Shown: positions 1-64,000 of the stretch, piece after piece
How the letters are laid out: the number at the start of each line of letters is the position of its first letter
Numbering within the stretch: the stretch's first letter is position 1
Assembly (NCBI GenBank): GCA_052327205.1
Contig: CM126224.1
Location: forward strand, 29,078,001 to 29,142,000
Reading direction: 5' to 3'
DNA from: Somniosus microcephalus
Taxonomy: Eukaryota
Length of the DNA: 64,000 nt
Position numbers and translations under genes: made by a program
Notes under the pieces: generated by a model
Database searches by the model: none
Seen by the model: only the letters and a program-made list of their open reading frames with translations
What the model was told of the DNA's origin: nothing

Positions 1-2539
1 GTTACAGCCCAGTATCGCCAGGCTTTGCCTGCACGCAAGGTCACAACAGTGTGGAGCAATGAAGTCATCCCAAGATGTTTTACAACATTTTTTTGCATGC
101 AAGCAATAAAATAGAATACCACATTTCCTTCAGTCTTGCCTCATTATGTACAAGGTTAATTTACATAGATCTGTATAGAAACTTGTTACAATTGTTCAGT
201 TCCTAGTAATTAAAGAATAGATTTATTTTAATATCTGTTTAGCCAGCAGAGAAATATTTTTTATATACTTGTGCTACAGTATTGCAGAAAAATTCTTCTA
301 CAACACAGTAACTTGAAATATATTGCTTGTTATGTTAAATGTGCAAGAGTTACTTAAATCAGATTAAAGGAATCGGAGTCGAGAAGTACTTTTTGCCTTT
401 TATTATATCTTACTCCTATTAAATCCAGATTTGCTTTTGTTTTGTTGTATAAAAAGATTAAAGGATCAATCGCCTAATATTTAAATATATGACTAAAATT
501 AGTGCTATTGTGGGACAAGAATTAATACATTTGGCAAATAAAATTACATCTAATTCTCTTTCTAAAATCCAGTCTGCAATATACCTTTTTATCCAGTGTT
601 AAGTAAAAGTTATCTACTAATACCATCACTGATTAATGCTCCTAGTGCAATCTGAGTAACTCTAAGAGTTGTCATTGTATCTTATACAAAAAACACTGCT
701 TATCGTAATACTTCCCATCATTAAGGTTAGTGTATACTTTAATATTCCCTACTTTTTGTTTTGTTTTTCACTTTTTTTTTTCTGTTACCCTTCAGGGACT
801 TTTGTGTGTCTCATTCAGGCCATTGGGTAGGACACCTCCAGGCACCAAAACATATCTCCTCAGAATTAAAATGTTGGTCTTGTCCTAAACTGACTCCTGT
901 GGGATGGAGCAGATTTTTCCCTCCCACATTCCCCTCCTCCCAGTACCTCAAGGTGAGAGACCATAAGGGGAAAAATGGCAATGAAGATGATGGTTGTTCT
1001 AACAAGTACGGGAAGAACAATACATTCTTTTAACAATTTGTGAGCTGTGAACCAACTAGTTAAGTTTACTGATCCGATATATAAAAACACATTGGAAAAA
1101 TTCACACAGTCAGTCTACTGATCAAACAATGCAATAGGGCACTAATGTTTCCATTTTGAAATATCTGTACAGTTCAGAAGTATTAGATTACCTCGCCTCC
1201 ATTTCTTTTCCTGCATTTCCCTATACTGTAGTCTACATATACTAAAACATTTCAAATAAATGTGCCCCCATCACCTTCAGGGAGACTCTCGTTAACATGG
1301 GGCATAACTAATACTGATACAATTTTATGATGAAACACATTTTCTGGAGGTGACATCCAAATGTGCAGTGTTTGGAGAAACAAGTTTTAGCTTCAGAGCA
1401 AGATGAATGCTCCTGAAACTCTTGTTTTCTGACTGGATAGTAATAAAGATTTGAGCCATGCTCTGTAGTTAAGAACATTTGTATCGATATGGCTCTGAGA
1501 TGCGGTTGTAAAACACTGCACCTCTTCACCACTACCTTGTCTCCCTCTATTGCCATGCTGTGTATTGTATTTACTGGAGAATGAAACAATTGCAATGCAA
1601 CAGAGAAAGGTAAAAACAATGGAGTGTTTGTCAAACAGCTTGTGTACTTGAAATAGCGAACAAAGTTAGCTTTAGGGCTCTTCCTGCCACTGGTTACGTG
1701 TTCAAACTACATATCTGTAGCACTTGAATATTTTTTGCTCCTCTGTCCTGGATTTCTGGTTTTAAAAAAAATTCCTCCAGAATGATTGTGTGAAATTAGT
1801 GATTTTTTTTTTCATGAGTATAAATGTAATCTTGCATGATATCAATTGCGGGGGCGGGGGAAGAATTTGCTTAGAAAAGGGTCATAATTTTAACGTCATA
1901 TCTGGAGCTCAGTAAATTATTCCAGTTATTAACCAAACCAAGAGTTACAGCACTACCTGGCAAAGCTATAACCAAATGTCATCATGGGTATAACTTTAAA
2001 AGCAACACTTGATATTTGTTAGTCGTCCCCACTACCTTTTTATTACAGTATATTTTTGAAAACGTGTCTGTAAATGTGTAATTAATAAAAGTACTCCAAA
2101 TTCATAATCTAGTTCCCAATGTATTAAAAGTAAAGTTCCCAATGTATTAAAAGTTAACTGCACTTGATTCTGAGATTTCATACAATTCAGTGAAAGGCAG
2201 TGATGGTTTAAAAATCTTCTTAACCCTTTCTCACCCAAAGTCATCAAGCAAGGCCAACTAACTCACACTAAAAAATAAATAATGGATTTTCTGAATGGGG
2301 GGGGGAAAGGATTTAAAATTACTGAAAGTTGTTAGTTCCTGAGGGGAGAAAAAGTTCAAAAGAAGCCTGTTTAGTTCCATCACATACGGGTGTTTTGATT
2401 TACAGTGTAAAGTTTTGGCTATTAGGCCAGTTTGTACTAAATATTTCAGAATTATTTAAAATATAAAATTTCTGCCAGGCAGGTTCTAGTTTTAGATTCA
2501 AAATAGTAAGAGTTCCAGCATATTAGTTCCTAACATAAA

Positions 2540-2915
2540 TCCAGGCTGACACTCCAGTGCATTACTGAGGGAGTGCTGCACTGTCGGAGGTGCCGTCTTT
2601 TGGATGAGACATTAAACCGAGGCCCCCGTTTGCTCTCTCAGGTGGATGTAAAAGATCCCATGGCACTATTTCAAAGAAGAGCAGGGGAGTTATCCCCGGT
2701 GTCCTGGCCAATATTTATCCCTCAATCAACATAACAAAAACAGATTATCTGGTCATTATCACATTGCTGTTTGTGGGAGCTTACTGTGTGCAGATTGGCT
2801 GCTGCGTTTCCCACATTACAACAGTGACTCCACTTCAGAAGTACTTCATTGGCTGTAAAGCACTTTGGGACGTCCGGTGGTCATGAATGCGCTATATAAA
2901 TGCAAGTCTTTCTTT
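2540..2915 (+). mobile_element. Deu-domain SINE (SacSINE1/AmnSINE-like), 5'-truncated
   Basis: Core gatgtaaaagatcccatggcactatttcaaagaagagcagggg...gtcctggccaatatttatccctcaa and tail gctatataaatgcaagtctttcttt; homologous to 25543-25996. Confidence 0.75.
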
Positions 2916-3640
2916 CCCCTAAATTGAAATGGATACTACTTGAGCCTGAGTACTGGAACTCATTGTTTTTCTTTCCTAATCTAGAATTCACTTGACAACA
3001 ACTCACTGTTTTATATGTGATTATTCTGTCTTCTGTGCTCATATTAATCTTAATACTGCTACCAGTTCATTACATAATTTAGGAATGATGTTGAAAATGC
3101 GTTTGTCATTTTATGTCCCATTAACGACACTGTGGAGACTACTGTCAACAAAGTGGAAGCAAAGCATTTGGTTAAAAACCTGTACAGTTGTAATTGCCTT
3201 GAAAGTAATCAATCAGAAAAAGTAAAACTGATCTTTTCAGTAGTTAATCTTAGAAGCAGTGCAAATGCTGACACTGTTAATTATAATTAATTCAAGTTGT
3301 GCCAAAAGACAATAAGTGACATTGGAGGCAAGTTATTTTGAAAGTTCCTGAAACTTTTTGCAGTGTACATTTAAGATATCTAATATAAAATCATGTCAAG
3401 CACTGCATTTGTGAGCATCAAATATTTTGACGCTAACCAGTTACATTCCTCTGAGATTTATCTATCTCCACACACTTCCAATTTAGATTTTACCAGCTTA
3501 GCCATGCTTAGTGCCAGACTCTAGTTTCAACTGGACTGAACTACTTTGGATCACTCATTACCACCTGAACCCATGTACTGTCTTCAGTCCCAAACAGATT
3601 AATAAGCTTCTGTTTAATTGTCTCCTGTTTTTAATGAAAG

Positions 3641-3862
3641 TCAAATAAGCCTTTCTGTTGGTGGAGGCTTCATTATGTTCCACATCTCCACCCTTGCTCC
3701 ATCCTTTTCCTGCCGACTGGGGCTATAGGTTCCCTGGGTTGCCCTCTTCTTTCGCATAGTGATCACCAGAACTATGATGGCGATGATGAAGATGACAAGA
3801 CCTCCAGCTGCAGCCACAGAACCAGCGATAATGGGAGTATCATTTCTCTGGGTGGTTCCTTT
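3641..3862 (-). CDS. Terminal exon B: transmembrane + CRB1-type cytoplasmic tail (GTY, ERLI)
   Basis: gttctacaacag|AAA GGA ACC, phase 0; [73 protein letters not shown]; intact and the same 73-aa length as exon A. Confidence 0.88.
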
Positions 3863-4901
3863 CTGTTGTAGAACATTACCATTGAGTAAAATGGAAGTGA
3901 GAAAGTTACACGGTTTGTTGTCCTTGTCCAGCAATGTGTATCTGGACTCAAGTAACAAATCCTCATCCTGACCTTACTGGGAGATTTTTCACCAACAGCA
4001 GTTTGTTCATAGAATAGGCAGGGACAGAGTCTGTCAGTAACAACTGTTGATGCAACAACATAGGTGCTTTCAAGCTGTGTACAGACTTGCTCATAGTGAA
4101 CTTGCCTTTAATTAGACATGGAAAAGATAAGACAATGACATCAGACCCAAAAAAGATTACTTCTATCCATTTGCGTAAAGAACACCATCACGGAATGTTA
4201 ACATGGAACCCTTTTCCAGCATAACCCTATATATAGATTTGGACAAATGCCTCCTTCATTAACACATAGTTCAGATTTTTTTTTAGATTAAATCAATTTA
4301 AATTTCAAGGCTACATGGCATTCTATCTTTAAAAAAAAAACACATGGTTCACTTAAGACTTAAAATTACTTTAAAAGTTCATTTAAATAAAAAAAAAAAT
4401 ATTTCCACCATAATTTCATATCAGTCAGAACACGAGCTTATCTAAAAACTTTTCAGTAAAATGCAACATGCTGGCGAAGGATTAGAATAATTGAATGGGA
4501 CACCTGTAAAAGCTACTTCTGAGACGGATGTGATCTTAGCAGAGGTGGTGATGGATCATATGAATGGGAATGCTTGAATCTGTCTTGGTTGACTGCAGTA
4601 GATAAAAAAAAGTTACATGTCATTCATGTGACATTGCAATGAGCAGCATACTCGGCGTGAATTTCCCCACTAGATGTTTCACTAGCTGCAGTTACTGTGA
4701 GAAAATTGCACAGCCAACATAAATTGGATTATATCAACCTCTCGGTGAAGCAGATGCCTAGAATGAGAGAATTTTCTCGGTGTATCAGAAGAATCCGTAG
4801 TCGTGAGCAGGCATATTGCTGAAGAAATGCTACCTGTAATGTCAGATATGAGGTCTACTCAAAACTAGAGCATCTTTTCCTCTAAGCGTTCAATCAAGCA
4901 A

Positions 4902-5123
4902 TCATATCAAGCGCTCTTCGGGTGGCACTTTAAGGACACTATCCATCTCCAGTCGAGCCCCAGCCACTTCCTGTTGGCTTGGATTGTACGTCCCTTCTGT
5001 CTGGCGCTTTTTACGGGCAGTAAGAACCACAAAAATAAGAGCTATTACAATCAGCAGCACACTCCCACACACCACCGGCACAGCTACTGCCAGCAACGGG
5101 ACAGGGTCGGCCATTTTCCCTCT
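4902..5123 (-). CDS. CRB2: Terminal exon A: transmembrane + CRB2-type cytoplasmic tail (FERM-binding GTY, PDZ-binding ERLI)
   Basis: cattgtctttacag|AGA GGG AAA ATG, phase 0; [73 protein letters not shown]. Confidence 0.95.
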
Positions 5124-6884
5124 CTGTAAAGACAATGGGAGACAATAAGTGGGCCGCAAACCACTGCAGATTCTGTTAAATGCATTGTTCATAGTAACCT
5201 CTCCCTCTCCTTGGAATCGACTAAAATTATATGATGCAGATACCAGAAGCAAAAGCACAACAGACAGGGAAATCATACAGAGCATTGTTAATAAAACAGT
5301 AACAGTGTGAACACACCAAATTAATAATGTGGCCTGGAGTACCTTAAAGTAAACAATCATTGACCCATGCCAGTGGCACTTGTGAGATTTATTCAGAGAA
5401 AGTGTGGCACAGATTTACTTATTGCTTGTACTTTTGAGAAATCTCATTCTTCATCGGTGGAATGAATTTTGTGTCCATTACAACAGTCCCCCACCACTTG
5501 TCCCGGCCCCAGATACATACCTGAATGATCTACTCACACATAAACAGAAGAATGTCCCACTTTCAGTGGGCTTGTACAGGATTGAGCCAATTGATATACA
5601 GGTATGCTTATCATCTGGAACAAAAGGAGAACTTTCGGCATTAGTTGGGTCCTCGGTGTCTGTAAATTTCCAGTGTAGTTACAGAATGATTAAATCACGT
5701 GTCATCCTGCCACTTGTTCTATTCCACTAAATTATTCTTCATATGATGAACATTTAAAGGGATCAATAACTTAAAAAGACCAAAATGAAGTTCTAGCACC
5801 GAGGCCTGGCTATTCCAGCACGAGCCTGTTCTGAAAATCTCTCTCAAATGGGAAGTGTCCTTTTAAGTAAATTGGTGACTTTAGTTTAAATTAAAAGGTT
5901 TATTGTACATCCTTGTGAACATGGGATTGTGTTGTGATTTTCCACACAAGTTTCACCAGGTTATTTGGGGAGGGGGCTGAAGGGCAACTCTTCAACAGAG
6001 TTAAGGTTTTAGACCATGAATCAACCTGCACTGTTCTTATGGATGGCATGTGGTTACATATTGGAAATGGGTCATCTGTCTTTCCTCTCAGCATTGGAGT
6101 TGTGCACAAAGGGGAGGTTATACTCTAAAGAAGAGCAAGAGTGATGGTTCCTCTCTCTCAAAAAGAGAGATGGCTCCTCCAGTACCATAGTTGTAAATGG
6201 ACCACAAATTGTGGTACTCAGCCATTTGGACCAGAAAGGCCCCACTTTGTGCTAAATTAGCTGATCACATCTAATCTGTTTGTGGGTGCCACAATTGGTC
6301 TCCATGTTTTTGGATTAAGGAGGGAACTAATCTGCCAATATTCTGGCTGCTGTTCTTGATCCAATGATGATGATGGAAAGTGCATCTGTGTGGATGTCTG
6401 GAGAGGATAATAATGTGGATGTAATGTCCCCATGGTAAAATTACCTGCTAACCCTAAGTACACAGGAAGAATGGCCACTTGTGGAAGACACGGGTGCCCA
6501 CTGAGCCAACCTTCTCAGCAGTATACTTCATTTCTAAAACCTCACCTCTGCACTTCGAGAAGTTGGAGGTTGAATTGCAAGGTGGATATTTGTCTGTTTA
6601 ATTAATCTACCAGAATTGTAGGAAAAACAGCTAAGTGCTCTTGGAAAGACCGTCTTGAGGAATTTATCATATTCCGATTGAGTCCTGGGTACATCACAAA
6701 ATCTGAGCCAACTAAATTAGCTCTCCAAGGTGCTGCAAATGCTTCCCTCCCCTCCCCAGCATGTGGTGACACCCAAAATGTCCCCTGTATTTTGCCCCGA
6801 TAGTCACAATATTATGCAAAGTTTGTAGTAAGGCCAAGAAGTAGGTTTAGCTGCCAAACTCTTGGTAATCTGACCTTACTTGTA

Positions 6885-7065
6885 ATAGGAATAGGCCATT
6901 CAGCCCTTTGAGTCTTCCGCCATTCTGTTAGATCATGGCTGATCTGTACCTTAACTCCATTTATCCACCTTTGCTCCATATCCTTTGATACCCTTATCTA
7001 ACATAAATCTATCGATCTCAATCTTGAAAATGTCAATTGAACCAGTATCCACAGCCTTTTGGGTA
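6885..7065 (-). mobile_element. CR1 LINE 3' fragment
   Basis: QKAVDTGSIDIFKIEIDRFMLDKGIKGYG plus CR1 3' UTR (aggccattcagcccttt). Confidence 0.75.
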
Positions 7066-7254
7066 AGGGGTACATAGTCTTTAATAATTATGACACTCCT
7101 GGCAGTAGTAAATTTGCAATCCTTTAAGTTGACTTTCACCCAACCTGAATGACATCTCCCTCTTTTCTCTCTGTGGAATTGTTACTAGCTACAGTTTGCT
7201 ATGGGCATTTAAAAGCAAGAACTAAAATCATTAACATTATTTTTCTAGTTAGTT

Positions 7255-7838
7255 AATGTCCTGGACCAAAGTTCAGTTTTGTAAACAGGTTTTTCCCCGA
7301 CCCCCAGTTTCACTAAGGCTCCTTGGTGGCACACATGGTCAAGGGCAGTCAATCTCCCCTCACCTCTGGTACTCAGTTCATGTCCATGTTTGGGCCAAAG
7401 CTGTAATAACCAGGGCTGGTGCAGAGAGGTCCTAGCAGAACCCAAACTGAGCATTGGTGAGTGCTGCTTGATAACACTGTTGACGACTCCTTCCATCACT
7501 GCTGATAATTGGGAGTAGGCTGATAGAGCGGTAATTGATAGGGTAGGATTTGTCCATTTTGTGGACAGGACATAACTGGGCAATTTGCCACATTTTCAGG
7601 TAGATGCCAGTGTTGCAGCTGTACTGGAACAGCTTGATTAAGGGCATAGCTAGTTCTGGAGCACAGGTCTTCAGCACTACAGCAGGATGTTGTTGGGGTC
7701 CGTAGCCTTTGATGTGTTCAGTGCACTCAGCTGTTTCGTGATGTCCCGTAGAATGAGATCAGTTTGGTTGAAGACTGGCATCTGTGATGGTGAGCACCTC
7801 CGGAGGAGGCCGAGAAGCATCATCCACTCGGCACTTGC
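7255..7838 (-). mobile_element. LINE RT fragment (CR1/HER1-like)
   Basis: LKTCAPELAMPLIKLFQYS...W.IAQLCPVHK.DKSYPINYRSISLLPIIS, a typical non-LTR RT N-terminal region; frameshifted. Confidence 0.75.
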
Positions 7839-9387
7839 CATAAGGGAGCTAAGCAAGCCCTAGAGACGGTGCGGAGAATTGTAATGAGGTTGATACCTGG
7901 TATTATAGAGAGGGGCTATGAAGACTGACTTGATAAGCTACAGTTCTCAGCCTCGAAAACAAACATCTCCAATGGGACTCTTACAAATTATACAGTTTAC
8001 TACAAATAAACTGACTGTTAAATTATTGCACACAGGAATACAGCTAACCAGTGTGCAGAGGAATTTTAACCCTAATATCATTGGATAGTGAGTGGGCATG
8101 AGAGATGCCAATATGGCTTTCTGTGTCACCTCAGGAGCCTGTCTAGGAGATAATTTAATCATTCTAAAAATATTCAAGAAGTATAACTTTGGACAGGATA
8201 CGTACTGTTTTGTGGATTTTTGAGGTCACAAGTTTCCAGCTTGCTATAGATGAAGTCCCATTTGATGAATGATTGGAAGCAGGGCTTGATTATCTCCTTG
8301 TGGGCCCCACAACAGGACTACGGAAGCCCTGCAGATTGTCTGTAGAAGACTAAATCCAGCCATATGGCTACATTACACATTCAAATACACAGTACTGTGA
8401 ACCACATTTATGCACAAATCATAAATGCTTTGCTAATGGGAAAGTTACTATTTAATTACTTAATGCAGTAAAAGCTTCAGCAAGGTGTGCATTGCAAACA
8501 AGGTGAGAGCATTTTCCTGCTGATAGACAAATTGGAGATAATGGTCAACCCCAGAGGAATAAGTACTTGATAAGGAGGCAAAATCAATTAACCAAACCAG
8601 CACCCTTTCATTGCAACTAAAATTCTCAACACAGTAATAATTTCTCCAAACCAACACATACTGCAGTTTGTTAACACATTTCTTAAAGCAGCCTTTGATA
8701 TTTGGTTTGCAGATGTATTCTATTTAATGCTGATCCTGAAATAGTAACATCTTTACAATGTTAGCAAATGGGAGTAATTGGGGCAATCAGCAGTAATTGG
8801 TTCATGATATGGACTGTTTGGTTGAAAACCAAGTTACATTATTGGTAAAAATCTGTGTTGCTATCTTCTTTTCACCCTAAAGTCCCATGTTGATTTTCAC
8901 ATACATGTGCAGGAGTTAAATTATTATTTGCCGCAAAGTTAATTAATATGGAAAAATAATTAACTTTGATCATTTAGTATCAGGAGTTTTGTAAGTGCAT
9001 TATTAACTATTAGTACCAGAGTAGCATGCAAACTTGGCCCTGAAATCAGAGGCTGAATGTACTTCTTGCTACACATCTTTCCAGGTTTGTTTAACTCCAC
9101 CCCACCCCCCACCTGAGGACTAATTCCTCTGTGGACTGGAAGAGAAGGTTCCAAAGCTATCAACCTCTTTTATCCTTTATCACCCTGTTGTGGTGTAGAA
9201 CAAATCACGGGCAGGGTATATCAAACAGGACACAAGCTTGTGAAGGATCTGACTGTAGCAGCCTGATTCAGATCCATGAGCTTTACATGGTTTTAAAGCG
9301 CTTGCATTCCTGTCGTGGAAGGTCAGGAATGACAGCTTAGTGCAGCAGGATTGATGGTCTAAAATTGGGTTGGACATTTAAATATAC

Positions 9388-9694
9388 TACAGGAAACTTT
9401 CGATTAACCGGAAATATCGGTTAACCAGCAAAATTCAGGAGTCGGTTTCAGCTAACTTTTATAACTTTTATTACTGCACAGCAACAAATTGAGAAAGGCA
9501 AGGGTTAGGCTGCAGCTGTTGCTAAGCTACAGAGACGCTTGCAACTTGTGGACGTTCTTCTGAAGCTGGGTTTGTTGCTTCATGCAGAGCTCTAAGGTCC
9601 GTATCTTTCACTATAGCGTTCGGTTATCCGGAATTGTTGCTGAACCGGCACCACGTCGGTCCCGTCCGTGCCGGATACCAGAAAGTTTCCTGTA
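9388..9694. mobile_element. TA-flanked MITE (Tc1/mariner-pogo type)
   Basis: Ends tacaggaaactttc / gaaagtttcctgta form a perfect 14-bp inverted repeat including TA; second copy at 20162-20444. Confidence 0.8.
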
Positions 9695-10040
9695 TTCTAT
9701 TAAAATAAGTTTTAAAAAATGGGATCTTCCAATAAACCTTTTGACATTAAGCCTGTTTGAGTTTAGCTGGGTGAGTTGAATCAAACCTAGAAAGAAGAGA
9801 TTAAATCTCATTTTTCTGTTGGCTCTAAGGGTCATAATTGAAATCAGTTAGGCTCGACCCTGTTTCTTGTGGTTAACAATTGCAATACCAATTGCTTAAC
9901 TTCTCACTCAGTGATCCCAAAGTCATGACTTCTGAAGCTGGGGGTTGAAATACTCGGTTGGGGCAAATTTACAACAACAACTTGAATTTATACAACACCT
10001 TTAATGTAGAAAAACAGCCAAAAGGTGTTTCACAACCGTA

Positions 10041-10602
10041 ATAGAAACATAGAAGATAGGAGCAGGAGTAGGCCATTCGGCCCCTCAAGCCTGCTCTGCC
10101 ATTCAATGCGATCATGGCTGATCATCCAAATTCAGTACCCTGTCCCTGCTTTCACCCCATATCCCTTGATCCCTTTAGCCTTAAGAAATATATCCAACTC
10201 CTTCTTGAATATATTTAATGAATTGGCCTCTACTGCCTTCTGTGGTAGAAAATTCCACAGGTTCACCACTCTCTGGGTGAAGAAATTCCTCCTCATTTCT
10301 GTCCTAAATGGCTTACCCCTTATCCTTAGACTGACCCCTATTTCTGGACTCCCCCCACCATCGGGAACATCCTTCCTGCATCTAGTCTGTCTAGTCCTGT
10401 TAGAATTTTAAAGTTTCAATGAGATCCCCTCTCATTCTTCTAAACTCCAGCGAGTATAAGCCCAATCGACCCAATTTCTCCTCATACACTATTCCTTGAT
10501 CCCAGGTATCAGCCTGGTGAATCTTCGCTGAACTCTTTCCATGGCAAGAACATCCTTCCTCAGATAAGGCAACCAAAACTGCACACAATACTCAAGATGT
10601 GG
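10041..10602 (-). mobile_element. CR1 LINE 3' fragment nested in L2
   Basis: LGLYSLEFRRMRGDLIE; tail atagaaacatagaagataggagcaggagtaggccattcgg. Confidence 0.85.
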
Positions 10603-10994
10603 GTATCTGAAATCCGACAAACATCGACACTGAGTCACCCAAGGAGGTATTAGGTGGCAGCTAAACGCTTGGTCAAAGAGAGAGTTTTTTTTTTAAGGAA
10701 GGTCTTAAAGGAGAAGAGAGATTTAGGGAGGGAATTCCACAGAGCTTGGGGCCTAAACGGCTGAAGGTACGGCCGCCAATTGTGGGTCGAAGGAAGTGGG
10801 GATGGGGGAGGCCAATGTTACAGGAACGCAGTGTTCGCCAAGGGTTGTAGGGCTGAAGGAGGTTACAGAGATAGGGAGGGGTGAGGCCATGAAGGGATTT
10901 GAAGATAAGGATGAGAATTTTGAATTGGAGGTGTTGGCCCACCGGGAGCCAACGTAGGTCAGCAAGCACAGGGTTAATGGAGAGCGCGGGTTAG

Positions 10995-11220
10995 TGACGT
11001 AAGAAAACTACTAAGCACTTGGTTTGAGTATAAAACAAGGCTTTAATCAACTGTTTCACAACCATGAGTTTCTAGTTACATCACTAGTTCCTGGTTACAA
11101 AAACGTCCTGAGCAAGCTGGGCCCACGCCCGAATAGTTCTACTTTCCTTGGATGGCGCCACCAGTTGGCCGCCCAGTGTTATCTCATGAGTCATTTCTAC
11201 AAGAATGGTAAGATTCATGA
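10995..11220 (-). mobile_element. Solo LTR (~226 bp) with 5-bp TSD GTTAG
   Basis: gttag at 10990-10994 and 11221-11225; reverse-complement homologue of 23266-23493 and 56707-56933. Confidence 0.75.
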
Positions 11221-14200
11221 GTTAGGATATGGGCAACAGAGTTTTGGATGAGATGAAGTTTATGGAAGATGGGAGGCTGGCCAGGAGAGCATTGGAATAG
11301 TCCAGTCTGGAGGTGACAACGGCATGGATCAGGGTTTCGGCAGCAGACGGGCTGAGGCAGTGATGGAGACGCACGATATTACAAAGGCGGAAGTAGACGG
11401 TCTTTGTGATGGAGAGGATGTGGGGTCAGAAGCTCAGCTCGGGATCAAATAGGATGCGGAGATTGCGGGGACACAGCTTCAACCTGAGACTGTGGGCATG
11501 GAGGGAGTCGGAGTTGGTAGTGGGGGCCAAAGACGATGGCTTCGGCCTTCCCGATGAAATGGCAGACATGCAGGCTGACAACACAGCCGCAGTGGAGGGG
11601 TCAAGAGAGATGGTGGAGAAGTAGATCTGGGTGTTGTCAGCGTATATGTGAAACCTGATGCCATGTCTTTGGATGATGTTGCTGAAGGGCAGCATGTAGA
11701 TGAGGAAGGGGAGGGGGCAAAGATAGATCTTTACCCTAAATATATCTTGTGCTGTGCATGACCTGAGAGTATTACTTATTGACAGCGAGTTGAAAAGAAT
11801 GTCCCATTCTGCAGCACTGACATACCACGCTGCCTTATCAGAAAAGAGGTGCCTAACCCTATACTAGGAAGAAGCATCAATGTATATAATTGCTCCAAAA
11901 TGGTGTACACACCATAAGGCCACCAGAATTTAAATGCACCTCATTTCCTCCATCCCTGTTATTTTGCCTTTAGTTGTGACGGCAAGGCAATAAAAAAATC
12001 TTTATGCGCACCAGATACAATTAAGCCAAACTTGAGTCTCTGTGGGGTAAGAAACAGGAATAGCCAAATTTTTTTTTTTTAATTGAGAAACCTAAGTGAA
12101 GGGCCAAAGCTCACAGAGCAGGACAGCATCACGTTTGAAAAAAGATCAGATAAATCAAGAAGCCTTAATTGGGTAGGTCATTCCTGGGTCCAAATTCAAT
12201 TTAGTGTTCATCACCAGTGAACTATTATTACATTTCACTCTGTGTCCGGTTTTATTGACTGATTTAAAAAAAAAAAAGTCTGGTAGGTCCAGACTGAGGT
12301 GAGGAGAAGATGGCAGTTAGACAAACTATAACTAACTGCAGTCTATTATTCATGAACTGTTCTAATTGCTGCACTTACAGTCCTAATGTAAACATCCAAA
12401 AATGTTTGCAACTTCTGTAATACTTTGTGTCATCTTTTTAATGTTTCTGATGAGTAACAAGCTGTTAACATAATGAAGCTGCATGAATAATAAGCTCCTT
12501 CACTATATCTTAATCTTAATGCTAATTGCACACGCAGAATCAGCGTGATAAAACACAGCCATGTGTCTCTGAGATTACCAATTAATGCCACAATCCCATC
12601 GGTGACAGAAGATTAATGCCATCCTTGCTGAAATAACTGTCAGTCACATCTGTTTGTAAACCTGGACCAATGCTTATTCAGAGAAACATCCCAGCAGGAA
12701 GTACCATGTGAGTGTGTTGCTGGGTTGGATAATTATGTAAAGTGCCACTGGTATGAGCAAGATCCAACTCTTTATACATCCAGAAAACATATCCTGGTAA
12801 AGAGCATTACCCTGAAAACGGAAAAAGCACATTGAAAATGAAGGAGCACAACCAGCAGAAAACATACAAATTGGTTTATTCCAATGAAGCGCACAAAATG
12901 TCATTCAGGAACTGTTAGTAGACAAAAATGATTTTAGTAGTCATAGAGTAAATCCTTAGTAAAAGCCATATAGGAAAAATTAGCTCTGTTTGTTAAAGAC
13001 AGAAACAGTTAATGTGTTAAAGGGAGAACAGATATACAACAGCTAGGTGTTACTAGCAGATTAATCCTCTCCCATTTATTAACTTTCCAAAAGGGCTTCT
13101 CTGGTTCCCTGAAAAGGCAATGAGCATAGAGTTCCATACTCCTGCCAGCAAGGAAGGAATAAGTCAAATGGCATATTTTGGTGAGATGTACGGCATAGAA
13201 AAAAATTCTTGGACTAACTACCTTTTGATGAGCTGCTGTCAGCCATCCTGACCGAGAGAGGATTAGTCTTTTTGGAGGCACTAAATCCATTGGAGGAAGG
13301 GAAGATTGGAAGACATCCTCCTCCCAAATAAATAACAATATGCCAGATGACATAGAAAAAGAGATGACAGACAAGAAGACACAAAAACAAATACTTAAGG
13401 CAAATCACTTTATGCTTTGAACATTCCCCAAGTCTGATCAATGTTTTATTTGCTGTACATTATAACAGCTCTGAGCCGAGGAGAAGCATTAGCAAATGAG
13501 GAATAAGAAATTCCAAGGTCATAAAGAAAGTCATGCTGGATGTCAAGTAAGGCATTCTCATAATATTCACTTGATTGCATACACTAGCATTCTCCATGGT
13601 ATCCCATGCTCTTTCATAAACTAAATCCAGTGTCACCCTACAGAACCCAGCACATGCAGGTATCCATTCCAAGACCACATTAGCAACAGTATGAGTCCAT
13701 CCAGTGAAAACAGGGTAGAAGAAGCAGTGCATTTTGGAAGATGGAACCATTCGAATGATAGCAGATTCAAGCATTCCCATGTGATTAAACAAGCAACCCA
13801 ACAGGCACTAAACCCTAGAATGAAAGCACTGATGGTTCCCCGCAGATCTAAAAAATAATGTAGCATACAGTCTATTTACAAAGTAGTTATATAAACTCCA
13901 TTATGTGCATTTAATTACAACCCATGTTTAGAGTCCAGAAATATTCTATATATAAACTGAATGTGACCAGGTAAAAGTGATTGATGCAGCTCTTTATCAT
14001 GCATATTCTTATTCAGGCTGGTTAGTTTGTTGTTATACAGTGCATAAAACTGAAAGGAAACACCGGAGTGTTGATGACTTTGTCAAAAATAGCAATAAAT
14101 TTGGCTAAAACTACTTATAATTGTCAGTTTTTCCTCATGGTTTTATAAAACCATTTATTTTAAAATTAAGGTAATGTTCTATTTTAATAACCAAAATATT

Positions 14201-14489
14201 TCAACTTTGAAGTTTTCTTGTTACTTGGCCTCGTAAGTGAAATGATTGCATTCAAGTTCCGTTGAAAATCACCAACCCATGAAATCCTAGCGGGTTAATC
14301 AAAGGTATTTATTTGAGCAAAAATTTGCTGTAAATGTTAATCATATTTGCAACACAGACTTGGCTTCAAGTCCTTCTACCTAGCGCTAGTCTTTTAGTAG
14401 ATAAAATAGGGCACGCAATGTTCTGTCCTGGAGCTGCAAGAGTCAAAGTAGTAAAAGGCGCAAAGTATATATGCAATGATTCAATCTGA

Positions 14490-15195
14490 ACCTGTACAAA
14501 CAGAGGGACCTTGGAGTGCATGTCCACAGATCCCTGCAGGTAGCTGGACAGGAAGATAAGGTGGTTAAGAAGGCATATGAGATACTTTCCTTTATTAGCC
14601 GTGGCATAGAATATAAGAGCAGGGAGATTATGCTAGAACTGTATAAAACACTAGTTAAGCCACAGCTAGTATAGCTCTGGTCACCACATTACAGGAAAGA
14701 TGTGATTGCACTAGAGAGGATACAGAGGAGATTTATGAGGATGTTGCCAAGACTGGGGAATTTTAGCTGTGAGGGACGATTGGATAGGCTGGGGTTGTTT
14801 TCTTTGGAACAGAGGAGGCTGAGGGGAGATTTAATTGAGGTGTATAAAATTATGAGGGGCCTTGATAGAGTGGATAGGAAGGACCTATTTCCTTTAGCAG
14901 AGAGGTCAATAACCAGGGGGCATAGAATTAAAGTAATTGGTAAGAAGGAGTGGAGTTGAGGAGAAATGTTTTCATCCAGAGGGTGGTGGGGGTCTGGAAC
15001 TCACTGCCTGAAAGGGCGGTAGAGGCAGAAACCCCCATCGCATTTAAAAAAGTACTTGTAGGTTACGGCACTTCAAGTGCATATCCAAGGCTACAGACCA
15101 AGAACTGGAAAGTGGGATTAAGCTGGATAGCTCTTTTCCGGCTGGCACAGACACGATGAGTCGAGTGGCCTCCTTCTGTGCTGAAAATTTCTATG
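14490..15195 (+). mobile_element. CR1 LINE 3' fragment
   Basis: ALERIQRRFMRMLP...RRLRGDLIEVYKIMRG; RVVGVWNSLPERAVEA. Confidence 0.85.
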
Positions 15196-15769
15196 AAGCT
15201 TTAATAGACAGAATAGCTGCAGCATCAGTGCCGAAGCTGTAACTTATATTGCACAATGTACTCGGACTCTTCTTCAACAGGTTCGGAGTTTCTAATTTAC
15301 TGCAAGTTTGCTTTTACAACCATCTTATTTTAGGAGAAAATGGCTGGGATTTTGCTTAGGCAAAATCAATTCTTTAGATTGGCCATTGAAATCTTACTGA
15401 GTACTCCTTGGTTTATCATCACTTTAATCTTCTAGTTTTGGATAAATCTCTTGCATGTTTAAACTCTGACTGTGCCAACTATGGGACACTGCAGCTTTAA
15501 AAATACTTCTTTCCCCAATGTGCACAGATTAATGACGTGGAACCATTAGAGAAATGCTTACCAGTACCATTTGTTAGGAAAATGGTCCATTTTCATTGTG
15601 GAAATCAATCTTGGGAAGGTATGGTTTGTATATGTAAATTGTTAATGACTGTAGTTAACTCCTAGATACCTGAAAATCACAGTGTGATGACTTGGCAATC
15701 AACAGTATAAGTACACAGACCAGACTAGGAGCTTCCACTAGATGCACCTACACTACTGCAGTTCAGGGG

Positions 15770-16092
15770 TATCAAGACCATAGTTATGGAGTCAAGATTA
15801 AGGAGCCACTTAAGCATGATTTTAAATGTAAGAGATTTAGAACTGAGGACAGGAGAAGCCTCGTCACACAGAGTTGTGAGGTTGTGAAACTCAGTTCCAG
15901 GGCTAGTGGTTGAGGCAGAAAGTGTCAACATTCAAGATTGGATTGGTTCGGTGGATGAAGGAAAAGGAATTGAATGGATATGGGAACAGGGTGAGTAAAT
16001 GTGATTCGAACTATTTGCTTGCGTGGAGGGTAACCGCTGACCTGGACTGGTTGGGCCAAATGGCCTGTTTCCATGTTTTTACTTTTATGTGC
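15770..16092 (+). mobile_element. Old CR1 3' fragment
   Basis: Decayed ttaaatgtaagagatttagaactgag...cacagagttgtg and 3' UTR ggttgggccaaatggcctgtttcc. Confidence 0.6.
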
Positions 16093-16579
16093 TAATGACT
16101 TTAACATCAGTGAAATTGTACTTTCCATCTAGCAGTAGGACTACACTTTAATTTTTTCCTATTCCTTTGTGAACTGGCAGTGGATCTCGGAGCAGGAATA
16201 CGGCGTAAGATAATACTGGCAGGGGAGACTCACAATTTATTAGAACCTTAGCAGAGAAAAGACTGATAAAATGAGAATGCTCTGCCTCAATTAAATACTT
16301 TGCACAGTAACCTAACTGAGAATGGTGGAGGCCGCCACACATTTAGAGAGTGGACTGGGGTGTCAGCTCAGATTCCAACATGTGTTCAACAGGACAAACT
16401 AAGTATTGTAGCCATTCTACTGCTGGACAACATCAGTTGTGAAACATTAGGACCACCAAAGATTTGCCTACAAACTTCCAACAGGATGAAATTTTTTTTT
16501 TTTACTTGTATAGTATTCCATACATATTGTCACAACACATCCCTCCCTGGTACATAGATTTGGAAGGACTTGAGCAAAT

Positions 16580-16699
16580 CTAGCACCAGACAAACTCTGT
16601 CTTAGGCTCCTCGGTGTCCATGTGCAGGATTAGATAGGACAAGAACTGAAAAAGATTTTGCCAAAGCAACATTGAGCAGAAGAAAGAAAGGTCGCTTAC
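16580..16699 (-). CDS. Intron read-through alternative C-terminus, CRB1-B-like (hydrophobic segment + acidic tail)
   Basis: In-frame continuation past the donor gives VSDLSFFCSMLLWQNLFQFLSYLILHMDTEEPKTEFVWC*. The WQNLFQxLSYLIL motif matches the human CRB1-B tail as recalled. AATAAA on the minus strand at 16236-16241. Confidence 0.82.
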   Translation of the reverse strand, partial: VSDLSFFCSMLLWQNLFQFLSYLILHMDTEEPKTEFVWC

Positions 16700-16826
16700 A
16701 TCAAGCTCGCACTGTTCGCCTGCGAAATTGGCTCCACAAATGCATTCAAACTTGTTGACCAGGTCCTGGCAGGTCCCTCCATTCTGGCAGGGGTTTGGGT
16801 CACACTCATTGACTTCTTGTTCACAT
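16700..16826 (-). CDS. CRB2: Crumbs-family penultimate exon (127 bp; last EGF)
   Basis: ttttttttag|A TGT GAA CAA ... GAG CTT GAT|gtaagc; CEQEVNECDPNPCQNGGTCQDLVNKFECICGANFAGEQCELD; phase 2 to 0. This frame is not in the ORF track. Confidence 0.93.
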
Positions 16827-17744
16827 CTAAAAAAAAGTTTTCAAGGTGGAAATTCAGTAAAGAGAGACAAACCAGTCCCTTTCCCAAAGTGATCTTGTGT
16901 GGTTCAGACTGCTAGTCATTTGTAATGTCTATCAGTTTGTTTCCTGCATTCTGGAATTCACACAAATGTAACTGACAACATTGTTCAGTACTTTACCTAA
17001 AAAACCCTAGTTTAGAAATGCCGTCTTATAGCACCAATACTAATATGAAGGCAATGGTTTATAATTGTCTTTTTCTCATAGTAAGGAAAAACTGGTTACA
17101 TTCCAAACCTTAAAAGGATTAAAATTAATTTCAAAGTAATCACATACATACCTTCATCAATTAATAAAGTAGGTAGTGCCATTTTTAAAATTTTGAGGGC
17201 AATACTTTGATAAATGTAAACTTTCTGGAGCACACGACTCCCATTTCCAACTGTAAAGCTGAAGACTCCATAAGAGACTCATGGCATCCAGAACTTAGTC
17301 AGATCTATTGTCTTGATGAATGACTTTCCTTTTCAATCATGTGTGATAATTCAGAGGACAGTCTGTCCCCTATGAGGATGGAGTGACTGAATAAACATCC
17401 CAATTACAAGATGGAAGTTGTCTCGAGATGTTTAAGTGTTTAGATATGATGACCAATACATTGACGCACTTCTAACAGGTGGTAGGTGATGCAGTGTGCA
17501 GGATTTCAGTATTTTAATAAATTTTTGCTTGTTTTCTCCACTGCCCTGAAGGCATTAACAAGTGTTTGTCCCACCTGCAGTCACCATTCAGGTGGAAGCC
17601 TCAGTGCTGACTGTCAGCAGACTATTTGGCTACAGGTGTGGGTGGAGGGGGAAGGAAAGTCATCACATTCAGGCCTGCTCCTATAACCAGCTTCACAGGG
17701 GGCACGACGTATGTGTACTTTTAGCAGGAGTTGCTGGATATGTA

Positions 17745-19167
17745 CAATTTTAAAGGGGGTGCGAGACCTGAGGGTGTATATACATAAATCTTTGAAGGTG
17801 GCAGGACAAGTTGAGAAGGCCGTTAATAAAGCATACTGGATCCTTGGCTTTAGAAATAGTGTTATGGGGGGGGGGGCGATTTTAACCCCCAGAAATGTAT
17901 GGGTTTGGGCTGGGTAGGATGTAAAAATGCTAAAAACTTGAAACCCAACCCCAACCCGTCTACTTCCAGTTTTAACAGAGGTGGAATGGGGGCGAGCAAT
18001 CAACCCACTCGCAGGAGGCGGGTTGGTCAGTTAAATATTCAAATGAGGCTGCGTGCCTCAGAACTAACCACCATTTTAAATTTAACCCTGGTCGGCCGGG
18101 TTTCCCGGGCCTCGGGAAACCTGGCAGCTAAAGGGATGCGAGGACTGCTGGATCCAGGAGGCAAGTGCCTTTCCACTTACCTGCTGGATCCAGTTTACCT
18201 GCTTCATCCACCCCTTGCAATCGGACATCCCCACCCCCAACCTTTCTGATCTCTCTTCTGGCCTCCGATCTTGGCCCAGCCTCTGATCTCCCCTCTGCTC
18301 CGGACCCCGATCTTACCCCAACCCTGGCCGCTGATCTCCCCTCTGACCTCTAATCTCCCCCCCGACCTCCAATCTCCCCCCGCCCCGTCTGGCCTTTCTG
18401 ATCCCTCCCTCTCTCCTCTCTGCTCTCCGGCAACAAGCCAGCTTTTCAATCTGGCTGGCTGCAGCCGGGAAACGGAGACAAAAAATAGTAATCAGGTCCT
18501 GCCGTTAAATTCGGATTAACCTGAGCCCAACCACAAAATTGCTCCCCATGCTCCCTCCGAGATAAGATCGGGGCCATAAAGTGCAAAAGCAAGGAAACTA
18601 TGATAAACATTTATTAAACACTGGTTAGGCCCCAGCTGGAATATTATGTCCAGTTCTGGACACCACACTTTAGAAAGGATATCAAGGCATTCGAGAGGGT
18701 GCAGAGCAGATTTACTAAAATGGTATCAGGAATGAGGGACTTCAGTTACATGGATAGACTGGAGAATCTTGGGTTGTTCCCCTTAAAGCAGAGAAGGTTA
18801 AGAGGAGATTTGGTAGCGGTGCTCAAAAATCATGAAGGTTCTCCTTAAAAAGAGAAACTGTTTCCAGTGGCAGAAGGGTTGGTAACCAGAGGACACAGAT
18901 TTAAGGTAATTGGCAAAAGAACCAGAGACGACATGAGGGGAAAAACATTGTTATGATCTGGAATGCATTGCCTGAAAGGGTGGTGGAAGCAGATTCAATA
19001 GCAACCTTCAAAAGAGAATTGGATAAATGCTTGAAGGGGAAACATTTGCTAGGCTTTGGGGAAAGAGCAAGGGTTTGGGACTAATTGGGTAGCTCTTGCA
19101 AAGAGCCGGCACAGGCACTTTGGGCCAAATGGCCTCCTTCTGTGCTGTATCATTCTATGATTCTATA
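17745..19167 (+). mobile_element. CR1 LINE 3' fragment interrupted by a ~710-bp GC-rich insertion (17865-18575)
   Basis: RDLRVYIHKSLKVAGQVEKAVNKAYWILGF resumes after 18576 (aaagtgcaaaagcaagg...); (attctatg)n tail. Confidence 0.8.
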
Positions 19168-20161
19168 GTAATTGGGAGTGAAAACCCGAGCCAAATTTTC
19201 CCTTCCTAAACAAGGAGAACTAAAGCCAATTGCAGTACCTCTACCAACACCCCAGCTGAGAATGACTAACGGCACAGTTTGAGAACTGATCTGAGACCTC
19301 TCTGTTGTGTACTTACTGGATATACTTACTGAACCATGAGGGAAGTACAATATTTCCATATCTTCAATTAAAATATGTAACTATTATTTAATTATGAGTA
19401 GGAATGATCAAGGCCTAAAACTATGTCAGTGAATGGGAAAATCTGATTTTCATATTTTTCTATCATTTCAAATTTCTAAAAGTTGATGTTGTCTAACATG
19501 AATATTAAATACTGCCTCAATATTAGCGTTCTGATAATACTTAGCAATTATACAGCAAAGGGGTGCACGATATTTGAGATGCATAGTTTATGGTAAAGTT
19601 GCTCAGTTTAAAAATAAGGATCAACAAAAGGTCTTTCAGGCCAATGAACCTTCTGCTTCTACCCAACCAAATACAACTTCTATTGTCTTGAACTCCACAA
19701 ATTTATATTTTTACCATGTAACTAGGTAAAACGAGAGAAAACCTCAGAAGCAATTAAGTGGAAAAACACCAGGACATCGTTATTTAATTACAACCTGTTG
19801 CTTTCCACAAATGAAATTGTTGTGTTCCGGACAGGATTAAAGGCACAGTCCTATCTAGAGTATTTGATTATGGATATATTTATCACCGAGAAGTTTCTAC
19901 CCCTTTCACAATGAAACAGTCATACAGCCATGTTTTAATAAAGGAATAATTAACTTCAATTAAATTTTATGCCACATCTGTTATCTTATTAAAAATGTTA
20001 CATCTGCATGCGTTAGTCCAGTGATCCCCACCCTCTAATTCCACTTCATCTGAAGCCTGCACTTGGTCTTGTTTCCCTCTGTGGAACATCACAGCAGATT
20101 GCTCTACTGTCTAGGCCTATACAGCCTTCTGGACTCAACATTGAGTTCAACAATTTCAGAC

Positions 20162-20444
20162 TACAGGAAACTTTCGAATAACCGGAACGCTCTATCCACT
20201 GGCAAAATTCAGGAGTCGGTTCAGGTAACTTTTTTTACTCCATTTGTTGCTGTGCAAGGGTGTAGCTGAAGCTACAGAGACGCTTGCAACTTGTGCCGAT
20301 TGTTTTGAAGCTAAGCAACAGGGTTTGTTGCTTTATACGGAGCTCTGAGCTCCGTATCTTTAACTATAGCGTTCGGTTATCCGGAATTGTTGATGAACCG
20401 GCACGTCGGTCCCGTCCGTGCCGGATACCAGAAAGTTTCCTGTA
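20162..20444. mobile_element. TA-flanked MITE, second copy
   Basis: Same TIRs and internal sequence as 9388-9694. Confidence 0.8.
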
Positions 20445-20760
20445 TAACCCCTGCCCCCATTTTTCAGGCAGCTGTTGATGATTCTGCCATCCCCATTTGC
20501 AACATTTAACCACTCCTGCCTCATACCCTAGCACAGACTGTTCCTTCAATTCCTTCCTCCCCCCCACCCCCCTTTCCCTGTCTCTGCACCTGCTTAAAAT
20601 GTGTTACATCTCTAACCTTTTCCAGTTCTGATGAAGGGTCACAGACCTGAAATGTTAACTCTGTTTCTCTCTCCATGGATGCTGCCTGGCCTGCTGAGTG
20701 CTTCCAGCATTTTCTGTTGTTATTTCAGATTTCCAGCACCCGCAGTGTTTTGCTATTGCT
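20445..20760 (+). mobile_element. Penelope-like terminal-repeat fragment with hammerhead motif
   Basis: ctgatgaagggtcacagacctgaaatgttaactctgtttctctctcc...cctgctgagt; homologous to 44140-44260 and 47314-47480. Confidence 0.65.
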
Positions 20761-21484
20761 CTACTGTCTAGTCTTACTTGAAGTTTGTTAGCATTGTAGG
20801 GGTGTATTTTTAGTGTTGAAAACACAGTCCACGTTAATAGAAAACTTATTTCTGAAAAATGGGAATATACCAAGGAAAATTTTTATTAGAAGGAACTCGG
20901 GGCAATATTACATATTTAAATTTTCACACCTACCATATTCTCGCCAGGACAAACATTCATACGGCCTTTATTTTCATGAAAAATGGTAGCTGTGAAATTT
21001 GTGAAAATAACACTTTTATAGATGCTGTTGAACAGTGTTTTAACAACCTGAATATTCTCTACTCTTGATCTCTCTAATAAGATATCTAGACATGTTAACT
21101 TATACAAGCTAGGAATTGCAGGTAAACAGTGTAATGCTTTGAAATTTTGCTGGGTGATGTTTGAAAAGTTTCTGTATATTTTTTTGCAAACAGTGCAAAA
21201 TATTAATGGGAAATGTCTTTACACTATTGTGTCCTTTTTAATCTTGGCATTAACCCCTCCCCTCCAGCCATACCCATCTGCTTACTCATGCCCACCTTCT
21301 GAATAGGCTCCACACATTTGTGCAACCGACCACATGTAGTAAGAAACTAAAATACATTAGAGTTCCAAAAACACTAATAAGATATGAACTGTGCCACCAT
21401 ACCAAGACAAGAAGCAAATTCGTTTATTAAAATAGGGAAACCAAGTGAGTAATAGATTTGTTGGGCCTTAATGACTGTCATTAC

Positions 21485-21601
21485 CTTTCTCCGGTAAAGC
21501 CTGGTCTGCAGGTACAATTGGCACCCCAGAATCCATCAGTGCAAAGCCCTCCATTGTTACAGCTGAAACTCTCTCCACACTTGACTGGTGGGTACAACCA
21601 T
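21485..21601 (-). CDS. CRB2: Crumbs-family internal exon (117 bp; EGF)
   Basis: ttttttcag|A TGG TTG ... GAA AG|gtaa; WLYPPVKCGESFSCNNGGLCTDGFWGANCTCRPGFTGER; phase 2-2. The length matches the CRB2 exon as recalled. Confidence 0.92.
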
Positions 21602-22659
21602 CTGAAAAAATTAAGAATCTTTTCATTCACAAGCAAATTAGATTTCACTACAAGGGCTGTTTCATGCACAAAAACACAAGTACAATAGACTCTTGCGTGT
21701 TCAGAATGCATAACATATTTTTGTGTCATTTGTCTCCTGTCAGCTGTATGCTATTTGCACAGCATACAACACCAGTTTTGTGAGAGAAACACATCATTTA
21801 TTCAGATTCTATCCTTGCCTGAGACGCTGGAAGCTAAATATCAGCTCGTCCTGCTAATATTAACCTTTCTATATAATAGACATACAACTTGTCAGTTTAG
21901 AGCAGACAGAACAGCTCACCACAAGGACAGATGTGATATTAGTGAATTCTCCCTATATGTACTTAAAGTTTTTTCTAATTCACTTGTGTTTTCAAAGGTA
22001 CTGATGGTTTAGTTTTAAGTTTAAATAGAGAATTATAGTCCAATTCTTTTTCTTTTTCTCCAATGTTTCTCTCCAATATTCTCTCCTTATCTCGCAACCA
22101 CCCCCCCCCCCCCCCCCAAACACAGTCATTTATATTGGGATATGGTACTGTCCATCCTCGTGGTACCCTGGCTAATAAAGTGCTGAGAATTTCTATTAAT
22201 TTAATGTGAATGAATTTTTCTAATCCTGTTGCTGTTCTATATTCCTGTGTAATACACACGCCAATATTTTCATGGTGTTACAACCAGATATTCTGCAGTG
22301 CCTCAAATGCTTTGATTTTTCTATGAGGAAAGACCTCAAATATATGGAAAAAGCCAAGCCAGCATCGCTTATATTGACCAGGAATTCTATATCTGAAGCT
22401 CTGAAGTGGTACTACTTGTGCTGGAGAATTTGTAATTCTAAGTCACAAACTTGGGAAGGGAATTTTTCAGTATTTTATAAATTTAGTACTTTACTAAAAT
22501 TGTAAAGAATTTGTTTTCTTCCAAGACTTTTACTTGTATATATCCATTCCATTTGTCACATACATCAGGGTACAAATAAAACAATTTAAATGAGTTTATC
22601 GGTCAAGTACTAGGTATATTTAAATTAAAACAGCTCACCTTCATTGAATGTCAAATCTG

Positions 22660-22960
22660 TAGAAACATAGAAGATAGGAGCAGGAATAGGCCATTCGGCC
22701 CCTCGAGCCTGCTCCGCCATTCAATGCGATCATGGCTGATCATCCAAACTCAGTACCCTGTCTCTGCCTTCTCCCCATATCCCTTGATCCCTTTAGCCTT
22801 AAGAAATATATCTAACTCCTTCTTGAATATATTTAATGAATTGGCCTCAACTGCCTTCTGTGGTAGAGAATTCCACAGGTTCACCACTCTCTGGGTGAAG
22901 AAATTCCTCCTCATCTCTGTCCTAAATGGCTTACCCCTTATCTTTAGGCTGTGACCCCTG
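22660..22960 (-). mobile_element. CR1 3' fragment
   Basis: RGHSLKIRGKPFRTEMRRNFFTQRVVNLWNSLPQKAVEA. Confidence 0.85.
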
Positions 22961-23265
22961 TAAACAATCATTAACAATGGAAGAATCAGATAAAATCTTT
23001 AAATTCTTCAGTTACTAATGTATTGCTTTAAAATTCTGCTTTCTTTCCATTTAATTCCTTACAACACCATCTTCAAATACCTCCATTTAGGAATTCGATG
23101 AGCAATTTTGAGACTGTTTCATGACTCTGCTGGAAGAATTGGCAGGGCATGGGTTCAGATAAAATATTAGTCCTGTGGTGGGGCACCAACTGAGAACTGA
23201 CCAGATCAAAAAGATGTTGTCATGTCTGGTACCATAAAGATTTGTACACATTGTCCAGAGGAAAG

Positions 23266-23493
23266 TGTCATAAATCTCATCCTCATAAAGAAACTACTCA
23301 TGAAATAATGCTGGATGGCCAGCTGGTGGCGCCGTTCAAGGAGTATAAATACTCGGGCGTGGGCCTAGCTTGCCAGGGACATTTTGTAAGACAGGAACTA
23401 GTGAAGTACAACTAGACCTCCATGTTCTGAAACAAGTTGATTAAAGCCTTGCTTTATACTCAAGCCAAGTGTGTAGTGAGTTTTATTATGTCA
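23266..23493 (+). mobile_element. Solo LTR, same family
   Basis: TG...CA ends, internal gagtataaatactcggg and gattaaagc; TSD not clean. Confidence 0.7.
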
Positions 23494-23784
23494 AAGTGTG
23501 GACAGCAGCTTGTAGTGCATACTGATAGTGCAAGTATTCAGCCAAAGACAGGTAGGCTCATGTATCTGTCTCTGCTTTACCATGAATTTACAATGATCAA
23601 CTGAAGTGCGCAAGGCCTTTAAAACAACTAGCGTTAAAGTAGTAGGAATCACAGACAAAGATAACTTAGATATCAGAGGAGTCGGGCAGCAATTCCTATT
23701 CTTAATTCCTACTACTTTGGTGCTAGTTGTTTTAAATGCCTTGGTCAATTTGAGGAGTTCCAGTATGTAGAACAGAACGCTTAC

Positions 23785-24652
23785 TCGCAGTATTGTCCAG
23801 TGAACTGGTTTGGACAGTTGCAGAAGTACAAGTTGATGCCGTCAATGCAGGTCCCGCCGTTTTTACATTTGTGGTTTATGCAGTCATCTATATCATTCTC
23901 ACAGTTCATTCCAGTGTAGCCCTGATCGCAGTTACACTTGTAACCTTCCACCAAATCGCTGCAATTACCATGAATACAGAGACTGGACACGCAGTCATCG
24001 ATGTTGATTTCACACCTTGTGCCTTCCCACCCGGCAACGCAATTGCACTGGAAAAGGTCAAATAGATCTTCGCACGTTCCATTATTCTGGCATGGGTTTG
24101 AGGAACATACTTCTGTGCCAAAGCATCCAATTTGAGCCGGGCGACCGCTCACTATAACAAACTGTTCAGTGTTTGTAAAAAAATGTTGATTGAAGTAAGG
24201 AAGATATATTCCACCAATTTTAACCACTCCAAGACAACCTGTAAAATTGTTGCTTAGTGTTATATTCACATTGTCTCGAAGAAAATTTAAGTTCCCAGCA
24301 GTGACTGTGCTGGTAAAATTGGAATTTCCATTAACAATAATGATCCACTTTGATGACATCACAAAAGGCTCCACCATCGCAATGAGCACTGAATGCCACT
24401 GTCCATCTGAGATGTTGATGTTACTCGAGAGAGTGAGGCCTTCCACACTGTTCCCACTATACAATCTGAACTGCAACTGCGAATTGTGGAAACCAAACCA
24501 AACAGAATCGGCACCATTGCTGGCCTGCAGCAGAACAGCATCCATATCTCTGGTTTTGAAGCCCATGGAAATGCTTATGAGATCTCTTGTGATTAACTGG
24601 TTGCCAATGTATACAATTGGATTTTCACCTTGAAATGTTGCATTAGCATGAC
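23785..24652 (-). CDS. CRB2: Crumbs-family internal exon (868 bp; laminin G3 + 3 EGF)
   Basis: gttcacag|GT CAT GCT ... TGC GA|gtaagc; ISDGQWH, FTGCLGVVKIGGIYLPYF, then three EGF repeats; phase 1 to 2. Confidence 0.95.
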
Positions 24653-24741
24653 CTGTGAACAGCCACAAAAATAGAAGATACATTAAGTTAAGTTATCTCA
24701 TTGAAACCTGCGCTGTTGATTCATCCCCGCCTTTGGATCCC

Positions 24742-25270
24742 TTCCACAACCTCCCCTCCCGCAACCTCCCCTCCGCAACCTCCCCCTCCGCAACCTCCCC
24801 CTCCGCAACCTCCCCCTCCGCAACCTCCCCCTCCGCAACCTCCCTTTCCGCAACCTCCCCCTCCGCAACCTCCCCCTCCGCAACCTCCCCTCCCGCAACC
24901 TCCCCTCCCGCAACCTCCCCTCCCGCAACCTCCCCTTCGCAACCTCCCCCTCCGCAACCTCCCCCTCCGCAACCTCCCGTTCCACAACCTCCCCTCCACA
25001 ACCTCCCCTTCCACAACCTCCCCTCCGCAACCTCCCCCTCCACAACCCTCCCCTTCCACAACCTCCCCTTCCACAACCTCCCCCTCCAGCAACCTCCCCC
25101 TCCAGCAACCTCCCCTCCAGCAACCTCCCCTCCCGCAACCTCCCCTTCCACAACCTCCCCTTCCACAACCTCCCCCTCCACAACCTCCCCCTCCACAACC
25201 TCCCCTTCCACAACCTCCCCCTCCACAACCTCCCCCTCCACAACCTCCCCCTCCGCAACATCCCCTTCCT
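24742..25270. repeat. 15-bp minisatellite (caacctccccctccg)n
   Basis: About 35 tandem variant units; explains the spurious ATSPS/QPPPP/GEVAE ORFs. Confidence 0.95.
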
Positions 25271-25542
25271 TACACAAGGATCTGCTTTTGAAGAAACAAA
25301 GATCTGTGCAACTAACGGTTGGTATATTTGGAACCAACTGCCTCCAGTTTGGTTAATGTTTTTGATGGAAATACCCACCCATGTGAGGAACTGCCAAATT
25401 ACATTGGCTGAATTGTTATATTATAACCCAAAGTTCTACTGATATGAAGAAAAGGCTGCAGTCCAATAAGTTGCTTTAAGGGCACCTGAATCTTTTTGCA
25501 AGGCTTTGTGAAAAGCCGCCCTGGTTTTAATAAAGCTACGCA

Positions 25543-25996
25543 GTGTCAGCTGTGGCTCAGTGGTAGCACTCTCGCCTCTGAGTCAAAAGGTTGTGGGTTC
25601 AAGCCCCACTCCAGAGACTGGAGCACATAATCCAGGCTGACACTCCCAGTGCAGTACTCAGGAAGTGCTGCACTGTCGGAAGTGTCGTCTTTCGAATGAG
25701 GCCCCGTCTGCCCCTTTAGCTGGGCGTAAAAGATCCCAGGGCACTATTTCAAAGAAGAGCAGGGGATTTATCCCCGGTGTCCTGGCCAATATTTATCCCT
25801 CAACCAACATCACTAAAGCAAGATTATCTGGTCATTAACACATTGCTGTTCATGGGATCTTGCGTGCAAATTAGCTGCCGCGTTTCCTAAATTGCAACAG
25901 TGACTACACTTCAAAATAAAAGTGCTTTGGGCTGTAAAGCGCTTTGGGACATCCTGAAGCCGTGAAAGGCGCGATATAAATGCAAGTCTTTCTTTC
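25543..25996 (+). mobile_element. Near-complete tRNA-derived Deu-domain SINE
   Basis: A box tggctcagtgg, B box ggttcaagccc, Deu-like core and (tctt)n tail. Confidence 0.8.
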
Positions 25997-27019
25997 TGGG
26001 TGGGATTTTTGTCCAATTTTATTTTTTAAAATATAAGTATGGAAATATGGGGAATTTGGATAAGAAATTCTGTTTATGGAGGGACAAATCCAATGTACGG
26101 GTTTATTTAATATATTATTCAATGGAAGAAAACTCCTGTTCTAGTGAATTCACCAGCCATTCAGATAGAAAACATGGGGATTAATCTGCCTCTGTTTAGC
26201 CCATAAGGAACAGCAGAATGTCTCACAGGGGTCATTGAGAAGTGGTACCTTGCGGTCACAAAGTACTTTATCTCTGTGTACTGGTTGAATCTCTACATTT
26301 TTTCATTTCAGTTCAGCTATTGGAAACAGTCTTCTATTTCAGTCTCTCTCTCAGCGGGCATGGTCTACTTTAGTTCAGATTGACAATCTGAAGAAATGGA
26401 GAATGTAGTTGATCCTTTGGCTCAGGTATACCTTGAATGCCCCATTTAGTAATTTCCAGGTAATCCATTCTAGTTAATAGTCAGTTGTTTCTGCTTTCTT
26501 TAGTTCATCGGACTGTCAATTAACGTTCCTGATGTGATCACATTCAGTTATAACAAAGCTGATTTTAATATTGGACATTCAGTATCAGTGGCAGTTTTCC
26601 ACATGCTAAGTTTCTGTTCTTCCTGTTAGGGGAAGCACCCAAGTGTAGGCTTCGTACTTTCCCACAGGGAAGAAGAGAAAATCAGTTGCTGAATTATCAG
26701 GGACAGTTCTCAGGCTTGTGCCAGTTACTTTTGCTCCCTTACTCTGGAAAATGGTGCAAGAGTGGGAAATCTGTAGGAAAGGAAAAAAACTTAAAATGTA
26801 AGATTTCACGATACGGTACTGTCCTTGGGGGAAGATTTCCCCCCTGTTTGCTATTCTTTACAGTTATATTTACAATTTTGTTACAAGTCGCAAATGAGAA
26901 TTTTTCCCAATGTTGCTTAATTATTCCATCCCAAATTGTTTTAAAGTCTAAAATGAGAATAGTGTTTTGTCACTTTTTTTGAAAGAAGGTCTCTTGAAGC
27001 TGGTGCATTATTTTAGCCT

Positions 27020-27236
27020 TCCAGAGTATAAGCCACACCCTGATGGGCCACTGGCCTCTGAGTATAGGGCACACACTGATGGGCCCTGGCCTCTCGGAGT
27101 ATAGGGCACACACTGATGGGCCCTGGCCTCCCAGAGTATAGGGCACACCCTGATGGGCCACTGGCCTCCCAGAGTATAGGGCACACCCTGATGGGCCCTG
27201 GCCTCAGAGTATAGGGCACACACTGATGGGCCACTG
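27020..27236. repeat. ~36-bp minisatellite (agagtatagggcacacactgatgggccctggcctc)n
   Basis: Six tandem copies visible. Confidence 0.9.
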
Positions 27237-27554
27237 GTTTAATTTCATCTGAATGCCTGATGTCAGCTGTTGGGAAGTGAGCTGAACCCAGGAACTGTTC
27301 CATAGTGGAAGAAAGAAAATTAGAAGGAAATTTAGCCCTAAGTCACTCTTCTGCAAATCCTACCAACCAAGGCAAAGTAATGTTAGCAGACAACTAAAAT
27401 CAGATCTTCCAATTCTCTCCTCATCCACTGTCAGTGCATGGTATAGGGAGATGAGAGAGAAAAATTGAAGTTTAAAATAAAGAACTTAATTCAGTGTAGT
27501 GTGTACTTTGAGGTTTAATGTTTCAAAACTTGCAATAGATTTTTAAAAGACTAT

Positions 27555-28241
27555 GGCCTAGAAATTGGGTTTTGGCGCAGCGACGGCTTTAGCGCCGGAA
27601 GTTAGTGCCGGAGCTAAGTCGCGCTGGGTGGGCCAAAAATTCACTACTTCTGCGCCCAAACGGCTGCCGGCGCTGCTGAAAGCTGTTAGCGCCTGAAAAC
27701 TGGCGCTATGCGCTGAATTTCGGCGCTATTCCGGCGCTGCGGCGCCCGCTGCGGTGCGGCAGGTTCGGGAAGTGCAGGCCTCCTCCTTCCCTTAAGGAGG
27801 AGCTGCCTGCACCCGGCCGCGGCCCGCGATAATCTTTTTAAAAATGAGCCCGGCACCTCGGACAAGTGCCGGGCTTGCTTCTGTTCCGGGGGGGGGGGGG
27901 GGGGAAGTCCGGGGAGGGAGCTGCGGCCAGGCGGGCGGCGGGAAAGCGGCCGGCCGCCGCGGGGCCTTTAATGCGCCGGCGCAACGTTCTGTAAGGCACC
28001 TCTGCCAGAACGTTGCTTGCGGCTGCCACGGGCGAGGCGGCCGCAACTCAATTTCCGAGTTCGGGCGGGTTACCATGGCAACCGGGACGCTGCGCACACC
28101 GATGACGTCATCGGTGCCGGCGCAGCGCTACCGGCCTAACGCCGATTTAGGGCCCCTGTCAATTTCAAAACTGGCCATAACTTCGCCGCTAGGCCCTCTA
28201 GCGCCTCAAAAGCGGCGCTAAGGCCAGTGAATTTCTAGGCC
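27555..28241. mobile_element. GC-rich PIF/Harbinger-like MITE
   Basis: 12-bp TIR ggcctagaaatt / aatttctaggcc with 3-bp TSD TAT (27552-54, 28242-44); CpG-rich interior. Confidence 0.72.
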
Positions 28242-28310
28242 TATATTTTTAATGTTTCCTGGTATCTGAATATTTGCTTATACAATTAAATGAATTCTTG
28301 CAGTTCTTAC

Positions 28311-28476
28311 ATTCATATCCACCTGGAAGGTTCTGACAGTGACATCCTGCAGGGCATGGATCAGTCTCACACCACACTTTCTCCGCACAGGTTCTTCCAG
28401 TGAACGCCTGTGGACATTGACATTCAAAATCGTTCCACGTCACAGTACAATTGCCTCCATTTTGGCAAGGAACATC
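28311..28476 (-). CDS. CRB2: Crumbs-family internal exon (166 bp; EGF repeats)
   Basis: ttttatgcag|GAT GTT CCT ... TAT GAA T|gtaaga; [22 protein letters not shown]...GGYE; phase 0 to 1. Confidence 0.94.
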
Positions 28477-29334
28477 CTGCATAAAAGCAATAAGTATGTC
28501 GGTCACACAAACCAATTTCTTTTTCACTATATATCATTTTGTCACATCTGTCAGTAGTAACTACACCATCTGAGTACAATATATAATTTAGTTTATGTTT
28601 CCTACATTACAACAGCGACTTCACTTCAAAAGTACTTAACTGACCGTAAAGTGGTTTGGGACGTCCTGATTTCATGAAAGGCGCTATATAAATGCAGATC
28701 TTTCTTTTGTTAATAGATTGTAATGAGAATGTGCAAGGATCAGTTTTACTTTTGTGTTTGAAAATGCCAGTGCAATGAGAGTGAATCTCTTGAATATTCA
28801 CAGCAATGCTTTTTAGAGAAAGTTTCAGCTCACACCCAGCAGGGGTAGTTTAACCAGACTACAAGCTAACGATGTTTACTTGTTGCAATACTCCAACCTA
28901 CAACATGGCTCTAACACCAGCAGTACATGAATAAGTGTGGAAGATTAGGGGGAACTCGGTGCTGCCTTGAAACAAGCATCTCCTTTAGTAAAAGCTTAAC
29001 ATTTTTCAGGTTCTAGGAAAACATTAAAAATAAAATGAAAATTTGCTAGGAAGTTCATACATTTTGGATAACACCCTCTATTTTGAATTACCCATAACTA
29101 TTGCACTATTTCACCACTGCTAAGGAAATAGAGATTACAAATTGGCCAACTTTCCACATAGTCAGTCTGCACAAATAGAGATAGGATTTTACATGTTAAA
29201 GCCTCTTCTTCAAAGGATCAGCTGTTCATTTCTAGTTAATATCCATGTTTCTACTTTTAAATTTGATATTTACTTACTTTAACTTCTACATGTTTATTTT
29301 CTTCCCTTTTATTTTCCAGTCCAATGTTCACAAT

Positions 29335-29730
29335 AAGTAGCTTGACTCAGTTGATAACACTCTTGTTTCTGGAGCTCAAATGTTTTGGGTTCAAGTCCCG
29401 CTCCAGGATTTGAACACATTAAACTAGGCTTGGAAGAGCGTTACATTGTTAGAGGTGCCGTCCTTCAAATGAGACATTAAACCAAGGCCTTGTATTCCTG
29501 TTTTTCTTGTTCAGGTTGACATTAAAGATCCTATGGAACATTCCCTCCCAACCAGTTCCACCAGAAGGTTCAATAGTTATTCATCTCATTACACATTCAT
29601 CATTGTGGTATCTCGCGTGCCAAATTGGCTGCTGTCTATCCCTACATAATAGTGATTGCATTTTTAAAAAAAATCACTGTTTATGTAACACTTTGCGATG
29701 TTTCTGAGAGACATGATTAACATGCTACGT
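29335..29730 (+). mobile_element. Diverged tRNA-derived SINE of the same superfamily
   Basis: tgactcagttg...gggttcaagtccc head; gaggtgccgtccttc...gagacattaaaccaaggcc core similar to 2540-2915. Confidence 0.6.
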
Positions 29731-29852
29731 TTACCTATTCAAACAGAAAACTACTAATTTGTAGAGCAGTAGCACAGCATCCTTCATTTTAAACGATATA
29801 TAAACCTAAACCCATTGGTCACACAAAGTATACAGACAAGTTATTTTCTTAC

Positions 29853-30412
29853 CACACAAGAATTATCACTGATGCAGTCCTTGATCACATTTACAAGTGT
29901 TTTATTGTTGTAAACACCCAGGGGTGAGGTGTAATTCCAGATTTCCAGTGGGTAAAACTCCAGTTGGTTATCGTTGAGCCTTATGTCCTGCAGGCAGCCC
30001 TTGAAAGCTCCTCCCCATGCAGCAGGCTCCTCATTCGGACCTTGGCCAACGTGGACAGTGTCGAATGGTTGAATCTTCACAGAAGACAATAGAAAATCTA
30101 GCAAGATAACATCTGATTCGCTAACAGTTACCCAGACTTCATCAAAGCGAATTTCTATCAGTCGTTTAATGCCATCGGCGAGGTTCATAGATGACTCTAT
30201 CATCGTAGTTTTTGTCTCAATACAAATTCTGCTGTTGTTCAGATATATAGTGAGATAAGGAGTTTCCCCCTTGCTGAGTTGTAATATGAAGCCATTTGCC
30301 TTTAGTGTGCGAATGAAAAAAGAAATAACAAATTTTGTGCCGGGATCATCAGTAATAATAAAAGAGGCAGAGCTGCTTGAATTCTTATTGCCGAATGTCG
30401 CAGAGATGTATT
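29853..30412 (-). CDS. CRB2: Crumbs-family internal exon (560 bp; laminin G2)
   Basis: ttctgcag|AA TAC ATC ... TCT TGT GTG|gtaaga; SFFIRTLKANG and WGGAFKGCLQDIRLN motifs; phase 1 to 0. Confidence 0.94.
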
Positions 30413-30760
30413 CTGCAGAAGGGAGAAGAAAATGGATTGGTTGAATGTTTAAAAAATATATCACGCATACCAAATGATATCTGGTGGAGGAATAAGTTAA
30501 ATTCATAAATTAGTTCATGGGTGATTAAACGAATACTTCGTTCAGCATTCAATGGTCATTTTCTTTTGAAAGTTGACCAGATCAGTTTAATCATAGAATC
30601 ATAGAAGTATAGAAATTTACAGCACAGAAGGAGGCCATTTGGCCCATCGTGTCTGTGCTGGCACTCTTTAATACTCCTTAAAGATAAACCAAATATTTAC
30701 CTGTCATTTCTCTCTAAATAAACCATAAATTCAGCTCAGAACTTGTGTTTGTCTCACGTT

Positions 30761-31997
30761 CATAGAAACATAGAAGATAGGAGCAGGAGTAGGCCTCGAG
30801 CCTGTTCCGCCATTTAATGAGATCATGGCTGATCATCCAAATTCAGTACCCTGTCCCTGCCTTCTCCCCATATCCCTTGATCCCTTTAGCCTTAAGAAAT
30901 ATATCCAACTCCTTTTTTTTGAATATATTTAATGAATTGGCCTCAACTGCCTTGTGTGGTAGAGAATTCCACAGGTTCACCACTCTCTGGGTGAAGAAAT
31001 TCCTCCTCATTTCAGTCCTAAATGGCTTACCCCTTATCCTTAGACTGTGACCCCTGGTTCTGGACTCCCCGCCATCGGGAACATCCTTCCTGCATCTAGT
31101 CTGTCTAGTCCTGTTAGAATTTTATAAGTTTCAATGAGATCCCCTCTCATTCTTCTAAACTCTAGCGAATACAAGCCTAATCGACCCAATCTCTCTTTAT
31201 ACGTCATTCCTGCCATCCCAGGTATCAGTCTGGTGAATCTTCGCTGCACTCCCTCCATGGCAAGAACATCCCTTCCTCAGATAAGGCGACCAAAACTGTA
31301 CGCAATACTCAAGGTGTGGTCTCACCAAGGCCCCGTACAACTGCAGCAAGACATCCTTGCTCCTGTACTCAAATCTTCTCGCTATGAAGGCCAACATACC
31401 ATTTGCCTTCTTAACCGCCTGCTGCACCTGCATGCTTACCTTCAGCGACTGGTGCACAAGGACACCCAGGTCTCGTTGCACTTCCCCTTCTCCCAGTCTA
31501 TTGCCGTTCAGATAATAATCTGCCTTCCTGTGTTTGCCACCAAAGTGGATAACCTCGCATTTATCCACATTGGGCAGATGCATGGCAGATGCAGTATTAT
31601 CACCCAACCTGTCCAAATCATACTGGAGTTTCTCTGCATCCTCCTCACAGCACACACGCCCACCCAGCTTTGTGTCGTCTGCAAACTCGGAGATATTACA
31701 TCTAGTTCCCTCGTCTAGATCATTAATATATATTGTGAATAACTGGGGTCCTAGCACCGATCCCTGTGATACCCCACTAGTCATTGCCTGCCACTCAGAA
31801 AAAGACTCATTTATTCCAACTCTTTGCTTCCTGTCTGCCAACCAGTTCTCTATCCAAGACTGTACCTTACCCCCAATCCCGTGTGCTTTAACTTTGCACG
31901 CTAATCTCTTATGCGGGACCTTATCGAAAGCCTTCTGAAAGTCCAGATACACCACATCCACTGGTTCTCCCTTATCTATTCTACCAGTTACATCCTA
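30761..31997 (-). mobile_element. CR1 LINE 3' fragment (RT domain)
   Basis: DVVYLDFQKAFDKVPH...QGSVLGPQLFTIYINDL...FADDTKL. Confidence 0.9.
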
Positions 31998-33384
31998 CAG
32001 ACCAAAGCTGCAGCTATGTGCATGGTACTTCCCTGATGACTTTATTCGCCACATTCTCTTGCCTTGTGTTCCAGGCCACTTGTAAAATACAATCTGCTTT
32101 CCTATTCACAATATAAAACCGTTCTCTCACTTTTCTCAATTTCTGTTGGTTAACAACCTCAGTGACTGGCAAGCTACTAATGATTTTTACTCATTACAGT
32201 TCAATTCCTGTTCTTTACAGAGCCTGTTATCTGTCAATTTGTTTTTTAGCTAAAAATGGCAAAACAGAAAAGGTTTTCTTTGAGTAAAAGAAATTACCTC
32301 GATTTTGCCGTTATTTTGCCTATTATTTTTAACCTGATGTGTGTTTTTTTTGCTATAATCAGGATGGTGTGATCACTGAAAGTAAATAATAAAAAAAACT
32401 ATTAACAGCTATGTATCCTCATTGGGCAGTTGAAGCACATGCAAAAAAAAAAGTTTGTAAAGTAAACAACCATTCCTGGAAGTGCTTTGGGAATCTCCCA
32501 GTTAATTCTTTGGACTCAAATAATAATTTTCAGCTGGAAAAGAGGAAGAAGCTTTAAATACAAAAATCCATGTTACTATTTCATAAGAGCTAAAGGGAAT
32601 CTACTAATCAACATTCTCTTGTTTTTTTCCCCCCTAATAAACAATGTAAACCGTTTTTTATCACAGGTGATGTTAGCTGCTGCTGGGTGTAGTGGCTCCA
32701 CAGCTGACCCACAAAGCACCATTGCCAGTTTGGGTATCTTCATGATGCCAAAGGCTTCAAAGCTGCCCAATTAAGAATGTTCCAGTGGAAGTGGAGTCCT
32801 GTAATGATGCCCTCACACCACACATATGTGCAATAAAAAGGGTCTTTGGATTCCCAATTACTCTCCTACAAGCCTACGGAGAGTGACGCCAGGAAGGTAT
32901 TGTTACAGGGTGGAGGGAGGGTGGATGTGTCCAGTGGTTGGTATAATGCTGCTAATACAGTCCGCTTATAGTGGGTGCGTTGGATGGTAAAATGATCTAT
33001 GGTTGTAGAAATTAAACAGTGGCCCCAGACACCCTCCAGAGGATCCGGAGTGCATCATTAAAAGTTACAAAGCTAAAGTAAATCCAAGTGTGTTAAAGGT
33101 AGCATCACATGACAGATGCTGGAGGCTGAATCAAATAAACTGCTAAAAAAAAAGTTTGAACAATTAATTTGAGTTTAATGTACTTCAAAAATCGCCTTAT
33201 TAAATGGAGCTTGAAACTTCCGTGTTAATTTTTGAAAGGCGGCAGCTGCAGTTCGGGAGCTTAAAAAATTGACAAGCACATATTTTAGAGGGAAGGCGTT
33301 AACAACATGTGTTTTTCTGCAGAAAATAGTTCGTGAAAACTTAGTCTAACAATACCCACTGATTTCTCCACCTGTGTACCTGGC

Positions 33385-35108
33385 CACCTCTCTCCCCCTC
33401 CCCCTCCCTCCCTCTCTCTCCCCCCTCCCACCCTCCCTCCCCTCCCTCTCTCTCCACCCTCCCTCCCCTCCCTCTCCCACCCCCTTCCCTCCTCCTCTCC
33501 CTCCATCTACTCCCTCCCTCCCCTCTCTCCCACCCCCTTCTCCCCCTCCCTCCCCTCTCCCCCCTCCCTCCCCCCCTCTCCACCCCCCTTCCCCCTTCCT
33601 CCCTCTCCCCCCTTCCTCCCCCTCTNNNNNNNNNNNNNNNNNNNNNNNNNNNNNNNNNNNNNNNNNNNNNNNNNNNNNNNNNNNNNNNNNNNNNNNNNNN
33701 NNNNNNNNNNNNNNNNNNNNNNNNNNNNNNNNNNNNNNNNNNNNNNNNNNNNNNNNNNNNNNNNNNNNNNNNNNNNNNNNNNNNNNNNNNNNTCTCCCCC
33801 ACCCCCCTCTCCCACCCCCCCTCCCTCGCTCTCTCCCACCCCCCTCCTCGCTCTCTCCCACCCCCTCCGTCCCCCTCTCCCACCCCCCTCTCCCCACCCC
33901 CCTCTCTCCCACACCCCCTCTCCCTCGCTCTCTCCCACCCCCTCCCTCGCTCTGTTCCACCCCCCCTCCCTCGCTCTCTCCCACCCCCTCCCTCGCTCTC
34001 TCCCACCCCCTCCCTCGCTCTCTCCCAACCCCCTCCCTCGCGCTCTCTCCCACCCCCTCCCTCGCTCTCACCCACCCCCCTCGCTCTCACCCACCCCCCC
34101 TCGCTCTCTCCCACCCCCTCGCTCTCTCCCACCCCCCTCCCTCCCCCTCTCCCACCCGCCACCCCCCCCTTCCCCCTCCCCTCTCCCAACCCCTCCCTCC
34201 CCCTCTCCCAACCCCCTCCCACCCCCCTCCCTCCCACACCCTTCCTCCTATCTCCCACCCCCCTCCCTCTCTCCCCCTCCCTCCCTCCCACACCCTCCTT
34301 CCCACTCCCTCTCTCTCCCCCCTTCTCTCCCTCCCTCTCTCCCCCCCCTCTCTCTCTCTCTCTCTCCCCCCTCCCTCCTTCTCCTCTCTCTCTCTCTCTC
34401 GCCCTCCCTCCCACCTTCTCTCCTCTCCCTCCCCACCTTCTCCCTTCTCCCTCCCCTCCCCCCCTTCTCCCTCCCCCTCCCCCCCTTCTCCCTCCCCCTT
34501 CTCCCTCCGTTCTCCCCCCCTCCCTCCCCCCTTCTTCCCCCTCCCTCCCTCCCCCCTTCTTCCCCCTCCCCCCTTCTCCCCCTCCCTCCCCCCTTCTTCC
34601 CCCTCCTCCCCCCTTCTTCCCCCCTCCCTCCCCCCCTTCTCACCCCCCTCCCTCCCTTCTTCCCCCCTCCCTCCCCCCTTCTTCCCCCCTCCCTCCCCCC
34701 TTCTTCCCCCTCCCTCCCACCTTCTTCCCCCTCCCTCCTCCTCCCCCTCCTCCCCTCTCCCTCCCTTCTCCCTCACCCCCCTTTCTCTCTCTCCTTCTCC
34801 CCCTCTCCCCTTCCCCCCTTTTCCCCCTCCCTTCTCCCCTTCNNNNNNNNNNNNNNNNNNNNNNNNNNNNNNNNNNNNNNNNNNNNNNNNNNNNNNNNNN
34901 NNNNNNNNNNNNNNNNNNNNNNNNNNNNNNNNNNNNNNNNNNNNNNNNNNNNNNNNNNNNNNNNNNNNNNNNNNNNNNNNNNCCCTTCCCCCTTCTCCCC
35001 TCTCTCTTTCTCCCCTCTCCCTCCCCCCTTCTCCCCTCTCCCCTCCCCTCCCCCCTTCTCCCCTCTCCCTCCTTTCTCCCCTCCCCCTCCCTCTCTCTCC
35101 CTCCCTCT
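33385..35108. repeat. C/T-rich low-complexity tract with two assembly gaps (N runs)
   Basis: Almost pure polypyrimidine on the + strand; N runs near 33626-33792 and 34843-34982. Confidence 0.95.
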
Positions 35109-35850
35109 AGACAGAAACCGCCACTGCTGTTCGCGCTGTAGCACTGACGACTGCAACCTCTTTTATTGTGATTAGTCCAAAATGACTAAATACAGTTTCT
35201 TATATTTTGCCACTGAAATGTCAGGATGCTTTAGATGATTTCAAATGCTCTCCCTCAGGAACAAAAGTGCAAAGAACTTCCTGAATTGCCCGATGGAGCC
35301 GACGTGGTGAATATGTTGTGATTGATTTCTATGGTGATGGTAAATGGTTATCATTAATTGCCCAGTATAGACGGTTGCCTGCCATTAGCATGGGCGCTAT
35401 AAGTGGTGGGGACTGTAATGTAAAAGTGCCTTTTTAACTGCATTTTATATTAATTACCCGAGTGTTTTTTCACCAAAGATTAGCCAGCCCTCCCCCAGTT
35501 AAATGTTCAGAGGTACCAGGTCCAGACCTGTACCGGCCAGTCACACCACTCCAGTCTGAAAAGTTGCCTTAATATCTACAAACTAAATCCCGATGGAGAA
35601 TCTAAAGTGGAAGTATAATAACGTCTTCGGTATCGCACTCGGGAGTAGAATAATCCTACATTAGTACACACTTTACCCTGTTCTTTGATCATATTTTTTG
35701 AAGAGAGATTGGGTGAATCTTGTGCACATTGTTTGGAATGGAAGTCTGCATTAAGCACTGCCATGTAAACAGAGGTTCTATTTACCTTTCCTCAATAATC
35801 TGCCCAAACAACAACCTTAAAATAGCATTATCTACTGCACCAGTGTGAAA

Positions 35851-36228
35851 TAGAAACATAGACATAGAAACATAGAAGATAGGAGCAGGAGTAGGCCATT
35901 CAGCCCCTCGAGCCTGCTCCGCCATTCAATGAGATCATGGCTGATCATCCAAATTCAGTACCCTGTCCCTGCTTTCTCCCCATACCCCTTGATCCCTTTA
36001 GCCTTAAGAAATATATCTAACTCTTTCTTGAATATATTTAATGAATTGGCCGCTACTGCCTTCTGCGGTAGAGAATTCCACAGGTTCACCACTCTCTGGG
36101 TGAAGAAATTCCTCCTCATCTCTGTCCTAAATGGCCTACCCCTTATCCTTAGACTGTGACCCCTGGTTCTGGACTCCCCCGCCATCGGGAACATCCTTCC
36201 TGCATCTAGTCTGTCTAGTCCTGTTAGA
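35851..36228 (-). mobile_element. CR1 3' fragment
   Basis: Near-identical to the copies at 10041, 22660 and 30761; (catagaaa)n tail. Confidence 0.85.
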
Positions 36229-37950
36229 CACTCCAGCTACCATAATGGTACTTTTGAGTGAAACTTCCAATTTATACTAAATTGTTAGCAATTATGAGCT
36301 GCGCACTACCCAAACTCTCGTCCTCCAGAACCCTCGGAACCGGTTGGGAGCCTTCATCCAGTTAATGAATATGCTACGCAATTCTGGAATTTTTTGTTCT
36401 TACTGAAAATTTTTTATTTGGGGAATAGTTCTCCCTAAACAACTTATCTGCTCTCTTTTAAAAAAAAATTATGATATTGTTACTGTTCCTCCCCAGAAAC
36501 CTATAGAGATTAAGGGTGCCATGAGAATACTTGAAAAGGACATAGCAGCAGATGCACAGCATCCTGGAGCTGATTTCCGTCTCGGACGTACATTGGGCAG
36601 GTGGCGGGTGGGGCATATGTTGTGCTGTGCCCGCCCCCTGACGTCGATGGGAGGCCCGATCCACTTTCATGACTGGACCTCATTTAAATTCAGGTGGTGA
36701 GCTGCCAGTGCAAATCGTGCTGCTTGTAGGGTGCTCGCTGTTTTGAGTGTGTGGGAAATATGACCGGGTAGAGACTGAAGTGGGCCTGCAGCAGCACCTT
36801 AAGGGGTAGGGCGTCAATGGAGCAGCACATTAAAGTGGCAGGGAAAAATGTAGAGAGCACATCAAGGAGCAAGGAATTGAACTTAAGGGAGCCTCTAAAA
36901 CTTAAGAGTCTCAAAAATAATGAAGCAGAAAGTCATTGCCAGACTTGCTTCTGGTTTATCCCGACTGCATAATCCCTTTAAGTAGCGCTGCAAATAGCCG
37001 CCTTCCGATCTGTAATGCCCACGGTTTTGTGGACGGGTTGAGGAAAAAGTCAGGACAATGCTGATTGGCATGAAGATGGCGTTTGTGCCCTGATAATGTC
37101 ATAGATCCCTCATTTTAATATATTAATTATGCCCCATTGGCTTTGGGCAGGAGTGGTCATTGTACAAATTTAGGCCCACCCATAACTCGCAATGGGCAGA
37201 ACTCCCGAGCAGTCAGCAACTTTACTGTGATTTTCATCCCACTACAAAACACAGGGCAGTAGGGAGACGGAAAGTGTACCTTTTTAATATGTTTCATTTC
37301 AAAATGTTTCACTTTTGTGCTTAGAAATATATCTGATACCTTCATTTTCAAATCCATATCTAAATTCTAAGTATCTGATAAAAGGCATGGTGTGATATAC
37401 AAGATTAGGCATATCCTTAAGAGGTCTAGAAGCTGCCCTCTAGTATGATTTTAGTCTTGTGGACTAAATTGTTTAGAGTGAAGTGATCATTTTACTTTTA
37501 TTAAAGAACCTCCCTCACTGTGCTAGGCTAATGAGTAGTAATTTAATCATTTATGTGGTCCTTAGAAAGTGGAAATCAAAATCATGTTGATACATAGGTT
37601 CTGTGACAGTTGCAGTCTAACTTAAAAAATTGGGAGGAAAACTTGTTAACCTTTGTATTTATCAATAAAGTAATGAATGTATTCTTGTGCAAAATGGCTT
37701 TTTATTTGCACCCATGAGCCTGACCTGACTTTCTCCTCATCCTCAACACTCGTGAATTGTCTACCAATTCCAGCAGTTTTTCACAGTGGAGCATGTTGGG
37801 GTTAGGGCAAGAATTGACCAAACTCATCACAACCATGACAGTTGAGTTGGCTTCACCTGGTCATAAATGCAACTCTGATCTCAATTGTTTCCCAATATCT
37901 CTCCTTAAAAAAAACACAATAAAATAAAATTAATGTTCCAATATGCTTAC

Positions 37951-38886
37951 CGTGAAGGCACAAGGGACCTGCATATGGCCGGAAACAATCGCACTTATAG
38001 TTCGTCCACAGATCCACACACTTCCCATTACTGTTACATGGGTTCTGACGGCACCAGTTTGTCCTTTCACAGCCAAGTGTAAAACTCCATGCCATATTTT
38101 CTGAAATTGTTTGTGGCAATATAAGACTCTTATCAATTTCCAAATCCTGAAAGCAACCAGTAAAATGATCCTGAATTGAAAGGTACGTTCCTGGGTAGCC
38201 ACCAATGTGCGTTGTCCTAAATGAATCCAGTGAAGGAAGGGTAGCCGCACTAATGTGCTTCGAGTCTGAGCAAGTGTCGTTTGGACAACTAGGATGAGAT
38301 AAGTTTACCAGGAGGTCTTTCCCCAGAAGAACCGTTAACTGATGCCACTCACCATCATTAACTTGATGAATGAATGTAATGCTAATTATCTGACCATTTA
38401 TCACAGCTATGGACATTAGCTGGCCGCTATAAAGTTGAATATGTATGTATTCATCGAGTAGATCTCCTCGATAGATTAATAGCACATTTGGTATGGTTGT
38501 CCTAAAGCGTAGACTGATGCTAATTGGCTCATCATCTGCAGCTCTCCTGCTCTGATTACCATCTGGCATTTGTACAATCACATAGCCGCTGATTAAGGAG
38601 AACGTTGTTGAAGTTGAACAAGTAGCATCATAAAAGCCAGGAGGACATTTGCAGATGTAGCTGTGAGTGTTATCCACCAAGTTTGGGATGCACGTTGCTC
38701 CATTGTGACAGCTGTGCTCAAGACAGCCAGCCAGTTGAATTGAACAGTTCTTTCCTCCCCACGTGACACCATCTTCATCCATTGGGGGGCAATGGCATGT
38801 GTAGTCTGCAATCACATCTTTACAGGTGCCTCCATTTTCACAAGGACTGTTCTCGCATTCATTGATATCAACTTGACATATCACCC
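37951..38886 (-). CDS. CRB2: Crumbs-family internal exon (936 bp; 2 EGF + laminin G1 + EGF)
   Basis: ttttttcctctcag|GG GTG ATA TGT ... CTT CAC G|gtaagc; ORF 37853-38884 with SLRFRTT, VNDGEWH and FTGCFQDL laminin-G motifs; phase 1-1. Confidence 0.95.
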
Positions 38887-39772
38887 CTGAGAGGAAAAAA
38901 TATCATCTTAAAACAGCTTCCTTGTTCTTTTAAAACAATATATCTTATATTCCTGCTTTTAAGTTCTGAATATAAATTATTATTTTGTAAAATGTCCCTG
39001 CCTTAGTGCTGTGGGATTCATCATCACAGTTACATTTTGAAGTGCATCGAGCTTGTTGATTGTTTCTTTCCTTCATTAGGGATAGACTAGTAACAGCTAC
39101 CTTGTCAAACAGAACTGTTTCACTCTGATTTAGACAAATATGTAGTGAACTCTTGTTTAAAGGACTTCCAAACTTAAAACCAAAACATATTAATAATATA
39201 TGTACATACCTTTTAATCCTCGATGCTGGTAGCTTGTGGCTTCCTGGGCCAGCTATATTAGTTTTCTGCTTACAAACTAACTGAAACAAACACTGATATT
39301 CAAGCTCCTCAACTGACAAGACATGCTTCATTGCTGTAATAACCATGTGGTCCAAAAAAAAATCTTCTGTTTGCCCTTTTCCCACTCTAGTTTCTGTTCC
39401 TTTCTCTTACCTCTCCTATTTTTAATTTTCTACCGCATATGTTTGAAATATGTTACTTGCCTATTTTTCCTTCACCTCCAGGGTCCCAGTTTCCATATTG
39501 TAGGTGGGAGCCAAGTGAAATTTTTTTTTAACTTTCTTTGGCTGAAATCTAGCTCCAAAGGTCAGTTTTTAGATCATTAAGGCTCAATAGTCTAACTGTT
39601 GACATTATATATCTTTGACATAATTTTCTCGCGTTAAATAGTGGAATCCTACCACACAATGAGTTATCTTGTCCGCTGCTCAGGCAGAGTGATCATAGCC
39701 TGTAAAAATAACAAGTATTTCAAAATCTTGATGGCACAAGATACTGGAGCTCCAACACAACAGAATGGCAGA

Positions 39773-40290
39773 AGGTGATGGTGGGGGATTCAGCGATGGT
39801 AATGCCGTTGAATGTCAAGGGGAGGTGGTTAGACTCTCGCTTGTTGGAGATAGTCATTGCCTGGCACTTCAGTGGTGCGAATGTCACTTGCCACTTATCG
39901 GCCCAAGCCTGAACCTCGTCCAGGTCTTGTTGCATGCGGGGTAATGACGGATGAGTGACTTCAGTTATGTGGAGAGACTGGAGTGGGGAGATGAGAATTT
40001 TATGTTTTTACAGCGTGAGTTGTTGTAATCTGTTTGAAAGGGTGGTAGAAGCAGATTCAATAACGTTCAAAAGGGAATTGGATAAATAATTAAAAAGGAA
40101 AAACTTGCAGGGCTACGGGGGAAAGAGCAGGGAGCGTGGGACTAATTGGAGAGCTGTTTCAAAGAGCCAGCACAGGCATGATGGGCTGAATGGTCTTCTT
40201 CTGTGCTGTATGAATCTCTAATGAGCTGGGATTGTTCTCCTCAGAGCAGAGAAGGTTAAGGGGAGATTTGATAGAGGCGTTCAAAATTGC
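39773..40290. mobile_element. Adjacent HER1-like (minus, 39773-39940) and CR1 (plus) fragments
   Basis: MQQDLDEVQAWADKWQVTFAPLKC, followed by CR1 3' end gggtggtagaagcagattcaa...gggctgaatggtcttcttctgtgctg. Confidence 0.7.
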
Positions 40291-40601
40291 TTTTCTTTTA
40301 CCACCTACTCCATGAAGAGAAAAATCACCTTGGCATATTCTTTCTGCACCTCCTACTATTGTAGAAGAGTGGCTGACAGAGTTTTGGGGAAACTACTTGC
40401 CCTTTTACCTAGGTTATGGTGCAAGATGAAAGAGGAAAAATTGAAAATGGTTTCTTTTTTACTTTACAGTGCCATATTTCACACAAATTACTGGTGCGCA
40501 CCCATTGCAGTAGCAAGCTACCAGATTGAATCCGGAGAGAGAGGACCACAATCATACATAAGATTGTACTTTCACATCAGAAAAATCTCAGAAGTGCTGT
40601 T

Positions 40602-42050
40602 ACATAAGAACATAAGAAATAGGAGCAGGAGTAGGCCAATCGGCCCCTCGAGCCTGCTCCACCATTCAATAAGATCATGGCTGATCTGATCCTAACCTCA
40701 AATCTACTATCACTCTCCATCCCACCCGAACCCATGTGATCTCCCGGGAGAGGCGAAAAACCAGATAAAAAACCCAATGGCCAATTTGGGAGAAAAAATC
40801 TGGGAAATTCCTCTCCGACCCATCTAGGCGATTGAAACTCGTCCAGGAGATCACTCTGTCCCTGTATTTCCTACAGTACTTACCTTTTGTAAAAGGTGAT
40901 CTCCACCCCAGCCAGGAACAGGCCCAATTTACTCTTGAAGGACACCTAGCTGGCAGCCTGTTCGATGTCTCCACTAATCCCTGTGAATAGAACCATCTCC
41001 TGAAATCTAACACAGAATTAGAACACAAGAAGTAGGAGCAGGACCAGGCTACCCGGCCCCTGGGCCCGCTCCACTACCCACAGGGCCATGACCATTCCGA
41101 ACCTAGACTCATGTCCAATTTCCTGCCCGCTCCCCGTAACCCTTAATTCCCTTTACTTCTAGGAAACTGTCTATTTCTGTTTTAAATTTATTTAATGATG
41201 TAGCTTCCACAGCTTTCTGGGGCAGCAAATTCCACAAACCTACTACCCTCTGAGTGAAGAAGTTTCTCCTCATCTCAGTTTTGAAAGAGCAGCCCCTTAT
41301 TGTAAGATTATGCCCCCTAGTTCTAGTTTCACCCATCATTGGGAACATCCTCACCGCATCCACCCGATCAAGCCCCTTCACAATCTTATATGTTTCAATA
41401 AGATCGCCTCTCATTCTTCTGAACTCCAATGAGCAGAGTCCCAATCTACTCAACCTCTCCTCATATGTCCACCCCCTCATCCCCGGGATTAACCGAGTGA
41501 ACCTTCTTTGTACTGACTCGAGAGCAAGTATGTCTTTTCTTAAGTATGGACACCAAAACTGTATGCAGTATTCCAGTTGCGGTCTCACCAATACCTTGTA
41601 CAACTGCAGCAATACCTCCCTGTTTTTATATTCTATCCCCCTAGCAATAAAAGCCAACATTCCATTGGCCTTCTTGATCACTTGCTGCAACTGCATACTA
41701 ACTTTTTGAGTTTCGTGCACCAGGACCCCCAGATCCCTTTGTACTACAGTACTTTCCAGTTTCTTGCCATTAAGATAATAACTTGCTCTATGATTTTTCC
41801 TGCCAAAGTGCATAACCTCACACTTTCCAGTATTGTATTCCATCTGCCAAATCTCTGCCCACTTACTTAGCCTGTCTATGTCCCTTTGCAGGTTTTTAAT
41901 GTCCTCCTCACTCACTACTTTCCCTCCCATCTTTGTATCATCTGCAAACTTTGATATGTTACACTCGGTCCCCTCCTCCAAATCGTTAATATAGATTGTA
42001 AAGAGTTGGGGACCCAGCACTGACCCCTGCGGAACACCACTAGTTACTGT
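40602..42050 (-). mobile_element. CR1 LINE 3' portion with open 303-aa ORF2 C-terminus and composite 3' UTR
   Basis: ORF 41109-42020 LGPQLFTIYINDL...FADDTK...VRPQLEYCIQFW...GIKGYG is uninterrupted. Confidence 0.9.
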
Positions 42051-44139
42051 TGGCAGCCTTGGTTTAGATAGATCCAGGCACTTTTCATATTATGCTCAGG
42101 AAAGCATCAGAGCTCTGATAATGTCCAATAGCTGGTAGATATAATAATACTTTAGGGTTGTCTAATTCAACCGCTTCCAAGACACAAACTGTGTTTAATT
42201 TTAAGGAAACTATCTGTTGAATTGTTTTTATTTTATTTGACACTTAAAAAAAAATGTATGCACAACTCTCTCCCCCTCCACTGGAATTAAATAAGATTTA
42301 TGGGTGGATTGTTAAGTCCACATTTATAATAAACAAAAATATCAGCAATCAGAGCATAGTGAGAGGTTCAGTACAAAATCATTACCTGGAGACATTATAT
42401 GATTCCTCTCTCAATCTTCTGATATTGTACATGTCATTAGATCGACCGACTATCGAAAGAAAACCTTTATGTTGTTTTCAATTGACTTGTTACTCTGTGA
42501 TCTCAAACTATTTTTTGAACTGTGTTTCTAATGTGGAAAGCCCCTGATGGGCGACCGTCACTTGTGCAATAGCTTCAGCTTGTAAAATGCAACAATTAAA
42601 ATGTGTCCATCAGGCCAATATATCTTCATCTAAGTGCAAGACTCTTAAACAGCAAAATACCAGCCCTGCCCTCATTTTTGATATTTCTATATTAATCACA
42701 TTTTAACTTTTAATAACTTATTTTAACTTGCAGGGTGTTTTTTGCGAGTTATATTTCTCTCTTGATTATTTTTGAGTCTAGCACCATGTTTTACATCATT
42801 GTTTTTCTTCACTGGAGCATTTTCTTTTGTGATGACCTGCCCAGTCAGCTCGGTTTTAATGCCACCTTGGTAACATTTGCTTTTTGTTTAACGCCAGCAG
42901 CCAACCTCAGCAATTACACCCTACACCTCCCTTACACTTCCTGTTTCAAACCCTGTAATTTGGTTTCCAACCAGCACAGATACTGCTCTTGTCCAAGTCA
43001 ACAACAATATTCTCTGTGACAGTGACTGTAGTCCATTTTTGCTCCTCGTAGCTGGCTGCTGCTTTTGACATTGTTGACCATTGTATCCTCCTCCAAAGTC
43101 TCTCCTTGGCTTCGTAGCACTTTCAGCCGTGTAACTGCCTTTTCAAAATCCCTCCTTATCTCTTCCCTGTCTGATTTCAAAATCCTATTAAAGTCTTTAC
43201 TTTTCAACTGCTCGTTAGCTCCTGCCCTTAAATCAACTCAACTCAACCTGTCCTTCACCCTTCCACTTAGTGTCCATTTCATTCCCCAATCTGTAAAGCA
43301 CTCTGAGGCGTCTTTCTGACATAGTATAATCTATTTTGTATCCTGTTTCTGTACGTATTGTCTACTCTTCACATTCTGCACCATCACCATTGAAAATCCT
43401 GCTAATGCTTTTTTTTTAGAATTAAATAAAAATTATATTGACATTTAACACTGTATTTGTATACAGTTATACAACTTTATGAAGCAAATCAATATATCTA
43501 GCTTTTGTTTGGGCTTTTTCCCTTGTTCCTCGCTTAGCTGAGTCCCCTCCACCCCCCCTTAATTTACTCCATTGTTAAATGGTATAGATAAGGTCATTCA
43601 AGGTAAGCCAAGGCAAAGAACAGGGGACACCGACTAAAATTGATGTCATCAATTGTCTTCCAGGTGGAGTGGTGAAAATGAAAACCTTTGATTCATTCAA
43701 GATCCAGATAAACGATGTGGTGGGGAGATTACATTTATTCTGTTTAGATGGTTGAGCTAACATGGCCAAAAATGTCTCCCATCTATATTCATCTTGTGAT
43801 CAAAAGAATGGAACAGTTCAGACATGGGCATTGCTACAGGCACACCTTGACCAACTAGTTAGGAATTACACTTAAGTGTTCTGGGCAGAGACCTGTCCTT
43901 GGGCCAGTTTTCTCCCGCCTTCCAAAAAATAACCAGATAGACTGATGAAACTTGTCTTCAGGAGAACCTCAAGTAGAATTGTCTGTTGAGAATGGAAGTT
44001 GAGCTGTAGGACTTCCTAATGTGGAGTCCATGCTGTAGCATTATGTACTAGATTGTTCCAGCTTCATTATCATTTTTGTTTGAGGGAAAATGAATGTAAC
44101 AGTCATGACAAATGTCATCTTTCAGACAAAATTCCTTTT

Positions 44140-44748
44140 AAACAAAATAACAACAGAAAATGCTGGAAAAACTCAACAGGCCAGGCAACATCCGTGGAGA
44201 GAGAAATAAAGTCAACGTTTCGGGTCAAAACCCTTCCACGGAACTGAGAGAAAAGGCAGGAAATGAAACAAAAGGCAGTTTGGGGGCTGGGAAATGGGGG
44301 AGGGGATGAAAGAAGAGACATTACGAGATATTCAAGGTGAGACGAGATAGTAATAGGACAGGTAAAGAAACAGACAATGGCTCTAGATGAAGTGTGAAAT
44401 GCGCTGGCAGAGTGAGAGACAGCTGCCATGTGGGAGAGAGAAAAAAGGGAAAGTCACAAACCAAAAGTGTGGATAAAAAATATAAAAATATAATAGGGGC
44501 CGAGGTTATGATCTGAAGTTGTTGAACTCGATATTGAGTCGGGAAGGCTGTAAAGTGCCGAATCGGAAGATGAGGTGCTGTTCCTCGAGCTTACGGTGAG
44601 CTTCCGTGGAACAATGCAAGAGGCCGCAGACAGTGAGGTCTGAGTGGGAATGGAACGATGAATTGAAATGACAGGAGATCGGGGTCACCCTTACAGACTG
44701 AACGGAGGTGTTCCGCAAAGCGGTCACCCAATCTGTGTTTGGTCTCTC
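44140..44748 (-). mobile_element. Penelope-like element fragment (GIY-YIG endonuclease C-terminus + terminal repeat)
   Basis: GETKHRLGDRFAEHLRSV and HFNS..HS.SDL...RKLEEQHLIFRFGTLQPSRLN, frameshifted. Confidence 0.8.
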
Positions 44749-45360
44749 CTTTTAAACAACCTATTTTCTCCATATCAATGTAGTCTCACCACTGCTATTC
44801 TTACAATTGGTTTTCATTTTGTTTTAAACAATTTTCTTTCTCCCCCTATCCCAAATGTTTGCCTTATTGCAATGTTCCCTTGGTTTTTGAGGAAGGTGAA
44901 TGCTCTCTGCTGTGGGATTCTTCACATTCATCAGTATGAGTCTGTGATCTCCCAATGGAACACACAGTGAAGCAGGGACAGCTGCTTTAATTTCTTTCCC
45001 ATCCTTGAACCCCATCCCTGGAGCTACCCAGCTGGCAGCAGTAACTGTTTTTATGTACAATTTTTCAATGATTCGGATGTTGATAACTGTGGAAAGGCCT
45101 TAACATAAAATAAAAGTTATTTGGACTTAAAGTGTAGGAATCAGAAAAAATCGTTCAGACCATCCACCTTGCTCTGTTATCCAAACCCTGACTTAGGTCC
45201 TGATCTGACCATTTTTCATCTCCTACTCAGACCCTTGTCTAATTTGTATTGAACCAGGAATTGATCCAAGCATTGTGAATGCTTCAAGTGAGCCAACACC
45301 ACTGATCTGGTAACCATCTGTTCCACAAGTCAACAAACATTAAGCACAAATAAGTTATTT

Positions 45361-45752
45361 CAACAACAACAACTTGCATTTATATGTCACCTTTAACGTC
45401 CCAAGGCGCTTCACAGGAGCGTTAGCAAACAAAATTTGACACCAAGCCACCATAAGGAGATATTAGGGTAGATGAGGTAGGGTTTAAGGAGCGTCTTAAA
45501 GGAGGAAAGAGAGGCGGAGAGGTTTAGGGAGGGAATTCCAGAGCTTGGGTACTCGGCAGCTGAAGGCACGGCCGCCAATAGTGGAGCAATTAAAATCAGG
45601 GATGCGCAAGAGGCCAGAATCTGAGGAGCGCAGATATCTCGGAGGGTTGCAGGGCTGGAGGAGGTTACAGAGATAGGAAGGGGCGAGGCCACGGAGGGAG
45701 TTGAAAACGAGGATGAGAATTTTAAAATCAAGGCGTTGCTCAACCAGGAGCC
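45361..45752 (-). mobile_element. L2-type LINE 3' end
   Basis: Homologous to 10628-10950; caacaacaacttgcatttatat tail. Confidence 0.75.
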
Positions 45753-46404
45753 AGTGATTAATTTACAGCTTCCTTGTGTGATTAGCCAAGTCCTCTGATT
45801 CTTGTAATCTAGTTTGCACAAGGTACCTGTTGACATCTAGATTTAATGGCAGCTTGGCTCAGTTGTTGGCACTGTTGCGTCTGAGCCAGAAAGTTGAGAG
45901 TTCAAGCCCCATTAAGCTGACAATTCAATGCAGCATTGAGAGTTATATGAACCTTTTTTTTACAGTCAAAACATTACACATTTGCAATTAAAAAAAAAAA
46001 AGTTTTCAAAATAAATTGCATTATCCAGTGGGACCCACCAGAACCTATAATTGTATTACAGCCATCAGGCGGCCCTTTAGAGGGGAACCGTACTGTTTGT
46101 GGAATAAGCAGAACAGCATTCAGATGATTCCTTTTATTCGGACATTACTGCACATCAATAAACACTCCATGCATCTCGTTCATTCATACTGTAGAAGAGT
46201 CTACATCAACATTTTTTTGTTAGGTCAGTTTTATGCTGTGATTTGTACCCCCAGGGATCTGAATGAATGCCTGTGATTGACTTACCATCACAAAAGGTAA
46301 AAGTAATCCTTCACCATATTCATCTGAGCTGTGTTTAAACCAAGGTCTTCGACTTCCTCTCTGGCTCAGTGGGTAAGTACACACTGTTACTCAACGGTTG
46401 CAGC

Positions 46405-47130
46405 TAGAACATAAGGACAGGAATAGGCCATTCAGCCCCTCGAGCCCGTTCTGCCATTCAATGAGATCACGACTGATCTTTATCCTAACTCCACCCACCT
46501 GCTTTGGCTCCACATCCTTTTGTACCCATGGCTAGCAAAAATCTATCCATCTTAAATTAAAAATGATTAATTGAGCTAGTTTTGAAAACAAGGTTTTTGA
46601 GGAAGAGAGTCCCACACTTCTACTACCCTTTGCTCTGATTATAAGGTTATGTCCCATTGTCCTAGACTTCCCCACCAGCAAAAATAGTTTCCATATTCCC
46701 AATCAATTCCTTTCCAAATCCTAAAAACGTCAATCAAATCACCTCTTAACCTTCTATATTCCATGGAATACAAGCCTAGTTTATGTAATCTCTCCTCATA
46801 ATCTAACCCTTGGTGCCCTGGTAACATAGAAACATAGAAGATAGGAGCAGGAGTAGGCCATTCAATGAGATCATGGCTGATCATCCAAACTCAGTACCCT
46901 GTCCCTGCCTTCTCCCCATAACATTCTGGTGAATCTGCACTGCACTCCTTCCAAGGCCAGTTTATCCTTTCTAGGTGCGGTGCCCATAACTGTACACGGT
47001 ACTCCAGATGTGGTCTAACCAGGACTTTGTACAGCTGCAGCAAAAATTCCTCCTTTTTATATTCTAGCCCTCTAGTTATAAAGGCTAAAATTCCATTAGC
47101 CTTTTTGATTATCTTTTCTACCTGACTATT
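46405..47130 (-). mobile_element. CR1 fragment containing a nested ~90-bp CR1 3' end
   Basis: LGLYSMEYRRLRGDLI; the nested piece is flanked by taacat at 46822-46827 and 46919-46924. Confidence 0.75.
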
Positions 47131-47304
47131 ACTGGTCAGGTCCCAGGTTCAGTCCCTTGCCCTTTGCTCAGTTTTGTGAGGGTGCACCAATTGGAGTAAC
47201 AAGAAGCTTAATTTTCCTGGGCTAAAGAGGCAAAAAGTCATCCGCAGTTGCTGTTTGCTATCCAATGTCCCCTGCTGCCAAAGTATGTGAGTGTGGATTT
47301 CAGG

Positions 47305-47495
47305 TGAGGACATAAATAAAAACAGAAAATGCTGGAAATACTCAGCAGGTCAGGCAGCATCTGTGGAGAGAGAAACAGAGGTAACGTTTCAGGTTGATGA
47401 CCCTTCGTTCTGACCTGCTGAGTATTTCCAGCATTTTCTGTTTTTATTTCAGATTTCCAGCATCTGCAGTATTTTGCTTTTGAGGACATAAATAA
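47305..47495. mobile_element. Palindromic Penelope-like terminal-repeat insertion
   Basis: Perfect 40-bp inverted repeat 47314-47353 / 47410-47449; flanking 15-bp direct repeat tgaggacataaataa. Confidence 0.75.
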
Positions 47496-48684
47496 CATTG
47501 GCTCTGATGTCCATCCCTCTCCATGTTTTTAACAGACTGGCTGCTTGTATTATCTAGTCTGGCCACTTGGATAGAGGGCAGAGGGCAGCCAGTATCCCAG
47601 ATGTGAGTCACGAGAGAAGAGAAAATTGGTATATGTAGTATAATGTAGCAGGTTCGAGAAGTGAAAGGACAATATTTCATTGACTTGTGATTAGGTGGGG
47701 CTCTTTATGTAACTTGCCTATTCTCCATTCCCTCCTCCAACAAATGGTTCTTGCGGAGCCCTTTCCTGATTTCCGCCCTCCGAAGCATTTGTATTCGCTA
47801 CTGGCATTTTCAAACAGTGTAGATTTTATGCTAATTCATTAAAAAAAAAATTGTCCTCTTTGTGTTGGGGTTTTCAGTGGCCTGAGACAAGCATCCATGT
47901 GAAAAACTTTAAAAGTATGGATTTAAAACATGGAAATTTTCACACGATCTCTCAATACCATGTTGTGTTTTTGAAAAGAGAGCCAACATTTAACACCGCC
48001 AAAGTCCCTCCTCCCTACTGGATGCCCCCTTTCCACAGAACCCTTTCCTATATTAAAAAAGCACAAAAAATAAACTCTGCGATTGGAAAATCAGCCAAAT
48101 TTTCAAATTGTAAAAGAAATTCAATGTTCACGTGGAATATATGACCAGTCTTTTATACTTTTACCCACATGGAATAGTGTTAGTGCATCTAATGCTGAAA
48201 AAGTGGAATGTGGATACAATATAACTTTATACTGAATACTAATTGAGTTTAGACTGTATCCCTTTAAAAACTTTCATATAAGCTTCAATTTTAAAATGGA
48301 ATCAATCAATACTTCACAGAAAATTCACTGGCTCTCTAGTTAGTGAATTTGCATTTAAAATAAATACAAAGATAATGACTAAACGATTGCGGTCATCTGG
48401 CTTATTTTTGAAGATCCAACAAAATAACACGATATTGTTCTAAACGCAAATTGGAAAGAAACAAAATCGAGCTTTTCAGCAAAAGGCTAAACTGCACGTA
48501 AAAGTACATTGGATGGATCGGATTTAAAACGTTAAACAAACTAAAACAACAGCACAGTCTCTTTAGTGCACATCTTTCCGGGAACATGGCACTCCATTAA
48601 ACTGTAACAATAGGTTAAAATTAAGCTCCTGTTTCACAAAAAGGCAGTCTTAAATGTAAAATCAAATAATGATGACACCAGTAC

Positions 48685-48736
48685 CTGTAATGAGAAAAAG
48701 TCCATGAAAGAACACCTGAGAAAGGAAAGATTTCAT
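48685..48736 (-). CDS. Putative alternative first coding exon (signal peptide) of a short CRB1-B-like isoform
   Basis: accacaATG AAA TCT TTC CTT TCT CAG GTG TTC TTT CAT GGA CTT TTT CTC ATT ACA G|gtactg = MKSFLSQVFFHGLFLIT-G. The phase-1 donor joins the 38886 acceptor in frame (...LITGVICQVDINEC). A at -3. Confidence 0.72.
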
Positions 48737-48819
48737 TGTGGTTTTCCTGTCTGCATTTGTGCAAGTGTCCGACTATAACAACACACCGAGTGTGTGTGCA
48801 CTATCCTGGTGCCAGTCAG

Positions 48820-49000
48820 GCAAAAGCGATTAGTAATTAAACCAACCAGTATAAAGAGGGCTGCACTTTAATATAAGTTGGTCTCGCTAGTAATCCGCCT
48901 CTTTATCCCTTCCCAGCTGGCTCCTGTCGGGACTGACATGAAGAATGCTCGTCTCCTCTCTTTCTAGCATGTTATATATTGCTACAAAGGCCAATCACCA
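48820..49000 (-). promoter_or_regulatory. Candidate photoreceptor-type internal promoter
   Basis: TAATCC 48891-48896, CTAATCG (minus) 48827-48833, TAATTA 48834-48839, TATATTAAA (minus) 48867-48875 and CCAAT 48991-48995, all just upstream of the putative alternative first exon in sequence with no recognised repeat. Confidence 0.5.
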
Positions 49001-61384: not shown

Positions 61385-62271
61385 AATCATTTTGGGATGT
61401 GGGCATCGCTGGCAAGGCCAGCAATTATTGCCCATCCCTAATTGCCCTTGAGAAGGTGGTTGCGAGCTGCCTTATTGAACCGCTGCAGTCCGTGTGGTGA
61501 AGGTACTCCCACAGTGCTCTTGGGGAGGGAGTTCCAGGATTTTGACCCAGCGGCGATGAAGGAACGGCAATATATTTCCAAGTCAGGATGACGTGTAACA
61601 TGGAGCGGAACTTAGAGGTGGTGGTGTTCTCATGCGCCTGCTGCCCTTGTCCTTCTAGGTGGCAGAGGTTGCAGGTTTGGGAGGTGCTGTCGATGAAGCC
61701 TTGGCGAGTTGCTGCAGTGCATCTTGTAGAGTGTACACACTGCAGCCACGGTACGCTGGTGGTAGAGGGAGTGAGTGTTTAAGGTGGTGGATGAGGTGCC
61801 AATCAAGCAGGCTGCTTTGTCCTGGATGGTGTCGAGCTTCTTGAGTGTTTTTGGAGCTGCACTCACCCAGGCAAGTGGAGAGTATTCCATCATATTCCTG
61901 ACTTGTGGGGAGGCAGGAGGTGAGACACCCGCTGCAGAACACCCAGCCACTGACCCGCTCCTGTTCCACAGTATTTATGTGGTTGGTCTAGTTAAGTTTC
62001 TGATCAATGGTGACCTCCAGGATGTTGATGGTGGGGGATGGTAATGCCATTGAATTTCAAGGAGAGGTGGTTAGTCTCTCTCTTGTTGGAGATGGCCATT
62101 GCCTGGCCCTTGTGTGGCGCGAATGTTACTTGCCACTTATCAGCCCAAGCCTGAATGTAATTCAGGTCTTGTTGCATGTGGGCATAGACTGCTTCATTTT
62201 CTGAGGAGTTGCGAATGGAATTGAACATCAGCGAACATCCCCACTTCTGACCTTATGATGGAGGGAAGGTC
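61385..62271 (-). mobile_element. HER1-like LINE 3' fragment (internally deleted)
   Basis: RT C-terminal peptides QQDLNYIQAWADKWQVTFAPHK and MEYSPLAWVSAAPKTLKKLDTIQDKAACLI; 3' end matches the SINE tail at 54080-54204. Confidence 0.78.
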
Positions 62272-62640
62272 ATAGTATTAGGTTCTATTGTAGAACTAAT
62301 CACAAAAAATAATTGGTATTTGGAGGATTAACAATTGTCCTGCAGTTCCAGATCCAGGAAAATGCTGCCCAGATTGCAATGTTACTACAACTGTGCAGAT
62401 AGGTGTGGGATGCAGTATATGTGTTCACTCAAGAATGTTATACAATGATGAATTGAAAGGTGCGGCCATGTGACGAAAGAGAGAAAAAACACACATCAGT
62501 TTAAGCTAGGCACAACTGTCTGTTCAGTGTGGTGCTAATCCCAAGTTACATTGCTAAGCAGCCATGTATGTCCAAGCACAGATAAAGTGACCATACAGTA
62601 AGCGCTGCGTGCAGCATCCTGCCTCCTCTCCATATCCTAA

Positions 62641-63615
62641 ACATAGAAACATAGAAAAATAGGAGCAGGAGGAGGCCATTTGGCCCTTCGAGCCTGCTCC
62701 GCCATTCAATATGATCATGGCTGATCCTCTATCTCAATACCATATTCCCGCTCTCTCCCCATACCTCTTGATGCCTTTTGTGTCTAGAAATCTATCTCCT
62801 TCTTAAATATATTCAGTGACTTGGCCTCCACAGCCTTCTGTGGTAGCGAATTCCACAGGTTCACCACCCTCTGAGTGAAGAAATGTCTCCTCATCTCAGA
62901 CCTAAATGTCCTACCCCGTATCCTGAGACTGTGACCCCCTCGTTCTAACCCCCCCCAGCCAGGGGAAACATCCTCCCTGCATCCAGTCTGTCTAGCCCTG
63001 TCAGAATTTTATACGTTTCAATGAGATCCCCTCTCATTCTTCTACACTCTAGTGAATACAGGCCTAGTCGACCCAATCTCTCCTCATACGACAGTCCTGC
63101 CATCCCAGGAATCAGTCTGGTGAGCTTTCACTCCCTCTATGGCAAGTATATCCTTTCTTAGGTCAGGAGACCAAAACTGCACACAGTACTCCAGGTGTGG
63201 TCTCACCAAGGCCCTGTACAACTGTATTAAGACATCCTTGCTCCTGTACTCAAATCCTCTTGCAATGAAGGCCAACATACCATTTGCCTTCCTAACTGCT
63301 TGCTGCACCTGCATGTTTGCTTTCACTGACTGGCGTACAAGGACACCCAGGTCCCTCTGTACATCAACATTTCCCAATCTATCACCATTTAAATAATACT
63401 CTGCCTTTCTGTTTTCCCTACCGACGTGGATAACTTCACATTTATCCACGTTATACTGCATATGCCATGTATTTGCCCACTCACTCAACTTGTCCAAATC
63501 GCCTTGAAGCCTCTTTGCATCCTCCTCACAATCCCACCTAGTTTCGTGTCGTCAGCAAACTTGGAAATATTACATTTGGTTCCCTCATCCAAATCATTGA
63601 TATATATTGTGAATA
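62641..63615 (-). mobile_element. CR1 LINE 3' fragment
   Basis: LSEWANTWHMQYNVDKCEVIH...LVRPHLEYCVQFWSP; (catagaaa)n tail. Confidence 0.9.
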
Positions 63616-64000
63616 GAGTTATTATGCAAGATAAAAGATATTATTCCTGTTGAGTTTCAAACTCAGGATCTCCTGCATCTCAGCCTGCCACAGCCCACTG
63701 ACCTACCCAGTGCTTACCGTGTGGATCAAAAGCTGGCTAATTCACTAATGAAGCACTATTCTACCCAAACAGTGCCACTGTTGTGATCCACATTGCATCC
63801 ATAACAGCATTAAAAATACAATTGCTCTCAGTCATCAAAGAGCAGAAAGTTCTCCCAGCATCTTTGACAATATTCATCCCTCGACACATATCAAAAAACA
63901 AACTCACTGGTCATTCGTCTAATTGGCATTTGTGGGATGTTGTGGTGCAGAATGATGACCACATTTGCCTATATAGAAATCACTGTGTGGTGAAAAAAAT

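Follow-up and report, generated by a model that had tools for sequence, protein, structure and literature searches.

How a single Crumbs gene comes to hold two complete transmembrane (TM) and cytoplasmic tails, whether both are used, and when the pair arose are the questions raised by a locus of the shark Somniosus microcephalus. The window, meaning the whole stretch of DNA analysed here, comprises 64,000 nt of contig CM126224.1 (positions 29,078,001 to 29,142,000). The reading favoured here, with a probability of about 0.8, is that shark CRB2 has two alternative terminal exons, termed A and B, and that the A/B pair goes back to a duplication in an ancestral Crumbs gene of vertebrates, earlier than the separation of CRB1, CRB2 and CRB3. 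That the gene anatomy is real and its history ancient is well supported.

Anatomy of the locus and identity of the gene

The features of the window, all on the minus strand, are as follows.

4902..5123, minus: coding part of terminal exon A, TM and 37-aa tail of CRB2/CRB3 type (Q5, E7, E33; ERLI); from sequence and an RNA junction from 16700
3641..3862, minus: coding part of terminal exon B, TM and 37-aa tail of CRB1 type (A5, K17, W25, T33; ERLI); from sequence, orthologous tails and a Heterodontus RefSeq model
2889..4901, minus: 3' UTR of the A isoform with exon B inside, likely a shared 3' end; from RNA contig X1 (2889-5123)
16700..16826, minus: last EGF exon, ending in the phase-0 donor GAT/GTAAGC common to both tails; from sequence, the X1 contig and tblastn
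16580..16699, minus: read-through ORF (39 aa and stop), a possible third C-terminus; from sequence comparison with the paralogue at C3
21485..21601, minus: penultimate EGF exon; spliced in the X1 contig, and tblastn
23784..60722, minus: EGF and laminin-G exons further 5' in the CRB2 ectodomain; matched in tblastn by the Heterodontus protein at 74-89% identity
Near 60722-60582, 58939-58748, 55637-55512, 38893-37952, 30485-29850, 28470-28306 and 24659-23784, minus: ectodomain blocks; tblastn

Exons A and B are each 222 nt long, lie on the minus strand after a CAG, and encode 73 aa ending in ERLI and a stop, and the phase-0 donor after 16700 matches both acceptors. The A stop lies 1039 nt from the B start, and the acceptors are 1261 nt apart. 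Identity between the exons amounts to 24/37 intracellular residues, 7/36 upstream residues and 108/222 nt; because 18 of the 24 shared tail residues are written with different codons, the pair is no recent copy. In both respects, the two intact phase-0 exons about 1 kb apart and the age of the tandem, the preliminary description of this locus is borne out. The gene has the EGF and laminin-G ectodomain of the Crumbs family, and each exon encodes one TM segment, followed by a 37-aa tail that bears G8-x-Y10-x-P12, E16 and the terminal ERLI. Tail B also matches the solved Crumbs tail 4WSI/4YL8 (E 1.5e-11), and binding of PALS1 and FERM proteins by both tails is a prediction from motifs. Ten exon blocks of the window were matched by the horn-shark protein in tblastn, and the 5' part of the gene extends past the window, with more EGF exons on the neighbouring stretches L015 and L016.

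When the large laminin-G/EGF exon was searched against the 6.4-Gb genome, only two long-ectodomain Crumbs genes came back at E<=1e-20, the one in the window (locus C23) and one at C3, while tail searches found five exons at three loci: two at C23, two at C3 and one, of CRB3 type, at C31. In a 30-row ectodomain tree, which did not resolve CRB2 as a single clade, the window gene grouped with chondrichthyan genes including Callorhinchus CRB2 (99/97) and the C3 gene with named CRB1 proteins (98/91). Judged by its sequence, the window holds the 3' part of the shark CRB2 gene. The search for both tails in the paralogues showed that shark CRB1 at C3 also carries an A-type exon, followed 241 nt on by a B-type exon, both in phase 0, and that the order of read-through tail, A and B is common to the two genes. 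The CRB3 locus at C31 carries exon A alone, and differs from shark CRB2 in having no long-ectodomain match and no B exon.

Weak uDENN or dDENN matches stand tail-to-tail beside all three loci (C23:28.72 Mb, E 0.55; C3:261.745 Mb, E 0.59; C31:38.784 Mb, E 0.16, the last below the Pfam cut-off), and none of the 27 matches of a core DENN search fell near the three Crumbs loci. Human CRB-DENND1 gene pairs exist, with which tail-to-tail DENN neighbours agree.

Evidence on the use of the two tails in sharks and other vertebrates

Splicing of the last EGF exon to exon A was seen in three of eight RNA sets (X1, X8 and X13). After covering 2889-5123, the X1 contig goes on with exons 16701-16826 and 21485-21601; the loose ends at 5123 in X8 and X13 read as the EGF exon. 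Among the joints listed for the eight sets, no junction into 3862 (exon B) was found, in contigs that drop rare forms; X5 gave fragments only, and the raw reads of X23 and X24 had zero depth over the bins with A, B and the last EGF exon. Contigs from related species are unbroken from A through B in X1 (2889-5123), X4 (3032-5123) and X9 (3404-5123). No poly(A) end of its own was found for each exon, as contigs using A continue over B (X1 and X9); A transcripts thus cross B, and competing acceptors with one 3' end therefore look likely. The preliminary description had spoken of tandem alternative last exons and of a locus that switches tails by 3' splice choice. Both exons are present, but they appear to have one 3' end in common, and the proposed choice agrees with the observed junction 16700>5123 and with annotated isoform pairs, whereas 16700>3862 was not seen among the joints listed for the RNA sets. 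No repeat or pairing structure that would explain the choice of acceptor was found in 3000-5600. The X4 and X9 contigs break off precisely at the exon A acceptor, 5123, perhaps a sign of more than one upstream path, such as unspliced intron or another exon.

Annotated proteins do join the ectodomain to B, and the indirect support for this exon is strong. In Heterodontus, a CRB2 RefSeq pair (XP_067868625.1 / XP_067868626.1) shares an identical ectodomain with either tail, and its X2 model joins the last EGF exon to B; the Xenopus laevis models XP_018087310.1 / XP_041429989.1 likewise place either the A or the B tail on one identical ectodomain, which is orthologous to that of the shark gene. 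These vertebrate CRB2 pairs are automatic models, B isoforms being predicted XP_ entries, and many bird B forms are named just CRUM1. All four shark CRB1 RefSeq pairs show the same ectodomain with either tail. Across five chondrichthyan CRB2 clusters, 28 of the 35 listed members end in A and two in B, one of the latter reaching B via an intronic extension and not via the EGF junction.

It could be that exon B, although ancient and homologous, is hardly or never spliced in shark CRB2 and persists inside the 3' UTR of the A transcript. The missing B junction, the A-using contigs that cross B and the small number of chondrichthyan members ending in B all speak in its favour. This explanation is nevertheless unlikely, as B is conserved at the protein level, with up to 92% identity to frog tails and an identity to the B exon of the CRB1 paralogue of 31/33/14 of 37 by codon position, its acceptor and phase are intact, and the Heterodontus model holds an EGF>B join. 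The substitutions of the X8 relative may be set beside these figures: at least five fall in the 37-aa B tail, where all five listed are synonymous, and five of the seven listed upstream of the cytoplasmic part of B change the residue.

Exon B proved intact in relatives and conserved out to frogs, reptiles and birds, the disruption that would have spoken against the preliminary description thus being absent from them. Among 83 matches to exon B, which include many homology-based bird models and two chimeric ones, 79 carry CRB2-type ectodomains (frogs, salamanders, turtles, lizards and birds), and the six amphibian and reptile RefSeq CRB2 pairs compared all have an identical ectodomain followed by the A or the B tail. 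In axolotl and turtle the annotation includes acceptor variants of B that differ by one residue, which suggests read support behind the B annotation. Many non-mammalian tetrapods thus appear to keep both CRB2 tails. The B tail was absent among six Polypteridae and three Latimeria CRB2 cluster members. Monotreme CRB1 records all have the B tail (4/4) and marsupial CRB2 records the A tail (2/2), and the CRB1-type exon A occurred in longer proteins in five matches, all chondrichthyan, among 77 candidates, a weak sign of its absence from tetrapods. A stretch of about 234 aa within the N-terminal EGF repeats is left out in CRB2 models of shark and turtle (P0246, P0251, P0254 and P0105), a splice variant of the ectodomain common to both.

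Relationships and age of the tail pair

In a tail tree of 43 rows and a mere 66 columns, all 15 B tails came out together (98/99), and a second group united all 21 tails of A and CRB3 (98/93). With the 37-aa tails alone, the B group and the A group were each recovered in 92% of bootstraps; with the TM segments alone, B was recovered in 9% and A in 46%, and the TM part by itself is uninformative on tail grouping. Separate ectodomain and tail trees thus place the tails by type, not by gene. The preliminary assignment of A to the CRB2 type and B to the CRB1 type holds across paralogues in this respect, but it overlooked that A is also the tail type of CRB3.

The AU tests, whose hypotheses came from the outcomes that the preliminary description named as contrary to it and which were run after the tail tree had been seen, rejected a clade of chondrichthyan CRB2 A and B tails (p=0.0005), and with it a duplication specific to cartilaginous fishes. 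A clade of CRB1 A and B tails was rejected as well (p=0.012), and a clade of all CRB2 A and B tails was not (p=0.085). The claim that the duplication preceded the paralogue split is supported by the same pair in CRB1 and by the grouping by type, but the all-CRB2 clade tempers it.

Diagnostic residues were counted over 40 in-register tails, three of the 43 rows having been dropped for indels. E7 is present in all 19 in-register A and CRB3 tails; K17, W25 and a non-acidic residue 33 (non-E33) are present in all 15 B tails; and E7 and W25 are both absent from six invertebrate tails. The tail of one amphioxus protein is likewise of the invertebrate type. Over positions 4-16, B is nearer to the invertebrates than A (11.3-11.8 vs 8.0-9.3 of 13), while over positions 24-37 the A tail of each long gene is nearer to them than its B (11.0 vs 9.6 and 10.4 vs 7.5 of 14). 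The invertebrate state would accordingly be kept by B in the FERM-motif half and by A in the PDZ-proximal half.

The pair might instead be younger than the split between CRB1 and CRB2, the product of separate duplications that converged, or of exon transfer or gene conversion between the paralogues. The unrejected clade of all CRB2 tails and the unresolved TM-only trees leave room for this, and the TM start of shark CRB1 exon A resembles that of CRB3 nearly letter for letter. Such a history would, however, call for reciprocal events that gave the two genes an identical order, phase and read-through tail. When like tails of CRB1 and CRB2 are compared, third codon positions are close to saturated (B: 14/37), and the rejected CRB1 clade runs against such a history too. 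A post-split origin is consequently quite unlikely, and duplication in the common ancestral gene is preferred. Lamprey and hagfish records did not turn up among the sequences compared, and we therefore infer the timing of that duplication relative to the genome duplications.

Read-through tail, nested CRB3-like unit and proposed history

An ORF that reads on past the last EGF donor is conserved in both long genes, CRB2 (16699-16580, minus) and CRB1 (L008 6594-6704). Against the C3 read-through, the ORF of the window is identical at 19/26 aa, with nucleotide identity of 19/24/9 of 26 by codon position, and the best match elsewhere in the intron reaches 8/26. A protein-cluster search with the read-through exon gave EGF clusters only. 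The C3 read-through tail matches the last 16 residues of mouse CRB1-B as given in the available part of its description (PMC7335077). A chimaera CRB2 model (P0272) ends in a read-through tail of the window type. The read-through is thus a putative third C-terminus, of CRB1-B type and without ERLI; the preliminary description overlooked both this tail and the retention of two CRB2 tails in many non-mammalian tetrapods.

The last intron of CRB1 at C3 holds a signal-peptide exon (L007:8350-8431) and an S/T-rich exon (L006, about 6228-6280) that feed exon A. The three-exon build of CRB3 at C31, with signal, S/T-rich and A-type tail exons, is the same as that of this nested unit, and RefSeq crumbs-3 short proteins of 118-121 aa come from a unit of the nested type in whale shark, epaulette shark and chimaera. 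In three teleost models, P0282, P0333 and P0369 (Megalops, Anguilla and Periophthalmus 'crumbs homolog 3b'), the CRB1 B tail is joined to an A-like segment that has diverged. The nested unit's persistence in ray-finned fish is suggested, and crb3b may be that unit.

By analogy, one of the window exons could serve mainly a short transcript from an internal promoter and not the long CRB2. CRB1 has exactly such exons feeding A, and the X4 and X9 contigs that stop at 5123 could mean a second upstream partner. Against it, long-ectodomain junctions to A were shown directly, and a scan that recovered the S/T-rich middle exon at C3 and C31 found none in the window intron, so that a main role in a short transcript is very unlikely. 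A weak S/T-rich look-alike lies at 5663-5625 (minus; E 2.9-18), 540 nt upstream of A, with an AG in the same phase and no good donor, a chance resemblance or a relic. An assembly artefact fusing CRB2 to the last exon of CRB1 can be dismissed: because related-species contigs run unbroken from A through B in three RNA sets, the tandem is no mis-join, and window B matches the true CRB1 B at C3 in only 25/37 aa.

On the preferred reading of two alternative terminal exons in shark CRB2, splicing joins the last EGF exon to A, the nearer of the two, and likely also, in certain tissues, to the more distant B. The acceptors would compete under a shared 3' end, with A as the default and B as a minor or tissue-restricted form, and where the donor is not spliced the third, CRB1-B-like tail without ERLI would result. 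The ancestral locus may have held, in order, the long ectodomain, the read-through tail, an internal short unit, A and B. After whole-genome duplication, CRB3 would have kept the short unit and A, and in mammals the tail that became fixed was likely B for CRB1 and A for CRB2, as a few protein records suggest. Partition of one ancestral set agrees with the A-B pair in both paralogues and with the grouping of tails by type, for which the AU support is partial. A wider reading is plausible and somewhat favoured, namely that a single combinatorial gene made up the ancestral vertebrate Crumbs locus, its ectodomain being long or short and its tail the read-through, the A or the B type. Mammalian CRB1, CRB1-B, CRB2 and CRB3 would then be frozen splice forms of that gene, with sharks, amphibians, reptiles and birds still switching by tissue between CRB2 tails of different function.

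Both tails keep ERLI and would be expected to bind the PALS1 PDZ domain. The tails diverged in complementary halves, and a switch would tune FERM-partner binding, phosphorylation or trafficking on a constant ectodomain. The A tail has E at position 7, where B tails have Q, H or R, so that FERM-side interactions are most likely what the switch would alter. According to one review (PMC6928914), only ERLI contacts the PALS1 PDZ domain, moesin engages both motifs, and phosphorylation by aPKC disrupts the binding of moesin; fly mutations of Arg7 or Tyr10 are cited, in the part of another paper available, as abolishing moesin recruitment (PMC3564977).

A close known system is the mammalian choice between CRB1-A and CRB1-B, described in the available part of Ray et al. 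2020 (PMC7335077), in which the TM and intracellular domain taken at the Crumbs 3' end depend on the cell type. It differs in that CRB1-B, as presented in that part, lacks the FERM and PDZ motifs, whereas shark CRB2 alternates two full ERLI tails. CRB2 is mentioned nowhere in Ray et al. 2020 (PMC7335077; 0 occurrences), and a 2024 review, in its accessible part, goes no further than CRB1-A, -B and -C and the five genes of zebrafish (PMC11129452). In literature outside subscription journals, no description was found of tandem ERLI tails or a nested CRB3, nor any interpretation of the RefSeq pairs. The A and B isoforms are already in RefSeq as automatic models. The mammalian CRB3A/B switch removes ERLI. 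Duplicates can partition ancestral splice forms after whole-genome duplication; in contrast to a completed partition, the undivided state here survives in both long shark paralogues and in the CRB2 of amphibians, reptiles and birds.

If this history is true, the origin of CRB3 and of the paralogue-specific tails would be explained, and the classification of the family would change, as outside mammals a gene cannot be told by its tail. Work on CRB2 in chick and Xenopus, antibodies against the tail and rescue constructs may then cover one isoform only. Whether CRB1 and CRB2 tails differ in function would become testable on a fixed ectodomain, a question for which the substitution of CRB2 for CRB1 in retinal gene therapy provides context.

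Elsewhere in the window, intronic low-complexity tandem arrays occupy 24700-25420 and 33337-35172, the second holding both N stretches, and the ORFs at 31200-31994, 41112-42089, 52128-52715 and 63087-63551 resemble, and are presumably, fragments of LINE reverse transcriptase.

Follow-up and report, generated by a model that had tools for sequence, protein, structure and literature searches.

A CRB1-B-type read-through tail in a shark CRB2 gene, likely inherited from before the CRB1/CRB2 split

The closest described system is CRB1-B, the photoreceptor isoform of the blindness gene CRB1, which ends by read-through of the donor of the last EGF exon into a tail of about 40 residues, without FERM- or PDZ-binding motifs (extracts of Ray et al. 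2020, PMC7335077, and of PMC12859255). In human, the CRB1-B-specific 3' segment corresponds to c.4005+1 to +126, i.e. read-through of the exon 11 donor, and the 5' segment is an internal first exon of 52 bases, about 7 kb before exon 6, in the intron preceding the first laminin-G exon (extracts of PMC12859255). According to the sections of PMC7335077 that were available, CRB1-B is a membrane protein in mouse, found in the membrane fraction and at the plasma membrane of cultured cells; it is the most abundant CRB1 form of the adult human retina, and its tail has no known partner, and the isoform is regarded as CRB1-specific. A related human CRB1 isoform of 1376 residues, AAL10681.1, carries the full ectodomain plus 41 residues from the same read-through and is described as putatively secreted, for CRB1 only, in the extract of PMC5380682. 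The B form is given for CRB1 only in the available parts of three reviews (PMC11129452, PMC8657784, PMC5380682). A search of the open-access literature returned no paper on a B tail in CRB2, and the term "crb2-b" occurred in none.

We analyzed a stretch of 64,000 nucleotides of Somniosus microcephalus, hereafter the window, whose crumbs gene lies on the minus strand. A shark crumbs protein maps there as ten exons, from 60722 to 4905, with 74-96% identity (tblastn); the 5' end of the gene is beyond the window. The upstream exons, which encode EGF repeats and three laminin-G domains, occupy 21485-60725 (74-89% identity per exon to shark CRB2, tblastn): exons 1-3 in the window lie at about 60725-60582, 58939-58748 and 55637-55512, exons 4-6 at about 38886-37952, 30485-29850 and 28488-28306, and exons 7-8 at about 24659-23784 and 21601-21485. 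The last EGF exon, equivalent to CRB1 exon 11, is at 16700-16826 and ends with a phase-0 donor, GTAAGC at 16699, common to all endings of the gene. A first-pass annotation of the window had proposed that ignoring this donor gives a CRB1-B-type C-terminus. Reading on from the donor GT yields exactly the 39 residues it quoted, then TAG at 16582-16580 (tail at 16580-16699), and by sequence the tail is devoid of FERM- and PDZ-binding motifs, as it had stated. The AATAAA that it placed about 340 nt after the stop is present 338 bases 3' of it (16241-16236, minus strand) and is, by its motif, a candidate intronic poly(A) signal. These two features are frequent by chance: at least 39 codons stay open after 20 of the 87 GTAAG sites in the window, two of the gene's eight other donors stay open for 55 and 46 codons, and AATAAA is present in 41 of 182 tiles of 345 bases. 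Because each is thus expected about one time in four, the open frame and the signal are weak evidence by themselves; both were dropped as arguments for the tail, whose case rests on conservation.

The peptide aligns significantly with CRB1-B tails, which had been singled out beforehand as a point on which the reading could fail. In BLASTP, 26 of 35 residues are identical to the tail of P0210, a bird protein named CRB1 (E 3e-14), and 24 of 30 are shared with a bird CRB1 read-through ORF, for which the best of 100,000 shuffles reached 13. In the same genome, the CRB1 locus (G000:C3:261525467) matches the EGF plus the B tail with 63% identity over 81 aa (E 2e-26); among the best 4 of 91 genome matches it is the one other locus matching EGF and tail together, the third and fourth being EGF only. 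A profile built from the two shark tails retrieved 24 proteins, 23 of them with the tail, among 1.84 billion representatives, and all six long proteins fall with CRB1 in the tree. Since this database consists of representatives at 50% identity, which can hide CRB2 copies, the absence of CRB2 among the matches is weak evidence. The mouse CRB1-B epitope printed in the extract of PMC7335077 matches the end of the same tail family (P0229). No match to the tail was found in PDB or Pfam; a word-index search of long proteins with the tail alone gave one candidate and no match, and was uninformative. The most divergent B tail found is an ENA ORF (P0247, 11/30 identical to the window), where Gln replaces the Val normally encoded by the donor GT. 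By analogy, the window form would be a homologue working like CRB1-B; it is not CRB1-B itself, because the gene is CRB2 and CRB1 has its own B tail on C3. It differs in being encoded by CRB2, in its drifted acidic end and in ending in Cys.

The CRB2-like identity proposed at first pass is upheld, and phylogeny does not turn the gene into CRB1. By sequence comparison the window gene is CRB2, since a separate CRB1 exists on C3, the window groups with CRB2 in trees, and a DENND1A-type exon lies downstream. Among the best 120 of 417 vertebrate matches to the third laminin-G exon, sharks come first (up to 90%), followed by named CRB2. In trees of two large exons (about 600 columns), C3 joins tetrapod CRB1 (100/99, 100/100), whereas chondrichthyan CRB2 is where the window falls (100/99). 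In an ingroup-only tree a single branch (SH-aLRT 100) parts 17 CRB2 rows, with the window, from 11 CRB1 rows, with C3. With invertebrate outgroups CRB2 monophyly is unresolved in two of three trees and has an SH-aLRT of 91 in the third, from which 10 of 34 rows were dropped (13 in another). One protein named CRB2 by one source, P0246, was rejected as such; it falls with CRB1 in the tree. DENN exons lie downstream, on the opposite strand and tail to tail, at all three crumbs loci (C23, C3 and C31). The one on C23, at 28.806 Mb, has 34 codons and is 33/33 identical to DENND1A and 31/33 to DENND1B; being short, it was given modest weight. Crb2-Dennd1a linkage is conserved in tetrapods (extract of PMC3100342).

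Sequence comparison shows that the 39 codons at the start of the intron are under protein-level constraint. The conservation in other chondrichthyans on which the first-pass annotation depended was found in a chimaera: the Callorhinchus milii CRB2 model XP_007907240.1 (P0156), from the orthologous gene, ends in the same tail, with 25 of the first 28 residues and 28 of 37 overall identical to the window. The laminin-G exons of this model are 49-64% identical to the window, and A1, one of the alternative last exons described below, 88%. Chimaeras and sharks separated about 400 million years ago. The model is an automatic annotation, replaced by a version.2 (P0153) that ends in A1; the literature search returned no paper on it. 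Between the window and its own CRB1, 9 of 30 tail codons are identical, 13 differ synonymously and 8 non-synonymously, with 8, 3 and 19 differences at the first, second and third positions; the UTRs past the two tails align no better than shuffles. Three tetrapod CRB2 read-throughs (bird-type ORF P0172, turtle P0257, Xenopus P0272) encode unrelated peptides and, judging from these sequences, have lost the tail. No bony-vertebrate CRB2 with the tail was found among the stored proteins or in the tail profile search.

The tail had been announced as a third C-terminus of the locus, and two more last exons in the same phase do follow the EGF exon, both on the minus strand. Exon A1 (5123-4902; sequence and RNA contigs) encodes a transmembrane helix and a CRB2-type cytoplasmic tail with FERM and ERLI motifs, ending in ERLI. 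Exon A2 (3862-3641; sequence and RefSeq isoform P0121) encodes a transmembrane helix and a CRB1-type cytoplasmic tail, also ending in ERLI. RNA contigs of a related shark place A2 within the A1 3' UTR; the two would accordingly share one mRNA end, with the acceptor deciding between them. RefSeq CRB2 isoforms of sharks, amphibians, reptiles and birds have both ERLI tails and are annotated without a B ending. A set of 188 stored CRB2-type proteins, from which invertebrate and unrelated rows and those named CRB1 had been removed, has 132 that end in A1, 41 in A2, one in B (an automatic model) and 14 with some other ending. The CRB1-B read-through and the presence of A1 and A2 in RefSeq models were already known.

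The CRB1 gene on C3 has the same layout: its B tail is followed by an exon of A1 type at 261546629 and one of A2 type at 261547086, so that the order B, A1, A2 is common to CRB1 and CRB2 of this genome. In a 64-column tail tree, position rather than gene decides where an A exon falls: A2 exons join the canonical CRB1 tails (97/94), A1 exons come together (88/82), and CRB3 stands beside the A1 of CRB1 (100/95). A topology with all CRB2 tails together is rejected by the AU test (p-AU 0.016). As a side observation, shark CRB1 thus has two ERLI last exons (G000:C3:261546629-261547268; L011, L012), the first of which is closest to CRB3 (62.5% over 64 residues). No A1 ending was seen among 38 stored bird and caecilian CRB1 proteins, and neither an EGF exon nor a B tail was found in the 90 kb preceding the CRB3 exon of C31. 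A tblastx search of the last introns, aimed at a nested CRB3-like unit, was swamped by LINE matches. From the shared order and the clustering by position, the triple ending likely predates the CRB1/CRB2 split, in line with the age first proposed for the B tail alone. The simplest history would be one ancestral gene with B, A1 and A2, followed by reciprocal losses: cartilaginous fishes would have kept all three endings in both genes, tetrapod CRB2 would have lost B, and bird and caecilian CRB1 models are without A1. From the three DENND1-flanked loci, the split would date to a vertebrate genome duplication.

RNA of a related shark was examined for use of the tail. Two contig sets join exon 21601-21485 to the EGF exon and this to A1, skipping the tail; the donor at 16699 is thus spliced to A1 in this shark. 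No transcript using the tail was seen in the related-shark RNA contigs, whose tissues are unlabelled. A contig of depth 6 in a third run covers 16600-15935, about 300 bases past the AATAAA; other pieces of the intron have a similar depth (2.6-5.75). No contig of X9 or X14 covers 16601-16700, but a filter drops some records from these sets, and the gap carries no weight. Raw RNA reads of X21 and X22 reached no depth over the EGF exon either, and are uninformative on the tail. A break of the X9 contigs at the donor (depth 31.4 in the exon, 24.5 in A1) was considered as a sign of read-through and dropped, because a contig starting at acceptor 12811 (depth 5.75) explains the second path. The first 30 letters of that contig are unaligned, as are those of the A1 contig, and their source is inferred. 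This acceptor, a good one, opens a single-copy cryptic exon at 12811-12674 (minus strand) with 45 in-frame codons and a hydrophobic stretch; it weakly resembles the end of laminin-G 1 (E 0.2), perhaps by chance. It is possibly a fourth, minor ending. Another piece of the intron, 12293-12167 (minus strand), is covered by one RNA contig and corresponds to the last exon of a basking-shark RefSeq CRB2 isoform (P0135); its frame in the window stops after 9 codons.

The conserved core of the tail (16616-16699) is predicted to form a helix of 28 residues. AlphaFold places one helix directly after the EGF (residues 43-70 of the model), with pLDDT 86-96 over residues 51-70. Its 19-residue Kyte-Doolittle hydropathy is 1.36, against 3.1-3.2 for A1 and A2, and CRB1-B tails are equally marginal (1.2-1.6). 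The helical moment is high. Q14, N15, Q18 and S21 form a polar stripe, which suggests a helix partner in the membrane. All 16 aligned tails have Q14, Q18 and S21, which by helical angles lie on one face. In both CRB2 copies the acidic DDEPxxEWG-like motif known from CRB1-B tails has drifted; the end of the window tail is still acidic and one residue longer, without the WG of CRB1 tails.

Several other readings of the locus were weighed. The true CRB1 orthologue on C3 (100/99), the DENND1A-type neighbor, an A1 tail with 92% identity to that of chimaera CRB2 across 64 columns and the rejection of a shark-only duplication (AU test, p-AU 2e-5) make it highly improbable that the window gene is CRB1 or a recent shark duplicate of it, whose tail would then be ordinary; in that direction point the several shark records named "crumbs homolog 1-like", the presence of the CRB1-type exon A2 and a topology test with distant outgroups that does not reject a grouping of the window clade with CRB1 (p 0.14). 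That gene conversion or exon transfer brought the tail from CRB1 to CRB2 in early cartilaginous fishes we judge very unlikely. It would fit CRB2-type tails known from two chondrichthyans only, the six long profile matches falling with CRB1, the unrelated read-throughs of the three tetrapod genes, and a chondrichthyan two-gene tail clade that the AU test on the short tail tree leaves standing (p-AU 0.27). Yet the shark's own CRB1 tail (22/30) does not come nearer to the window tail than bony-vertebrate ones do (24/30 and 25/30), and the same holds for the adjoining EGF (24/42 versus 23/42); on these sequence comparisons conversion is not favoured. The 19 of 30 third codon positions that differ and the same ancient layout shared by the A1/A2 pair also speak against copying.

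The tail may also be ancestral without serving as a protein end, either as a silent relic in CRB2 or as a conserved DNA or RNA signal. Its drifted cytoplasmic motif, the lack of a transcript in the related-shark contigs and its loss in tetrapod CRB2, where it is dispensable, agree with this; but the 25 of 28 residues common with the chimaera, above the level of the laminin-G exons, the codon-position pattern against CRB1, which indicates protein selection, and flanking UTRs not conserved between the paralogues leave it quite unlikely. Unlikely to a lesser degree is that the form is made but its helix serves as an amphipathic anchor at the surface or binds a protein, the product being peripheral or secreted, which would fit an ancestral origin as well. 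Low hydrophobicity, the high helical moment and the invariance of the Q, Q and S of the stripe in all 16 tails favour such a helix, together with the human 1376-residue form having long been called putatively secreted (extract of PMC5380682); the membrane location of mouse CRB1-B (extract of PMC7335077) and a predicted helix that would be long enough for a bilayer oppose it.

We therefore retain as likely that the last EGF exon of shark CRB2 reads into a conserved CRB1-B-type tail, which would derive from a single pre-duplication crumbs gene and would still be used as a third protein form, CRB2-B; use of the tail by CRB2 is a prediction by analogy. In some cells, probably photoreceptors, cleavage and polyadenylation in the 11.6-kb intron would beat splicing, as an analogy with mouse CRB1-B suggests. 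The EGF exon would then be extended, and the protein would end in the 28-residue membrane-associated helix and a short acidic end. CRB2-B would still present the adhesive EGF/laminin-G ectodomain at the surface but be cut off from PALS1-type PDZ and FERM partners, and the polar stripe may contact a helix partner in the membrane. An internal promoter (candidate first exon at 48736) probably goes with the tail, in which case CRB2-B would have about 1000 residues. Comparison of two tail copies that separated long ago shows which residues are key: the Q/N/Q/S-stripe helix has been held, the acidic end less so. Conservation of the helix directs mutagenesis and variant reading to a region outside diagnostic panels (extract of PMC8657784). 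The tails used to distinguish CRB1, CRB2 and CRB3 seem to be alternative exons of a single ancestor that were shared out after duplication, which would make crumbs tails a clean case of isoform subfunctionalisation. This division may also help explain why tetrapod CRB2 would not substitute for CRB1-B.

The candidate internal first exon lies at 48736-48685 (minus strand). It consists of ATG, 17 hydrophobic codons and one base before a donor, i.e. 52 coding bases, in phase with the exon at 38886; in length and intron it corresponds to the first exon of CRB1-B (as given in the extract of PMC12859255). This frame ranks second of 49 ATG-to-donor frames, and first of 14 after a filter chosen afterwards. 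CRX-like sites near it number one in 600 bases, for a background of 1.6. A similar top candidate is found in CRB1 on C3 (G000:C3:261446819, L020); it ends in the same I-T-G|GT as that of the window. Two Xenopus tropicalis CRB2 models (P0267 and P0274, 1013-1014 residues) have a hydrophobic first exon of 17 residues in the corresponding intron, and their starting junction is that of the CRB1-B-type proteins of birds and teleosts; they differ from the window form in ending in A1 or A2 ERLI tails, not in B. Zebrafish Crb2b-sf is likewise a short form with an internal promoter, starting in intron 7 (extract of PMC7044448), the correspondence being drawn from exon order. By analogy with CRB1-B, we lean towards the frame at 48736 being an internal first exon. 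A broader scenario, whose chances we see as evenly balanced, is that the first vertebrate crumbs gene was a switchboard of two promoters and three tails (B, A1, A2) that predated the CRB1/CRB2 duplication and was probably built with the vertebrate photoreceptor. Cartilaginous fishes would still operate it in both paralogues, with a so far undescribed photoreceptor CRB2-B among its products, and mammalian CRB1-A, CRB1-B, CRB2 and CRB3 would be its partitioned remains.

Other elements of the locus were recorded. Long low-complexity purine/pyrimidine tracts occupy 24700-25350 and 33340-35170 of the window, the former abutting the acceptor of the laminin-G 3 exon. The introns contain many LINE-like reverse-transcriptase fragments, and a DZF exon is present at 29.6 Mb on C23.

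Follow-up and report, generated by a model that had tools for sequence, protein, structure and literature searches.

The 16.6-kb intron before the first laminin-G exon of the CRB2 gene of the shark Somniosus microcephalus probably harbors an alternative first exon (48736-48685), from which a short Crumbs protein would be made, likely in adult photoreceptors. Coordinates refer to the window, the whole stretch of 64,000 nucleotides that was analyzed (assembly GCA_052327205.1, contig CM126224.1, positions 29,078,001 to 29,142,000), and the exons described here are read from its minus strand. Judged part by part, use of the exon seems very likely to us, and expression in photoreceptors, given that the exon is used, seems likely by analogy with known short crumbs forms. 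The sequence points to a likely unannotated alternative first exon, an addition to the short crumbs starts already known.

A candidate internal first exon in phase with the first laminin-G exon

The candidate exon contributes 52 coding nt (48685..48736, minus strand), or 17 codons plus a phase-1 base, and encodes a predicted signal peptide. Read from the ATG at 48736 to the last exon base at 48685, it translates as MKSFLSQVFFHGLFLIT followed by the first base of a Gly codon, and it is bordered by the splice donor GTACTG (48679..48684, minus strand; CAG/GTACTG). This donor is in phase 1, which is also the phase of the acceptor TCAG/ at 38886, where the frame reads on into VICQVDINEC. The acceptor belongs to the first laminin-G exon of CRB2 (37951..38886, minus strand; 936 nt), which serves the long form and would equally serve the predicted short form. 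In the long form, the EGF exon that immediately precedes the host intron lies at 55517..55630 (minus strand), and the intron itself (55516-38887) was measured at 16,630 nt. The original prediction of a 52-nt ATG-to-donor segment joining VICQVDINEC in frame, within an intron of 16.6 kb, is thus confirmed, with phase 1 on both sides of the junction.

By sequence reading, the leader carries Lys2, with Gln7 and His11 within its core, and ITG or VIC are possible cleavage sites. Its hydrophobicity (best 13-residue mean, 2.21) compares with 1.95-2.45 for fish short-CRB2 leaders and 0.44-1.63 for likely intron read-ins. A genome search with the 501-nt candidate region returned a single match, the region itself. 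An internal signal-peptide first exon of a short crumbs isoform, as first proposed, is the best reading of this segment, judged by its phase, its position and the likeness of its leader to those of fish short CRB2.

The host gene

Sequence comparisons identify the host gene as CRB2, with CRB1 on a separate contig, C3. In a 31-row quick tree, the first laminin-G exon groups with shark, ray and chimaera CRB2 (SH-aLRT 99), and the crumbs exon of C3 groups with CRB1 (SH-aLRT 95). A 15-row quick tree of the third laminin-G exon, from which two insect rows were left out for short cover, split off CRB1 (99) and placed the window with cartilaginous-fish CRB2 (96). Furthermore, the best 120 of 526 matches to the first laminin-G exon all belong to CRB2-type clusters, several of them misnamed "crumbs homolog 1-like". 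The second crumbs gene of the genome, on C3, is 39% identical over this exon and is the best match for swan CRB1. STRBP, DENND1A and LHX2 are presumably the conserved neighbors of CRB2; the 20 kb beyond the 3' side of the gene hold only retroelement-like ORFs. Since the gene is CRB2, its direct counterpart is zebrafish crb2b-sf, and CRB1-B is the paralogous case. The parallel with CRB1-B drawn originally therefore holds for the equivalent position of the exon but not for the identity of the gene, which the trees assign to CRB2.

Toward the 5' end of the gene, CRB2 exon 2 (equivalent to window 80649-81368; L015) lies 17 kb past the window end, and a simple pattern search of the 60 kb examined beyond the window did not reveal exon 1. 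Several shark and ray CRB2 records (P0123, P0128, P0131 and P0150) join exon 1 directly to exon 3, skipping six EGFs, and the phase-1 EGF modules of CRB2 take any phase-1 leader. CRB2 records of sturgeon, paddlefish, bichir and reedfish (P0015, P0019, P0160, P0279 and P0285), of about 1670-1680 aa, have a different, longer N-terminus, which is possibly a third start.

Likeness of the leader to fish short-CRB2 leaders

In our judgment, an ATG-to-GT stretch that arose by chance in a long intron and is never spliced is an improbable explanation of the segment. To weigh this, candidates were defined as ATG-to-phase-1-GT segments of 12-30 codons, and were compared with five reference leader sets and with 200 shuffled introns. 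The bare ATG-to-GT pattern is common, because 119 such candidates occur in the CRB2 intron, 15 of them hydrophobic; the excess over chance lies in the likeness to fish short-CRB2 leaders. Chance is also favored by a donor that is off consensus (as far from it, however, as the CAG/GTACCA of the constitutive upstream exon), by upstream motifs near their chance frequency and by the absence of the shark leader from all 46 CRB2 records examined from sharks, rays and chimaera. Against it, the shark leader ranks first of the 119 under all five reference sets, and first among 857 candidates on both window strands, where it scores 20.0 versus 9.7 for the next independent candidate. Its length and phase are identical to those of a crb2b-sf-type leader, and a parallel segment exists in CRB1.

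The shuffled introns give results that depend on the reference. Their maxima matched the score of the shark leader in 2 of 200 cases with P0263 alone as reference, in 9 of 200 with reedfish P0164 alone and in 152 of 200 with denticle herring (Denticeps) P0392 alone. With eight short models, likely artefacts included, the count was again 2 of 200, and with six fish CRB1 leaders it was 40 of 200. The reference P0263 is independently anchored: the published crb2b-sf primer translates to FGRMRG, which matches characiform P0259 across the start of the P0263 leader. Consequently, the 18-residue leader of P0263 can be equated with the crb2b-sf exon without recourse to the shark sequence.

The shark leader, at 18 residues, has the same length as those of piranha P0263 and reedfish P0164, with 5/18 and 7/18 identities, respectively, and it shares 6/18 with mudminnow (Umbra) P0234. 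It is important to consider that P0164 and P0234 were picked as references after the likeness was noticed, and that 6/18 identities are also found, at an offset, with ray long-form N-termini. We place modest confidence in the homology of the shark leader with the crb2b-sf leader, for which the case on 18 residues is good, not overwhelming.

In the fish models P0263 (crb2b, 1013 aa), P0164, P0234 and P0392, a short hydrophobic leader is joined at the same EGF; several of the fish short CRB2 models may be prediction artefacts. Among the 12 matches inspected of 150 in a profile search of 50% representatives, a hydrophobic leader on a short CRB2-type model was present in one further fish (P0461) and in no shark or tetrapod. 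Likewise, none of the 455 proteins collected is a tetrapod short CRB2 model with a leader of this kind. Two skate models (P0140 and P0141) and a chimaera model (P0159, 1008 aa), the three among the cartilaginous-fish records whose start lies close to this junction, were considered as support and rejected: their N-termini are unrelated and weakly hydrophobic, have acceptor-like ends and resemble intron read-ins, and that of P0159 shares 2/18 identities with the shark leader.

Putative promoter and transcript data

The motifs originally reported before the candidate exon were all located in the sequence, and singly they occur near chance. They comprise TAATCC (48891..48896, plus strand), the adjacent homeodomain cores TAATTA (48839-48834) and CTAATC (48833-48828) on the minus strand (48828..48839), a TATA-like box TATATTAAA (48867..48875, minus strand) with a second at 48978, and an uninformative CCAAT motif (48991..48995, plus strand). 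TAATCC is given as the CRX consensus site in the relevant part of PMC10896975. Per 300-nt window of the 64 kb, the background rate is 12% for TAATCC, 13% for two TAATC, 57% for CCAAT and 3% for two TATA-like boxes; the joint set, chosen post hoc, is found in 11 of 1256 overlapping windows (0.9%). With the TATA box at 48875 in use, transcription would start at or just before the TAATTA and CTAATC cores. The motifs are compatible with a photoreceptor promoter, in which CRX/OTX may have a part; dependence of the short form on the TAATCC site is conceivable, though we would not quite expect it. At the DNA level, the internal segments of CRB1 and CRB2 align poorly over their 400-nt regions, with no conserved motif block, and the 300 nt before the ATG of the CRB1 candidate contain TAAGCC and lack TAATCC.

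Among the joints listed for the interval 37900-51000 in four runs presumed to be RNA, of unrecorded tissue, none connects 38886 with 48685; these data were swamped by repeats, the four belong to 14 runs that are presumed to be RNA, and 4621 joints and 8728 loose ends exist besides those listed. Contigs X2 and X5 include the laminin-G exon and extend 1581 and 811 letters further, which agrees in length with the long form and not with the short start. They are no argument for the absence of the short form, because contigs drop rare forms and the tissue is unrecorded. Read depth in the bin with the candidate exon was 0.84, 0 and 0.41, like other intron bins. A DNA contig of a relative (X18) covers 47446-49441 with about 95% identity, a level equal to that over the laminin-G exon, and the relative is therefore too near to show constraint. 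The introns (39650-42270, 44020-47510 and others) contain many decayed LINE-type fragments, which draw nearly all aligned contigs.

These observations also bear on whether the segment, as a true homolog of the crb2b-sf exon, could be a decaying or barely used relic in the shark, or be used outside photoreceptors. Such a state would agree with the missing annotation in related species that have transcript-guided gene models and with a promoter that shows no clear cluster of CRX sites. It would also agree with crb2b-sf itself, which the parts of PMC7044448 on this form describe as low before adulthood and rising in the adult eye. Against it, nothing in the ATG, the open frame, the hydrophobic core, the phase or the donor is damaged, and such intactness since the split from bony fishes would be hard to keep without selection. 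We hold a relic, or use elsewhere, to be unlikely.

First exon or cassette

A first exon is favored over a cassette because the frame is closed upstream of the candidate ATG and no good acceptor precedes it. An internal cassette exon of the long form is highly improbable: the sole phase-1 AG, 14 nt before the ATG, does leave the frame open, but its pyrimidine tract is poor (41%, versus 47-94% at nine used acceptors), in the 36 cartilaginous-fish records matched at this junction, the two EGF exons follow each other directly in 34 and the other 2 start there, and a hydrophobic insert would split an EGF repeat.

In the preferred reading, as an alternative first exon, transcription would begin some 110 nt ahead of the ATG, from a promoter within the 16.6-kb intron. 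The stretch in between includes a short out-of-frame upstream ORF (48733..48756, minus strand), whose stop overlaps the main ATG. Ribosomes would bypass its weak ATG, with C at -3, and start at the main ATG, which has A at -3. The out-of-frame upstream ATG lies in an identical 7-base word before the CRB2 and CRB1 internal exons (window 48757-48750 and L008:2286-2292); in both, its context is weaker than that of the main ATG, and the sharing may be due to chance.

Predicted products and 3' ends

The 52 coding bases would be spliced in phase 1 onto the first laminin-G exon, with loss of the first 11 EGF repeats (by a count on P0122, the closest relative). The leader would be cleaved after Gly18, or after Cys21, an unpaired residue left from the skipped EGF, and the product would be a type I membrane protein with three laminin-G domains. 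Downstream, the shared middle exons (30412-29853, 28476-28311, 24652-23785 and 21601-21485; together within 21485..30412, minus strand) lead to three possible ends. In the first, the last EGF exon (16826-16700) would be read through into a tail of the CRB1-B type (16581..16826, minus strand), a tail also carried by the chimaera CRB2 record P0158, which ends in it, and by CRB1 records. In the shark, this tail is open and conserved in the DNA, and its use is a prediction. The second is the transmembrane/ERLI exon of the usual CRB2 type (QTEG; 4902..5123, minus strand), and the third is a transmembrane/ERLI exon of CRB1-A type (ATQG; 3641..3862, minus strand), used in shark records P0121 and P0132. 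Exon models built by coordinate reproduce the product lengths first put forward: a B-tailed protein would have 981 aa, and one that ends in either ERLI exon 1015 aa.

CRB2 records of sharks, amphibians, reptiles and birds make use of both ERLI exons. Among the 455 proteins collected, 241 have only a QxEG tail and 75 only an AT[QH]G tail, and the latter include many bird, reptile and amphibian CRB2 records. By default, the short form would have an ERLI-type tail (1015 aa), as in fish short CRB2 models, and would bind the polarity complex like Crb2b-sf. A 981-aa B-tailed form, which would lack those motifs like CRB1-B, is possible, but we are rather doubtful that the short start and the B tail are combined in one product.

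Comparison with known short crumbs forms

The major retinal product of CRB1, a human blindness gene, is CRB1-B, and the cone mosaic of fish is shaped by crb2b-sf. Zebrafish Crb2b-sf was reportedly described by Zou et al. in 2012. According to the passages on this gene in several papers, intron 7 of zebrafish crb2b contains a second start, which gives Crb2b-sf without the first 11 EGF repeats (PMC7044448, PMC12510390, PMC11129452, PMC5786287). The shark case resembles it in the CRB2 lineage of the gene, in a start within the intron before the first laminin-G exon and in the removal of 11 EGF repeats. Additionally, the 18-residue leader is matched in length and phase, the shark exon being known as DNA only. 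In contrast, the passages on Crb2b-sf describe it from teleost crb2b only, whereas the shark has a single CRB2, and this gene, with its B-type tail and an additional ERLI exon retained, has three possible ends. The bony-fish short CRB2 models P0164, P0263, P0234 and P0392 share the short hydrophobic leader and the EGF join with the shark, but those that are complete end in QSEG/ERLI instead of the B tail, and all are database predictions.

CRB1-B has a unique 5' exon before exon 6, as given in the relevant sections of Ray et al. 2020 (PMC7335077), and the acceptor side of mammalian CRB1-B, IHC.ED..EC, is present in P0193 and P0223. Shark CRB2 is similar in having a candidate 5' signal exon and a putative promoter before the large laminin-G exon, as well as a B-type read-through tail. 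Unlike shark CRB2, CRB1-B is encoded by the paralog CRB1, here on C3, and its short start is coupled to the B tail, a coupling that is only predicted for shark CRB2; the likeness of the shark leader to fish CRB1 short models is also weak, as reflected in the shuffles with CRB1 leaders. In both zebrafish and mammals, the known short forms are made in adult photoreceptors, and by the same pattern the shark form would likely be made there, possibly with a part for CRX/OTX at TAATCC.

In the sections concerned, the literature handles crb2b-sf and CRB1-B separately (PMC11129452, PMC5786287), and the part of a 2026 CRB1-B preprint that was examined does not mention crb2. A short CRB2 form in cartilaginous fishes was not found in the literature searched, and an earlier mention is possible. 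The coordinates given here define exactly a junction (38886/48685) that lacks a counterpart in the examined cartilaginous-fish annotations.

The shark CRB1 paralog and a possible early origin of the short form

The equivalent intron of shark CRB1 on C3 measures 15.6 kb and contains, before the first laminin-G exon, a candidate CRB1-B first exon (C3:261446819-261446861; L008:2320-2362). Of the candidates with a good donor, this 43-nt segment (donor CAG/GTAAAT) is the most hydrophobic. By ranking, it is first of 126 under four of the five reference sets and second under the fifth. Its leader ends in ITG, as the CRB2 leader does; the leaders of shark CRB1 and CRB2, when compared directly, show a weak likeness, with rank 2 of 126 in one case and a tie for first of 119 in the other.

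The 3' ends of shark CRB1 likewise include a B tail and two ERLI exons (C3:261525464-261547268; L009-L011). The first ERLI exon (261546572-261546811) belongs to the QTEG type, the usual one in CRB2, and the second to the CRB1-A type (ATHG). The order B tail, QTEG-ERLI, AT[QH]G-ERLI is common to both shark genes. Across CRB1 and CRB2, ERLI exons of like type are identical at 25/37 positions and those of unlike type at 19-24/37, a small margin.

A broader reading appears possible, although short of probable. The vertebrate crumbs gene before the split would have had two starts and three ends (B, QxEG-ERLI and ATQG-ERLI), all kept in both shark genes. CRB1-B and crb2b-sf would then be one ancient photoreceptor isoform, and shark photoreceptors would make a 981-aa "CRB2-B" beside CRB1-B. 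If this is true, the short photoreceptor form predates the CRB1/CRB2 duplication, and mammalian CRB1 and CRB2 each retained a subset of the ancestral ends. Remnants of the short-form exon would be worth seeking in tetrapod CRB2. As a minor observation, the shark CRB1 intron before the laminin-G exon appears to open with GC instead of GT (C3:261433842).
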